A DNA stretch of 64,000 bases, taken from NCBI RefSeq assembly GCF_037042905.1, contig NC_087250.1, positions 20,090,001-20,154,000 of the forward strand, in the 5' to 3' direction. Below, one piece after another: positions 1-64,000 of the stretch. How positions within the stretch are numbered: the first letter of the stretch is position 1; every line of letters starts with the position of its first letter. The DNA is from Lytechinus pictus (Eukaryota). A program made the translations under genes and the position numbers. The notes under the pieces are model-generated. The model saw nothing but the letters and a program-made list of their open reading frames with translations, had not been told where the DNA came from and did no database searches.

Positions 1-82
1 AAGAACAAGAAGATTATTTTGAGAAATGACAACTGCATCATTTCCAGAAGACTTTGAAACAATATGCAATATGACATTTTGA

Positions 83-1153
83 GTGGTGACTAGTCTGTTC
101 AAAAATTTTAGTTTTGAATATTGTAATCCAGTGATCAAGATGGCTGAAAGTTCTAATGAGTTAGTTGACAAATTGATAACAGGTATTACTAATGCCTTAA
201 ATGTGCAAGGAGGTAGAGTGACACATCTGCGTGCCCCCGAATTACCACGATTTTCAGGTAAAACTTCTGTGGGAGATTTAACATTATCGCAATGGTTGGA
301 AGAAGTGGATATTTTTTGTGATCAATGTGAGATTCCCATAACACAGAAAGCCCAAGTTATTTTGAATCATTTAGATGGGGCTGCACGCCAGGAAATCAGA
401 TGTCACTCTGTCTCTTCAGATGATCTAGATACTTTGCTTTCTTTGTTAACACGTAATTTTGGATCTAAAGATACTACTCAAACCCTCAAGAAGAGATTTC
501 ATGAAAGAGTTCAGAAGGAGGGGGAGTCTTTGGATGAGTTTTCAAGGGCTTTAATGTGCATGTATGATGCTATCATAGATGTAGCACCAGATAGGGAAAA
601 AGAGGCACACAAAGGCCTTAGGGATTCTGCCCTTATTGACAAGTTTGTAGCTGGTGCACGTAGCAATAGCATACGCCTAGAGTTACGGCGTATCCGATTG
701 GCTAATCCTGATAAAACATTTTTAGAGATCAGAGATTATGCCTCAGATTTGTTGGAAAGCTTTGACACAAAGGTAGAGGGTACGTCCAATAAACGTGGAT
801 TGGTATATGAGGTGTCAGTTGATGATTGTCCTGAAGGGATAGCTAGTACAAGTAACATGCACACGGATAGTAGTTTGATTCATCATACGGTACAACAACA
901 AGCTGCATTAGAAAAATGTGTATTGCAGCAGCAAACTATTATGGAGCGTCAGCAAGAACAATTATCAGAGTTATTGGCTAGGAAGACCCAAGCAGCTCCA
1001 AAGTATACAAGACAGAAACGTAATCGAAGTTGTTTCTACTGTGGTAGACCTGGTCATATCCAGGCACAGTGTTGGGAGTTACAAAAACAATCACAGAATA
1101 GGAATTATGAGTATCAGAATTCAGGTGATTTAAATGCCAAACCCCCTCTCTAG
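83..1153 (+). CDS. gag: Gag-like protein (first ATG at 140)
   Basis: Open 356-codon frame with LPRFSG...WLEE capsid-like segment, Q-rich coiled coil and CX2CX4HX4C knuckle CFYCGRPGHIQAQC. Confidence 0.9.
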   Translation: MVTSLFKNFSFEYCNPVIKMAESSNELVDKLITGITNALNVQGGRVTHLRAPELPRFSGKTSVGDLTLSQWLEEVDIFCDQCEIPITQKAQVILNHLDGAARQEIRCHSVSSDDLDTLLSLLTRNFGSKDTTQTLKKRFHERVQKEGESLDEFSRALMCMYDAIIDVAPDREKEAHKGLRDSALIDKFVAGARSNSIRLELRRIRLANPDKTFLEIRDYASDLLESFDTKVEGTSNKRGLVYEVSVDDCPEGIASTSNMHTDSSLIHHTVQQQAALEKCVLQQQTIMERQQEQLSELLARKTQAAPKYTRQKRNRSCFYCGRPGHIQAQCWELQKQSQNRNYEYQNSGDLNAKPPL

Positions 1154-1193
1154 CACGGGACCGAAATGTTGAGGGGGAAACTCAGTCGGTCCC
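1129..1193 (+). promoter_or_regulatory. -1 programmed ribosomal frameshift signal: slippery heptamer plus H-type pseudoknot
   Basis: T TTA AAT at 1129-1135 in gag frame; 6-nt spacer; CCCCCTC 1142-1148 pairs with GAGGGGG 1171-1177; GGGACCGA 1157-1164 pairs with TCGGTCCC 1186-1193; the -1 frame is the protease frame. Confidence 0.88.
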
Positions 1194-2256
1194 TGTAGGT
1201 GATGTCCATGTTCCTAGCACTCAACTGACACCTGATGAGATATTAGATAAGTTAGTTCAACAGAGCCCCAAAGCAGTTGTTGATTTGGCTGGTGTTTAAG
1301 TTCAGTGTACATTAGATACTGTGGCAGAAACTTCTCTGATTAGTTCATCATTTTATCATGAGCATTTGGCTGACAAATTAAGTAATACAAAACTAGGGAA
1401 AGTATGTGTACAAGTTGTAGGTGCAAATCACCTACAAATCCCAATTGAAGGATATGTGGAAATTCCTCTTTCTGTAAATGACCATACATTAGGTGCCCAC
1501 TTCTTAATTGTTGATGACTCTGCGCATGGGAAGGCTATTATTGACAGTAAACAAAGTCATGTGTTACTAGGATGTAATGTATTGTATGATTTGAAAGACC
1601 ATGTAAATGATTTGAATGGGTCAGATGCTGAGGCTTGGAATATTGTAATGAAGTGGTTAGATCTTACTAAGCCTGTTGATTCAAATGACAAGAGACAAAG
1701 AGAATGTAAACCAAGTCGTGTTGTAAATGGTAGACCTGGTAGAAAACCTGTAGTCATACATTCTAGACAAGTGCAGACTGTAGTGTGTCAATTGAGAACC
1801 CCGCCAAATGCTTTGAAGGATAAAATGGTTGTAGTAGAAGGAAACCATGATATTGGTGAGACTTGTGCAATTTATGATACTTGTGAGAAGAGTAATGGCA
1901 AGTCGGTTACAGTTTTAATAGGGAATCTTGGCTCCCAACCCTTAGTTATTCCCCCATTTAGCAAATTGGTGAACGTGACTGAAGTCTTAGATTCCAATGA
2001 AATTATTGTAGAACCTCAAGATCAATATCTCAGTGTTTCCATCTTAAATGTGCTAGTAGAGTCACCCAGTGAGGCTCCTAATAGATTGCAGGATGTGCAG
2101 GAAAAGGAAAGTAATCCAAAGGATGTGTATACTTTCAGTGATGGTAGTCAATATACTTTGCCGCCAGGATTGAATCTGGAATCTTGTAAGGTTTCTAGGG
2201 ATGAAAAGGAAAGAGTGGTACGTCTCATTCAAAAACATGATGCTGTTTTTTTCTAA
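1129..2256 (+). pseudogene. pol N-terminal part: aspartic protease and linker, with premature stop
   Basis: -1 frame reads ...DLAGV*VQCTLDTVAETSLI (degenerate LDTGA, TAA at 1297-1299) and later VLLGCNVL; joins the RT frame if one T is removed from the T8 run near 2246-2252. Confidence 0.85.
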
Positions 2257-4963
2257 GGGAGATTTCGATGTTGGTTTTTGTTCGGAAGTACCACATGAAA
2301 TAAAGACAACTGATGATATACCGGTTAATCAACCATATCGTAGAATTCCCCCACATTATGTCAAAGAAGTGAAGGACACTTTACGGCAATTGTTAGATCA
2401 AGGGATAATAGAGCCAAGTAATAGTCCTTATGCAAGCCCTGTAGTTCTTGTCAAGAAAAAAGATGGTAGTTTGCGCATATGTGTTGATTATCGTCAACTT
2501 AATAAGAAAACGTTGAAAGATGCTTTTCCGTTGCCACGTATAGAAGAATCTCTAGAGGCCCTTAATGGTGCAGTTTATTTTTCATCTCTTGATTTAGCTC
2601 ACGGCTATCACCAAGTTGTAATGGATGCTGACTCTAGAAAGAAGTCAGCTTTTCGCGTTCCATTTGGTTTATTTCAATATAATAGAATGCCCTTTGGTTT
2701 GACCAATGCTCCGAGTACGTTTCAAAGAGTGATGGAGCGGTGTTTAGGTTACATGAACTTGACAGAGTTGCTAATTTATTTAGATGACATTCTTTTATTT
2801 TCTCCTTCAATTGATGTCCACTTAGATACTTTAGATAAAGTTCTTACAAGACTAGGTGAGTTTGGTTTAAAGGTCAAAGGAAAAAAAAGTAGTTTGTTTC
2901 AAAGGGAAGCTACATATTTAGGCCATGTGGTGAATGCTGAAGGCATTTCTCTAGATAAAGAAAAAGTTCAAAAGGTGTTGGACTGGCCAGTTCCAAGAAA
3001 TTCTGATGAGTTGAGGTCATTTTTAGGCCTTGCAAGTTATTATAGGCGTTTCGTTAAAGATTTTTCATCCATAGCAGCACCACTTCATGACATATTACCT
3101 CCAACTGTGAAGGGAAAGTCTAGCAAACCTAAACAATCCTTCTGTTGGACCAAAGAGGCTCAAAGAGCATATGATGAGTTGAAAGTAAGACTGGCAAATG
3201 TTCCAGTGTTGAAATACCAAGATTTTTCAAGGCCATTTATTTTAGAGATTGATGCCTCTTTGAAGGGACTAGGTGCATGTTTGTTACAAGAAGATAATCA
3301 AGGTGTCCCACATCCCATAGCTTATGCAAGTCGAGGATTGAGAGGGGCAGAGAAGAATTATCCCGATTACAGTTCCTTTAAACTTGAACTCCTCGCGTTG
3401 AAATGGGCAGTTGTCGATAAGTTTCGCAACTATTTGATCGGAGGTTTGTTCACGGTTCTGACAGATAATAACCCGCTTGCCCATATTCACACTGCTAAGT
3501 TAGATGCTTGCGCAATGAGATGGGTTGCCCAGTTAGAAGCTTTTAATTTTGATATTAAATTTCGTTCTGGTAAGAGTAACAAATGTGCGGATGCCTTGAG
3601 CCGGCATCCTGAACATTTCTGCGCAGTAGAAGTAGAGCAGGTAATGTGTGCAGTACTTGGTACTACAGGAACAGGCATCAATAAAACTGAACCTTGTGTC
3701 GCAGCTGTGAATCAAGGAACTTGTAACTTTCCTCCAGATAGATCTTCCCCTGGGATTTTCCCATCTTTGTCTCCAAGTCAGGTGACAGCATTGCAAAGGT
3801 CAGACCCCATCCTTAAGTATGTTTGGAAACGTTGGGATAAAGGCTTAGAGCCTACAGATGTAGTTAGCGGTATCAGAGAGCCACCAGAAGTTAGGCGATG
3901 GTTGTGGCAGTGGTCAAGGATTGTTGAGAAGGATGGCGTTCTCTGTAGGCATGTAAATGATCCTATACATGGTGAAATCTTTCAGTACTTGCTACCAGAA
4001 TGTCTTCGTGTAAGGGTTTTAGAAGGAGCCCATGATGGTTGGGGTCATCAAGGGGTCACTAGGACCTTTTCTGTTCTTAGAAGGCGTGTTTATTGGCCAA
4101 GGATGGCAGCATCAGTGCATAAGCATGTTAGTAATTGTACACAGTGTGTAATAGCTAAGGCCTCCCAACCACGCATTAGAACGCCAATGAGACATCTAAT
4201 AGCTTTTCGACCATTAGAGGTAGTGGCAATTGACTTTGTGAAAATTGATAAAGGACTAGGCGGTGTAGAAGATGTGTTGGTAATCACTGACGTGTATACC
4301 AAATTTACCCAAGCAGTGGCTTGTAGGGACCAACATGCTGTAACAGTTGCAAAGGTACTAAGAGATCATTGGTTTACAAAGTTTGGTATTCCTAACAGAA
4401 TACACAGTGACCAAGGCAGAAATTTTGAGAGGGAGGTGGTTAAGGAGCTTTGCAAATTGTATGGAATAACAAAGACTCACACATCCCCATATCATCCGGA
4501 GGGAAATGGACAAGCAGAAAGATTCAATCGTACATTATTTGGATTGATTAAATCCTTAGATCCGAAGGCAAGACATAGGTGGCCAGATTTGTTGTCTCAT
4601 TTGGTGTTTGTGTACAGCACAACCCCTCATTGCACGACTGGAATAGCTCCATATACTCTAATGTTCGGTCGAGAACCACTCATACCACTTGATCAGATTT
4701 TGGGCCGTACAGATTGTGATTGGAATCAAGATTTTGTTAGTCAACAATCTGAGCTCCTGGAGCGGACTAATCAGATAGTGCAAGAAAGAGTTAAGCAATC
4801 TGCTGCACATAATAAAGGGCTGCATGATGCCAAGGCCCCAGCATTTGGTAAGGGCATTCATATTGGTACCCAAGTACTTTTGAAAAAATGTGCTTTCCCT
4901 GGTAGACACAAAATCAAAGATGTGTATGAGAGGGATCAGTATATATGTTGTCTTCTGGCATAA
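2201..4963 (+). CDS. pol: pol: reverse transcriptase, RNase H, integrase
   Basis: SPVVLVKKKDGSLRICVDYRQLN, MPFGLTNAP, YLDD; RNase H DAS...TDNNPL; integrase HHCC and D,D(35)E-type core (AIDF, SDQG, NGQAER); C-terminus continues frameshifted to ~5397 (LRRST*VTRG motif). Confidence 0.96.
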   Translation: MKRKEWYVSFKNMMLFFSKGDFDVGFCSEVPHEIKTTDDIPVNQPYRRIPPHYVKEVKDTLRQLLDQGIIEPSNSPYASPVVLVKKKDGSLRICVDYRQLNKKTLKDAFPLPRIEESLEALNGAVYFSSLDLAHGYHQVVMDADSRKKSAFRVPFGLFQYNRMPFGLTNAPSTFQRVMERCLGYMNLTELLIYLDDILLFSPSIDVHLDTLDKVLTRLGEFGLKVKGKKSSLFQREATYLGHVVNAEGISLDKEKVQKVLDWPVPRNSDELRSFLGLASYYRRFVKDFSSIAAPLHDILPPTVKGKSSKPKQSFCWTKEAQRAYDELKVRLANVPVLKYQDFSRPFILEIDASLKGLGACLLQEDNQGVPHPIAYASRGLRGAEKNYPDYSSFKLELLALKWAVVDKFRNYLIGGLFTVLTDNNPLAHIHTAKLDACAMRWVAQLEAFNFDIKFRSGKSNKCADALSRHPEHFCAVEVEQVMCAVLGTTGTGINKTEPCVAAVNQGTCNFPPDRSSPGIFPSLSPSQVTALQRSDPILKYVWKRWDKGLEPTDVVSGIREPPEVRRWLWQWSRIVEKDGVLCRHVNDPIHGEIFQYLLPECLRVRVLEGAHDGWGHQGVTRTFSVLRRRVYWPRMAASVHKHVSNCTQCVIAKASQPRIRTPMRHLIAFRPLEVVAIDFVKIDKGLGGVEDVLVITDVYTKFTQAVACRDQHAVTVAKVLRDHWFTKFGIPNRIHSDQGRNFEREVVKELCKLYGITKTHTSPYHPEGNGQAERFNRTLFGLIKSLDPKARHRWPDLLSHLVFVYSTTPHCTTGIAPYTLMFGREPLIPLDQILGRTDCDWNQDFVSQQSELLERTNQIVQERVKQSAAHNKGLHDAKAPAFGKGIHIGTQVLLKKCAFPGRHKIKDVYERDQYICCLLA

Positions 4964-5989
4964 TAGAGAAGAAGATGTTTATGCTATCAGGCCTGTCAGA
5001 GGAGGAAATGAAAAGGTGGTACACCGACGACTGCTGAGAATATCCCCAGCAATGCAATATGATGATAAACATGGTGATGTTGGTTCTGAGGAGGTAATGA
5101 TGTCAGATGGACATAATTCTAAGGCCCATGTTGACAAACAAAAAGTAGGGAGACCCATTATATTGTCACCAACACTTTGATCAATCAGATGATTCAGAGT
5201 CAGACACGGATGAAGTGTTGATTAGGGGGTGTAAACAAGGGATTGAAGAGCCAAGTGTTTACAATGTAGGGGAGATTCCTTTCACTACTCCCATGTCTGT
5301 AATTCAGTCGCCTGTCGCCCCTGTGCTCCGTAGAAGTACATGAGTCACACGGGGTAAACATCAGAATCCATTTCGACTTTCAAAGTCTAGCATTTGAAAT
5401 TTGCTAAAGACATAAAAAACTTTACGTGCATTTCAATTGTTTTGAGATAGGTAATTCATTTGATTGTTTTTCGTAAATATTTGATTGGAAATATATGTAG
5501 AATGTGAAAATTGTGACTTAATTCCCATGCAACCATGTACCAGTATACATTAAAAAAAAAATGCAAATCAATGTGTAATCGTCAAAAAAAAAAATCCTGA
5601 CATTTATTGATCAACTTTATTTGTTTGCATGTTGGACTTCACCATTATTCAATTTTGAAGTTATAGGATAAGAAGCAGTGTCTATGTATTTGAAGTTGAA
5701 GTTTTGTGAAGTTAAAAAAAAAAAAATAGTACGAAAAAAAAAAGTCACTCAGTTAACTTGTTTTTCACTGGCAACGGCTTGTCATATATGTATGTTAATC
5801 ACTATTCCAAACTTTTATAGATGAATAGATTACTTCTCAAATTTTACAAAAAAGAGAGGTCATGATACCTGTGAAAAATAATCAAACCATGCTACAATAT
5901 TGAAAGCACATGTGTTAAATATTGTAGATTATTATGAATCATATTTGTTGTAATCTCCTGGAGGAGATTATTATAAAGTAGGGGAGAAT

Positions 5990-6363
5990 TGTAGTGATAT
6001 GAATAACAGGTGCAGGCATAACTCTTGGGCATACATGTAGAGCCTGAAGTGAATTGTATTGTATGCCTGTATTGTATGCCTGCACCAGGCAAGGTGCTTA
6101 TGAATAGAAACATTCTTGGTTTGGTTTATATGAGGCGTGTCATGAACAGGACCATTGATACATGTATGTATTGAGAGAGTAGACAACATGTACCATGCTA
6201 AGTAACCTGGCAGTTGACTCTTCATGCTCTTGTACATGTAGTTGTATGTGAACTCGGTTCTTATAAAGTCTGAAGACTATATTGGAGTTAAAAGCTGAAT
6301 AAAGTGAATATCAAAATAACTTTCTGATCTGTATCGTTATTTTGTTCCCCGTCTATTTCAACA
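5990..6363 (+). repeat. 3' LTR of the Gypsy element (~374 bp)
   Basis: Starts TGTAGTGATA just after purine tract AAAGTAGGGGAGAA; TATAAA ~6262; AATAAA 6298-6303; ends TATTTCAACA (imperfect inverted terminus). 5' LTR is not available for confirmation. Confidence 0.75.
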
Positions 6364-7516
6364 TATTGACTTCAAAACTTGCTCCGTATCAGCCTATTGA
6401 GCAAGATATGAATCTCATCGAACAGGCAATTCTGGCGCGAAGAGCATGCAAAAATTTTATATGGTAACATGAAAGATTTTGTTTTTTTTGCAAGTCTTCC
6501 CCTCACATTATGTCATTCATGCGTCTTCCTCTTCTTATTTTCCTATTCTTTTTTTTCTTCTGTCTTTCTTTTTCTTTTCCTTTTTTCTTTTCTTCTTTCT
6601 CCCTTATTTTCTTCTTTTTTTGCTCTGCCAATTTTTTTCAGGGGGGCACCTGGGGGGGCACACCAAATCTCAGGGGGGCACGTGCCCCCCAGGCCCCCCC
6701 CCCCCCCCCGTAGCTACTGTTTTTTGGGGCCTCGCTCGGTCGCCGCTCAAGATTTAGCGCGGAGTTAAAATTTTGGCGGCGCCTGCTCACTTTTCACTCG
6801 CCGCCCGAAATACGCTCGGCGCCCGGTTGGTCGCCGTCCGGGTGCCGACGTAATCGAGCGGTATGCAGAAAATTTATATATATCCCGTCTTGACAAACAG
6901 AAAATTGGATGGATGTCGATATCTCTACGCCACTGGTTCCGTAAATATTCATGTAGGACTGGACGAAATTGTAACTGCATGAAGTTGCAGGGGTGTACGT
7001 GAGAGTTTCAAAACCGTATTGTGAGTTGAGTAAAATCGGTCTAGGAGAAATGATTAAAGACTGTGTAGGCGAAAATCTATCAAAAGAATATGCATATTCA
7101 AATTTGATTTCATTAAGTAACATAATTGGTTTTCATTTATTTTAATTTTTCTGGCTTAATGAAGTATTGGTAGAAATCTTAAGGGAATTGACAGATTCAT
7201 TTATGTGATTATCTATGAATGATTAAGAAATTTATGAATTAATGAATGAATTAATAATTGGTTCGGTTGGATTGAACTATTTATTCATTTTTCATTTACT
7301 TTATTCATTCATTTTTATCATTTATATATCTATTAGTTTAATCGATTTTTCATTGATATTCATTTAGTATTCATAATTCATTTAATTATTAATTTTGTTT
7401 GTTTAAATCGTTTGTTCAAGTAACAACTGATTTTGTAAGTTATTCATTTATTCATTAATCTGATTAGTTGTTCAATCTTACATTTCTTGCTCTATTCATT
7501 CATTAATTTACTAGGG

Positions 7517-7519
<3 letters not shown>

Positions 7520-7576
<57 letters not shown>
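7520..7576. repeat. (TA)n microsatellite
   Basis: Direct reading; a second (TA)n tract lies at ~9732-9797. Confidence 0.97.
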
Positions 7577-7579
<3 letters not shown>

Positions 7580-9728
7580 TATTTATATCCCTCTTATTCT
7601 TATGGATATTCTACAATGTAGATAAACGATTGGTCAATTCGAGATCAAGTATAATTTCAATAGGGGAAAAACATCGCTGCAAATAGCTAAATATCTCTGT
7701 ATAGTTTTCTTCCAGCTCCGTATATTTTTCGATATACTTTCATGGGCAGAACTTCGCATGCTCATGCTCGATATGTTCTCTCAACGTTGAACTGCGCTTG
7801 CTCTTAGCCGGATCGATCGACCCAGATAATCTGAAAAGTCATGCAGTGTACAATTGGGTTTAGATTATCATGCAGGAAATACAATTCCATGAAGGCCATT
7901 TATACAGGAAACCCAAAGTGAATTAGCATACTAATAAGGTGAGTCAAAGGCCGATATGAGAGTCTAAAAAAAGGTTAGCCCGCGGCTGCTCGCTTACAAA
8001 ATTATCTATAAGAAATTAAGTTAGACTGAGTGCAACTGCAGTGGCGCAGCGCACCTCTCACTGCAGTCAGGTACAAGCCGGCCGCGCGCAGCCTACCCAG
8101 GGACTGGCTAGCATGGACGATGCCCGGCAAGGTTTTATTGGTCTAGATTGGTTGCAAATCAGCAAGGAATAGGTCTAAAAGTTAAACATGTTAAAGAGAG
8201 ATATAAAACAAATATGTCAGGAATTTCTTTCGAAAGCTTAGTACACAAACATATCAGGCTTTGAGAAAGTATAGTATACAAATATACCAGGCTTTGAGTA
8301 AGAATAGCGGGAATTATTCATCCGAGGTTGGACTGGTATTAGTATTTTCGAACCTGTCATTTCTTGACTCCGTCTTTCTTTGTACGTGGGCAACGCAAGA
8401 CGGTGGGCGGCCACCGGTCGTCTTGCAAAGCTGTCCCGCTTCAAATTTGGTAGTACAGATGGGGTGTGACCATCTTCTTCTGCATGTTCGTCGAACGTTT
8501 TATAATACATGGTCAACCTGGATAAAAACGATGTTTATCGGTCATTGAGATAAAGACAAAATGCATAGCTTCATATCGTGTCACCGGCTCCGAGTTATTC
8601 ATCGATGGAGAAAGAAATTTAGCTGTAGGGGTAGGGATTAGGCCCCACATCTCTCGGGTTGTCGACGTCGGGACCTTGCAAGTGTCGGGAAAAGGAGAAC
8701 CCTTCATCCTGAGACTCACGCATGGCTGCATTGTAGAGAGAAGTCGAAAACCGCTGCAATTGAACCTGCCGGGGTAGCATATCTGGTTTCCGCTTAAACC
8801 CTCCGGATTAGTTGACGTCGACGAAGTCTGGTGAGTTCTCATTACACTGCGGTGAGAGGAGTTGTTTAACTGCGGGAGAATCGTCTTGGAAGGGGCTGTA
8901 TTGAGGTCAGCGGGCGATTGCTCTTTGGACGGTCTCATCGGGGATGCAGATCGGGTACTGAAGGCCGAAGGCGCTAGTCCGCTCGGGGATTGGACGCTAA
9001 CGGGGAACTCCGAGACATTATCTTCCAACCAACGCTTTCGACACGGCCCTTTATCTTCGTTATCGTGTGGTAGACCCTAGCTGTCTTCGATATCTCCGAG
9101 GGTGGTTTCTGGCACTGTCGTTTGGAAGCCTGACAGCCTTTGCGAGTGAAGCAGCAGGAGTCGCTGATAATTATGTAATGAAGCTCTTGTTACATTTTCC
9201 AGAACAGTCATTCACATTTAATTGTATATACTCTCATATTACAAACTATAAGATATGCTTGATTTGTATCTGAAAAGAAATGAACTCGTTATCTTATCAG
9301 CATGACGATGTGTTATGATTATGAGTGCTGCTATGCAGTTTGTTTTTATGCATGTTTTGCATTAGTGTGCATTTGGGATCTGAAAAAGATAGCACAAATA
9401 AATTCTGCAAACCTACCGTTAGACAGAACATTATATTTAGATATATTTTTTATAGATTCTGATGGTGTCATTTGGCGACACATTAAGTTACATTTTGGTC
9501 AACAGAATTTGCGGTTTAGACCCCAATATTTATTGTGGTCATAATTTATAATGCACGTAATAATTTCAACTAAATGTCTTATCTTCTTAGGTTCTGTGTT
9601 TGGTTTGATTGGTTACCATTCCCTCCAATAACTAAGTTTATAAGTTTGTTTTAACTGGATGTTATTGTGTATAAACTAAGGTTGTATCTCCTTTTTGCGA
9701 AGTATTTACACACACAGTCAAATTATGG

Positions 9729-9772
<44 letters not shown>

Positions 9773-9797
9773 TATATATATATATATATTATATATA

Positions 9798-10614
9798 CAG
9801 TGCGTCCCAGAAAAAACGAAACCGAGATTTAGCGATGATTTATCATAACTTAATCATAAATAAAATAGACAAATGACCTACCAATGTAAAGCTTAGAATG
9901 TCCTCTTTCATCTGGTATTACTTAGATTATTCCTCATTCACGCATGATTGAGCAAAAACAATTCGAAGAAAGGATGCCAAAAACTCATTTGGCGGGGGGT
10001 ATCTGAATTTCAAAAAGAAAATCACATTACTAAAAAGTTCAATATCTTCTCTTTTCTTTGATACCTAAATCACAGAAAATGGTCAAGTAGTAATTAGTTA
10101 TGATCCCTCGAAACAATGCTTGTATTTCCATAATTTCATCAAATAAACGTGTTTTCACCGGTTTCCCACAGAAGCTATCGCATGGTAACAAAAGACTTAA
10201 TGCATGGCTGATCGTCAACAAAACGGAGTGTCGAGTGAGTTTGAACGCTAGCCTGTATAACCTCTTCAGTTAATGAAATTATTGAAATTCAAGCCTTATT
10301 TCAAATAACCAGAATTTGTTATTTCTTGACCATTTTCTGTAATTGAGGTATCAAATTAAAGAGCAGATATTGAACTTTTTAAAAATGTGGTTTTCTTTTT
10401 GAAACCCAGATACAGCCAGCCAAGTGACTTTTTGGTATCCCCTTTTCAAATTGTTTTTGCTCACCTATGCGTGAATAAGAAAATATTTAAGTAATTTCAG
10501 ATGAAAGAAGAGATTCTAAGCTTTACAATGGTAGGTAATTTGTCTATTTTATTTGTGATTAAGTTATGATAAATCATCAATATATCTCGGTTTCGTTTTT
10601 TGTGGGATTCACTT
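9798..10614. mobile_element. Tc1/mariner-like MITE with long TIRs, inserted in a (TA)n tract
   Basis: TA-CAGTGCGTCCCAGAAAAAACGAAACCGAGAT ... ATCTCGGTTTCGTTTTTTGTGGGATTCACTT-TA; arms stay complementary for roughly 350 bp. Confidence 0.88.
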
Positions 10615-10643
10615 TATATATAAATGTGTAAAGTTATACATGT

Positions 10644-11029
10644 ACAACAGCTTTGGCAACTCTTTTATTTAAATATTGTAAAGAAATGGATGAAGAAAAC
10701 AATGGTAGGCGTAGCTTAAATCAAGGTCCCCCAGACCTATCTACCCTTTGGAAAAATTGGTGATGCCGAAAAAATGTCTCTGCCGGGAATCGAACCCGGG
10801 CCCCCAGCTTTGAACGCCGGTGCCTTAACCACTAGACCACAGAGACGGGTTAGTGGCTAGGGCGACCCCGATCCGATTGACCGTCAGATAGACAGATTTT
10901 CGACACTACCAATTATAATTTCCTTTGTCGGGTGAAGGTGGGTTTCGAACAATGACAAGCCGCCATGCTTCAGCTGGATCAAAGCTATTACTTTGATACA
11001 GTACACGTATGGGAGAAAGTATACAAATT
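10644..11029 (-). mobile_element. 386 bp insertion with an internal tRNA module, flanked by 17 bp direct repeats
   Basis: TGTAAAGTTATACATGT at 10627-10643 and 11030-11046. Confidence 0.75.
10775..10846 (-). tRNA. tRNA-like gene, 72 nt, Glu-type body, anticodon reads TCA (opal suppressor-like or repeat-borne pseudo-tRNA)
   Basis: GTCTCTG/CAGAGAC acceptor; D arm GTCT-AGTGGTTA-AGGC; anticodon arm CCGGC-GTTCAAA-GCTGG; 4-nt variable loop; T arm CCGGG-TTCGATT-CCCGG; followed directly by T6 terminator. Confidence 0.75.
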
Positions 11030-11680
11030 TGTAAAGTTATACATGTTAAGGCTAGGGCACCGGCGCGCCGCGGCGTTCAGTGAGCGCAGCGGGTTATCTT
11101 GGTTCAGATTAGAAAAAAAGATGAACTACGAGTACAAGAACTAGATTATCAAGATCTATTGCTCTAACTTATTGAAGTAGGATATAAAACAAATATACCA
11201 GGCCTTTATTTCGAAAGCATAGAAGGAGTTATTCATCCTCGGTTGTACTGGCAAAATCACTATTTATCCCTAGGGCCTTCGCCCCTCGGGAAAAATAGCA
11301 ATGCCAGTCCAACCTCGGATGAATAATTCCCGCTATACTTGCTCAAAGCCCGGTATAGGCTTAATGTGTATATTGCCAACAGTCCAACCGACGAGTAATA
11401 ATTCCCGCTATGCTTTCGAAGGAAACGCCTGCATATATTTGCTTTATATCCTTCTTGACTTTGATTTGCAGACCTAGTCCTTGCTGATGTGTAAACAATC
11501 ATCTAGACCATTCTAACGTTGCTGGACCTAGTCCTACAATTAGGCCTGTCGAGCTTACGCTAACCAGTTAATAGGTAGGCTACGCGTCGACTGCAGTTCA
11601 TGAGAGGTCCGCTGCGCTGCGCCTCGGCAGTTGCAGCACTCTAATTGTACACGCGCACAGGCTATATCTTGATTCACCTT

Positions 11681-11817
11681 GGGGCCGTTTCATAAAGCTC
11701 TTCGTAAGTTAAGAGTGACTTAACGAACGACTGGTGAGCCTTTCTTGCGCGTAAGAAAGGTTCACCAGTCTTTCTTAAAGTCGCTCTTAACCTATGAACA
11801 GCTCTATGAAACGGCCT
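11681..11817. mobile_element. Palindromic MITE (second copy at ~49652-49821)
   Basis: GGGGCCGTTTCATAAAGCT...AGCTCTATGAAACGGCCTC; the same family recurs at 49652. Confidence 0.85.
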
Positions 11818-12364
11818 CCTTGTTAGGTATAATTTAAATAACCCTGTATGAAAGGCCGTAATGGAATTAAATTTTCTGCATGATGTGCTAGACCCGATCC
11901 ACACTGTTTTTCCGATTGTTGGTAAGCAATATGAGCGAGAGCTTGTATTTTATTTTATTCATTAATTTTTGCGGATATCGGGTCAGGGAGCATGCGCAGT
12001 TCAACGTTGAGGGAACATTTCGAGCATGATCATGCGTAGTTCTCCCCATGAAAGAATATCGAAAAATATACGGAGCTAGAAGAAAACTATAAGGAGCTAT
12101 TTGCAGCGATGTGCTTTCCTTTTGAAATTATACTTTGTCACATGATCGCGAATTGACCAATCGTTTATCTAGAATACTCATGAATAGTCTAAAGGGTTAT
12201 TTAATGGGAACTATTAATCCTCAGTTGGACCAGCAAGTTGACTATTTGTTCCTCGGTAAATAACCCCCACTATTCTTTCCCAAAGCATTATATATTTTGT
12301 TTTGTATAATATATTGTTATGATAGTCATGTTGTTATTACATCTGCATTTATTATTTTTTTCAG

Positions 12365-12446
12365 CGTATTTGGTGAATCATTCTATGCTCGACTGAATTT
12401 GAAGAAGGGCGCCACGAAGGAAGAAATCGATAATGCATACAAAAGG
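12365..12446 (+). CDS. DNAJC5: DNAJC5/cysteine string protein-like gene, first visible coding exon (J-domain helices I-II); start exon not found
   Basis: tttttttcag|C GTA...AAA AGG|gttagt; VFGESFYARLNLKKGATKEEIDNAYKR resembles CSP [25 protein letters not shown]. Confidence 0.9.
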
Positions 12447-12793
12447 GTTAGTAAAAAAATAATTAGTAATAAAGGGGAGATTGAGTAAAAGATGCAGCGG
12501 CCTATTTCGTCATATCTATATTTTTGTGAGCGATTTAAGCAGTGAGCTTGGGCTATACATCTACTGCATTTAAATGTAAAAAATGCAGGTCATGGGTGTC
12601 GATTGAGATATAGAGTGAGAGAGAGACACACACACACACAGTGTGAGAGTAAGAGAAAGTCTAGAGAGAGGCAAGGGGGAGGGGTATTGATATATATTCA
12701 TGTAGGAAGAAAGGTGGTGGGAGGGGGGGGGGGGTTGTTAAAAAAATGACATACCTGGTAGGCAGGTGATATAAAGATGGTGGTGAGGACTGA

Positions 12794-13164
12794 GGATGAT
12801 GATGATCACTGTCGGATCCAAGGCGGGCAGGGGACGGCTGTGATGATGATGATGATGACGTTAATGTAGATAATGGTGATGGTGGTGGTTATGATGATGA
12901 TGATGGTGGTGATGATAACGATGATGATAATGATGATGGTGATGATGGTGGTGGTATTGATGACGACGAAGGTGATGATGATGATGATAATGACGATGAT
13001 AAAGACATGTAGGCCTAACAACCATCTGTCATGTATTCAATTGGCAGATTTCATTTTAGTTGAGGGGGAATGTTCTGTGCCAACCTGTAACAATGCCCCC
13101 TGGGATTATGGTGGCGATGATGGTGATGATGACGACGAATGTGATCATGATGATGATGATGACT
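12794..13164. repeat. (GAT/GGT)n degenerate trinucleotide repeats
   Basis: Direct reading; source of the spurious Met/Ile-rich ORFs. Confidence 0.9.
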
Positions 13165-13368
13165 TGTAACAGTCATTCTTAATGTTTTCAATGGAAGATT
13201 TTCCTTTTAGTTGAGGGGAATGCCCTTAATTGCCACCGTTTAACGATGCCTATGTAGGGGCCACGGAACGGTTTTGAAAGTTGGGGGTATGAGCCAAAAG
13301 TCTGTAAATGTGTGTGTGCAGGTGTGGGGGGCTGACCATGCACAAAATCACAATCAGTTGGTCATTTT

Positions 13369-15302
13369 TGTCTCACCTGCATAGCAGAGTGAGACTACAG
13401 GCGCCGCTTTTCCGACGGCGGCGGCAGCGGCAGCGGCGGCGTCAACACCAAATCTTAACCGAAGGTTAAAGGAGAATGAAACTTTTGGAGCAAGTTAGCT
13501 TTTGTGAGAGCAGAAAAATCAAAGAATAAGATCAACAAAAGTTTGAGTAAAATAGGACTAGCAATAGAAGAGTTATGAGCATTTGAATGTCGAGATCACT
13601 AATGCTATGGAGATCCGCCCATTGGCAATGCGACCAAGATCTATGATGTCACAGATGAACAACTCTCCCCTTTTAGACACTGAGAATATACCCCAAAACC
13701 TTTCTTTTTGCTCATTCTAATCATATGACAAACGATTCATCAATGATATAATGTTGTGAAACCTCTGTACTTGTCCTCTCATAAAGAGAACACCTCACCT
13801 TGTGATAGACTCTATAAAAGTGAGAATATAAGTGAAATAAGTACTAAAGTAATGAGGGAGTTGTACGTGTGTGACATCACAGATCTTGGTCGCATTGCCA
13901 ATGGAAGGAACTACATGGCATTAGTGATCTCAATATTCAAATGCTCATAACTTTCTTATTATTCATTCAATCTTCCTCAAACTTTCAACAATATGTTTCT
14001 TTGATTTTTCTCTTTGATATGGATTCAGCTGGTTTCAAGGGTTTCATTCTCCTTTAAGTTTTTGAAATGACAGCATAACTTAGAAAGTATATAGACCTAG
14101 TTCATGAAACTTTACCATAAGGTTAATCAAGTATTACTAAACATCCTGCCTGAGTTTCATGTCACATGACCAAGGTCAAAGGTCATTTAGGGTCAATGAA
14201 CTTAGAATATGTTGGGGGAATCAACATCAAAATCTTAACCTAAGGTTAAGTTTTTTAAATATAATCATAAAATATAATTAAAAAATATATGAACCTAGTT
14301 CATGAAAATTGGACATAAGGTAAATAAAAAACATCCTGCATGAGTTTCACGTCACAGACCAAAGTCAAAGGTCATTTAGGGTCAATGAACTTTGGCCAAA
14401 TTGGGGGTATTTGTTGAATTACCATCATAACTTTGAATGTTTATGGATCTGAGTCATTAAAATTGGACATAAGAGTAACCAAGTATCACTGAACATCCTG
14501 TGCGAGTTTCAGGTCACATGATCAATGTCAAAGGTCATGTAAGGTCAACGAACTTTTGCCATGTTGGGGGTATTTGTTGAATTACCATCATATCTCTGTA
14601 AGTGTATTGGTCTAATTCATAAAACGAGGACATAAGAGTAACCAAGTATCACTGAACATCTCATGCGAGTTTCACGTCACATGACCAAGGTCAAAGGTCA
14701 TTTAGGGTCAATGAACTTTGGCCAAATTTGGGGTATTTGTTGAATTACCATCATAACTTTGAAAGTATATTGGTCTAGTTCATAAAACTTGGACATAAGA
14801 GTAATCAAGTATCACTAAACATCTTGTGCGAGTTTCAGGTCACATGACCAAGTTCAAAGGTCAATGGACAATGGCCATGTTGGGATTATTTGTTGAATTA
14901 CCGTCATAACTCTGTAAGTATATTGGTCTAGTTCATAAAACTTGGACATAAGAGTCGTCAAGTATCACTGAACATCTCATGCGAGTTTCAGGTCACATGA
15001 TCAAAGTCAAAGGTCATTTAAGGTCTTTGAACTTTGGCCATTTTAGAGGTAATTATTAGATTGCTGTCATAACTTTTAAAGTTTATAGATATAGTGTATA
15101 AAATGTGGATATAGGGGTAATCAAGTATCACTGACAAGTTTTAGGTCACATGATCACGGTCGAATATCAATGAACGTAGTATTGTATCATTATATGTATG
15201 GTGTTTTTTGTGAATAATTATTTTATAGTAGTTTTCAATGTCAGCACTGCTGCTATATTGAATCGCGTGATGCAGGTGAGACCGCCAGAAGCATTCCACT
15301 TG
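13369..15302 (+). mobile_element. Non-autonomous Helentron/HINE-like (Tsp/pearl-type) element with internal ~160-190 bp satellite array, copy 1
   Basis: TGTCTCACCTGCAT...ATGCAGGTGAGAC subterminal IR, (GGC)n microsatellite, ~7 units with CATGACCAAGGTCAAAGGTCA, 3' end GCATTCCACTTG, T-run flanks. Confidence 0.85.
13470..14053. mobile_element. TTAA-specific non-autonomous DNA transposon (Kolobok-like), 584 bp, copy 1
   Basis: TTAA-AGGAGAATGAAAC...GTTTCATTCTCCT-TTAA; the uninterrupted host site is seen at ~32810; same length as the copy at 44151. Confidence 0.92.
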
Positions 15303-15434
15303 TTACTTTTGTGTACACGGTTTTGGAAAAGAAAAAGTTTCCGCTGCCCCTGCCATGGGAGTATCTCTTGGCCCTGTGTTTTAGACAAATGAAAACGACG
15401 TGATTTTGTTCTGTTTTTCCCCTTTTGCGAACAG

Positions 15435-15491
15435 CAATCATTAAAGTATAACAAAAAGAAGAACAGGGATGGCCCCATCGCAGAAGACAAG
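15435..15491 (+). CDS. DNAJC5: DNAJC5-like exon 2 (J-domain loop; HPD position reads NKK)
   Basis: pyrimidine tract...aacag|CAA TCA TTA AAG TAT AAC AAA AAG AAG AAC...GAC AAG|gtaagt; QSLKYNKKKNRDGPIAEDK aligns without gaps to CSP LALKYHPDKNPDNPEAADK; phase 0-0. Confidence 0.85.
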
Positions 15492-16009
15492 GTAAGTTCA
15501 TCGTACAATAGATTAAAATATTCTACGGCTTCATTACGATTCGGGGCATTATACTTGGCTACAATTTCTATGTTTTCATTGTTTACCTTCATGCGGATTA
15601 AGGTACATGTAGTCTATGGTGAATCGAGGGGGTGGGGGTAGTTTTCAAAAGAAGTTGACAATGTACGGATTACGTGCTGGGGTCGTGGAGATAGCACGTG
15701 ATTCCCGCCTGATACACTCTAAATTCATAGGATGTGAAATGAATCCAGATGGGCTGTTAATACTGACCAGCCGAATATCAGATTTAGATTTAAACCTTAT
15801 GAATTTCAGTGTAAAGATAAGAGATTTGACCTTCTTCGATTTAAAAGTGAATCCCTTTAGATTGGAAATGATCACAGATCTGGATCTGTTTTATTTATTT
15901 ATCCGGTTTATTAAAAGATTTCTTTTTATATTGATGAGGGTCGTTATGTTTAAAGTAAGGGTTTTGGCTGCGATTGAAAAATAAGCGACAAAAAGGACGT
16001 ACGAAAAAT

Positions 16010-16075
16010 CGTACATCGTACAGTGATCGTGAATGGATTGGGCACAATCCATTCACGATCACTGTACGATGTACG
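16010..16075. repeat. Perfect 31 bp inverted repeat with 4-nt loop
   Basis: CGTACATCGTACAGTGATCGTGAATGGATTG-GGCA-CAATCCATTCACGATCACTGTACGATGTACG. Confidence 0.95.
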
Positions 16076-18251
16076 GTTTGAGTGCTTAGGATTCTACGAT
16101 TTTGATAAATTAATAAATGATCGGCATAGTAAGGCCTATAATTATGATGATCCGAAGAATAATGTAGCATACGTTTATTTATTTATTTATTTATTTCTGA
16201 TATTTTGACAGGGTAGCCCATTCACCGATAAGTAGTGGTCTTCCATGGGGCCCTGAATAACAATAAACATATTTACAAAATGCATAACGTATGTACAGAA
16301 TGTTACGGCATTAAAATTCACATTAGGATTTGAATGTAAAACGAAACATTAACAAACTTAGCAGCAAACAATCTATATCGTGTAAGAAAATACCATTATT
16401 TTTGAAAAAAAATTAGTAGCAATGTGTATGAAGTTGTAAATATTGATTTTGATTTTAATATTGCAACATTGATAAAAGGATATGAGTTAAAAAACAAAAA
16501 AGTATAGAATTTTAAATCTTCTTATTATGTATGCAAGGTATGCTATTTATTCAATTTTATTCGAACAGAAAGTCGAAGTTGAAGCTTTCATGAGTTTGGT
16601 ATACTTTCTTTATTCAAAAGGTTGATTTGAACCCGTTTAGAAATAGAAAAGCTTTGTAAAAGTAAAAATATGTGTATTTGTGAAAACAGTATTGTTTAAG
16701 AAAATAATTCATGCTTTGTATGATTTTGTTTACATTTTATGTAACTAATACATATGATTATTTATCAATTAAATTTTTTTTATAGAAAAAATGTCTCAAA
16801 TTTTTGTGGGCAGACATGGCATGAAAGGCAACATTAAAATAAAAGCAAGAAAGAAGCAATTTGCTGCCTATTGGTAAAAATCATAACAGCAGACTTTTGA
16901 GGAGAAATAATCATTTATCCACGTTGAGCACCATTGTTCAATTTCTTTTATAGCTTTCTGCATTTTCTTTTGTAAAAAGTCAAGATTAAGATCTCTGCCT
17001 GAGCACCATACGGCGATATCATCGGCATACACAGAGATTTTTACAGATTTTTCTTTCAGTTTTAGATTATTCAACATTACATTGAACAAAATTGGACCAA
17101 TAACACTACTTTCCAGAACAAATTGTAAAGATAACCGACCGTTTAATTTTTACCTTGCAATATCGATCTTTTAAAAATGAATTGATCCACTATAACATTT
17201 TTCCTTTTATACCAGCTTAATGACATTTAAATACTAGTCCCTTTCTCCATAAAAGGTATGCTTTTAATGGTCAATGAAAATAACTAGAACATACTCCTTG
17301 TTAGCTAATCCTTTCTGTATGTCCGTTTCTAATCTAAGGAGCTGATCTAAAGAACTTCTATTTTTCTAAATCCAGCCAATGTTGGTGTCAGGATACTGCA
17401 TCGCTCCATGAACTATACAAGTCTATTTTAATTTTTAACCATTCTTTCCATCATTTTGGAGAAAGTTGATCTCAAAGAAATAGGTCGATATGAAGAAGGG
17501 TTCTTTGGATCTTTACCTGGTTTAAGTACGGGGATCTGGGTAGAATAATGCAAATCTGAGGGTAGAATTCAAGAATTCCAAATATTGTTTACTAAAACTA
17601 ATATGAACTGAAGAACTATTTTGGTAGGTGTTGTATCATAATTGATTTGATACCATCTGTTCCTGCTGCAGAATTTTTCATTTCTTTAACAGCGCTTGTT
17701 AATTCATTATACATGTATGTGAATTCATCATTAAGAGGTGATTCAGAAGAGTAGCTTTCTTCGATCGTATTTTGTATCAAATTTTCAAATGAATTTCTTC
17801 TAATAATCTCGTCATTGTCTAATAGATTGTCTATTGTTTTTTAAAGCTTTTTCTGCATTTTCTTGAGCATTAGCTACTGGTGTATTGTTTTCTGTTAATA
17901 AATTGGGAAATATATGTTTTGAGAGAGAACTATTTCGTAGTCCTTTTACCATACCCCATACTTTGCCTAAGTTGGATGTTCTCCTTAAAGACTGACAGTA
18001 AGTTAACCAGTATTCCTTTTGTGTTCGTCTCTTTATTTTTGGGGCATATATTTTCTGTTTCTTATACATTTCTTAGTCCTTCTTTCTAAAATGTCTATTT
18101 AATCGATTTCTATATTTATTTATTTCTTTGATAGTTTCTTGGTGGTTGATTCTTGGTATTCTAGTGTCCACCAAGAAACTGTTTTTTTTTACTTTTTGAT
18201 TTCTGCCTGCTTTGCGGAGGGTTTCTTCTGCCACTTCGTTAATTATCTGCT

Positions 18252-19890
18252 AAATCAAATTGTATTTGAAAAATGTAACATCTTTATTTTACTAAATTTA
18301 TATTTTAGTCTTTCCCGATATAAACTCCTAAGAAAGAGTTTGGAAATCTGACTTTAGTCGTTATTCCCTCCTCGGTTTTAGTAAAATAATAATGTGTAAT
18401 AAATATTTGTGAATAGATCATTCAATTCCCTTTAAAATGATACCCTATATGATATAGGGTATATATATACATATATAGGGTATATATATACATATATAGG
18501 GTATATATGTATATGATATCGGGGGGGGGGTGGGGTGGGGAAGGGTGGATATTTTTAGGACGGGTTGTTTTGTCCTTTATCTAACTGTATATTTTTGATA
18601 ACTTTGTATTTATTTTGTGAGTATTTCCCTCTCAGTTATTGATTTTTTTCTCATTTGATTATCTGTATTTATACTTTGCTATTTTGTTATTTGTTGTGTT
18701 ATCTATTTTTTGAGGGGCCCACATTGTACAAGCATTGCTTTTTAGTGGGTCCCTCCTTTTCCATCTTAATTTAATCTCTATTGAAAAATAGTATACTTAT
18801 TTAAAACCTACAATGTGTTGCCCAAATTGTCTAAGTGTTTTTTTTTTTTTTTCACAACATATGTATCATTATTTTCTTTTTTTGCAACGTATACAAATAT
18901 TTATGTTTATATATGGTATACAATTCATGTATGTACAATTGATGGAAGTGAAATAAATAAATTTGAATTTGAATTTGAATATGTTAATGGTTCACATGGA
19001 GGTGCAGTGCCTTGAAATGTGGGGCAAGGTCAAAATTCAAAAGTTGCAAAATGACACAATATTGAAAGTCACTGTTCTTTTTTCGTGGTGATGAGTGAGT
19101 TTCTCAGCGGTTTCTTTTGTCTTTGATGATTGATCAATAATCCCTCCTCGGCTTTAGTAAATATCAATGTGTGATTAATATAAATGAATAGATCATTTAA
19201 TTTTCTTTGAAATGATACCCTACATGATATGATTATGATTCACATGGAGGTGCAGTGCCTTGAAATGTGGGGCAAGGTCAAAATTCAAAAGTTGCGAAAT
19301 GACACAATATTGAAAGTCACTGTTCTTTTTTCGGTTACACTTCGTAATTCCGAAGGTTCTTTATTCCGAAGGTTCGTAATTCCGAAACACGTAAATTGCC
19401 TTTACCTCGATGTTCGTTAATCCGAAAACGCAAAATCGTTCCTTAATCCGAACATTTGTGGCGTTATTCCGAAGATCCGTTATTCCGAAGGTTCGATAAT
19501 CCGAAAACGAAATAAGGTTCGTTGTTCCGAAGGTTCGTTAATCCGAAAACTGTATCAAATTGTATTTGAAAAATGTAATATCTTTATTAATTACTAAATT
19601 TATGTTTTAGTCTTTCCCGATATAAACTCCTCAAAAAAAGTTTGGAAATCTGACTTTGGTCGATATTCCCTCATCGGTTTTAGTAAAATAATAATGTGTA
19701 ATTAATATTAGTGAATAGATCATTCAATTCCCTTTAAAATGATACCCTACATGATATGTTAATGGTTCACATGGAGGTGCAGTGCCTTGAAATGTGGGGC
19801 AAGGTCAAAATTCAAAAGTTGTAAAATGACACAATATTGAAAGTCACTGTTCTTTTTTCCGTGGTGATGAGTGAGTTTCTCTGCGGGTTT
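18252..19890. repeat. Local tandem duplication block inside the LINE, with a LINE-type 3' tail fragment and a TTCCGAAGGTTCG short-period repeat
   Basis: 18252-18455 + 18980-19110 recur at ~19555-19890 and partly at ~19140-19332; (GAATTT)n tail at ~18960-18980; repeats at 19340-19550. Confidence 0.8.
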
Positions 19891-21052
19891 TATGCACCTT
19901 AATATCAACATTAACATGCAATCAAACACATAAGAAAAAAACAAACATGCATGGGTATTTCAAACCACGACTAAAACCATGTTATCTCACAGAACCATCA
20001 CTACATAAACCACAACAAACATTAAGAATGAAGAAGCAGGGGCTTGATTTGAATGGATTTTCATCTCTATTGACACAGACAAAGAATCATGTTCTGTATT
20101 GACCCTTAATGACTATTTCTGCTCGTTTTGCAGCTTTTCAATTCAGACCTCATCCAACACTTGTGAATCCTGCTCTTTTCGTGATGGCATGGTCATAGCA
20201 AGCATGGTATCATTTTAAAGAGAATTAAATGCTCTTTTTGAATAATTTCAAATCTACATTGTCTAAAATTGGGAGTTGGGAGAAATTAATGGCCAAACTC
20301 AGATTTCCAAACTTTTTTTGAGGGGTTTATTTCCCAGTTTAGATGCTTGAAGGACCAATTATTTTCATGAGGGTTGATATTATCATCTACATATTCTATT
20401 TCGTGCAGTGAACACTTGATGACATTGTGATCATTCCCAAAATTTCCCAGCACGTTCCATTTTAGTTTGCTGGCAATTTTCTTCGAAGCAATTGTTAAGT
20501 CTAGGCAAGACCTTGTCCCTGTATGGTTGTCCATTCTTGTAGGTGTCCCATCATTCAATACTACTAAATCATGTTTTGTTATAAAATTGTCAACTAATGT
20601 GCCATTACAATCTCGCTTTATGCTACCCCAGAGGGTTGTGTGAATTGAAATCACCTGTAATTATTATGTTTTTTTAACAATTTTCAATCAAATCTTCTAA
20701 ATCGCGCAATTCAATCTTTTGACAGGGATTATAATAATTGATTAATGAAATGACCTATTCATAAGTGAAAATGTCAATTCTTTGATATTCCTTGATTAGA
20801 GGAAAATTAACTTCTTTGAAAGTAACTATTTTATGCACATATATTGCAATTCCTCCTCTTCCTCCATGGCCTCTATTTTTTATTACTGAGATGAAATCTG
20901 GAATTGCTGATATATTAAAATCCGTGAACCATGTTTCTTGTAAACATATCAAGGCAGGGATGGAGTTTAATTCTACATTTTTTTATTAGCTCTTTGTACA
21001 AGTCAGGACCGCGAGCATTCATGCTTTGGGCATTCCATTGTAAAATATTTAA

Positions 21053-21646
21053 AGGACAAGTCCACCCCAACAAAAAGTTGATTTGAATAAAAAGAGAAAA
21101 ATCCAACAAGCATAACACTGAAAATTCCATCAAAATCGGATGTAAAATAAGAAAGTTATGACATTTTAAATTTAGGCTTAATTTCACAAAACAGTTTTAT
21201 GCACATCCTGGTGGGTATGCAAATGAGGAGACTGGTGACGTCATCCACTCACTATTTCTTTTGTATGTTATTATATTAAATAGGGAATATTCTATTTTTC
21301 TCCTCATTGTCAAATGAAACAATGATTAATTCCTCCCTGAACATGTAGAATGAGCATTGTTTAATACTATATGATCCAGTCAAGTTGGTCCTTATCATCA
21401 AATCTATAAAAAATGAAATATTGTATAATTCGAACAATAAAAAACAAAAGAAATAGTGAGTGAGGGACATCATCGACTGTCTCATTTGAGTTATGCATAA
21501 TCACTGTTTTCTGGAAAATAAGCAAAACTTTAAAATGTCATAACTTTCTTATTTTACATCCGATTTTGATGAAGTCTTCAGCGTTTTGCTAATTCGATTT
21601 TTCTCTATTTATTCAAATAAAAAAAATTATGGGGTGGACTTGACCT
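21053..21646. mobile_element. TTAA-specific non-autonomous DNA transposon (Kolobok-like) at the start of LINE ORF2
   Basis: TTAA-AGGACAAGTCCACCCC...GGGGTGGACTTGACCT-TTAA with long complementary arms; a partial copy lies at ~52249-52419. Confidence 0.9.
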
Positions 21647-23681
21647 TTAAAGGCCGAGTGTTGATAGTCATTGAGCTATCTTTATTACTGAAGACGGTCG
21701 TGGATCATCCATGGAGACACCTCGTTGATGTCCCAGCATCGTTTGGCTGCCCCAACCACTAATCTAATTCTGTTTGAATGTGAAGTTTCTTTGTCAAGGT
21801 TATTAACAATGAAAGTGATGAATGCCTGTGGATGCGGGAATTACAGGTCCAGATTCTTCTGCGTCATATAGGCCTATGATTAATCTCTTTAGAAGTAAAT
21901 TCTTGCGCATCTGCATGTCTGTACAGACTTTTCCGCCGTTTCTGTTTGTGTGGACATGGTCGCCGTTTGTAGGGTCGACCTCTATACCGTTGGTATTTGT
22001 TCTACGTCAGATTCCGAAGTATTAAGTTGATCTTGGATTTTCTTTCCTGGGGGGGGGGGGGATGATAATATTCTTGTTTGATGTTTCACGATCTTTTGAA
22101 TGATTTTCTTCTCTTTTTTCTTGATGGTATATTTTTATTGCTTGAGCATAAGTTAAGTTATTTTGCAAACTGAAAATATTGAATATTTTTGGCTTCCTTA
22201 TAAAAGGTACATTCTTGATAGGCCACTGAAAGCATTTTGGGTGATCTTTATTGGGGCACATTTCAAAAGTGTGGGCCTCACCATATCTTACACATCTTAA
22301 ATGACCCTTGCAATTATTTTGGATGTGCCCAAATTGCTGGCATTTGTGGTATCTTGTTATAGAAGGGACAAACTCATCAACTACATATTTTTGGTATAGA
22401 AAGGAGACATGGTGTGGAAGATTTGAAGAGCTGTGTTTCATCAATACAAGTATTTTTCAGGCTTCCCTTTTCTTTCATAATTTTACTCACCTCTCCATAC
22501 TTCGAGTTAATTTCTTTAATGAGTCTTGCTGGGCTTATTTTGTTTATGCATGATTTTTCACCAACATCTCTTATTTCTACTATCATAGATTTTTTTCTCA
22601 TTTCTGATATTCTGTTCCGTACCTTTTTTACGATTTAGACACGACCCTTTGTTTTTTAAACTTCCTTTCCTAACTCTTTTGTCGTCTTTATTTATAGTTC
22701 TTGTATACTTGCTTTTCTTTTTTTTTCTCTCCACTTTTCGCCACTCTATTTCACTTTCAAATTCTGTAGAACTCTCTCTATAATTTGTTTTATTGAGAAG
22801 AGATTGGAACATACCTTGTTTTCTATAACTGCTCGGAGTATTCATTACATTACCTATTGCGGTTTGGTAATATGCTTCTTCTCCCGAAGAAATATCTGTC
22901 TCTTCTGTTTCCATTGCCCCAGTTGTTTGAATATTATTAGAAGTACCGTTAACATTGTGTTTTGTTAGTATGCTGGTTATACGTTTACTGTAAATGTGCT
23001 TTTGAATTTCGCTGACAGGCTTACCAATCCGCTGTCCGAATCTAAAGAGTTGGTTCATAAGCTTCTCAGACTATCGATTTCAAATATTTGACACTTGTTG
23101 ACATTTGTTGGACCAATATCTGGATCTGGATAACTTTAGGCCGGAGCTCCCAGAAGATACGTCCGACGGGTAATGTGTGTACGGCAGACATCCATGTCTA
23201 CTGTACTCTTACTACGAGACCACTACGCAGCAATCACGGACACCCAGTAGGCGCTACGTCCAAATAGACCACGGAACAAACAAGTCACGCAATCTGCTGG
23301 ATGTAGTCAGAACGTAGTGGGAACCGCTTCGACGCAGCATAAACCGCTTTGCGCGCAAAATAAGCCTAGTGGGAACTTCACAAGGATTGAATGTCTACAT
23401 TAAGAACAAATACATTTATATTTTAATATCATTTGAATTATTGTCGAATTTATCTTGAAATCTTTTCCATAGTTTGTATTTATTTTGGAGGAAAGGGCAA
23501 AACACAAATGTTTTCTTACGTGTTTTCCAAGTTTCAGGGATCAAACATTGATTTATGTGCGAGAAACTCACCCTTGATTTGTCTTTATGCTTCCATCTTT
23601 TGTATGTTTGAATAGATCTCAAACATGATTTTTTTTGTGACAAACAGCATTAATTTTCTTTTCTCTCTACCCTTTTGTCAG

Positions 23682-23837
23682 TTTAAAGAGATCAACCGTG
23701 CACATAAAGTGCTGATGGATGGGAAGAAAAGAAAAATTTACGACAAGTACGGCTCGATGGGCCTACGGCTTGCAGACTCGGTGGGGGATGATAATGTGGT
23801 ACAGTACTTTGATTTGCTCGAAAGCAAATGCTTTAAG
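23682..23837 (+). CDS. DNAJC5: DNAJC5-like exon 3 (J-domain helices III-IV and linker)
   Basis: ttttgtcag|TTT AAA GAG...TTT AAG|gtatgt; [39 protein letters not shown] resembles CSP [39 protein letters not shown]. Confidence 0.95.
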
Positions 23838-24375
23838 GTATGTATAGCCTTAGATAAAGAGAGTGAGACAGAGAGAAACGATGACAAATAGTAACAGAAC
23901 GAATAAAAGAGTAACAAAGCGGATGAGAAGGTGAAAAAGAAGTCAAGGAAGAAGAAAAAAAGAGAAACAAACAGTATTAAGAAGAAGGAGAAAGAAACTT
24001 AATATAAAGAAGAAGAATAAAGAGGGGGAGGAGGAGAAGTCCATTGACGTAAACACTACAAAGATACTATACCGACAGGGTAGGAGAGCGGTAATCATAT
24101 CATAATCGGACAGAAGAAGAGGGCTATTGGGTTTTGTACTATATCACACCTAAATAAAAAAGGTAAATCTTTTACCGACACACACACACACAAAACTATT
24201 TCCTGATTGGGCTGCAGATTTCTAAGGAAATTTTCAACTTTCCATTATTTCCAAACATTACTTATAAACAAGAATATAATCAATATAAAAATTAAAAAAT
24301 ATTGGGAGTAGAATTAATGGTAATCATGTTGCATCTGATTGATAATTCATTTTTTTCTGTTTATTTCCTTGGTAG

Positions 24376-24510
24376 ATCACTTCAGTAATATGCTGCATAT
24401 TTACAGGTTGTTGTTGTTGTTGCTGTTGTTTCTGTTGTTTCTGTGGATGCTGTGGATTATGTAGTAAATGTCGACCGTCAGACGATGATGAGGATATCCA
24501 AGATGTAGAG
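24376..24510 (+). CDS. DNAJC5: DNAJC5-like exon 4 (cysteine string)
   Basis: ttccttggtag|ATC...GTA GAG|gtcagt; ITSVICCIFTGCCCCCCCFCCFCGCCGLCSKCRPSDDDEDIQDVE, 16 Cys; phase 0-0; absent from the supplied ORF track. Confidence 0.93.
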
Positions 24511-24516
24511 GTCAGT

Positions 24517-24990
24517 TTATTATTATTATTAGTAGTAGTAGCAAAAGTAGTATTTAGTATTGTTACGGACATTATTATCACTAGTACTACTACTAGTACT
24601 AGTACTACTACTACTACTACTACTACTACTAACGATAGTAGTAGTGTTGGTAGTAGTAGTAGTATGGGTGTGTATTTGAGTTTTGAGTTAGTAGAAGTAG
24701 AAGTAGTAGTAGTAGTAGTAGTACAATTAAGTAGCAGAAGTAGTATGATTATTATTATTGTTGTTGACATTATTGTCATTATCATTATTACCATTACTTC
24801 TACTACTACTACTACTACTATTTTCATTATCATTGTTATAATTATTATTGTTATTATCAATAGTAGTAGTAGTAGAAGTAGTAGTAGTAGACGATCTAGT
24901 AGCAGTATAGTACCATTACCATTATTATTATCATTATTATTATTTCTGTTGTTATTATTGTTTTGTAAATAGTTATTATCATCATTGTTA
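24517..24990. repeat. Compound (TAG)n/(TAC)n/(ATT)n microsatellite field
   Basis: Direct reading. Confidence 0.92.
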
Positions 24991-26048
24991 CGATACTGCA
25001 ACAAATAACAATGGAAATTTAGTTTAAAATATGATTTCCTTTCTTTTATTACTGGAAATATATCAATAAAAAAAAACAAAACATCTTCATGTCTTGAAGA
25101 GTTAGATATGCAATCCAAGGTTATAATAGTCCAAATAAAATCCAAGTCAGTTGGCGAAGATTCCTTTAATTAAAGTTCACAATGATGGCGTTGATGAAAT
25201 TGATATTGAAGCACGATGAAGAACAAGAGTCACTGTAACGAGTTGAAATGTCCGTGAAGACGATGTTGATGATGATTAACAGTCAATTTCAGCAATCCTT
25301 TGGTTGAAAAGCGTTCAATAAAACAGGTTTATGATCTCGATGAGAACTGAGATTTCCTCTCTCAAAGTAATATAACTGCAAACAGTTCATTGATGGTGTG
25401 CAAATAATTCCACAGAAGATAAATGTTGTATTCCAGTTGGAAATAAACTATGCTCTGACATAAAGTCTGGCGTGAAACTCTGAGTTCTGATCTTATATGA
25501 TGATCTCCTTGAAGAAACTGCCAGCTTATATATAAATTATTCACTATTTTGGAAGCTTCTAGTATTCACTATTTTGCAAGCTTCTAGTATTGTCTACAAA
25601 AAGAACATTCTGCCAATTTCTAGAGAAATCTAATTTTAGAAGACTCTTGAACGACCTCGGTGAAATTAACAATGTAAACAACGTAGCTAATCCTATTGTC
25701 CTTTTCACTGCCAGTTGTAGTCTATTGTCTATTGTCTTTGGACATTCCAGAAATAACAAAGATTTCTCAAAGATTACTCATGTCTAACATAGCTTTGTTG
25801 AGACATTCTGGAATATTCTTAATCATTTTATGCTATGAATATCCTTAAAGAGGAAATAACTAAATAAATGAATGCAATTGCTCTTACAATTTTTATACAT
25901 AACATCAATAGTGGCAGAGTTTGTAGTAGCAATAGTAGTAGTTTATAGTAGTAGTAGTAGTTGTTGTAGTAGTAGTAGTAGCAGCAGCAGCAGTAGTAGT
26001 AGTAGTAGTGGTGGTGGTGGTAGTAGAAGTAGTAGTAGTAGTAGTAGT

Positions 26049-26342
26049 GGAGCGTTGTGGCCCAGTGGATTAGTCTTATGACTTGAAACAGAGGGTCGTG
26101 GGTTCGAATCCCAGCCATGTCGTAATTTCCTTCAGCAAGAAACTCATCCACATTGTGCTGCACCCAACCCAGGTGAGGTGAATGGGTACCCGGTAGGAAG
26201 AAATTCCTTGAATGCTTGAGCGCCTATAGGCAGCTCAGCTAAAGCCGGGGTAATAATTATAGCAGGGCCCGCTGGTAGAACAGTTTTCGAAACTGAAGTG
26301 GCTACCCTGGGTAAATATACCTATATTATTATTATTATTTAT
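26049..26342 (+). mobile_element. tRNA-derived SINE
   Basis: A box TGGCCCAGTGG, B box GGTTCGAATCC, central CCCAGGTG...AATGGGTACC block, (ATT)n tail. Confidence 0.9.
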
Positions 26343-26470
26343 TAGTAGTAGTAATAGTAGTAGTGGTAATAGTAGTAGTAGTGGTAATAGTAGTAGTAGT
26401 TGTTGTAGTAGTAGTAGTAGTAGTAGCAGCAGCAGCAGTAGTAGTAGTAGTAGTAGTGGTGGTGGTGGTA

Positions 26471-26506
<36 letters not shown>

Positions 26507-27454
26507 TAGTAGTCTATAATAATAGTAGTAGTTATGATAGACTAGTAGCATCACTATCATCATCATTATTGTTATCATTATTTTATGATTATCACTATTA
26601 CATGTGTTATTGTTATTATTATTAATGATAATAATCGTCAAAATAAAAGTTACAGGATTACTATCAATTTTTAAATGATCAAACGATTAGGGTTATTTCG
26701 CCGCGCGAAATGTTTTGACCGCGCCGCTCTCCGGCCTTTTACTTTCAAGTCTTGCGCATCTTTTGAGATCAAATTTGTGACGGCCGCCCGTGAACACGGT
26801 TCCAAAATAACGCAACATTTTGTAAGTGCATGCATGTCAGAAATTTGTTTTATGCTGTCCCCCAACAAAGTTCAATGAAAAACAATGAAAAACAAAAGGT
26901 CAAAAAACAAAGAAATACCTAAGAAATTGCATAAAACTATATTCATAATACATAAGAAATTCATCTGATATTGCATTTCTTTTTCACGTACATTTGTAAA
27001 AACACTACAAACAGTTTCTACACCAACAAATAATAATATTTAAAGCTTTATTTAGGGAGTTGGAGGAAAGGATATGATTTTGCATAGGCCTACTATTTAC
27101 GCATTTAAATGAGCATAATCAGTCTATAGCAATTAGCATGCAACAAATTAATATACAACAATGTCCCAAACAACCTGCGCGCCAATTTTCGGCGCGATCG
27201 ACGGCAGAGATCTCGAGGAAGGGGGGGGGGGGGCTGTAAAAATACCTTGGCCGAGATAGTGTTAATACCTTGGGGAAAAAAACAATAGCTCATTTAGCAT
27301 TGGAACATGCGATTTTCAATCGTTCGTAAAAACCTGCATAATTTACAAGAATATCCATAAAATCTTCAATTAATAATAGGCAGTCTATTGAAGTCTGTAT
27401 ACGTTGGCCTTATTACATAGAGTATACTGCATCTTATCTCCATTTGTACATCAG

Positions 27455-27571
27455 GGCTTTGATGGAGAGGATGAAACGCCTGTGAGTACCCAACCTCAAG
27501 CCGCGCAAGAGAATGACGTGTTCCTGACTCGTACTACACGGACAAAGAAAGCACATACAGAGTGTTTCTAA
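27455..27571 (+). CDS. DNAJC5: DNAJC5-like probable last coding exon
   Basis: catcag|GGC TTT GAT...TTC TAA; GFDGEDETPVSTQPQAAQENDVFLTRTTRTKKAHTECF*; ETPVSTQP resembles CSP DTPIVIQP; phase 0. A possible internal donor CCT|gtgagt at 27481/27482 makes the 3' end uncertain. Confidence 0.65.
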   Translation, partial: GFDGEDETPVSTQPQAAQENDVFLTRTTRTKKAHTECF

Positions 27572-28527
27572 AAAAAAAAGGTAACCGAAGTTCAAAGGTC
27601 AGCTGTATCAAGAATACATGATTTATTCTTGTGATTTATATTCTAAATTGAAATTGACCGAGTAGCTCATCAACTTTCATTTGACATCTATTTGCTTGCA
27701 TCACATTTGTCACGGTGACAGAGTTAACTTATGGTCCATCGAAGGCAAAGGGTACAAAACCTACTTTTTCCAAGTTTTTGGTTTTAATGTACATACACGA
27801 AACCAACTTGTAAGGTTTCATCAGAGTTTTTTCTTTCAAATTTTAGAGAAATTCTTTCCCAACTGTTTATTATTTGTGAGTGACTGGCATTGACATATCA
27901 ACTGCCTGCTTTCAATCTCTGTCGAACTCGTTATTCATTCAAACCTTTTGCACCAACACATTTAACGTTTCCATAGTACCTTCCCTGTCGACGTTGCAAG
28001 TCTTCTATTGCCCCTCTAACCATTGCGGGATTGTGACAAAGAACGTGTATCTCATGCTAAACATGTGCCTGCAAGTCACCAAGGATGTGTTCAACCAAAA
28101 TTGCAGCAAGACACCAGTTGTGTAACATTCATTCTACAAAAATATGAGAAATGTAACATTTCACTGAAATTTGATGAAACCAAAACCTTCCAACAAAGTG
28201 GGTTTCGTGCATATACATTAAAACGCAAAGCTTGAAAAAAAAAGTTTTGTACCCGTCGCATTTTGATGACCATGGACCTATCCACGGAGGATTATATATT
28301 GTTACTGGTGGTGCTGTGACAATGCTCAGCACTCCCAGTAAACAATAGATTAATCCTCCGTGGATAGGTCCCTGTCTATGATCCGTGACGATTGTGACGT
28401 AAGCATACCAGCATGGTGTCAAATCAAAGTTGATGAGTTACTCAGTTAAGTAGAATAGAAACCACAAGAATAAATCATGTATTATTGATAAAGCAGACCT
28501 TCGGTTACCCTTTTTTAGAAACACCCT
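27558..28527. mobile_element. Tc1/mariner-like MITE with long degenerate TIRs
   Basis: TA-CAGAGTGTTTCTAAAAAAAAAAGGTAACCGAAG ... CTTCGGTTACCCTTTTTTAGAAACACCCT-TA; further complementary blocks inward. Confidence 0.85.
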
Positions 28528-28560
28528 TACGCCAATGAAATCACGATACTATTATCTATC

Positions 28561-28668
28561 TATAGTCCTACTTGTAGAAAGTTTCTCGATTCTAACTATA
28601 GTCCTACTTGTAGAAAGTTTCTCGATTCTAACTATAGTCCTACTTGTAGAAAGTTTCTCGATTCTAAC
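28561..28668. repeat. 36 bp x3 perfect tandem repeat
   Basis: TATAGTCCTACTTGTAGAAAGTTTCTCGATTCTAAC three times. Confidence 0.95.
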
Positions 28669-30040
28669 TAAAGAATGACCTTGTTCCTGGGCGGCACTGC
28701 GCGGGATGATCGCCCTCTGTGAGTTTTTGTTGGTAGGACCGAGAGAATAATAACATAATAAACGGGATACATTGGAAGAAAAGGAAAGAGGGGAAAGGAA
28801 TGGTATGAATAAAGGTAATCGGTCATGCAAATCTCTACATTACAACTGTTATTCAACGGATACAAAAATGACGCCATATTTAGAACCCCCCCCCTTCCTT
28901 CGATTCCATAAGTACCCTGGTATCACCCCTGCCTTGTTTGATATACAATGTTTGATGAAATTCTTTTTACTTCATTCTTTCAATCAACAATGTTGCCGAT
29001 CGCTGTGTAGTATTATACTGATAAAATAATTTTCTGAAATAATTATCATCATGGCAACTTGGTGAATTAAACAGTAATCTCTTTATGCTGTACATATTTT
29101 TATTTGAAAAAAAATCGTTAAAGATCGCAAGATGTCGATTTCCTTTGAGGCCTCATAGGCCTATTAAGTTTTTATATATAATGTCTTCTGTTTATACATT
29201 GTAAAAAGTAGACTCTAATACTATATGGAATTATTTTTATAATACGTACTTAATAATCTGCTTGCTCGCATAAAAGGGGAGAAACTATTTTCATATAAAT
29301 ATATATAATGTACTTTCATATTAACGTTTTCTCTTTCTCTTTATATCCCGAATTACATGATTATAAAAGACTTATTTTAAAATGTCTTTGTACTCTACAG
29401 TAGAATATAGCAGCATTTCGCCTGGGTATTCTCTTTATGAAGATGAAAATGGTAATAATATACTCCAGAATGTATGGCATATAATTTGCGATTTGCGATG
29501 AGTAGCATGCTGGTTTATCTGTATGGCGATAATTTTGGAATAAAAAGAATAAAGTTTCAATGTACATTTACAGTAGGCCGGGGCAATATATAAATTGCCT
29601 CGGCAATATTGAAACAACACCAGTTTGGAATCAAACCGATGCTGTTTAATACTAATTGGTGTTGTATAAACACATATCTGGCGTTAGACCAAAACGGAAC
29701 TGGTGTTGTTTAACACTTCTCTGGTGTGCACATATATAGATTCCAGGACGGTGCTAAATCAACACCGGAGTTTTGCAGTGTAACCCCTTCCTGATAAAGT
29801 CTGTATATTGAGAATCGTTAATTGAATGATCCATCGAAATGATACTTGAATTATGATACTTGAAACGACTATGGAAGCATATTTTACTTCATGATACCAA
29901 GTCGCCATTTGCAAGCATTCGAAAGAAAATAAGAATCAAAGTTAAGTTCCGCATGTACCACGGAGTGTTTTTTATTTTTAAATATAATATTGTATAATGT
30001 ATAAAATGTGCTTCCCGTGTCTGTGTTTTTGTGTGCAACA

Positions 30041-30465
30041 CACTAGCGTACCTAAAGGGGGGTGGGTGGGGCAGGGGGGCAGACTGCCCCTGACGAGTCA
30101 CAACTCATGCAGGGGACCTATCCCTGCCCCCCCCCCCCCTGACGAGTCACAATTGGTAAGAAATCCTTTTTTTTTGTTTGAAGACCTTTTTTTTTTTTTT
30201 TTTTTTTGCTTGTCAAATTTTTTTCTGGTAAGGAATTCTTTTTTTTTTGCTTGTCAAATTTTTTGTGGTAAGAAATCCTTTATTTGTGGTTGGAGACCTT
30301 TCTTTTTTTTTTTTTTTTTTGCTTGTCAATTTTTTTGTGGTAAGAAATCCTTTATTTGTGGTTGAAGACCTTTCTTTTTTATTTTTTGCTTGTCAAATTT
30401 TTTCGTGGACGAAATATCCTCCACAAAATTTGCCCCCCTTCTGGAAAATCCTAGGTACGCCAGTG
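30041..30465. mobile_element. hAT-like MITE with internal T-rich tandem repeats
   Basis: TIR CACTAGCGTACCTA / TAGGTACGCCAGTG; 8 bp TSD GTGCAACA / GTGCAAGA. Confidence 0.85.
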
Positions 30466-30607
30466 GTGCAAGATTATATATTATCTATTTTCTAAGCCAT
30501 GAAAACGTGTGTTTTTTCAGAGAATCATAATTATATGGTATAAACTTATGATTAAAAAAAAAAAATCCATATCAGAAAGAGAGAGAGAGAGTTAAGAGAG
30601 CATACTA

Positions 30608-31248
30608 CACAGCAAAAACTGTGGTGTTAACCGGTGTACATAGAGGACCACACCAGCTATTTTACAACGGTGTTACATTGACAAAGTTCGTTTAACACCT
30701 ATATGTGTTATTACAACACCTTTGGTTCTTACATTCTTTGGTGTTATGTTCAATCTCTAGGGTGTAATTTTAACATCTGAGGATGTGGTTCTCTATTAAC
30801 ACCAACTGGTGTTAGTTTTAACACCACAGTTTTGACAGTGTGCAGAATACGGCAAGAAATAGGAGATCAGCAATGACAATTGTGAGTCGTTCAATCAAGT
30901 AATTCAGATATTGTTTGGTTAGATATTATTTACATTACTTTCATACTAAAAAAAGGTGCTTAAACTATTATTCTGCTCGCACCTCGCATTATACGACTGC
31001 ACTGCAAAAACTCTGTTGTTGATTTAACACCAACCCGGAATCTATATATGTCCACATCAGAGAAGTGTTAAACAACACCAGTTTCGTTTTGGTCTACCAC
31101 CAGATAGGTGTTTATACAACACCAATTAGTAGTAAAACAGCATCGGTTTGATTCCAAACTGGTGTTGTTTCAATACTTCTCTGGTGTGGACATATACATG
31201 TATAGATTCCGGGCTGGTGTTAAATCAACACCGGAGTTTTTGCAGTGT
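30608..31248. mobile_element. Two related CAC(A/T)GCAAAAACT-ended MITEs with internal AACACC repeats (~30608-30841, ~31000-31248); partial relative at ~29617-29782
   Basis: CACAGCAAAAACTGTGGTGTT...AACACCACAGTTTTGACAGTG and CACTGCAAAAACTC...GAGTTTTTGCAGTG. Confidence 0.78.
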
Positions 31249-32670
31249 GGTGACATACATATTATTTTAATGAGTCACTGGAAACCATCATTAACGGATC
31301 GCTTTTCAGATCAGTATATATAAAAATTTTCAGCTCATTCTCGCAATATTCTCTGATGAGTCATTGCAAACTGAAATTACCAGGGGCCTTTTTCAGATCA
31401 GGGTATTGACATCTTTAGCTCGCGCTTCGCGCTCGCATTAATTATTTAGTTAGATACGCACCTTGTGCATGATTATAAAAAACTACTAAAAACTAGAATA
31501 TTAAATATCATATCATTATACATGAAATATAAAGAACGATATTGGATCGCGTTTCCGAGTTCGCGTTATTTCCCGCCTTATCTCTTGTTATCTTGTGTGT
31601 AAGAACAAAACTTGAAATGTTAAAACTTCAGTCTTTTGAGAGGAATGCCCCCTTGAAAAAAAAAGCATTTTGCCGCCAAAGGGGGAAAATGTGAAGTTTC
31701 AAGATTATTTCTCTGATTTCAAATCCAAACATAAAGGATTACAATCAAATAAAATCAACAAATTTTAACAAATTATCAAACAAAAGTTACATTGATAAAT
31801 TATTTTTAGCAATAAACAGAGTCACATATTAAACAAAACGGAAAAGGGAAAAGAACATAACAAAATAAAGCAAAAGAAGAAATGAAACAAAGGGCTGTCA
31901 GAAATTGTTTGACTCCACTATCTGTCACTTTACAGGGCATAATTATTCATAACAAAACAATCATCAGGTACTTATTTGTCGTTCTGATTATCAACTGCAT
32001 AATTTGTTAAATATTTGTAATTGCGCCAATTTGAGGCCATGCTATTAATATACTTGGATCGCAAATCATATATTTTATTTATTCCAGTGAATCCGATGCA
32101 TATTTTAAACATATCCGTTTCTTTGGGCGCTAACAAAAACTTAAATTTTCAACATCATTGTATTCAATGAGATCTGGTATTACGTGTTTTATCTTGTCAA
32201 TCAAATTGGTACTGGGATTATCGAGATTTTTTTCATTGGGTATTAAAGTGATAATGAAAATATTCTTCTGCCAACTCCTGCCCCTCCCTCCATCGGCGAA
32301 AGCTGGATCCGCCCCTGGGTATATGGATTTTTAACTTGCAAACACTGTTAATAAAAACCCTGATTTTACAGGGGAAAAAAGAAGATTTTGCAGAAAGCAA
32401 TAACAGAATCATTCTGTCAATTCATAAAACAGGAATTTTTCTGCAATTTAACAGAACAGGTCTGTTTAAAAGGGGGGAAAGGGGGTTTTATTTAAGGAAA
32501 TTGTTTACAGTAAAGTTAAGTGTGAAGTGAGGTCAGGTGTGGGGGATGAGTTTATTAGAGGGTGAAGAGGGTCGTTTATTGGTCGGCGTTTATACCACGT
32601 GGTCTTAATGTTTTGAGTTTGTGTATCAAATGAGATTCCCTTTTAATGATGGTGTCGTGTTTCTTGTTTT

Positions 32671-32728
32671 TGTCTCACCTGCATAGCAGAGTGAGACTAT
32701 AGGCGCCGCTTTTCCGACGGCGACGGCG

Positions 32729-32779
<51 letters not shown>

Positions 32780-33671
32780 GCGGCGTCAACACCAAATCTT
32801 AACCTGAGGTTAAGTTTTTGAAATGACAGCATAACTTAGAAAGTATATGGACCTAGTTCATGAAACTTGGCCATAAGGTTAATCAAGTATTACTGAACAT
32901 CCTGCCTGAGTTTCATGTCACATGACCAAGGTCAAAGGTCATTTAGGGTCAATGAACTTAGACCATGTTGGGGGAATCAACATCAAAATCTTAACCTAAG
33001 GTTAAGTTTTTGAAATGTCATCATAACTTAGAAAATATATGGACCTAGTTCATGAAACTTATACATAAGGTTAATCAAGTATCACTGAACATCCTGCATG
33101 AGTTTCACGTCACATGACCAAGGTCAAAGGTCATTTAGGGTCAATGAACTTTGGCCGAATTGGGGGTATCTGTTGAATTACCATCATAACTTTGAAAGTT
33201 TATAGATCTGATTCATGAAACTTGGACATAATAGTAATCAAGTATTACTGAACATCCTGTGCAAGTTTCAGGTCACATGATCAAGGTCAAAGGTCATTTA
33301 GGGTCAATGAACTTTGGCCAAATTGGGGTATTTGTTGAATTACAGCCATAAATTTGAAAGTGTGTTGGTCTAGTTCATAAAACTTGGACATAATAGTAAT
33401 CAAGTATCACTGAACATCCTGTGCGAGTTTCAGGTCACATGATCAAGGTCAAAGGTCATGTAAGGTCAAAGAACTTTGGCCACGTTGGGGGTATTTGTTG
33501 AATTGCCATCATATCTCTATAAGTGTATTGGTCTAGTTCATAAAACGTGGAAATAAGAGTATCCAAGTATCACTGAACATCTTGTGCGAGTTATAGTAGT
33601 TTTCAAAATCAGCACTGCTGCTATATTGAATCGCGTGATGCAGGTGAGACGGCCAGAGGCATTCCACTTGT
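32671..33671 (+). mobile_element. Helentron/HINE-like element with satellite array, copy 2
   Basis: Same ends and repeat unit as 13369-15302 with fewer units and longer (GGC)n; inserted in a T6 run of the Penelope inverted arm with only 2 extra T and no longer TSD. Confidence 0.88.
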
Positions 33672-33849
33672 TTACTATTTTGATGGCAGTGATGTTAATG
33701 TTGTGTACTGTATGTCCGTTTACTTACTAGTAAACGCTAAATCACCACAAATGGCAACAGAAAATCACAACGGAAACAACCAAACAAATAATCATAACAC
33801 CAGTGACACGACATGCACCTTTATCACAGACACGTCAACACCAGAGCTA

Positions 33850-34285
33850 GGGTTCTACAAATGCAAAGCAAAAAAAATGTTCACTTCACCATCACATCCA
33901 AGAAACAACCACATTCACAAGTTCAGTCACTGGACAAAAATTCAACATACGCGATCACATAAACTGCAAATCCTCATGGGTCATCTACTTCCTAACATGC
34001 ACTAAATGCAACATGCAATACGTTGGAAAGACTGAAACAACACTATACCCACGACTAAATAACACTAGATCAGAAGTAACTTATTACAACAAAAACAAAC
34101 CCAACAGCAAAACCCTCCCATACACCATACATTTTAACCTTCCCGGACATACAGTACACAACATTAACATCACTGCCATCGAAATAGTAAAAAACAAGAA
34201 ACACGACACCATCATGAAAAGGGAATCTCATTGGATACACAAACTCAAAACATTAAGACCACGTGGTATAAACGCCGACCAATAA
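33850..34285 (+). pseudogene. Penelope GIY-YIG endonuclease domain
   Basis: INCKSSWVIYFLTCTKCNMQYVGKTETTLYPRLNN...HFNLPGH...RESHWIHKLKTLRPRGIN; frameshift in A7 run near 33870. Confidence 0.9.
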
Positions 34286-34550
34286 ACGACCCTCTTCACC
34301 CTCTAATGAACTCATCCCCACACACCTGACCTCACTTCACACTTAACTTTACTGTCAACAATGCACTATATACTTACGGACCTTACGGTAACTATATATT
34401 CTATACTTCGTTACATATTGACTCACCATTACCTTATATGAATAATTGGTTATTATTTATGGACTATAATTACTAATCTCCGTTATATATTGCATTGTAT
34501 TTATCATTGTTATTAGTAGGCCTATATTTTGTATTTTATATATTGGTTTA

Positions 34551-34590
34551 GATCCTGATGAAGGGCATGTGCCCGAAAGCTTGATGAAGA
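34551..34590 (+). ncRNA. Minimal hammerhead ribozyme motif of the Penelope pLTR
   Basis: CTGATGA-A-GGGC-ATGT-GCCC-GAAA-GCTT; palindromic AAGCTT in stem III position; ~270 bp downstream of the GIY-YIG stop. Confidence 0.75.
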
Positions 34591-34682
34591 CTGGTATTGA
34601 CCTTGCTACGACCCTCTCCATATTCTTGATCTCAAATATTATTATGAAGGAGACCCGTACACGTACATCGCCAAGATTGATC

Positions 34683-34713
34683 ACACACACACACACACCC
34701 TCACACACACACC

Positions 34714-34752
<39 letters not shown>

Positions 34753-34778
34753 GTATACATATATATATTTATATACAT
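34683..34778. repeat. (CA)n(TA)n microsatellite
   Basis: Direct reading. Confidence 0.93.
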
Positions 34779-36556
34779 AAGATCGCACTTTGCGTTCGCA
34801 TTATTTATTTAGGCCCTGTGAGATACCTTCATTGTGTTTTTGAGAATAAATTTAAGATTTTCTGTAACTTTCGTCTGTAGACCGAAACAATTATCTTGGT
34901 GCCCCCTACCAAAGTTTAAGCCGCCCCCCCCCCCCCGTGCGCCCCTGCTGAATAAATCCCAGCTACTCAACTGATGAGGAGATTGAGTTGTTTGCCTCCG
35001 AGATTGCACTATTTCCAAGAGGTTATCAATAACATTATTGAAGAAAATTCTAAAACGATTCGTATGAAATGACAGCTCCCGCTCACACAATTCTAGTAAG
35101 CCGGGCCCCTCTATGAAACCACCAATTGCTTCAAACAGAAAATTAATTGATTTTTTTCTTCATGAACACATATCATTAAAAAGAATCGGCATGCGTATTA
35201 CTCATGGCATAATCTAAGAAACTATAAGATCAACTTTCACGAGAAATCTCGTAACTAATTGATTATTGTTTCTTTTATTATTTTCTCTTTTTTCATTTTC
35301 ACACAATCTCATTAGTTGTAATCGATTACCTGTACTGAACCAATTCATTAGAGCATGGATCTATGCTTGTAGTTCAATTTCTATATTATTTTTGTTTAAT
35401 TTTCACAACTCACACATATCATTTATATTACACATGATAATATATATTTTAAAACATTCTATATTCTAAGACAACAATGTTAAAGTAAACAAATTATAAA
35501 AAAAAATATGTGATATTAACTAGCATAATTATTAATATAAGAGTATATATAATTTTCACATTCAAGACCTCATTCATTCTACGAAACTTAGCAAATTAAT
35601 ATAATTATTTTGGCAGTGGACTGCATACGGTATGCGTTCACTAATTTTAGGATAGACAGGCATACTGTAAAGAATTCGGCAAGTCAGATTACCGAAATGT
35701 CTGTGTAGATATATGATGAAACATGTGACAGAAAATTCTGGAGAAAGTTGTGTAACTGCTGAGATAAAAAGCTAAACATGCATGACATTTTTTTAAAATC
35801 AATATCTTTCCTCGGAACGATCATTTTCTTCGCCAAATTTTGCCTGAATGTGCAACATACGAAGGGAGTTTCAGAAACAACGAAAATTCAAAATTGACTG
35901 ACGTGTCTCTTGCTTCGTTTTGCGAAAGTTGAGCAAAATAGTCAACATTATGAAAAATGGTCACTAGAATAGTTATTTGTTAAAAAGTATTCTAATACTT
36001 TACTAGTATGTTTAAGTTTCTAATATTTATTAAATATTTATTAAATAAATAATTTTGGCAGTGAATCTCGTACGTTTTGAGATCACTATATTAAAGAAAA
36101 TTGAATTCATTGGAAAATTCAAGAAAACTTGTGCAAAATCAGAAAATCAAAGAAACCGATCAATAATTCAGTTAATAATGAGAAAGTTATGAGAATTTGA
36201 AGTTTAAATCTTTATTGTAATATAGATCCTCCCATTGGCAATGCGACAAAAAACTGTGATGTCACATGTGAACAACTTTGCCATTACTTTTGTATATACA
36301 CTACTCAAAAAAAGTTAAGGACCACTTTTTAAAACGTACATAAAGATTTTATACAAGGTGTTTTATTTCTGGAAATACCTCAGTACAACTGTCCTAAATG
36401 TCCTTAAACACGCTGTAATCAATTTCACGCATGGGTGGTTTCAGTTGTTGCACAATGTCTCTCGCATCACTGCACATCCTGAAATGTGGGCCCCGAGGGG
36501 TATCAGCTACCGACATGAAGTGGTAAAAACGAATGTCTGAGTGTCTTTCAGGCAGT

Positions 36557-37569
36557 TCAGTAACGAGTGTGACCACCTCCTGCAGCAATAACGGCTTCAC
36601 AGCGCTGTCTCATGGAGCTGATGAGGCGATTGATGTCTCTGACGTCCAGTGCATCCCATGCAGCCTCCAGAGCCACACCCAGCTGCTGCAGTCCAAGTGG
36701 ATGGGCTTCGAGCTGCTCGAGACTCCTCCCCATCATGTCCCAGACGTGCTCTATCGGGTTTAAGTCCGGGGACCTCGCTGGCCACTCCATACGCTCAATC
36801 CCCTGGCCCTCAAGGAACTCGGTCACCACCCTAGCTCGGTGGGCACGGACATTGTCATCCATGAAAATGATGTTTTGTCCCACATTTTCTGCAAATGGCA
36901 CCACTATAGGTTCAAGGACCTCATCCCTGTACCTCACTCCTGTCATTGCTCCCCCTGGGACCACGTAGAGACGAGTACGGTTGGTGTAGGTGATGCCTCC
37001 CCACACCATGACGCTGCCTCCCCCATAACGGTCATGTTCTGCAATACAGGGGTCTGCAAATCTCTCTCCTGGTCGCCTCCAGACTCTCGAACGTCCATCA
37101 TTGTGGTCAAGGGAAAATCTGCTCTCATCTGTGAACAGAACTCTACGCCATTGCTGTCTGGTCCATCTGACATGCTCCCGGGCCCAGTTGAGACGAATTC
37201 TTCTGTGAGCAGGGGTGAGTGGGACACACTGAGCTGGCCGTCTGGCATGCATATTGGCTCTGTGAAGTCGGTTACGGATTGTTTGAGTGGAAACAATCAC
37301 TCCAGTTGCTGCAGCGAAGTCATTGTTGAGGCGGCGTGCACTGTGAAAGCGGTTGCGGAGGCTGAGATTCGTCAAGTAGCGATCATCTCTAGGGGTTGTC
37401 GAAACTGGTCGGCCACTGCGGGGTCTCTCGGAGTATAGCCCTGTCTCTCGGTGTCTTTGATTTGCTCTGCTAATGACACTGTGTGACACGCCCATCATTC
37501 TGGCTACTCTTCGCTGACTGAGGCCAGCTTCCAGCATCCCTAGGGCTCTGGCTACATCTGTTTCACTTA
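36557..37569 (-). CDS. Tc1-family transposase, open but lacking its first ~6 codons
   Basis: HTH domains, RSGRP, TDESRF, VMVWGGI, MDDN, WPARSPDLNPIE; 34 residues between second D and E; native MPRHHL start replaced by a duplication junction. Confidence 0.93.
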
Positions 37570-38270
37570 TTTTCTGCAAATGGCACCACTATAGGTTCAA
37601 GGACCTCATCCCTGTACCTCACTCCTGTCATTGCTCCCCCTGGGACCACGTAGAGACGAGTACGGTTGGCGTAGGTGATGCCTCCCCACACCATGACGCT
37701 GCCTCCCCCATAACGGTCATGTTCTGCAATACAGGGGTCTGCAAATCTCTCTCCTGGTCGCCTCCAGACTCTCGAACGTCCATCATTGTGGTCAAGGGAA
37801 AATCTGCTCTCATCTGTGAACAGAACTCTACGCCATTGCTGTCTGGTCCATCTGACATGCTCCCGGGCCCAGTTGAGACGAATTCTTATGTGAGCAGGGG
37901 TGAGTGGGACACACTGAGCTGGCCGTCTGGCATGCATATTGGCTCTGTGAAGTCGGTTACGGATTGTTTGAGTGGAAACAATCACTCCAGTTGCTGCAGC
38001 GAAGTCATTGTTGAGGCGGCGTGCACTGTGAAAGCGGTTGCGGAGGCTGAGATTCGTCAAGTAGCGATCATCTCTAGGGGTTGTCGAAACTGGTCGGCCA
38101 CTGCGGGGTCTCTCGGAGTATAGCCCTGTCTCTCGGTGTCTTTGATTTGCTCTGCTAATGACACTGTGTGACACGCCCATCATTCTGGCTACTCTTCGCT
38201 GACTGAGGCCAGTTTCCAGCATCCCTAGGGCTCTGGCTACATCTGTTTCACTTAGGTGGTGTCTTGGCAT
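37563..38270 (-). pseudogene. Truncated Tc1 transposase (native ATG, stops before the second D and the E)
   Basis: MPRHHLSETDV...VVPFAENK*; 685 bp tandem duplication relative to the downstream copy. Confidence 0.9.
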
Positions 38271-38601
38271 TGCTATCCAGCTGTCCAGGATGCCATCAAA
38301 CACAATGAAATCAATTTCACACATGCAGTTCTTTCATGTCTCTTGCATCATTGCAATGTGCCCGTACAAAAGTGGCTTCCAAAGCATTTTCTGTCTTTAG
38401 TCTCTACAATCAACAACTTGCTGACAATAGCAATGCCAAGATACAGCTGTCCAGAATGCCATCAAACACAATGACATCAATTTCACACATGCAGTTCTTT
38501 CATGATGTCTCTGGCATCATTGCAGTGGGCCATAAGACAAGTGTCTTCCAAAGCATTTTCCGTCTTTAGTCTGTACAATCAACAACTTGCCTACAACAGC
38601 A

Positions 38602-39422
38602 ATGCCAAGACACCACCTAAGTGAAACAGATGTAGCCAGAGCCCTAGGGATGCTGGAAGCTGGCCTCAGTCAGCGAAGAGTAGCCAGAATGATGGGCGTG
38701 TCACACAGTGACTTCACAGAGCCAATATGCATGCCAGACGGCCAGCTCAGTATGTCCCACTCACCCCTGCTCACAGAAGAATTCGTCTCAACTGGGCCCG
38801 GGAGCATGTCAGATGGACCAGACAGCAATGGCGTAGAGTTCTGTTCACAGATGAGAGCAGATTTTCCCTTGACCACAATGATGGACGTTCGAGAGTCTGG
38901 AGGCGACCAGGAGAGAGATTTGCAGACCCCTGTATTGCAGAACATGACCGTTATGGGGGAGGCAGCGTCATGGTGTGAGGAGGCATCACCTACGCCAACC
39001 GTACTCGTCTCTACGTGGTCCCAGGGGGAGCAATGACAGGAGTGAGGTACAGGGATGAGGTCCTTGAACCTATAGTGGTGCCATTTGCAGAAAATGTGGG
39101 ACAAAACATCATTTTCATGGATGACAATGCCCGTGCCCACCGAGCTAGGGTGGTGACCGAGTTCCTTGAGGGCCAGGGGATTGAGCGTATGGAGTGGCCA
39201 GCGAGGTCCCCGGACTTAAACCCGATAGAGCACGTCTGGGACATGATGGGGAGGAGTCTCGAGCAGCTCGAAGCCCATCCACTTGGACTGCAGCAGCTGG
39301 GTGTGGCTCTGGAGGCTGCATGGGATGCACTGGACGTCAGAGACATCAATCGCCTCATCAGCTCCATGAGACAGCGCTGTGAAGCCGTTATTGCTGCAGG
39401 AGGTGGTCACACTCGTTACTGA
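38602..39422 (+). pseudogene. Defective Tc1 transposase copy in opposite orientation
   Basis: Native ATG at 38602; ~210 bp internal deletion at 38710 shifting the frame; TGG>TGA at 38976-38978. Confidence 0.92.
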
Positions 39423-39854
39423 ACTGCCTGAAAGACACTCAGACATTCGTTTTTACCACTTCATGTCGGTAGCTGATACCCCTCGGGGCCCACTTTTCAG
39501 GATGTGCAGTGATGCGAGAGACATTGTGCAACAACTGAAACCACCCATGCGTGAAATTGATTACAGCGTGTTTAAGGACATTTAGGACAGTTGTACTGAG
39601 GTATTTCCAGAAATAAAACACCTTGTATAAAATCTTTATGTACGTTTTAAAAAGTGGTCCTTAACTTTTTTTTAGTAGTGTATTTCACTTAAACTGCCTC
39701 TTTCATCTGTCATCTATCAGTAGATCGTGTGTTCTTTCTATAGTGAGAGCATGTCATGCAGATTTTTAAATGAATATTATTATGGATAAGGAGTTTGTAT
39801 CACCATTATGGAAGAGCAGAACGAGACATTTTGGAGGCATTTTTTGGTCCATCA

Positions 39855-41615
39855 CAGAGGTGGATCAAGCTTTCGCAAAAGGGGGGGGGGTGGCGATTTT
39901 TTTTACCCATGTTTTCCCCGATCGGCCGCTTTTTATTTGTTTCTTTGAAGGGGTAGTCCTAACAGTCACTTCTTATCTTTATTATCACAAAAACATAGAT
40001 AAATAACAATCTCAATGTGTTGGCTCTGTTGGTAGAGCGTCCGTCTCACAACCGGGAGGCCGGGGGTTCAAACCCCCCAAAAAGTTAAAAGATGGGAGTT
40101 GCTGCTACCTTATTTGGCGTTCAACGATTAAAGGGATAGAGCCTCGTCGATCTGGCGCTGCGCAGCGACAGCCGGGCCCTCGTTCGGAGTAATTCATTTC
40201 ATGTCTATTTCGAACAATAAAAACATGGATTTTCATATCAGACCTAATTAAATAGTACGAGCGCGAGCTAATTTTTTCAGGAAATTTCATGTATTTTGAA
40301 CAAAAATTGAACATTTGATCTGAGCATTGTTGTGATCGTGAACAAGATCTGTATGTAACTAAATAATTACTGCGAGCGCGAATCGCAAGCAAAAATTTTT
40401 AATGTACGTTCTGACCATGGAAAACAGATCTTAAGGACTGTTTGAAGTCACCCATGAAAACGATACATATTTCAACAATCCAAATAATTCGAGCGCGAAG
40501 AACGAGGTGAAAATTTTTGACATTTTGACCCAACAATTTGACATTCTAAGCACTTTTTGTAATTATAAGCAGGATAGGTACATAACTAAACATTTCATGC
40601 AAGCGCGAAGCGTGAGCGAAAAAAAAAATAATAGATATAGACCTAAAAACGGGACACAGTATTCGTGTTTCGTAAATCACAAAACGGATGACTAATTGGG
40701 TATCTTCATAAATTAATAATGAGAGCGCGAAGCGCGAGAAGAAATTTTTTGATATTCTGGTATGAAACTGGATAATTTAAGTCCGTTTTGAATAAAGAAC
40801 AAACTGCGTATTTGTTGCGTGCGCTTGTTTTTTGAGATCTCGACCTAGAATCTGGGCATTTTAAATGCATTTCTTTTATTATGAAAATCAATAATGCGCG
40901 AGCGCGAACTGAAAAATTATGGCGATTTGAAGAGGGTCAATTTAAGCACTATTTCAAGCATCGTAGGAAATTTGTGAAGTGGATATGGATCGTAAAACGC
41001 GAGCAGATTTTTTAAAATGATTATTTAGACCAAGCACTCGGGACAATTGTACGGACATTTTGTCATCATATGAAATTGACTATTTTCCTGTTCCCCTTCC
41101 TAAGCGCGAGATGAAACTTGTCGATATCGATATTCCGTTCTGAAAAAAGGGACAAAGTCATTATTAGGAATTCATGAAACTGTTACCTTATTTATCAATC
41201 TAATATTAATGAGAGTTCGAAATCTGTTGATATTAAAGCCTGAAAACAGGACATTTTAAACATTTTTGAATATTTTTTACGGCCTACTTGTCTGTGCGCA
41301 TTGTGGTAATACGCCTATGCAGAGCTAATCGGCCGTTGATGGATAGAGTGCAGGAGACCCATGTGCAGGGAATGTCTTGAGGTGAGCACAGTTGCGGTGG
41401 CGTGGATTGCCTACATGACTACCAACAGAATGCGGTGCCACTGCGATCGGGCCGGTCGTTACGAGGCCGTAAATGAAACATGGAGATAATACCTCCTTCT
41501 TACCTTTCTTTCTGTTTTTCAGTGTTTCTCTCAAGTTAAAAGGACATTTTTTTTGGTTGCCAAAAAAAAAATAGGGGGGGGGGGGCTGGGCCGGCCCCCC
41601 TTAGATCCGCGCCTG
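39855..41615. mobile_element. Non-autonomous DNA element with GCGAGCGCGAAGCGCGAG internal motifs, carrying a SINE fragment (~40018-40180) and a small MITE (~41277-41473)
   Basis: Ends CAGAGGTGGATC...GATCCGCGCCTG; paralogous partial copies at ~50737-51557 and ~60370-60820. Confidence 0.7.
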
Positions 41616-43659
41616 CATCAATAAATGGAAAGTTGTTCATGTGACGGCAAACATCTTTGTTGCATTGCCAATGGGAGGATCTTCATAGCATTAGTAATGT
41701 CAACATTCAAATGGTCACAACTTTCTCATTATTAATTGTCTGTTTTTTTTTCAAACTTTCTTTGATCTTATTCTTTGATTTTTCTGATTCCACACAAGCC
41801 CATGTTTTTCAAAGTTTTCATTTCCCTTTAAACAATCATATTCAACAAGATTTTGATCTTAATTTAATTTTAATTTTTAATTAAGTACATTGTTTCTATT
41901 CATGATAATCAATAAACTTAGGTAGAATAAACAGTAATAATACGAACAATAATTATATTATATTTCACCTTATAAAAACCGTTCTGCGGCCCCTGTAATA
42001 AATGCATGAATGCCATTTTCATTTGAAAAGTCGGGGAGTGGGGGGGGGGCAGTGACGATAGATGGCACTCATTGTGGTCGCGTAAAAGGTTCGTATGTGT
42101 GTTTGATTTTATTTTAACAGACTTTTAATAGTCAGAGATGTTTATTATGGGAAGACCTTTAACGCCACCATCCAGAAGACGTGACCAGGGCTTGAACCTC
42201 GAACTTCTGTATCAATTCGTAACTTCACCATGTGGCTAGGATTACAGGCGCACATTACAACGTTGAACACTAGCAAGTGATACACAACACACAGATCGTT
42301 CCCACTTTAAAAAGACTGGGCTATCTTGAAACGCCGAAGACGGGGGGAGGGGGGGGGGGAGACTTCGACTGCGCAATCACGACGAAAATCGGCATGCGTG
42401 TTACTCATGGCATAATCTACGAAACTATAAGATCAACTTCTATGAGAATTCTCGTAACTAATTAATATTGTTTCTTTTATTATTTTCTGTTTTTCATTTT
42501 CACACAATCTCCCCTGTTCTAATCGATTATTTGTAATGGATCAATCGATTATAGTTCAATTTTGTTATTTAAAAAAAATATTTTTCACGACAACTCGTTA
42601 CCAGTAGAATGTGGGATTTTATATATCATATATATTTATATATTTTAACATCTTTAGGCTAAGATAACAATGTAAACAAATCGTTTATAACAAAAAAAAT
42701 ATGTTACTCACTAGCATAATTATCTATTTAAAAATAAATAATTATGATATTGTTTCGAATGTTACATTAATCTTAATCTTATAATTTAATTTAACATTAT
42801 TTTGGCAGTGGACTGCATATGTTTGAAGTTCACTACGTGTGTGTATTTCAGTTTTGTCAGACGTGTATCAATCAGATATGATTATTTACGTCTGGGACCG
42901 CCGACCTTTAACGTCACCATCCAAAGACGTGACCGGGGTTCGAACATCTGCATCAATTTGTAACTTCCCCACACAGCTTGGATTACAGGCGCACGCCACA
43001 ACGAATAACTAGGATAGGTAAACATACTAATAAGAAATCGTCAAGTCGGACAATTAACACTATCAATTGACTATCCTAATGTCTGTCTGAATGATGAAAT
43101 AACAGAAGATTCTGGATAAAATTGTGTAACTGATAAGATAAAAAGACAAACAAGAATGACATTTCACAAACTTGTCGGGACCTTTCCACTCCTATGATAA
43201 TACACTGTTCCACGTGGGATTTATTTTTCAATTTATCATTATACTAATACATTTATGTAATATTGACTGGTATTGAGGGGAATATCAAATATGTCGCCCG
43301 CAACAGAAGTCCTTAGACGAGGGCAATATGGTTCTTTTAAGGGCAACATATTTCCCGGAAGAAGACCCAGTCAATATTATTATTACTATCTAAGGCTGTA
43401 CAGTGTATAATTCAAGCAATTATTTGGAAAAAATTATTTATATGCCTGTTTGCTAATCACTACCGGGATCACTTCTACTGATTTCAGGTTATTCACGAAC
43501 TTAGCGAAGTACCCTTAATATTTGTGACGTATTTACCTTGCAGTCGCGCACGCGCACTTACACTTAACACGTAGAAATCATGCACTTGCCGGGTCGCGAA
43601 TATTTTTCCGTACATGGAAACGCTTGGGACATGAAATATTCATGAGTTGAGCTAAAAAA

Positions 43660-46600
43660 CTGAAGTGCACTGTATGTACAGATTGGTTGCATATTGGCTG
43701 TATTGGTATAAGCCCTCAAGATTATGATAACTTATCAATCGCCTTTGAAAATTGGATGTGCCCAAAGTGCGTATTTACAGAACTCCCCTTCTACAACCAA
43801 GAACAACTAGATTTTTAAACTTTGTCCACATCCGTTAATCCAGAGGCTGAGAATACTCATGTTTATACCGATCAATGCCACATCAAATTCGACAATCTTA
43901 ACTGCAGGGGGCTAAATGTAAACAGTCTCATTCGACACCTTGACGAAGTCAAGTCAATACTACTACTCAATAAAATTGATATATTTGCTGTGAACGAGAC
44001 CAAGATACACAACTCAATAAGTAGTTTTGAGGTAGATATTGAGAACTATGTCATGATTCGGAGAGACCGAAACCGTCAAGATGGCGGTGTCGCCCTCTAT
44101 GTCCATAAATCCTTAAAAACAGAGTGTATTACACAACATGACTCATTTAAAGGAGAATGAAACTCTTGGAGCAAGTTAGCTTTTGTGAAAGCAGAAAAAT
44201 CGAAGAATAAGATCAACAAAAGTTTGAGTAAAATAGGACTAGCAATAGAAGAATTATGAGCATTTGAATGTCCAGATCACTAATGCTATGGGGATCCTCC
44301 CGTTGGCAATGCGACCAGGATCTATGATGCCACAGATGAACAACTCTCCCCTTTTGGACGCTGAAAATATACCCCAAAACATCTCTTTTTGCTCATTCTA
44401 ATCATATGAAAAATGATTCATCAATGATATAATGTTGTGAAACCTCTGTACTTGTCCTCTCATAAAGAAAACACCTCACCTTGTGATAGACTCTATAAAA
44501 GTGAGAATATAAGTGAAATAAGTACTAAAGTAATGAGGGAGTTGTACGTGTGTGACATCACAGATCTTGGTCGCATTGCCAATGGGAGGGTCTACATGGC
44601 ATTAGTGATCTCAATATTCAAATGCTCATAACTTTCTTATTATTAATTCAATCTTCCTCAAACTTTCAACAATATGTTTCTTTGATTTTTCTCTTTGATA
44701 TGGATTCAGCTGGTTTCAAGGGTTTCATTCTCCTTTAAGGAATTAGAAATTGTAGCTACTATCGTTCATTGGAAGAATTGTAAACCGCTTTTGGTTGCTA
44801 CCTGGTATAGACCGCTAAATTCCAAAATCGATGTACTTCTTGCAAATGAGGCATTTTTACAGCATGTTGATAGACTTAAGAAATATATTATATTAATTGG
44901 TGACATTAACTGTGATCTGTTATCGCATGCTATTTCTTCTCACACAAGAATGTATTGTGAAATTAATGACATCTACGCTATCAAACAGGTAAATACCACA
45001 GAACCCACAAGGTTAACCAGCCAGTCCGCCACTCTTGTTGATCACATGTCATGTAACTGTTCACATGGAATAAAATCGCATGGTGTCATTCATAGCGGAT
45101 TAAGTGATCACTCCATGAGCTTTTTGATACTAAAATCCGAATCTACTCCATTCCCAAGAATTGTCCAGTTTAGAGACTATAAACACTTTGATATAGATAA
45201 ATTTAGAATTGACCTTAAAACTCAACCATGGGAGAAGGTAAAAGATTTTGACAATATAGATGATGCTGTTGAGTCTTGGCAAAGCTTTTTTACTGATGTA
45301 ATCGATAAGCACATGCCTGTCCGAACAAAAAGGTCAAAACAACGCAATACTCTCTGGATGAATTTGAATATATAGAAGCTTATGAGAGATCGAGACAAGA
45401 CAAAACGTAAAGCTCTTAGAACCAAAGATAATGACATGATGTCACAATACAGAATGCTTTGCAATAAAGTCACACTTGAAATTCGAAAAGCCAAGCGAAA
45501 ATACTTTACTGACAAATTTTCAAATATGAAAGTAGACCCTAGGCAAACTTGGAGAGTCCTAAAATCAGTAATTTCGGATAACAAATCTGATTCTTCCTTC
45601 AGTGAATTAAGGGAGAATTGCGATATAGCCGAGAAATTCAACTCATACTTTTCTGGTAATGGAACAGTTCTAGCTGACACACTTCCAGCAACGATACCTT
45701 CAAGTGACTACTACCAAGTCATCAACAGCACATTCAATTTTACCTCCATTCATGATTCAGAAACTCTGAAACTGATAAAGAGACTGAAAAATAAGAAATC
45801 TACTGGACTAAATTGAATATCTGTATATATTTTGAAACTAAGCGCTCTAGAAATTACCTATTTAATCAACAAATCATTGAAAGATGGGAAATTCCCTAGT
45901 TGTTGGAAAGCTGCTAAAATTGTACCTAGACATAAACATGGTGATAAGTTCTCTCCTGACAATTTTCGACCTATTTCACTGTTACCCTGTGTGTCCAAGA
46001 TACTAGAACGTGTTGTGCAACGCCAACTTCTAGAATATCTCCATAAGAATGACATTTTATGTGAACAACAGTCTGGATTTAGGCCGTTGCATTCCACTAC
46101 ATCAACGTTAATCAAAGTCACCGACGATTGGCTGAAGGCCATGGATGATTCCAAATATACGGGTGCTGTATTTATCGATTTGCGAAAGGCTTTCGATACC
46201 ATAGATCATCAAATCCTGATTAAGAAAATGAATAATATTGGTATACAAAGCTTAACCGGCCAATGGTTCTATAGCTATTTAACCGGTATAACATGTCAAA
46301 CACTGTTAGTCACTCTCTTTCATCTACCAAAGTCACTTCATGTGGGGTCCCACAAGAATCATAATTAGGGCCGCTTTTATTTATCATATATGTTAACGAT
46401 CTTAGCATCAAAATAAAGTCAAGTAAACTAAAATTGTACGCTGACGATACAGTACTATATTATTGTAATGCCTCAGTCCGTGAAATTGAATCTACTTTAA
46501 ACAGCGATCTACTTATTTTAAATCAATGGATGGCTGAAAATAGATTAAGTGTTAACTACGAAAAAACAGTCTGCATGTTAATTGGCAGTCGTCATATGTT

Positions 46601-46920
46601 GTCAAAAGACAAATGCCTGAATGTAAATCTAGGCACGAACAAAATCAAACAGGTTAATGATGTTAAATACTTAGGTGTAATTTGTGACGACCAAATCAAA
46701 TGGAATACTCATATTGATAAAATGATAAAAAAGATAGGTCAAATGGTTGGATTTCTTGGTAGGTTAAGAAGCTTTCTAAACGAAACTATTCTCAAACTCA
46801 TTTATAAAACCTTTTATTCTTTCCCACTTTGATTATGGAGATATTATTTATGGATCAGCCAGTAAATACCTAACGGAAAGACTTCAAAAACTCCCAAACC
46901 GTGCTGGTCGTTTAATTTTT
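43660..46920 (+). mobile_element. Decayed CR1/L2-group LINE: partial PHD finger, APE, RT
   Basis: CTVCTDWLHIGC...WMCPKC..ELPF; LNVNSL, AVNETK, RRDRNRQDGGV, WYRP, GDIN, SDH; FRPISLLP, QSGFR, FIDLRKAFD, YADD, KYLG; stops and frameshifts. Confidence 0.92.
44151..44734. mobile_element. TTAA-specific Kolobok-like element, 584 bp, copy 2, splitting the LINE APE domain
   Basis: Same TIRs and length as 13470-14053; TTAA on both sides. Confidence 0.93.
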
Positions 46921-46924
46921 TATA

Positions 46925-47240
46925 TAAATAAGTTTTTAGAAGATTTTTCAAAGTCTCGACAGGAGGTACATTTTTATGTCTTCAGGAAGGCTATTCCACA
47001 AAGTGGGGCATGCAAAAGCAAACGATCTCCCCCCAAGTTTTTGAAACTTTTGGAATAACAACGAAGCCAGAAGTGGATGAGCTCAAAGACCTGCTTAGTC
47101 TACGTAGTAAATGATAAACGAAAGACTGCATTGTGGTGCTGATCCAATAATACTATGAAAAGCAAGCAACAAATTCTTAAAGATAATCCGATTTTTGATA
47201 GGGAGCCAGTGCATGCAACGAATTCAAGATGGGAGGGATA
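46925..47240 (-). pseudogene. 3' fragment of an L2-like LINE
   Basis: Minus strand gives degenerate HWLPIKNRIIFK and GGRSFA..AP.LWNSLPED C-terminal motifs. Confidence 0.65.
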
Positions 47241-49202
47241 TGAGAGCGTTTATTATGATGGACCTTTTTCATGTTACGCAATATAATAATGTCCAATATA
47301 TTTCATATACATTTTATTATAAAAAGTCGCAAGTTCATTATCATAGGGGGTAACTATTTAGAAAACCTTTAATTCCTCACTCGGTCTTTGACAAAAATGA
47401 ACTTTACACTTTTCATAATTTTTAATATCGATATGGTCAGAGGTTGATTGCAAGCCTTGCCATTAGTTAGGATATTATATCTTCATTAATTTCATCTGGC
47501 AAAATTTTATTCTGAGCAACAGAGAAAGAGAACTTGGTTGACATGTTCAGTAAGGAACAGAGATTAAGGTAGGGGGGGGGGTTGCAAGGACATTATGCGA
47601 GTCATTCATGATTCATACAGAAACACAGAGAGGCGAAAGTGCTAAGAGAGAGGAAGGGAGAGAGATTGCAAGAGAGAGGGGAAGAGAGAAATCGAAACTA
47701 GAGAAAGCGGGAGATTGGGATGGAGTCCATTCATTTATGTACAAGAGTGTGCTCGTCCATTCGTTCATGTGCAAATTGATGAAGCTGTAAAACTATCGTG
47801 AAGTCCATGCGCCTGCGCATGCGCCTGCGCACTTCAGTTTTTTTAGCCCGAGGAGGGCAACATGGCAAATGTTTACCTCGTTGGTCTCGGATTGAAAGTA
47901 GCGAGCGAAATATGGCTTTTATTTATCTCCTAAAATGCCTTGTATCGGTATAAAAAACGTTCTGTGGGCTCTGTAATAAATGCATCGATAACCTGTATTG
48001 ATTCAATCGATTATAGTTTAATTCCATTATTATTAAGAAAAAATCTCAACAACTCGTCATCTAAAGATTTTGGGTTTTTGTATCACATATTTCAATGTGT
48101 TTGTTGAATTTTTTTAATTTAGATTATAAAAGAAAGCAAACATTCTATATAAGAAAAAAAAAGATAGTCACTAGCATAATTATTTATTTAGATTATTATA
48201 AATTGTAACATTGGTTCAAACCGAAGAACTGTACACTGCTGTACATGGGTAAAAATTATTGATATTTTGGCAGTGGACTGCATACGTTATTAGTTCACTA
48301 ATACGAAGATAGTCAGCTAAACATTGGAGAAGTCGTCTAGACAGGATAGTTAACATTATAAGATGACTTCTCCATATGTCTGTTTGTTTAAATGATGAAA
48401 TATGTGACAGAAGAATCTGGAGAAAATTGTGTAACTGCTAAGATAAAAAGCCAAGCAAGCATGACATCTCACTAACTAACGAGGCGGGACCTTTTTACTC
48501 CTATATTAATGCGCTGTCCCACGTGGGATCTTTTTCATCGTATAATTCATAATCACACAAAGTTCGGTTTATGCAGTTGTGCCAGATTTAGATCTATGGT
48601 GACAATTCGGTGGATTCATTATTTGGTGCACTATCTATCGGTTGCAGTGAACAGGCCGATTGTCTATAACTTCGCGGTCGACATCGCGTGCAGGCTCAGG
48701 CAGCGTGCAGCGCTAGCTTACTGTAATGTAACTGTGATGCTTCATAAAAGTGTAGACTTGTGCTATAGGCCCACTTGAGTGGTAATACATTTCATGACTG
48801 TTCATGAATATATACCATCAAGAAGCAAAACAACGTTCCGTTACTCTCAAAAGCATTTTAATAATGTCTACAAAATTCAATAAAATCGAAGGCTAATCTA
48901 TCCTCTGTATTACCAATATTTATCTCAAAATATTTCGAGAATAGCAACTTATAACACACAGTCAATGAGAACGACCACAGGATTGAGTCCACACGCGCAT
49001 GCGTACTCTTATTCCAGAGACGCAAGCCATAAATATTCATATTGGGGTCGGAAGTCCGATGGGAAATTAATTTTGCAGGTGGCGACGGGAGGGGAAGGGG
49101 GTCGTCAATCACGCGATAGCGACGAAATTCGGCACGTACGTTTCCCTTGGCATAGTATACAAAACTTTAAGATCATGATCTACGAGAAACCTCATTACTT
49201 AA

Positions 49203-49597
49203 AGAGAAATTCCAGTAGTTGCAGTAAACACTGATTTCATGAGAAAGTCTGTAAAACCAGGCTTAATTGTCAGTATATCATCGAGGATCTAGATCTGGTA
49301 CAGTTACATAAACTGAACTTTGTGAAATCTTGAAATCTACGCTGAAAAATGTTCAGACTGAACTTCCCCAACACAGATAAGCGCACGTGGGACAGTGTAT
49401 AATTTTTGCCTTGAGCGTCGGGCCCGACGCTCTACCCGAATCCTGTGCTTATTTGCTGATTTCTCAGCAATTACACAATTTCTTCCAGAATCCTTTGGCA
49501 CATGCGTTTTATTTATACAAACAGACACTTTGGTGGTCATTTTATTGGATTCTGTAGAAACTCATTTTGATATCGTTACCAAAACTAGCATTTACCT
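49203..49597. mobile_element. TTAA-specific non-autonomous element, 395 bp
   Basis: TTAA-AGAGAAATTCCAGT...ACTAGCATTTACCT-TTAA; empty site CTCATTAC-TTAA-TAATTT at ~59744-59762. Confidence 0.88.
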
Positions 49598-52450
49598 TTA
49601 ATAATTTATTTTTTTAATTTCTCCAATTATTTTACCCAAGTTAACCAACCTGGGGGCCGTTTCATAAAGCTGTTCGTAAGTTAAGAGCGACTTTAAGAAC
49701 GACTGGTGATCATTTCTAACGCGCTAAACCTTCGCCAATGAATATACCATTTACCACAAGAAATGATCACCAGTCGTTCTTAAAGTCGCTCTTAACTTAC
49801 GAACAGCTTTATGAAACACCCACCTGCTCTGAGGACTCCTTGTTTTTCTACTTTTAATCGATTACAAGAATTGAATCAATCGATTATAATGGAAGTACAA
49901 ATACATTTTTTTTTTCTCGACAAGTGTTCACCGGAGCTTCTTAGTTTTCTTTTTTTATCTCATCGTTTTTTTTTCTAACGAAATAAGATCAAACAATACC
50001 GCCGACGACCGCCGTACAAAAGTATCATTTGTTATAAATGAGCAATGTGTGTTCGTCATTTACATAGGCGTCAATGCAATTTGACAGCATATTTTATAAA
50101 TATCTTTCCATAGAACGATAATTTTCTTCGTCAGATTATGCCTGAACGTGCAACATACGAAGAGGGTTTCAGAAAAAAAACAATAACTCGAAATTGACTG
50201 ATGTGTTACTTGCTTCGTTTTGCCAAAGTTAAGCAAAATAGTCAAAATTATGAAAAATGTTATGATCACTAGAATAGTTATTTGTTAAAAAGTATACTTA
50301 TAATGGTACCTACTTATATTTTGACAGTTTATTGATTTATTTACTACATTTTGGCTGTGATTCTCGTTCGTATTGAGATCACTATGAAATCTTTGGAACA
50401 TTCAAGAAAACTTTATCAAATAACCGATCCATATTTGAGTTAATAATGAGAAAGTTATGAGAATTTGAAGTTTAAATCATTATTGTAATATAGATCCTCC
50501 CGTTGGCAATGCGACAAAAAAGTGTGATGTCACATGTGAACAACTTTGCCATTACTTTTGTATATTTTTCACTTAAACTGCCTCTTTCATCTGTCATCTA
50601 TCAGTAGATCGTGTGTTCTTTCTATAGTGAGAGCATGTTATGCAGATTTTTGAATGAATATATTATCGATAAGGAGTTTGTATCAGCATATGAAAGAGCA
50701 GAACGAGAGATTTTGGAGGAAATTTATGGTCCATCACAGGGGTGGATCCAGCTTTCGCCAATGGGGGGTGGGGGATTCCGAATTTTATTTTTCTTACCCA
50801 TATTTCCCCAATCGGCCGCTCAAAGTTGATTTTTATTTGTTTCTTTGAAGGGGTAGTCCTAACAGTCACTTCTTATCTTGCCCTAATTGAATAGTACGAG
50901 CGCAAAGCGCGAGCTAGTTTTTAAGGTAATATGTATTTTGTCCTAAAAATTGAACATTCGATCTGAGCAATATTGTGATCGTGAACAAGATGTGTATGTA
51001 ACTAAATAATTACTGCCGGCACGAATCGCAAGCAAACATTTTTAATGTACGGTATGGCCTGATGGAAAACAGATCTTCGGACTGTTTGCAGTTACCCATC
51101 AAAACGAAACATATTTCAACAATCAAATAATGCGAGCGCGATGCGCGAGCTGAAAGTTTTTGACATTTTGACTTAAAAATTTGGCATTCCAAGCACTTTT
51201 TGTAATTATAAACATGATAGGTATATAACTAAACATTTCATGCGAGCGCGAAGCGTGAGCGAAAAAAAAAATAGATTTAGACCTAAAATTGTTTCGTAAA
51301 TCACGAAACGGATGACTAATTTGGTATCTAAATACATTAATAATGCGAGCGCGAAGCGCGAGAAGAAAATTTGTGATATTCTGATATTAAACTGGATAAA
51401 TCAAGAACCTTTTTTAACAAAGAACAAACTGCGTATCTGTTGTACACGCGTGTTTTTAGATTTCGACCTAGAATCTGGGCATTCTAAGTGCATTCCTTTT
51501 ATTATGAAAATCAATAATGCGAAAGCGCGATCTGAAAAAAATGATGGCGATTTGAAGGTTATTCACGAACTTAGCGAAGTACCCTTAATTTTTGTGACGT
51601 ACCTGTTACCTTGCAGTCGCGGACGCGCACATACACATAACGCGTTTAAACCTTGAGTTTGGGTTTGGGTATGCTCTTGCCTGGCCGCGCATTATATCCA
51701 ATGCGTTGGTTCATAAACTCGTTCCGGCCAGTTTTCTCAAACACACAAATTAGCGATCAAAATCGGTTCCAACTGTGAAATACATTAGCAGAAATAAGGC
51801 CTATACAGTATTTCCCTGTGTTTTGTACAGGATTTCTATGGGCAAAGCCCGAGGAGGGCAACATGGCAAATGTTTACCTCGTTGGTCTCTGATTGAAAGT
51901 AGCGAGCGAAAAATGGCTTTTATTTATTTCCGAAAATGCCTTGTATCGGTATAAAAACAGTTATGTGGACTCTGTAATAAATGCATCGATAACTTGTATT
52001 GTCTCAATCGATTATAGTTAAATTCCATTATTATTTAAAAAAAATCACGACAGCTCATTTTTCAGTTTTTATATGACATATTAAAATGTGTTTTTGTTAA
52101 AATTTTTAGAATTTAGATTAAAAAGTAAGCAAACATTCTATATAACGAAAATATGATTAAAGATTATTATTATTATTTTGGCAGTGGACTGCACATGTTA
52201 TAAGTTCACTAATCTTAGGAATAACAAGTAAACTCGAATTAAGTCGTGACCCCAACAAAAAGTTGAGTTGAATAAAAAGAGAAAAATCCAAGAAGCATAA
52301 CGCTGAAGATTTCATCAAAATCGGATGTAAAATAAGAAAGTTATGACATTTTAAAGTTTCGCTTAATTTCACAAAACAATTATATGCACATCCTGGTCGG
52401 TATGCAAATGAGGAGACTGAAATGCCGATTAAGTGTAAACACGGTAAATT

Positions 52451-52870
52451 ACCGTGTTTACACTTAATCGGCATTTGGTTGAGAACCAACAGCCGATGCA
52501 GAATCGGCTTTTGGTTTGCGTTTACACGTTGTTACAGCTCGTGGTTCAGAACCGCGAGCCGATGCAAAAACCTAAAATGATACGCACACCAACAATATAC
52601 GTCATAATAAAGACAACGCTGGATCAGTGCGCTTACAATTACGTCACAATGGTAAAGTAAATGAAATGCGCACAAATTGCCGGTGCAGAATCGGCTTTCT
52701 GTTTACACGTAGTAAAAAAGCCGATTCTGCAGGTGGTGCAAATTGCCGGTTCTGAACCGCGAGCCGATGCAAGTTACTCGCGTTTACACGCTGTGAAAAA
52801 GCCGATGCTGCATCGGCTCGCGGTTCAGAACCGCGAGCCGATTCAAATGCCGATTAAGTGTAAACACGGT
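52451..52870. mobile_element. MITE with 26 bp TIRs and internal GCCGAT repeats
   Basis: ACCGTGTTTACACTTAATCGGCATTT ... AAATGCCGATTAAGTGTAAACACGGT. Confidence 0.85.
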
Positions 52871-55800
52871 AGTATAACTTCGCGGTCGACATCGCGTGCA
52901 AGGCTCAGGCAGCGCGCAGTGCTAGCTTTGATGCTTCATAAAACAATAAAAACCATATGGCAGGAATTCACCATTCATCGGTCTAAATTTCACTCACAAA
53001 TGTGCTGGTAAATTTCTCTCCGACCTCCTGCATAGGCTAATAAACAGCACATCTAGTCGAGCCGCATCGGCCAGCGCCGATAATCGCATGCTTGTATGCA
53101 CTTCAGTACTAGCGTGTTCAATAAGCTGCCGGCTATTTCCCTCATGAGGCATTGCGGGGCTCACAGGTCTAATTCATTTCCCATAGACTTGTGTGTTAAA
53201 GTGGCACTTAAAAAGAATTCATAAAACATAAGGAGGAAATTCGAGGGTTAAATGTTTACTACCAGTGGATAGGATAAATGTCTGACATTCCATATCTGAC
53301 CAGAAAAGGGTACCTCGACCGGCTCATTTTAAAAATAATCAGTATTTATGAAGACTACACCTGCCGGGACCAAATTCGTAACTTCCGATAGTAAAATGAC
53401 CCTAATTCTTCCGCCAGTAAAAATAAAGTTCCATTGTGGTGATATATCTTTCCAATTTGGAAAAAAAGTAAGTTCAGTAGGTACCCTCCCTAGAATCAGT
53501 GTTAGATTGTCAGTCATATTCATTCATTTTTGTCAATCAGCAATATCAAATTTAAAAATTGAGCAATGGGTTGGCTCGAATGAATATCTATGGCCTGCCA
53601 GTTGTGATTAGGCCCGTGCGACCTGCGAATTTCGGCCTGTCCGCTGCAACCGATAGATGGCGCACCGTACAGTGAATCCACCGAATTACCCTTGGTTTTA
53701 AAGACGGTCTCATGAGAACTGCAACGATTCTCATTTATCTTTCAACCTCAAAGGATAAACGGAGCAGCAGCTTTAATACCCCCCTTAAGTCCAAATACTC
53801 ATAAATGACCTGACTCATTACCCAAAATGCAACATTCTAAGCAGTATAGACTTCCGCTATAGGCCCACTTGAGTGATACAGTGATTTTTATTTCTTATTA
53901 TGCACCTTCAGGGGCATGGAAGAAATACAATAGTGTAACAACAAATATAGATATACATAAAAAAAGTTAAAAGAAGTTTTCGTAACAAACTGTAGACGTA
54001 TGTAGGAGAGTTTAGATGTGTTACCTTTGCTAATCCTTGCCCAAAAATTAACCATACGCATCTCTATTCTACTTGCGAGGGCACTTCTACCATTCGTAAT
54101 AGGTCCATGCTTCTACCAAGTTCACCATACACCATGCATTTGGCAGTGCCACGATTTAGTTTAAGCAAACTTTTAAGAAATTTCCTATTAAATATCTCAA
54201 CTTTCAAGCTTCTGGAAGCCCCACACTTCACTACCATACAACAAAATCGGAACAACAAGCTGATCAAAAAGCTCACACTAAATATCCACAGGTAAGCACA
54301 ATTTTTTTGCTGTGCAAATTAAAGCAAACATAGCTCTCCTCGCCTGATTAACCGGTTTAGTGATAGCTTCATTAAAGGAACCATTATAATTGAAAGTCGT
54401 TCCGAGGTATATACAAAATCAACAACATTGAGGGTATTATCACCAAAGGTAAATTTGGGGTATTTTCGCACTTTTCCACGAGAAAATATAACAATCTTTG
54501 TTTTGCTTGTGTTGACAGACAATTTCCAAAGATCACAGTACTGCATGGTGTACAGCTGATAAAGCATTTTGCAGTCCATCAGCAGTCTCCGCCATAACAA
54601 TCGTATCGTCCGCATACAGCAACACATAAAGACGTAAAATACTTCAATATCATCATTACTGAGATTGTTCCTGAAGCACACACATCAAGACCTTTATAAC
54701 GCCTACTAACAAAATATTCAAAATCATTCAAATACATTGCAAACAGTAAAGGAGACAAATTTTCTCCCTGCCTAACTCCTATATTACAAGCAAAAGAATT
54801 GGACAAGCTGTAACCAAGTTTTATACACGATTTTGCATTTAGATACATATTATATATAATCCTAATGATGTTACCATTGATACCATTAGAAATGAGTTTA
54901 TACCACAAGGATGACCTATCAACTAAATCAAAAGCTTTCCGATAGTCTATAAAAGCACAATAAATTCTCTTACAACGGTGTAAATATAAATCAATTAAAC
55001 CATGTAAAGTGAAAATATGATCCATTGCGCTATAGCTTCCTCTAAATCCAGCTTGTTCTTCACCAATAATCCCGGCACAATTCAAAAACTCAGTAAGTCT
55101 AGTGTTTATGCAAGATGTAAATAACTTTTCCAAACAACTTAAGAGTGTAATACCCCTATAATAATTATCTGGGTTATTGATCGAGCCCTTGTTTTTATAC
55201 AAAGGCTTTATTATACCTATATACTCCATAACGAAGGAACTAAACCAGATGACAAAGTAATGTTAAATAGTTCCACAATAAGTGATATCATTACATCTGG
55301 ACAGTTTTTCAAGTATTCATTTAAAATATTATCTATACCACATACTTTATTATTTCGCAAATTACCAATCATCTTCACAACTTCTTCTTTGGTAAAATCA
55401 TTATTAATAAACTCATTGGTCGAATGATTTAAAGTCGTTGGATCAAACTCGATTCATCTTCAGCATTTAGATCTTCAGGCTTGGTACTTAATTTCTCAAA
55501 ATGCCTCAAAAAAGCATCCAAAGAAACATTACCAGATTTATCAGCAGAAATAGTAGCTTTATTCAAAATATTCCAGTACTCATTGGGTTTACTGTTTTTC
55601 GAATTACGCATACTTAAATGCAAAGCGTTGTAATAATTCCTATAATATGTCCTTAAAAATCTCTTATACTCTTTGGCTTTACTCTTTTACTCGTTTTGAG
55701 CTTCAGCAGTATTCATCTTCTTCAACCTTGCATTTAGATATTGCTTCCTCCTCAGTTCACAAGATTTATTGAACCAATGCTTACTTGTTCGAGTATGGAG

Positions 55801-56344
55801 TCTTGAAGAATTACGAGTGTTATGCACATGTATACATCTTTACACATTCCAATAGATCTTGCAGTATCAATATATAAACTGTTAATTTCATCAACAATTC
55901 AGTCCAAATCAGTCTGAGTTACAGCAGTAACATCTAAATTATTAAGCCTTTCTACAATATTCACAATATTACTAACATTAAAGGCATTTTTATAATAGTC
56001 TCTGAAGTCATTTTTCCACACAGATTTAAGAGGTACAAAACGGACATCAGACTCAGATACATCTAACATTTTTGCACTCGACATACAGGCATTAGGGTCA
56101 AAAGTTCCCTGTGGGTCCTTGTTAAAAGCAATTTGAACAGAAATGGCACTATGGGTGTCAGATAAACATTTATCCGTAATATGAACCTGAAAGTCAGTAG
56201 TACAGGGTAGGAGATACTAATACATATAGTCAACCACACTTTCCCCCTTTAGTATGTTCGACTTTCCCCCAGTATATGACAAGTATAATTTCCAATCCCA
56301 ACATCATTTCCAAACCTATACCATTTACTATTTTAACATCAAGT

Positions 56345-56653
56345 GGAAGCGCCGTGGTGTAGCGGTTCTGACTCTCGCCTTGTAATCAGAGGGTCGTGTG
56401 GTCTAATCCCACCATGGCCTAGCGCCCTTTGGCAAGGCGTCAATCCACACTTTGCCACTCTCACCCAGGTGCTAATTGGGTACCGATAGGAAACAACCGT
56501 CATTGTGGTTGGTTTAGCAAGTTTGCGCCTAACATGCTGCTTGGAATGCTATAAATCCAGTGACCAGGTAATAATAATTGTGAAGCGCTTTGAACAGTCG
56601 TAGATTGATAAAGCGCTATTATAAATGCCAATTATTATTATTAATTATTATTA
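56345..56653 (+). mobile_element. tRNA-derived SINE inserted in LINE ORF2
   Basis: A box TGGTGTAGCGG, degenerate B box, CCCAGGTGCTAATTGGGTACC block, AAGCGCT..ATAAAT tail and (ATT)n; ATCAAG on both flanks. Confidence 0.88.
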
Positions 56654-57679
56654 TCAAGACTTCTACACATTTCTATCAAACTGTAACCATTATTATTCAC
56701 ATACCTATACATACTGGAGCGACCTGTGATGACATGTTTCTTTTCAAGATCAGATTTTGTGCATAAAGAATCAACCTAAGCCAATTCTATCCCACCTTCA
56801 AGCGCGACCACATCTTCCATTTCAACAAAATCTTCTAAAACTCCGGTTCTAGAATTAAAGTCACCAACTAAGACCATTGGCAAATTAAGACTAACTTGGA
56901 AATTAATCAAATCCTCAGATAACATGGATAAGTTGTCAAAAACTTCGTCATGGTGAAAACGAGATCCTTCGCAAGGAAGATAAACAGCACCAAGAATAAA
57001 CGGACTACATAATATATTATTACATTTTAATCAAAACACAAATTGCGAACAAGTGTCACCTATAAATTCAATATGATTGGCAAGAGCAGATCTGACATAC
57101 ACACAAATACCGTGGGCTCCCCCATACTTGTGTTTCACATTTTTCACTGGCATAACAAAAGACCGAAAACCAGAGATACATTCCAAATCGTCAGTAGAGT
57201 TACATTTGGTTTCAGACAAAGAAAAAAATATCAAAGTCCTGAACAAAATTGTCTAAAACTCCTAATCTAAGCTTACTTTGCAGTCCATACACATTTAGAG
57301 CAACAATATTAATAAAAGTCCTTTTTAGTACTTCAAAGTCATGTAAGACTTGGCAGGGGCCGGGCCGGTCCTAGTAGGATAAAAAGAAACCAAGATCAAC
57401 AATCTTCTTTTCATCCCACCCTAACTTCCAAAGGTCGTCAGGGCTATCTATGATTCTCGTCTCCTCTTTGCCATTCACTGCCTGCTTGCAAAAGATCCTC
57501 CCATCTACCGACCAAACACTTTTAACCGATGCATCCTTCTTTGCCTCACGCAACATCTTACTTCTCAAGGGAATCAAATCATCATCAACATACACCCTCT
57601 TGTAAGCATCAATAGACTTCAGATTCTTTTTGTTCTTCATGAGTTGGATCTTGACATCGCGCCTCACAAACTTGGCAAT

Positions 57680-58863
57680 AGCCACCTTTCGCAATCCTCA
57701 CGGACGCTAATATTAGGGTCCCCTAACACAAAAGTTAACGCTTAATCATACAATTGATTTTTAAGATTGATTGTACATTATAGTCAATAGAATCAAACGT
57801 AGAAACTGCTCTACAATCAGTGCTAAGCTTTGTGTTACAGGGGGGTTACAGGCCCTACAGATCTGCTTTTCGTGTGCAAAATTATTTCCCGCGACAATCG
57901 CACCATACATGCATGTACATTACGACTGATGGCTGGAGATATTCGAAATGCAGGACCTACAATAGATTATTAGTACATATTGAGTGAGGAAAAAGTTACT
58001 GAATTAAGGCTTAGATAAAGATCATTACAGTCCATCGAATCGATATTGCATTTAATGTGGATCATTGGTGGATCTCTGGCAATTGATTCCATGGGTCAAA
58101 TCACCTCTCCAGCCGAAACCATTTCGCATGCGTTGATTATGTACACAGCATGTATACGTCTGAACACGTACCAGCCAATTTGCGGGGTTTTTTCTTTTGT
58201 TTACTCCTACACAAACGATATGCCTCTAGCACACAATGTAATGGGCATTATGTTTTACTTTCCCCAGAAATGGGGATTAGATTCGAATTCCCGGGGGGAC
58301 CACCTCCATTGATGAGTGGATACCAGGCACGACCATGCGGTTTCGAAAAGCACCCCAAACAAGGGAAGCAAGGCTTTTCCAGATTATGAAAATACATCTC
58401 TTAACAAGTATTTAGCTTGTGAAACCCTACAAGTATTGAAAACATATCCTCCTTTTCAGTATTTTAAACATCGTTTTTGACACCCTTATAACATTACATA
58501 GGCCTATACGTAACGTACTTGCCCGCTCTTTCCATTTGTACGCGTGGTCGCGCCTGGTATCCACTCTTCAATGGAAGTGGGCTCCCCGGGCGGCCTCTCG
58601 AGCTCTGGGAGGAACCAAATGTGGCTTTGGAAAGTCGTCCTAAATCGGATATATCGCTTTTACCATAGTAGCAACCAGAATTTTGCACACGAAACGCAGA
58701 TTGAATGTTTCCGTTCCAGATGCGAAACGAAAAAAAATCTCACGTCACACAATTTGCATTGCAGGACAGAGTTTTACGACCATGACGACGGGCCCAAAAG
58801 TCCCTTCCAAATCAACCACCGTCGCAAATAAGTGTTCGCGTTCTCCAACGAAAGGTCGGGACA
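57680..58863. mobile_element. 1.2 kb composite insertion splitting LINE ORF1, containing two MITEs (~57716-57843 and ~58290-58590)
   Basis: ORF1 rejoins as RGKTI|IAKF when removed; inner TIRs CCCGGG..GAGTGGATACCAGGCACGACCA / TGGTCGCGCCTGGTATCCACTC..CCCGGG. Confidence 0.78.
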
Positions 58864-61800
58864 GATGGTCTTGCCACGCGACTGGGCATCAGCTCCAGCT
58901 GCACGTCTGCCAGGTAGGCGATGACTCACTGAGATATCGGCCTCAGAGATATCTACCCCAACAGACTTAACCAGCTTCACCACTATCTCATTGGTGTTCT
59001 CATCGGGGGTTTCGTCAATGCCATGGATCCTCACATTCTCTCGTCTGCCATACTGCTCTAGTCTGTCTACGTCAAACTTTGTTTTCTGGGTCTGCAGTCG
59101 AAGACTAGACATGCCATTGCTGCAATCTAACTGCTTAAGACTAACATCCATCGCCGAGGTCACAGCGGCAGTTACAGCCTGAATGATGACCGGCTGTAAT
59201 GCTTGAACAATACTCGACACAAGCTCCCCCATGCTCGCCCTATCAAGTGAACCACTGGGCATTGAAGATGGTACAGCCTGACCTCTAGCAGAAACACTCG
59301 AAACTTGACGTGTTGTTGTTGACTTCAATGGAGAAGAACTTCTAACACCACCCACATCATTAGTGACGGCACGATGTACTGCCTCAGATATTACAAGTCA
59401 TTCTTAAATGATACTTCACCGTCCAAATCGACACACCATTATTCAAAGTGTCAGAGAGCACAGAAAACTTATTTGCTGCCATATTCGCCATTATTCTCTG
59501 AGTGGTAATACATTTAATCACTGTTCGTCAATGTATACTCCATCAAGAAGCAAAACAACGTCCCTTTCCTATTTAAAAACCAAGGTCATAAATATTCATA
59601 TTTGGTTCCGGCGGAACTTCTAGGGGAAAATAATTTCGCAGGCGGGGGGGGGGGGGGGCAATCGCGCGATCGCGACGAAATTCGGCACGTACGTTACCCT
59701 GGGCATAGTATACAAAACTGTAACATCAGGGTCTACGATAAACCTCATTACTTAATAATTTTTTTGAATTTCTCCATTTTTTTATGCAAGCTAACCTGTC
59801 CTGAGGATTTTTTTCCTATTTGTTAATCGATTACAAGAATTGAATCAATCGATTATAATGCAAGTACAAAAACATTTTTTTTTTCTCGACAAGTGTTCAC
59901 CGGAGCTTCTGAGATTTTCTTTTATCTCATTTTTTTTTCTAACGAAATAAGATTAAACAGTACCGCCGTACTTGGACAAAAGCATCATTTGTTATAAATG
60001 AGCAATATGTGTTCGTCATTTACACAGGCGTCAATGCAATTTAACAGCATATTTTTATCAATATTTTTCCATAGAACGATAATTTTCTTCGCCAAATTTT
60101 GCCTGAACGTGCAACATACGAAGAGGGTTTCAGAAAAAACAATAAATCAAAATTTACTGATGTGTCACTTGCTTTGTTTTGCCAAAGTTGAGCAAAATAG
60201 TCAAAAGTATGAAAAATGTTATGGTCACTAGAATAATTATTTGTAAAAGGTATATTAGTATTAGTACTAACCATATAGTATTTGTACGGTTGAATTTTAT
60301 TTATCTATTTAATTTTGGCAGTGAATCTCGTACAATTTGAGATCACTAAATTAAAGAAAAAAAAAATCTTTGGGAGGTCGGGGGTCCAATCGATTAAAGT
60401 GAAAGAGCCTCGTCGATCTGGCGCTGCACAGCGGCAGCCGGGCCCACGATCAATTGGACAAAAGCAAATTTTCGGAGTATTTCATTTCACGTCTATTTCG
60501 AACAATGAAAATATGGATTTTCATATAAGTCCTTATTGAATAGTACGAGCGCGAAGTTTCATGTATTTTGTCCTAATAATTGAACATTCGATCTGAGCAA
60601 TATTGTGATCGTGAACAAGATGTGTATGTCACTAAATAATTACTGCGAGCGCGAATCGCAAGAAAAATTTTAATATACGTTCTGGCCTGATGGAAAACAG
60701 ATTTTAAGGACTGTTTGCAGTCACCCATGAAAACGATACATATTTCAACAATCAAATAATGTGAGCGCGAAGCGCAAGCTGAAAATTTTTGACATAGTTA
60801 TGACCTAAAATTTATCATTCTACCTGTATTGAATCAATCGATTATAATTAAATTTAAAAAATTATTTACGACGACAACTCGTCGCCTAAAGTTTTGGTTT
60901 TTTTTTATATCACATATTATAATTTATCCTAACAACTTAGATTGCGATAACAGTGTAAGTAATAATCTGTAACAAAGAAAAAGTGAAATACACCAGCATT
61001 ATTATTTATTTAAGAATATATAATAATTATAGTTGTTTAATTTGTTGCACTATCGGTGTCAGTAATTCCCGAAATTCGGGAATTTTCAGGATATTTTGAC
61101 ATTTACCAGGAAAGGTTCGGGAAATGAAAAAATTCCAGGAAATTTCGGGAAATCCGAAAATTACAATTAAACAAATAAATGTAGCAATTAAGGTTTCTTT
61201 AAATATTTTTTTTTACCTCCATACGTAGCTCAAAATTTTTCGCTCGCGCTCGCATTTTGTAATTTTATTCCAATTTTTAAAGAGGGCGTGAACCCAAAAA
61301 ATGCTAAATTCCTTGATTTTGGCCACCGGGACCAAATTTAGGCTCGCTGTATTATTGCCCGATTTTCGTTTAAAATCACACTTGAAAATTCCAGGAAATA
61401 TCTATGAATTTCAGGAAATTTGGGATTCAGTTTCGGGCGATTTATTTTGGAGCCGTGGAAACACTGTATATTACATAGAAAGTATCCAATAACATTATTT
61501 TGGCAGAGAACTGCATACGTTTCGAGTTCACTAATTTTGATTAGGATAGATAGGCATACCTTAAAGAAGTCGTCAAGTCGAACAGTTAACACTATGAGAT
61601 GACTACCCAAATGTCTGTTTGTGTAAATGATGAATATGTGTCAGAAGATTCTGGAGAAAATTGTGTAACTGCTAAGATAAAAAGACAAACAAGAATGACA
61701 TTTCACAAACTTGCCAGACCTTTCCATCCCTATAATAATACACTGTTCCACGTGGGATTTCTTTTTCTTCAATTTATCATTATACTAATACATTTATGTA

Positions 61801-62839
61801 ATATCGACTGGCATTGAGAACTGGCAACAGAAGTATATTGACCCGAGTCGTTAGACGAGGGCAATATGGTTCTTTTAAGGGCAACATATTTGATGTTTCC
61901 CGAAAGAAGAGCCAGTCAATACTAATATTATTACCTACGGCTTTGCAATGTGTAATTCAAGCAATTATTTGGAACAGTTCGAATGCCTGTGTGCTTATCA
62001 CTACCGGGATCACTACTTTTGATGTCAGGTTATTCACGAACTTAGCGAAGTACCCTTAATATTTGTGACGTATTTACCTTGCAGTCGCGCACGCGCACAT
62101 ACACTTAACACGTAGAAATCATGCACTTGGGTTTAATTTTATATATGCACTTGCCGGGTCGTGCATTATCTACAATGCGTTGGTTCATAAACTGGTTCCA
62201 GTAAGTTTTCTCAAACACTGAAATTAGCGATCAAAATCGGTTGCTACTGCGCAATGCATTAGCAGAGATATGGCCAATATTGCCCTCTGTTTGTAGAGGA
62301 TTTTTATGGGCAAAGCCCGAGGAGGGCAACATGGAAAATGTGTACCTCGTTGGTCTCGGATTGAAAGTAGCGAGCGAAATATGACTTTTAATTATCTACT
62401 AAAATCCATTGTATTGTTATAAAAAGAGTGCTGTGGCCTCTGTAATAATTGCATCGATAACCTCTATAGTTTAATTCAAGCATTGTTATAATTTTATTTA
62501 TTTTTAAAACTCGTCACCAAGAATTTTGAGTTTTTATATGACATATTTAAATTCATTTGTTGACATTTTAAAATTTAGATGAACAAGTAAGCAAGCATTC
62601 TTTAAAAAGAAAATATATAATATTCACTAGGATAATTATTTTTAAAGTTATTATTTAATATGATATGGGATCGCATCCCAATGTTATTAGTGTTTTGTCA
62701 GTGGATTGCGTATACTTTACTACGTTCACTATTTCTAGGGTAGATAGGAACACAAAGGCTTGACGGACTTCAAACTTCTGTAATCAAGGACCAATGTCTT
62801 TCTCTTTCTTGTTTTCCGGGCACGGGGATGGATTTTCTT

Positions 62840-63184
62840 TAATAATCCGCTTTTATATAGCGCTTAATACATCGGAACGACGTGTCTAAGCGCTTTACAG
62901 ATATATTATTACCCCGGTCATCGGATTCAATCAGTCATTCCCGCACATATTGTGTGCACATTCACAATTCTCTGGGGAGTATTTCAGTCAGTCGCCTGTG
63001 AGGCGGACACAGTACTGGACAAGCTACATTGACTTTTACATCCTACCGGCCCGGGTACCCATTTAGCACCTGGGTCGAGAGAGGCAAAGTGTGGATTAAC
63101 GCCTTGCCGCCAGACCGCGGTGGGATTCGAACACACGACCCTCTGTTTAAAAGGCGAGAGTCAGAACCACTACAACACGGCTCC
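62840..63184 (-). mobile_element. tRNA-derived SINE related to the 56345 copy
   Basis: Minus strand GGAGCCGTGTTGTAGTGGTTCTGACTCTCGCC...GTTCGAATCCC...CCCAGGTGCTAAATGGGTACC...AAGCGCTATATAAAA. Confidence 0.88.
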
Positions 63185-63416
63185 ATCTTTATTACTATAG
63201 TTGTATACCATGAATTAAAGATAACACCATTCTTAGTTCAAATACCACGATGTTAACATTCACTCCATAGCTTTGATGAAAAATATTTTAAAAAAAGACC
63301 CAGGAAAAAATCGCTATACCCTTTCAGGAAATCTGACAATAGCTACAATAGCTTACAATAAAATATTCGTATTCTTACAATAGCTTCACAGTGTATCAAC
63401 GTCACCCAAACAAACC

Positions 63417-63727
63417 GGCCCGTATTCTGATAGCAGGTTTAACTTAAACTCAGGTTTAAAGTTGTGGTTTAAGTATGGGAAGCCAAAAGTTTCAACATTT
63501 TTATTAAGTTTTATGTTTCTTATGTTTACTGTGCTCCTTCCTGATTAATCGATGGTGAAGACAATCATCTATTTATACTTCCTAGACAATTATGAATGAT
63601 TTGAGAGCCAAATGAGCTGAAGTATGATATCTCTACTGCTAGTGATTTATGTAACAATTGGCTATTCATACTTAAACCACAACTTTTCAGCCGAGTTTAA
63701 GTTAAATCTGCTATCAGAATACGGGCC
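63417..63727. mobile_element. MITE with GGCCCGTATTCTGA TIRs (Harbinger-like ends)
   Basis: GGCCCGTATTCTGATAGCAGGTTTAACTTAAACTC ... GAGTTTAAGTTAAATCTGCTATCAGAATACGGGCC. Confidence 0.88.
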
Positions 63728-64000
63728 ATTCTGTTTACGAACAATGATCCATATTGCACCCTATCCCCCTCTCCCCCTCTCTCCTATTTGGGTTAAAAAA
63801 ATCATTATTAGTACTATTATTATCATTATCATGATTATATTAATTATTATCTTGATTTTTTATTATTTTTTCTTTCAATAATTTTATTCATCAAAATATC
63901 AACATATATACAATATTTACATACACTCAGTACATGTAATATTCATACCATGTATTCAGTAAAATACTACACTCCAAAACGCTTATAAATTACAGAAAAC

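Follow-up and report, generated by a model that had tools for sequence, protein, structure and literature searches.

Among the described systems closest to the locus analysed here, animal non-LTR retrozymes are non-coding, low-GC repeats of 150-450 bp that occur as tandems from monomer to multimer, are strongly self-paired and have neither LTRs nor a PBS, all of which applies to the present unit as well, and they have been proposed to be non-autonomous derivatives of Penelope-like elements (PLEs) (PMC7229834; 10.64898/2026.07.22.740005). The unit differs from them in that it has no type I hammerhead and carries an intact tRNA-like Pol III gene with a terminator, together with a decayed inverted copy of that gene. 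Insertions of Naiad, of other endonuclease-positive PLEs and of non-autonomous Chlamys such as MRC1 have a partial tandem, an end at (TA)n and an inverted head-to-head piece in common with the unit, and Naiads are likewise described as lacking a canonical hammerhead; in contrast to these elements, the unit has no ORF, has its inverted piece frozen inside and shows no 3' similarity to the one PLE tested (PMC8557442). Helenus/TRIMp3 elements are also short non-autonomous retroelements with an internal tRNA-like sequence, which inflates tRNA predictions including those of suppressors; Helenus requires paired LTRs, a PBS, a PPT and a 4-bp target-site duplication (TSD), whereas the unit has no paired LTRs, no PBS at a boundary and no 4-bp TSD, and no echinoderm Helenus is listed in the available part of that report (PMC10886601). 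With tRNA-derived SINEs the unit shares the A and B boxes of a tRNA, and its intact arm alone (a tRNA head with a tail of ~150 nt) has a SINE-like layout; such SINEs have the tRNA head at their 5' end and are read through it into a tail of simple repeats, whereas the tRNA of the unit is complete and central with a T6 directly behind it, poly(A) and a true TSD are absent, and copies are tandem and permuted. SURF1 is a tRNA-derived SINE of sea urchins. Eukaryotic tRNA-Sec has the UCA anticodon in common with the module, which carries A73 instead of the essential G73 and has no long variable arm (PMC5330540). By the features tested, the unit likely works like a non-autonomous PLE passenger and is not a retrozyme, a SINE, a Helenus or a tRNA-Sec.

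The locus lies in a 64-kb window, by which the whole stretch of DNA that was analysed is meant. The reading that is preferred here, with somewhat better than even confidence, is that it holds a young member of a non-coding tandem repeat family with a 403-bp period, a high copy number and a tRNA-like gene, which would be a likely non-autonomous retroelement inserted into microsatellites by a Penelope-like reverse transcriptase and whose tRNA-like module is probably non-decoding. The features are as follows.

10622..11046, minus strand (the probable RNA sense): inserted copy of the repeat family that spans ~1.05 units (a 403-bp period and 22 nt of overlap), from family-level depth over 10621-11040 and the joint from 11024 to 10622
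10622..10643, no strand: left terminal overlap copy, abutting the TA tract; 22 letters fit either side of the joint, and 10627-10643 is exact
11025..11046, no strand: right terminal overlap copy; T at 11029 is a private change, G having 47,379 of 48,406 depth in DNA run X1
9732..9797, no strand: (TA)n tract making up the left portion of the probable target, the right remnant being 10615-10621
9798..10614, no strand: unrelated foldback/MITE with inverted arms of ~350 bp (83.6%), in the TA tract beside the unit; the end of its family appears as loose ends behind 10601 and 10607
10775..10846, minus strand: tRNA-like cloverleaf of 72 nt with 7/5 fold, short variable loop, G1-C72, A73, G32, U33 and anticodon UCA (ARAGORN, Rfam, stem check)
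10811..10813, minus strand: anticodon UCA, the family majority (ARAGORN; contigs of X15 and X16)
10829..10839, minus strand: Pol III A box TGGTCTAGTGG (sequence; alignment to the Rfam tRNA model)
10786..10796, minus strand: Pol III B box GGTTCGATTCC (sequence; alignment to the Rfam tRNA model)
10769..10774, minus strand: T6, a Pol III terminator immediately behind the discriminator A (sequence)
10752-10756, minus strand: a further T5 (sequence)
10848..10965, plus strand: decayed inverted head-to-head copy of the tRNA gene with ~70 nt of its tail (alignments against shuffles; folds)
10978..10997, no strand: small hairpin of 8 pairs with a 4-nt loop (folds); with the letter that the family majority has at 10990, the stem is Watson-Crick

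The direct repeats of 17 bp at 10627-10643 and 11030-11046 are exact, with 386 bp between them, and lengthen to 27 nt with two mismatches; in 300 of 300 shuffles the longest repeat was shorter, reaching 13 at most. A sequence-only reading had described a 386-bp unit bounded by these repeats, and they are indeed beyond chance. It had also taken them for TSDs, an interpretation that was rejected because both repeats carry family depth and other copies continue through them as unit sequence; they belong to the element itself, whose tandem or circularly permuted units overlap there. Four of 24 sequencing runs were placed on 10561-11160, namely X1 (DNA), X15, X16 and X21 (RNA). In X1, where 10,183 contigs fell on this interval (those of the neighbouring MITE end counted in), the summed contig depth, which is not a copy number and marks a very abundant family only, was 0.2-1.1 million over 10621-11020, 58,863 at 11021-11040 and 21 in the flank at 11061-11080, with the left repeat at family level (337,128 at 10621-10640). 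Other copies run past 11046 into the unit's own start, ACAACAGCTTT, which is the sequence at 10644 (X15, X16), and the unit's own end precedes 10618 in 19 contigs of X1 and one of X15. The join of 11024 to 10622, i.e., 403 back, was found in 202 reads (104 + 98, with 66 starts) of X21, and five of the X1 contig joints go back 386-404 bases and a sixth 367, among the 15 of 71 joints listed. As the joints lie 403 back, with 22 letters fitting either side, the copy consists of one 403-bp period plus a 22-nt overlap.

When the flanks of the insertion were compared, they had at most TA in common and no TSD, including no 4-bp TSD. No long terminal inverted repeats exist at the unit's ends, and no further copies of the unit were detected within the 64-kb window besides matches to the MITE arm and the overlap. 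On its left the copy abuts TATATA, a remnant of a (TA)n tract. Other left ends vary between 10624 and 10680 and adjoin TG, TA or AT-rich sequence (among the 20 of 682 loose ends listed, which are short contig ends); those listed include 34 contigs with a TG repeat before 10625, one with a TA repeat before 10666 and 39 with AT-rich sequence before 10680.

Only one tRNA was predicted by ARAGORN in the 64-kb window (10775-10846, minus strand, anticodon TCA), and it scores 60.9 bits with the Rfam tRNA model, the gathering score of which is 29. Its stems of 7/4/5/5 pairs are all paired, with two G-U wobbles (U11-G24 and G29-U41), and its anticodon loop is GTTCAAA (G32 U33 U34 C35 A36 A37 A38). Taken alone, the cloverleaf has only a modest folding advantage over shuffled sequences (z -2.0), and the probability that its D stem is paired is 0.19. 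The nearest annotated tRNAs are Asp, Cys and Arg, all ~75% alike (phage tRNA-Asp 73-75%, tRNA-Cys 77% over 79% of its length, and Arg 75-76%); the D arm of the module presumably resembles that of eukaryotic tRNA-Arg. A second tRNA-like match, at 40020-40079 on the plus strand (Rfam 39.2 bits), has no acceptor stem and is followed by repeat sequence, and is probably the head of an ordinary tRNA-derived SINE.

The family sequence was then compared with the copy in the window. One contig of X16 (depth 177) matches 10737-10906, the whole tRNA included, with no other letter, and one of X15 matches 10730-10849 with a single other letter, at 10736, outside the tRNA; UCA is the majority anticodon of the family. 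Among 40 of 215 variants listed, 28 lie in the unit, at 25 distinct sites, and the tRNA (72 of 403 bases) holds one of these 25 sites, compared with 4.5 expected (P 0.047). This sole listed tRNA variant, at 10779, turns U4-A69 into U4-G69 and keeps the pair. No indel falls in the tRNA, compared with 11 in the unit, among 12 of 25 listed. At seven listed sites of 403, none of them in the tRNA, the window copy differs from the X1 majority, and two upstream variants in X15, 10 letters and 4 gaps apart, branch at 10850, just outside the tRNA. The lower variability of the tRNA than of its flanks hints at constraint on the module in source lineages. Single X1 contigs have deletions through the tRNA (from 10764 to 10807 and from 10765 to 10802), which indicates that individual copies decay. 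In X15 and X16, which come from organisms D and E, the family and the neighbouring MITE end are present at a depth of 100-500 with the majority letters of X1; this signal fits trace DNA of organism A (the host species) or a close relative, and these runs were therefore used for the majority sequence alone and not for cross-species conservation.

Upstream of the module, 118 bases (10848-10965, plus strand) align to the minus-strand tRNA gene and its tail. The A-box part is kept (2 of 2000 shuffles were as good), and the part with the B box, acceptor strand, terminator and ~70 nt beyond was matched by 0 of 2000 shuffles, while ~19 nt over the anticodon arm are deleted and the B box and terminator are degenerate. 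Thus, the unit is an intact tRNA-headed arm joined head-to-head to its own decayed copy. A perfect two-arm palindrome over the whole unit was also considered and rejected, the distal part not being significant (342 of 2000 shuffles). The account given in the sequence-only reading of a fully paired 72-nt cloverleaf with A and B boxes, an immediate T6 and the loop GTTCAAA agrees with the results above, as does its placing of the tRNA in the middle of the unit, a central position that is explained by the decayed inverted copy lying head-to-head upstream; it had named a different or variable anticodon in the consensus as evidence against its proposal, and the majority in the X15 and X16 contigs keeps UCA.

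The whole unit folds as a long rod (z -6.8 when linear), and its circular fold has a z of -7.7 for the minus strand versus -3.1 for the plus strand. The predicted probability of the acceptor stem is 1.0 at 0-5 leader bases, 0.78 at 10 and 0.0 at 15 or more, and forcing the cloverleaf is predicted to cost 3.9 kcal/mol at 15 leader bases and 22.9 kcal/mol in the whole unit. According to these predictions, the cloverleaf would be hidden by the inverted arm as soon as an RNA has at least 15 leader bases. Of the 28 listed variants, nine keep predicted pairs, seven break them (7 of 16 at paired sites) and 12 are unpaired; three of the seven pair-breaking ones fall in the masking arm. The strong fold is no evidence of selection for masking, because any decayed inverted duplication would give a strong fold.

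According to the preferred reading, a long minus-strand RNA, either a multimer or a circle, would serve as the template and would probably be made by Pol II or by read-through of the T6 and T5; since these two runs stand behind the tRNA, the template is probably not a plain Pol III product. By analogy with Penelope-like insertions, it may be primed at a nick in (TA)n, and copying of slightly more than one period would leave the overlap of 22-27 nt. In the long RNA the inverted arm is predicted to pair with the 5' half and the acceptor strand of the tRNA, so that RNase P and RNase Z would miss the cloverleaf and the template would stay whole, whereas a short Pol III transcript with at most 10 leader bases is predicted still to fold as a tRNA. 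The intact A and B boxes are likely kept because they aid transcription of source loci through Pol III/TFIIIC binding, and the anticodon was likely carried along passively once it had become fixed in the source lineage. In support of this reading are the partial tandem of ~1.05 units with its end at (TA)n and the ends of other copies at TA or TG repeats (among those listed), as insertions of Naiad and other PLEs are marked by partial tandems, 5' inverted copies, tails of 30-40 bp and (TA)n targeting (PMC8557442). (CA)n(TA)n is also found at the end of the Penelope-like fragment in the window. Against this reading, the 3' likeness of the unit to this sole Penelope-like end in the window is at chance level (score 18, with 173 and 176 of 200 shuffles as high). 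As a further counterpoint, conservation of the tRNA above its flanks (among the 40 of 215 variants listed) is not needed by a pure passenger and would fit a functional RNA equally. The characterisation of the unit as atypical and retro-mobilised, neither an ordinary SINE nor tRNA-Sec, had already been made from the bare sequence; it is retained here, with retro-mobilisation as probable. If the Penelope-dependent explanation holds, PLEs would have a class of ribozyme-free passengers with a complete tRNA gene at their core, in effect their equivalent of SINEs, and one family would be the source of many false 'tRNA-Sec/suppressor' calls made for this genome. A template that contains a tRNA could escape RNase P/Z by means of the predicted masking arm, an explanation that is simple and open to testing.

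RNA reads of the family were obtained from X21, about a quarter of which was read: 3,855 reads were placed from 12.9 million records, 660 of them at least 95% alike, and 63% of the placed reads run on into unlike sequence. First mates are about equal on the plus and minus strands everywhere, and the RNA strand thus cannot be read from this run. In this library of 150-nt pairs, which is blind to a 75-nt RNA, there was no pile of starts or ends, and neither a step in RNA depth nor a start pile was present at 10846. Because reads run on, lie on both strands and form no piles, most of the signal comes from copies inside longer RNAs. C at 10779 accounts for 0.5% of X1 depth versus 46% of the X21 reads at this site, an enrichment that suggests dominance of a single locus or a small number of loci, or else variation between individuals. 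Other variants enriched in X21 are found at 10762, 10963 and 11012, and a locus with the 10779 variant is a candidate source. Reads that span the unit's junction occur in RNA, and the same junction exists in DNA too.

It is unlikely, although deserving some weight, that the repeat is instead a DNA-level element or satellite with a captured tRNA gene and no RNA intermediate, whether a rolling circle of the Helitron/Helentron type, a tyrosine-recombinase circle or a tandem satellite spread by recombination. Circular DNA and rolling circles are further sources of head-to-tail junctions and a terminal overlap, a small hairpin is present at 10978-10997, and no PLE partner was found when the one PLE end in the window was compared. 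However, depth and reads pass through this hairpin without an end, other copies begin on the left at varying positions (10624-10680) beside simple repeats, and the unit's ends lack long terminal inverted repeats.

Much less probable is a role of the cloverleaf in place of a hammerhead, in which RNase P and/or RNase Z would cut multimers into monomers or circles that are then reverse-transcribed. The size, tandem form and rod-like fold of the unit match those of non-LTR retrozymes (150-450 bp; PMC7229834), yet without the hammerhead core: the core CUGANGA...GAAA is absent from both strands of the unit, neither of the two CTGA sites having it, and no Rfam ribozyme matched the unit up to E 10. 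Conservation of the tRNA and the existence of junction-spanning RNA reads would fit such processing, but tandem DNA explains the junction reads equally well, the ends of copies are off the tRNA borders, RNA reads show no ends there, and the cloverleaf is predicted to be masked in the long RNA.

A tandem TRIM of the Helenus/TRIMp3 kind, of which the copy would comprise a single LTR, a very short internal region and 27 nt from the LTR that follows, is a shade less probable still. A tRNA-like sequence with A and B boxes in a short repeat is known from Helenus (PMC10886601), and the only purine run of at least 9 in the unit (9 nt, 11011-11019, plus strand) stops precisely at the start of the 27-nt repeat. 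Against this stand the lack of a second LTR (the overlap has 22-27 nt and does not contain the tRNA), the lack of a 4-bp TSD, ends that begin with TA rather than TG, and the varying left ends of other copies. Moreover, no site is complementary to the 3' end of the module's own tRNA, and 0 of 3 CA-N0-3-TGG sites lie at a unit boundary.

It is very improbable that a genuine tRNA is produced by the family, becomes charged (Trp being the most plausible amino acid) and decodes UGA, acting as a suppressor that is selfish or tolerated by the host. G32 is atypical for a tRNA, and both it and U34 make efficient charging and decoding less likely; judging from these positions, charging of the module would be possible but unlikely. 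In favour of a UGA reader are the intact A and B boxes with the T6, the predicted cloverleaf of short-leader transcripts, the UCA majority, the tRNA being the least variable part among the variants listed, and the 10779 variant (46% of RNA reads), which keeps its pair as U-G; in addition, A73, G1-C72, C35 and A36 are eukaryotic Trp determinants (PMC1538984, PMC9976931). On the other hand, position 34, where C is a major determinant for TrpRS, holds U in the module, and its fifth pair is C-G instead of U5-G68 (PMC1538984). As for Arg identity, A20 is absent from the module (criterion of PMC9976931). Thousands of active suppressor genes would be costly, single contigs delete through the tRNA, and there is no pile of starts or ends in RNA, though the library cannot show a mature tRNA. 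High-scoring tRNA-derived repeats have precedent (10.1101/614032), and tRNA-Sup-CTA of Helenus is a precedent for a predicted suppressor borne by a repeat (PMC10886601). The least probable version, hardly to be expected, is a Penelope-dependent element that spreads thousands of Trp-like UGA-reading tRNA genes with a fold switch, in which the arm would conceal the cloverleaf of the long template RNA, whereas short transcripts made by Pol III would yield charged tRNA and raise UGA read-through, possibly for a partner with an in-frame UGA such as selenoprotein-coding Naiads. If the tRNA were charged, there would be an animal in which a mobile element changes how a stop codon is read, a far greater surprise. 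A tRNA-Sec was rejected, as the module has 72 nt, a 7/5 fold, a 4-bp D stem, a 4-nt variable loop and A73, while a tRNA-Sec is defined by a 9/4 acceptor/T fold, a 6-bp D stem, a long variable arm, 90-101 nt and G73, and most Sec calls of ARAGORN are reported to be false (PMC5330540).

Searches for relatives of the family gave no member in public viral sequences, in prokaryote genomes or in a first metagenome search (0 each). A second metagenome search returned 22 loci, of which 19 match a motif of 20-23 nt only and three are tRNA-Arg(TCT) genes ~75% alike, and hence none of them is a family member. A scan of the unit for bacterial promoters and terminators remained at chance level. In the literature, covered by titles and the starts of abstracts and outside Repbase/Dfam, subscription journals and supplements, no description of the family was found. 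The predicted masking arm and the read-level head-to-tail junctions of the family are new here.

The window as a whole is rich in repeats, with LTR, Tc1-like, LINE and Penelope-like fragments. By run depth, the MITE at 9798-10614 belongs to a very abundant family. The Penelope-like element at 33577-34780 is 5'-truncated and has a GIY-YIG domain, a hammerhead core at 34555 (the only occurrence of the core in the window) and a 3' end of (CA)n(TA)n; an inverted piece of 172 bp belonging to it lies at 32500-32671, set apart by a 163-bp tandem repeat element. Young copies of a Tc1/mariner-type transposase (343-aa ORF with DDE_3 and HTH_Tnp_Tc3_2), nested in inverted orientation and >99% identical, occupy 36296-39683, a region that also contains a 169-bp tandem at 38278-38610. 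A Ty3/gypsy-like element is located at 83-4963 on the plus strand; its ORFs, labelled gag-, protease- and pol-like by reading the translations, lie in different frames. Finally, 11175-11456 consists of nested inverted and direct repeats (a 36-nt direct pair and inverted arms of 52 nt and 23 nt) and is related to 8115-8348; it represents another small foldback family.

Follow-up and report, generated by a model that had tools for sequence, protein, structure and literature searches.

Derivatives in which one end of a Tc1/mariner transposon has been exchanged for an inverted copy of the other are already known, including those with the 5′ part replaced by the 3′ part (PMC4678618, PMC3814204). 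In two mariners of Rhodnius prolixus, Rpmar17 and Rpmar49 (PMC4678618), the 5′ part has given way to 3′ sequence in inverted orientation, transposase sequence included, which creates long terminal inverted repeats (TIRs). Copies of this form number 227 in Rpmar17, their breakpoints mostly differing, and 13 in Rpmar49, where transposition amplified them; they are mostly <1 kb (longest >1.7 kb) and the Rpmar49 arm is 221 bp. Goblin, a MITE derived from Ozma in Aedes aegypti (PMC3814204), is 213 bp long and present in 15 copies, with a 6-bp microhomology and no long piece of ORF. The Dromar7/11/28/36 MITEs of Drosophila are likewise non-autonomous, with long TIRs and one end swapped for an inverted copy of the other, but their polarity is the opposite one, since in each of the seven sublineages it is the 5′ part that has taken over from the 3′ part (PMC4161770). 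An artificial counterpart is engineered Mos1 with two right inverted repeats, in which two copies of the 3′ end (short, 28 bp) flank cargo and transposition in vitro is 26-fold better (PMC4505599). Mboumar-9 prefers its left end, and end preference thus varies by element; Bari gives further context on long inverted repeats (PMC4877112). In maize, Mu killer (Muk) is an inverted duplication of transposase sequence, ~1 kb or longer, with hairpin potential, two promoter-side (TIRA) ends and flanking genes (PMC3440606), and the Ac composite insertions also combine a transposase inverted duplication with hairpin potential (bioRxiv 10.1101/2020.01.07.897926). Silencing has been shown genetically for both, with dsRNA and siRNA shown for the Ac composite insertions.

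Here we describe an element of 3382 bp within a 64,000-nt window of Lytechinus pictus (contig NC_087250.1, positions 20,090,001 to 20,154,000), in whose numbering all positions are given. The element, at 36299-39680, is a derivative of a DD34E Tc1 transposon with a 3′ end at each terminus and a TA bordering both sides. Its features are as follows:

36297-36298, no strand: left TA, target-site duplication
36299-37569, minus strand: segment A, transposase ORF nt 17-1029 (residues 7-342) followed by the 3′ UTR and 3′ end
36299-36493, minus strand: left terminal region, a 3′-type copy of the imperfect ~195-bp long inverted repeat found in the family (extent taken from contigs of other organisms), mirroring 39486-39680
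37569: junction J1, ORF nt 702 joined back to nt 17, a 685-bp tandem duplication with 1-nt microhomology
37569-38276, minus strand: segment B, ORF from 4-6 nt ahead of the ATG (38270) through nt 702
38275-38277: junction J2, strand switch by the start codon, centre of the fold-back
38278-38601, plus strand: two leader units in tandem, U1 (38278-38443) and U2 (38444-38601), ~88% alike
38602-38710, plus strand: segment C, first 109 nt of the ORF, native ATG included, an inverted copy of 38162-38270
38710: junction J3, 208-bp deletion (ORF nt 110-317) with frameshift, 1-nt microhomology and a 5-nt snap-back-like inverted repeat
38710-39680, plus strand: segment D, the right arm, ORF nt 317-1029, 3′ UTR and 3′ end, with AATAAA at 39612
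39681-39682, no strand: right TA, target-site duplication
50096-50879, plus strand: host repeat paralogous to the flanks that lacks the insertion and aligns across the junction (82% identity, 830 columns)

The two-ended 3′/3′ structure is real. Each terminus lies beyond a transposase stop codon (36557-36559 on the minus strand, 39420-39422 on the plus strand), and within the window the terminal 25-mer is found solely at the two element ends (0 and 1 mismatch), two matches having been reached in none of 100 shuffles. Arm 36299-37269 recurs in reverse orientation as 38710-39680; 965 of their 971 positions agree and the two align without an indel. A TIR scan found one copy of the element in the window. 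When a single TA is retained, the flanks align ungapped to the paralogous repeat at 44 of 45 displayed bases. The sole mismatch is the target itself, TT at 50565-50566, a single substitution; the TIRs and the duplicated TA are otherwise those of a Tc1 insertion. This repeat was the only one of 11 non-self hits to span the insertion junction. The first-pass annotation had proposed a rearranged element with two right ends in one TA site, near-identical inverted arms, no outer 5′ end, flanks rejoining in a paralogous empty site, and junctions at 37569, 38275-38277 and 38710. All of these observations held, the missing 5′ end being shown against contigs of intact family members. Fold-back elements of the TU type are known in sea urchins; as an identity for this locus they were set aside, given the Tc1 ORF and TA duplication.

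The transposase combines a paired-like/HTH DNA-binding region with a DDE domain; both PF01498 and PF13358 exceed the cut-off, and the D-E spacing of 34 assigns it to DD34E. Intact 342-residue relatives exist at 99%, and intact family members in contigs from other organisms show 3-4 differences over 1498 bp (X3/X8), with the arms here ~99.7% identical to such members. The family is young, with a divergence of ~0.24%. In the intact layout of these contigs the two ends resemble each other over the outer ~30 bp and over 74 bp further in, and nowhere else. Elements of the IR/DR subgroup of Tc1 have inverted repeats of ~200-250 bp that contain transposase binding sites as direct repeats; for the parent family an imperfect inverted repeat of ~195 bp was deduced from one contig, and no exact 7-mer direct repeats occur in the 3′ 195 bp except an A run. 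That the family simply has very long TIRs is excluded, since in intact contigs the ORF is undeleted and the 5′ end differs. It is this true 5′ end, ~285 bp, that is missing here; in its place stand an ORF and 3′ end copied in inverted orientation, and the element is longer than its ~1.9-kb parent. The central 166-bp repeat (U1/U2) is the normal 5′ leader and is contiguous in contigs of X3, X8 and X16; its presence in other organisms rules it out as a duplication created by the rearrangement. The family also yields other internal deletions, with the 5′ end joined to 39083 in X16.

Exact TIR scans gave no hits in bacterial/archaeal genomes or in viral contigs, and the 14 loci from a metagenome scan (28-44% protein identity) lacked DNA similarity to the window. 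The share of words of 35000-41000 present in each of 24 sequencing runs reached at most 0.34, close to the 0.35 that ordinary family sequence predicts, so the locus itself is in none of these runs. Among the 30 contig pieces listed, out of 89, for the stretch 37955-39900 from four runs of other organisms, none bridged J2 or J3; because the locus is not in these runs, the absence of J1-J3 from them is no evidence on it.

No intact transposase gene is left. Segment A retains D153, D244 and E279, spaced 34 between D and E, and lacks the native start (codons 1-6). Segment B reads as a truncated protein ending at residue 235, with the DNA-binding region and first D only, and the right unit (C+D) is broken by the 208-bp frameshifting deletion plus a nonsense change. 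The element therefore does not have the unbroken ORF behind the leader, between a 5′ and a 3′ end, of an autonomous Tc1. The anatomy, the TA duplication, the missing 5′ end and the broken ORFs are established; we infer the repair mechanism, its timing and the mobility discussed below.

Near-perfect long inverted repeats are hard to assemble, and a collapsed repeat or a fold-back chimera in the library could have produced such a sequence. This origin is most improbable. Both ends stop exactly at TIR and TA and the different flanks rejoin at the right length, whereas a fold-back chimera would lead back into the same flank. Every segment has substitutions of its own and no indels: three private to segment A (36485, 36849, 36985), two to segment B (37888, 38213) and, in segment D, 38752 and the nonsense change at 38978, with that at 39673 (TIR position 8) probably private as well. 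Moreover, the window contains no N, and all three junctions show 1-2 nt of microhomology, overlaps unlike those of overlap-assembly joins.

The element draws its two termini and the adjoining subterminal regions from the 3′ part of its parent and lacks the parental 5′ end. In this it resembles Rpmar17/49 and Goblin, sharing the polarity of the former, and like them it is non-autonomous with a closely related intact parent family (in contigs from other organisms). It differs from Rpmar17/49 in being a DD34E Tc1 of 3.4 kb with 971-bp arms and three junctions, and from Goblin in its arms of ~1 kb and 1-2 nt microhomology. At 3382 bp it falls outside the MITE sublineages as defined in PMC4161770 (<1000 bp, with at least two copies sharing breakpoints in different flanks).

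The element is a non-autonomous derivative of the young ~1.9-kb family, probably made by interrupted gap repair with a template switch. Excision would have come first, followed by gap repair that used a sister or ectopic copy of the element as template. Having copied one outer TIR, a strand could then have re-invaded at the 3′ end and run inward, because the ends of the family match over the outer ~30 bp and diverge after. Non-processive synthesis would account for the remainder: one strand slipping back would give the 685-bp duplication (J1), the other skipping ahead would give the 208-bp deletion (J3), and the two would have been end-joined near the start codon (J2). An interrupted gap repair with template switching in the common outer TIR is the model proposed for Goblin (PMC3814204). 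However, the J1-J3 microhomologies are shorter than the 6-8 bp of Goblin/Elf/Gnome, which counts against it. The private substitutions in A, B and C+D number 3, 2 and 3 (0.21-0.28%) with no derived changes in common, and these similar loads make the three junctions look about equally old. J2 shares up to 2 nt and contains one non-native base. At J2 and J3, 5-nt repeats span the join in the manner of synthesis-dependent end joining, a weak signature given that J1 has none, that each is expected in 18% of 3000 random joins and that the J2 repeat scores under only one of two breakpoint assignments.

A composite of two family copies lying head to head, whose centre with both 5′ ends was deleted and which moved via its outer 3′ ends, is an unlikely alternative. 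PMC4678618 gives it as the simplest hypothesis for Rpmar17/Rpmar49, the lack of derived changes common to both arms fits independent parents equally well, and engineered two-right-end Mos1 moves efficiently. Against this, a family with a divergence of just ~0.24% would have had to undergo three or four separate events, and host spacer DNA is absent from the centre. Furthermore, A and B differ in cis (3/686) about as much as the arms do (6/971), which suits one burst. We found no sequence feature in the element that separates a head-to-head pair from repair. The good movement of two preferred ends in Mos1 is also counted in favour of interrupted repair, whose product is probably mobilisable in trans. 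Set against it are the variation in end preference among elements, as in Mboumar-9, and a change at position 8 of the right TIR that may impair mobility. If repair was responsible, formation at this TA is somewhat favoured, with formation elsewhere and movement here as a unit a slightly weaker prospect. These correspond to the two histories offered by the first-pass annotation, transposition as a unit through two right ends or remodelling in place, and the window is compatible with both.

The element is predicted to fold into an outer stem of 965 pairs and an inner stem of 113 pairs (the 38162-38270 region with 38598-38710), with perfect runs of up to 363 bp. The first-pass annotation had suggested that read-through would give a ~1 kb hairpin, conceptually like Mu killer. 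The hairpin stands as a conditional prediction that needs transcription from outside, since transcripts that begin in the retained leader are sense whichever way they run and unable to pair with themselves. The analogy finds no further support: the polarity is opposite to that of Muk (PMC3440606), the element having two 3′ ends and not a promoter-side TIR at each end, and our gene analysis of the window found no host transcription unit covering the site. The nearest host gene, DnaJC5-like, ends at ~27570, 8.7 kb upstream. Its last coding exon is 27455-27570, and a position of the element inside an intron of this gene was therefore rejected.

A working silencer, with transcription from a flank or from an antisense promoter in a 3′ end giving ~1 kb of dsRNA and then small RNAs that repress the young family, in the way of Mu killer and the Ac composite insertions, would be compatible with either origin; we regard it as very unlikely. 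The predicted stems and near-identity of the arms to intact members would suit it, as would the single AATAAA/ATTAAA per strand, which sits at the far end of read-through (39612 on plus; 36367 on minus, the AATAAA at 36362-36367). In C. elegans, read-through of Tc1 ends and fold-back feed RNAi (review PMC3878927). However, the absence of internal hexamers is not significant as a sign of selection (21-31% of shuffles match it), 13 AATAAA on the plus strand intervene between the DnaJC5-like gene and the element and nine lie on the minus strand from 39681 to 47000, leader-derived transcripts are sense in both directions, and there is no trace of homogenisation between the arms. A single Dicer is present in sea urchins (review PMC3268030), a literature search by title returned no paper on urchin hairpin siRNAs, and the extract of PMC6396948 makes no statement on urchin RdRP.

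The KP protein of the P element is a repressor, and segment B could by analogy encode a truncated, catalytically dead DNA-binding transposase of 235 residues. From the native ATG its frame runs uninterrupted across the DNA-binding domains and ends ahead of the second D and E. However, the leader is cut 4-6 nt upstream of the ATG and what leader is retained lies in the opposite orientation, making this scarcely credible. The element is most likely without function.

A broader reading is that a widely shared, freshly invading Tc1 repeatedly converts itself to two-right-end fold-backs, some of which, including this copy, would be transcribed through from flanking chromatin and give kilobase dsRNA that initiates silencing of the family; we hold this to be very improbable. 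It would make the family an animal counterpart of Mu killer spread over many loci, with reversed polarity and, on each strand of every copy, a poly(A) signal at the far end. Our literature search, covering titles and the beginnings of abstracts, found no animal case of distributed two-right-end fold-back silencers.

The locus is a clean, young example of end swapping in Tc1/mariner elements, and its three repair junctions can be read base by base. Should right-right copies be common in the genome, the family would be suited to asking why one polarity wins. Two candidate reasons are that such copies are better transposase substrates, or that they escape from self-made dsRNA because a transcript started in the centre is sense on both sides. 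The importance of such copies would be greater if it were through them that an animal first detects a new DNA transposon, an idea made directly testable by the private alleles and by junctions unique to this locus.

Comparison of the window with itself showed that 36296-37269 matches 38710-39683 in inverted orientation. Within the limits of the fold-back Tc1 element (36299-39680), the arms at 36299-37269 and 38710-39680 share 965 of 971 positions and are free of indels, as near-identical as the first-pass annotation had described them. Each element end carries a copy of the terminal 25-mer, and the window contains no other (two matches in 0 of 100 shuffles); TA borders both ends. The flanks were also said to rejoin at a paralogous empty site, and one of 11 non-self matches, the paralogue at 50096-50879, does span them joined over one TA; it is ungapped across the 45 bases displayed and its single mismatch is the target, which reads TT. 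On the evidence of this one paralogue, therefore, the element occupies a single TA. The window contains three degenerate paralogous blocks (35.8-43.6, 49.8-52.2 and 59.8-62.7 kb, 80-87% identity), the last of which lacks the stretch containing the target site. There are also two 593-bp MITE-like copies (13466-14058 and 44147-44739, 96%) with inverted arms of ~200 bp; the left flank of the target (36166-36294) and the empty paralogue both contain sequence matching diverged pieces of this MITE-like element.

The three joins, first put at 37569, ~38277 and 38710, were placed as follows, U1 and U2 being tandem units of the leader.

Segments (A to D) and joins (J1 to J3) of the element, left to right
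36299-37569, minus strand: segment A, 3' end to ORF nt 17
37569: J1, join of A and B
J1 to J2, minus strand: segment B, running from ORF nt 702 to a point 4-6 nt upstream of the ATG, a 685-bp tandem duplication
38275-38277: J2, strand switch
J2 to J3, plus strand: leader units U1 and U2, then segment C, ORF nt 1-109
38710: J3, 208-bp deletion
J3 to right end, plus strand: segment D, ORF nt 317 to 3' end

An assembly or library artefact is extremely unlikely. A fold-back chimera, for example, would re-enter its own flank, whereas the element exits to the other flank at an exact TIR and TA; moreover, each segment carries distinct substitutions and the junction overlaps are shorter than overlap assembly needs. 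The element is real, and its earlier description was a good one.

Segment A encodes transposase residues 7-342. The predicted protein scores above cut-off for two Pfam domains, HTH_Tnp_Tc3_2 and DDE_3, and has a D153-D244-E279 triad in which the second D and the E are separated by 34 residues; we assign it to Tc1 on these grounds. The element retains no autonomous gene: A lacks the first six codons (an internal Met17 start would yield 326 residues), the reading frame of B ends at residue 235, and in C+D a frameshift follows the first 36 native residues, with a nonsense codon at 38976-38978.

Intact 342-residue transposases of 99% identity are present in ENA and Logan contigs. None of 24 sequencing runs covers the locus, as the best contain 0.34 of the words of 35000-41000 and family sequence alone explains 0.35 of distinct 31-mers. 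The family layout was read from contigs of four of these runs, aligned to 37955-39900. In two of them (X3 and X8) a 1498-bp contig extends from the leader through an undeleted ORF to the 3' end and departs from the window at 3 and 4 positions; in both, U2 directly follows U1, and another partial unit lies upstream of U1. One X8 contig contains the 5' end: a stretch that matches 39486-39559 in inverted orientation (6 of 74 positions differ), ~87 bases that diverge too far for alignment, and 30 bases that match the outer TIR. Pieced together across different runs, the parent would be ~1.9 kb long with imperfect inverted repeats of ~195 bp. Against these contigs from other organisms the element would lack ~285 bp of the parent's 5' end, in keeping with the missing outer 5' end noted originally. 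The leader (38278-38612) contains ~166-bp units in tandem, at least 2.5 of them, each closing with a copy of the start-codon context, and thus upstream ATGs precede the true start.

The polarity of substitutions was set by the foreign contigs and protein P0125, except that the change at 39673, too close to contig ends for direct listing, was deduced from difference counts. There are 3 private substitutions in A, 2 in B and 3 in C+D (8 in 3380 bp, 0.24%), and no shared changes. If one arm had been copied from the other once the element had aged for the same length of time again, the two should have ~3 changes in common (P of zero ~0.05), an expectation valid solely for copying within the element. 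The lack of derived changes common to A, B and C+D hints that the joins are about the same age as the insertion.

The element belongs to a known type of Tc1/mariner rearrangement. Mariners in which one end has taken the place of the other are on record from Rhodnius with the same polarity (PMC4678618), from Drosophila with the opposite polarity (PMC4161770) and from Aedes (Goblin, PMC3814204). Unlike these cases, the element is a Tc1 that exceeds its parent in length and has kilobase arms and three joins. Searches of open-access papers, judged by title or opening of the abstract, listed neither an animal Mu-killer-like Tc1 fold-back nor a description of this Tc1 family. Inverted pieces also occur beside distant Tc1-like sequences. 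In L008, a metagenome contig, a 356-bp self-inverted segment (2356-2711, 91%) lies upstream of a distantly related Tc1-like transposase match; in L003 an inverted 161-bp piece of transposase ORF (2490-2650, 93% identical to 3250-3413) lies immediately beyond the 5' TIR of a distant Tc1-like element.

Microhomology amounts to 1 nt at J1, 1 nt at J3 and up to 2 nt plus one non-native base at J2. Synthesis-dependent end joining leaves junction-spanning repeats, and a 5-nt repeat of this kind lies near J3, and also near J2 if one of the two possible breakpoint assignments is adopted. These repeats would lend slight support to such a process, since J1 has none nearby and 18% of 3000 random joins score equally. 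Interrupted gap repair is the simplest single-event account: a strand having copied the shared outer ~30 bp would re-invade the 3' end, synthesis would slip twice, and the two strands would then be joined end to end, a model already published for Goblin (PMC3814204). The rival account, proposed for Rpmar17 and Rpmar49 (PMC4678618), starts from two neighbouring copies: a deletion arises within the pair, which then moves by its outer ends. Formation in place and arrival as a unit look alike in the window, because either model leaves TA on both sides. Mobility of a two-right-end element is plausible by analogy, as two identical ends can serve well as substrates (in vitro, transposition of Mos1 improves 26-fold when both its ends are right ends), though Mboumar-9 favours its left end (PMC4505599).

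Read-through of the element had been proposed to give a ~1 kb dsRNA hairpin acting against the family like maize Mu killer. The hairpin itself holds up in the predicted fold of a full-length transcript (965-pair outer and 113-pair inner stems), and AATAAA/ATTAAA occurs once per strand, at the far end of read-through, an absence upstream also seen in 21-31% of shuffles. A functional silencer is, however, very unlikely. Transcripts started in the leader would be transposase-sense both ways with no self-pairing, so dsRNA would form only if transcription came in from a flank or began at an antisense promoter within a 3' end. Moreover, the sole host gene detected in the window, a DnaJC5/cysteine-string-protein-like gene spanning 12363-27570 in at least five exons, ends 8.7 kb upstream of the element, and 13 AATAAA lie in the interval.

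Exons of the DnaJC5-like gene
12363-12440, plus strand: exon
15435-15494, plus strand: exon
23682-23837, plus strand: exon
24377-24512, plus strand: exon
27455-27570, plus strand: exon

Mu killer also has the opposite polarity, with two promoter-side ends, and the hairpin read-through model is contested even there (PMC3440606). Composite Ac insertions have been shown to yield dsRNA and siRNA (bioRxiv 10.1101/2020.01.07.897926), and sea urchins possess a single Dicer (PMC3268030). Of eight candidates, only two gave hits with the exons, the DnaJC5-like proteins of Lytechinus variegatus and of Strongylocentrotus purpuratus, which identifies a sea urchin host; the J-domain reads NKK here versus HPD in the L. 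variegatus relative. Downstream of the element, ORFs of at least 70 residues, a size that small exons could escape, comprise just LINE remnants and repeats. Broken LINE-type elements lie at 43819-47058 (plus), 54319-59397 (minus) and 16868-23070 (minus), with Pfam RT domains in the first two and endonuclease- or ORF1-like pieces recognised by eye. An LTR retrotransposon (83-4963, plus) has PNMA-type gag, RT, RNase H and integrase domains over three long ORFs, and an ORF at 33851-34285 (plus) resembles, by eye, a Penelope-like GIY-YIG endonuclease.

Lastly, run X16 contains an internally deleted derivative of the family, at a loose end before window position 39083, in which the deletion connects the 5' end to roughly ORF nt 690; the J1 break (nt 702) is 12 nt away. 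This derivative was found in an oligo-dT RNA library, where the 3' part has greater depth than the full-length contig. Runs labelled as six organisms, X3, X6, X8 and X16 among the runs concerned, and marine and echinoderm metagenomes carry the family in nearly identical form; there are 3-4 differences between the window and the 1498-bp contigs of organisms B and C, and a protein of the sea spider Nymphon striatum falls in the same 90% cluster (protein P0123). The organisms bear coded labels, and such a distribution may reflect a recent horizontal spread of this Tc1 family.
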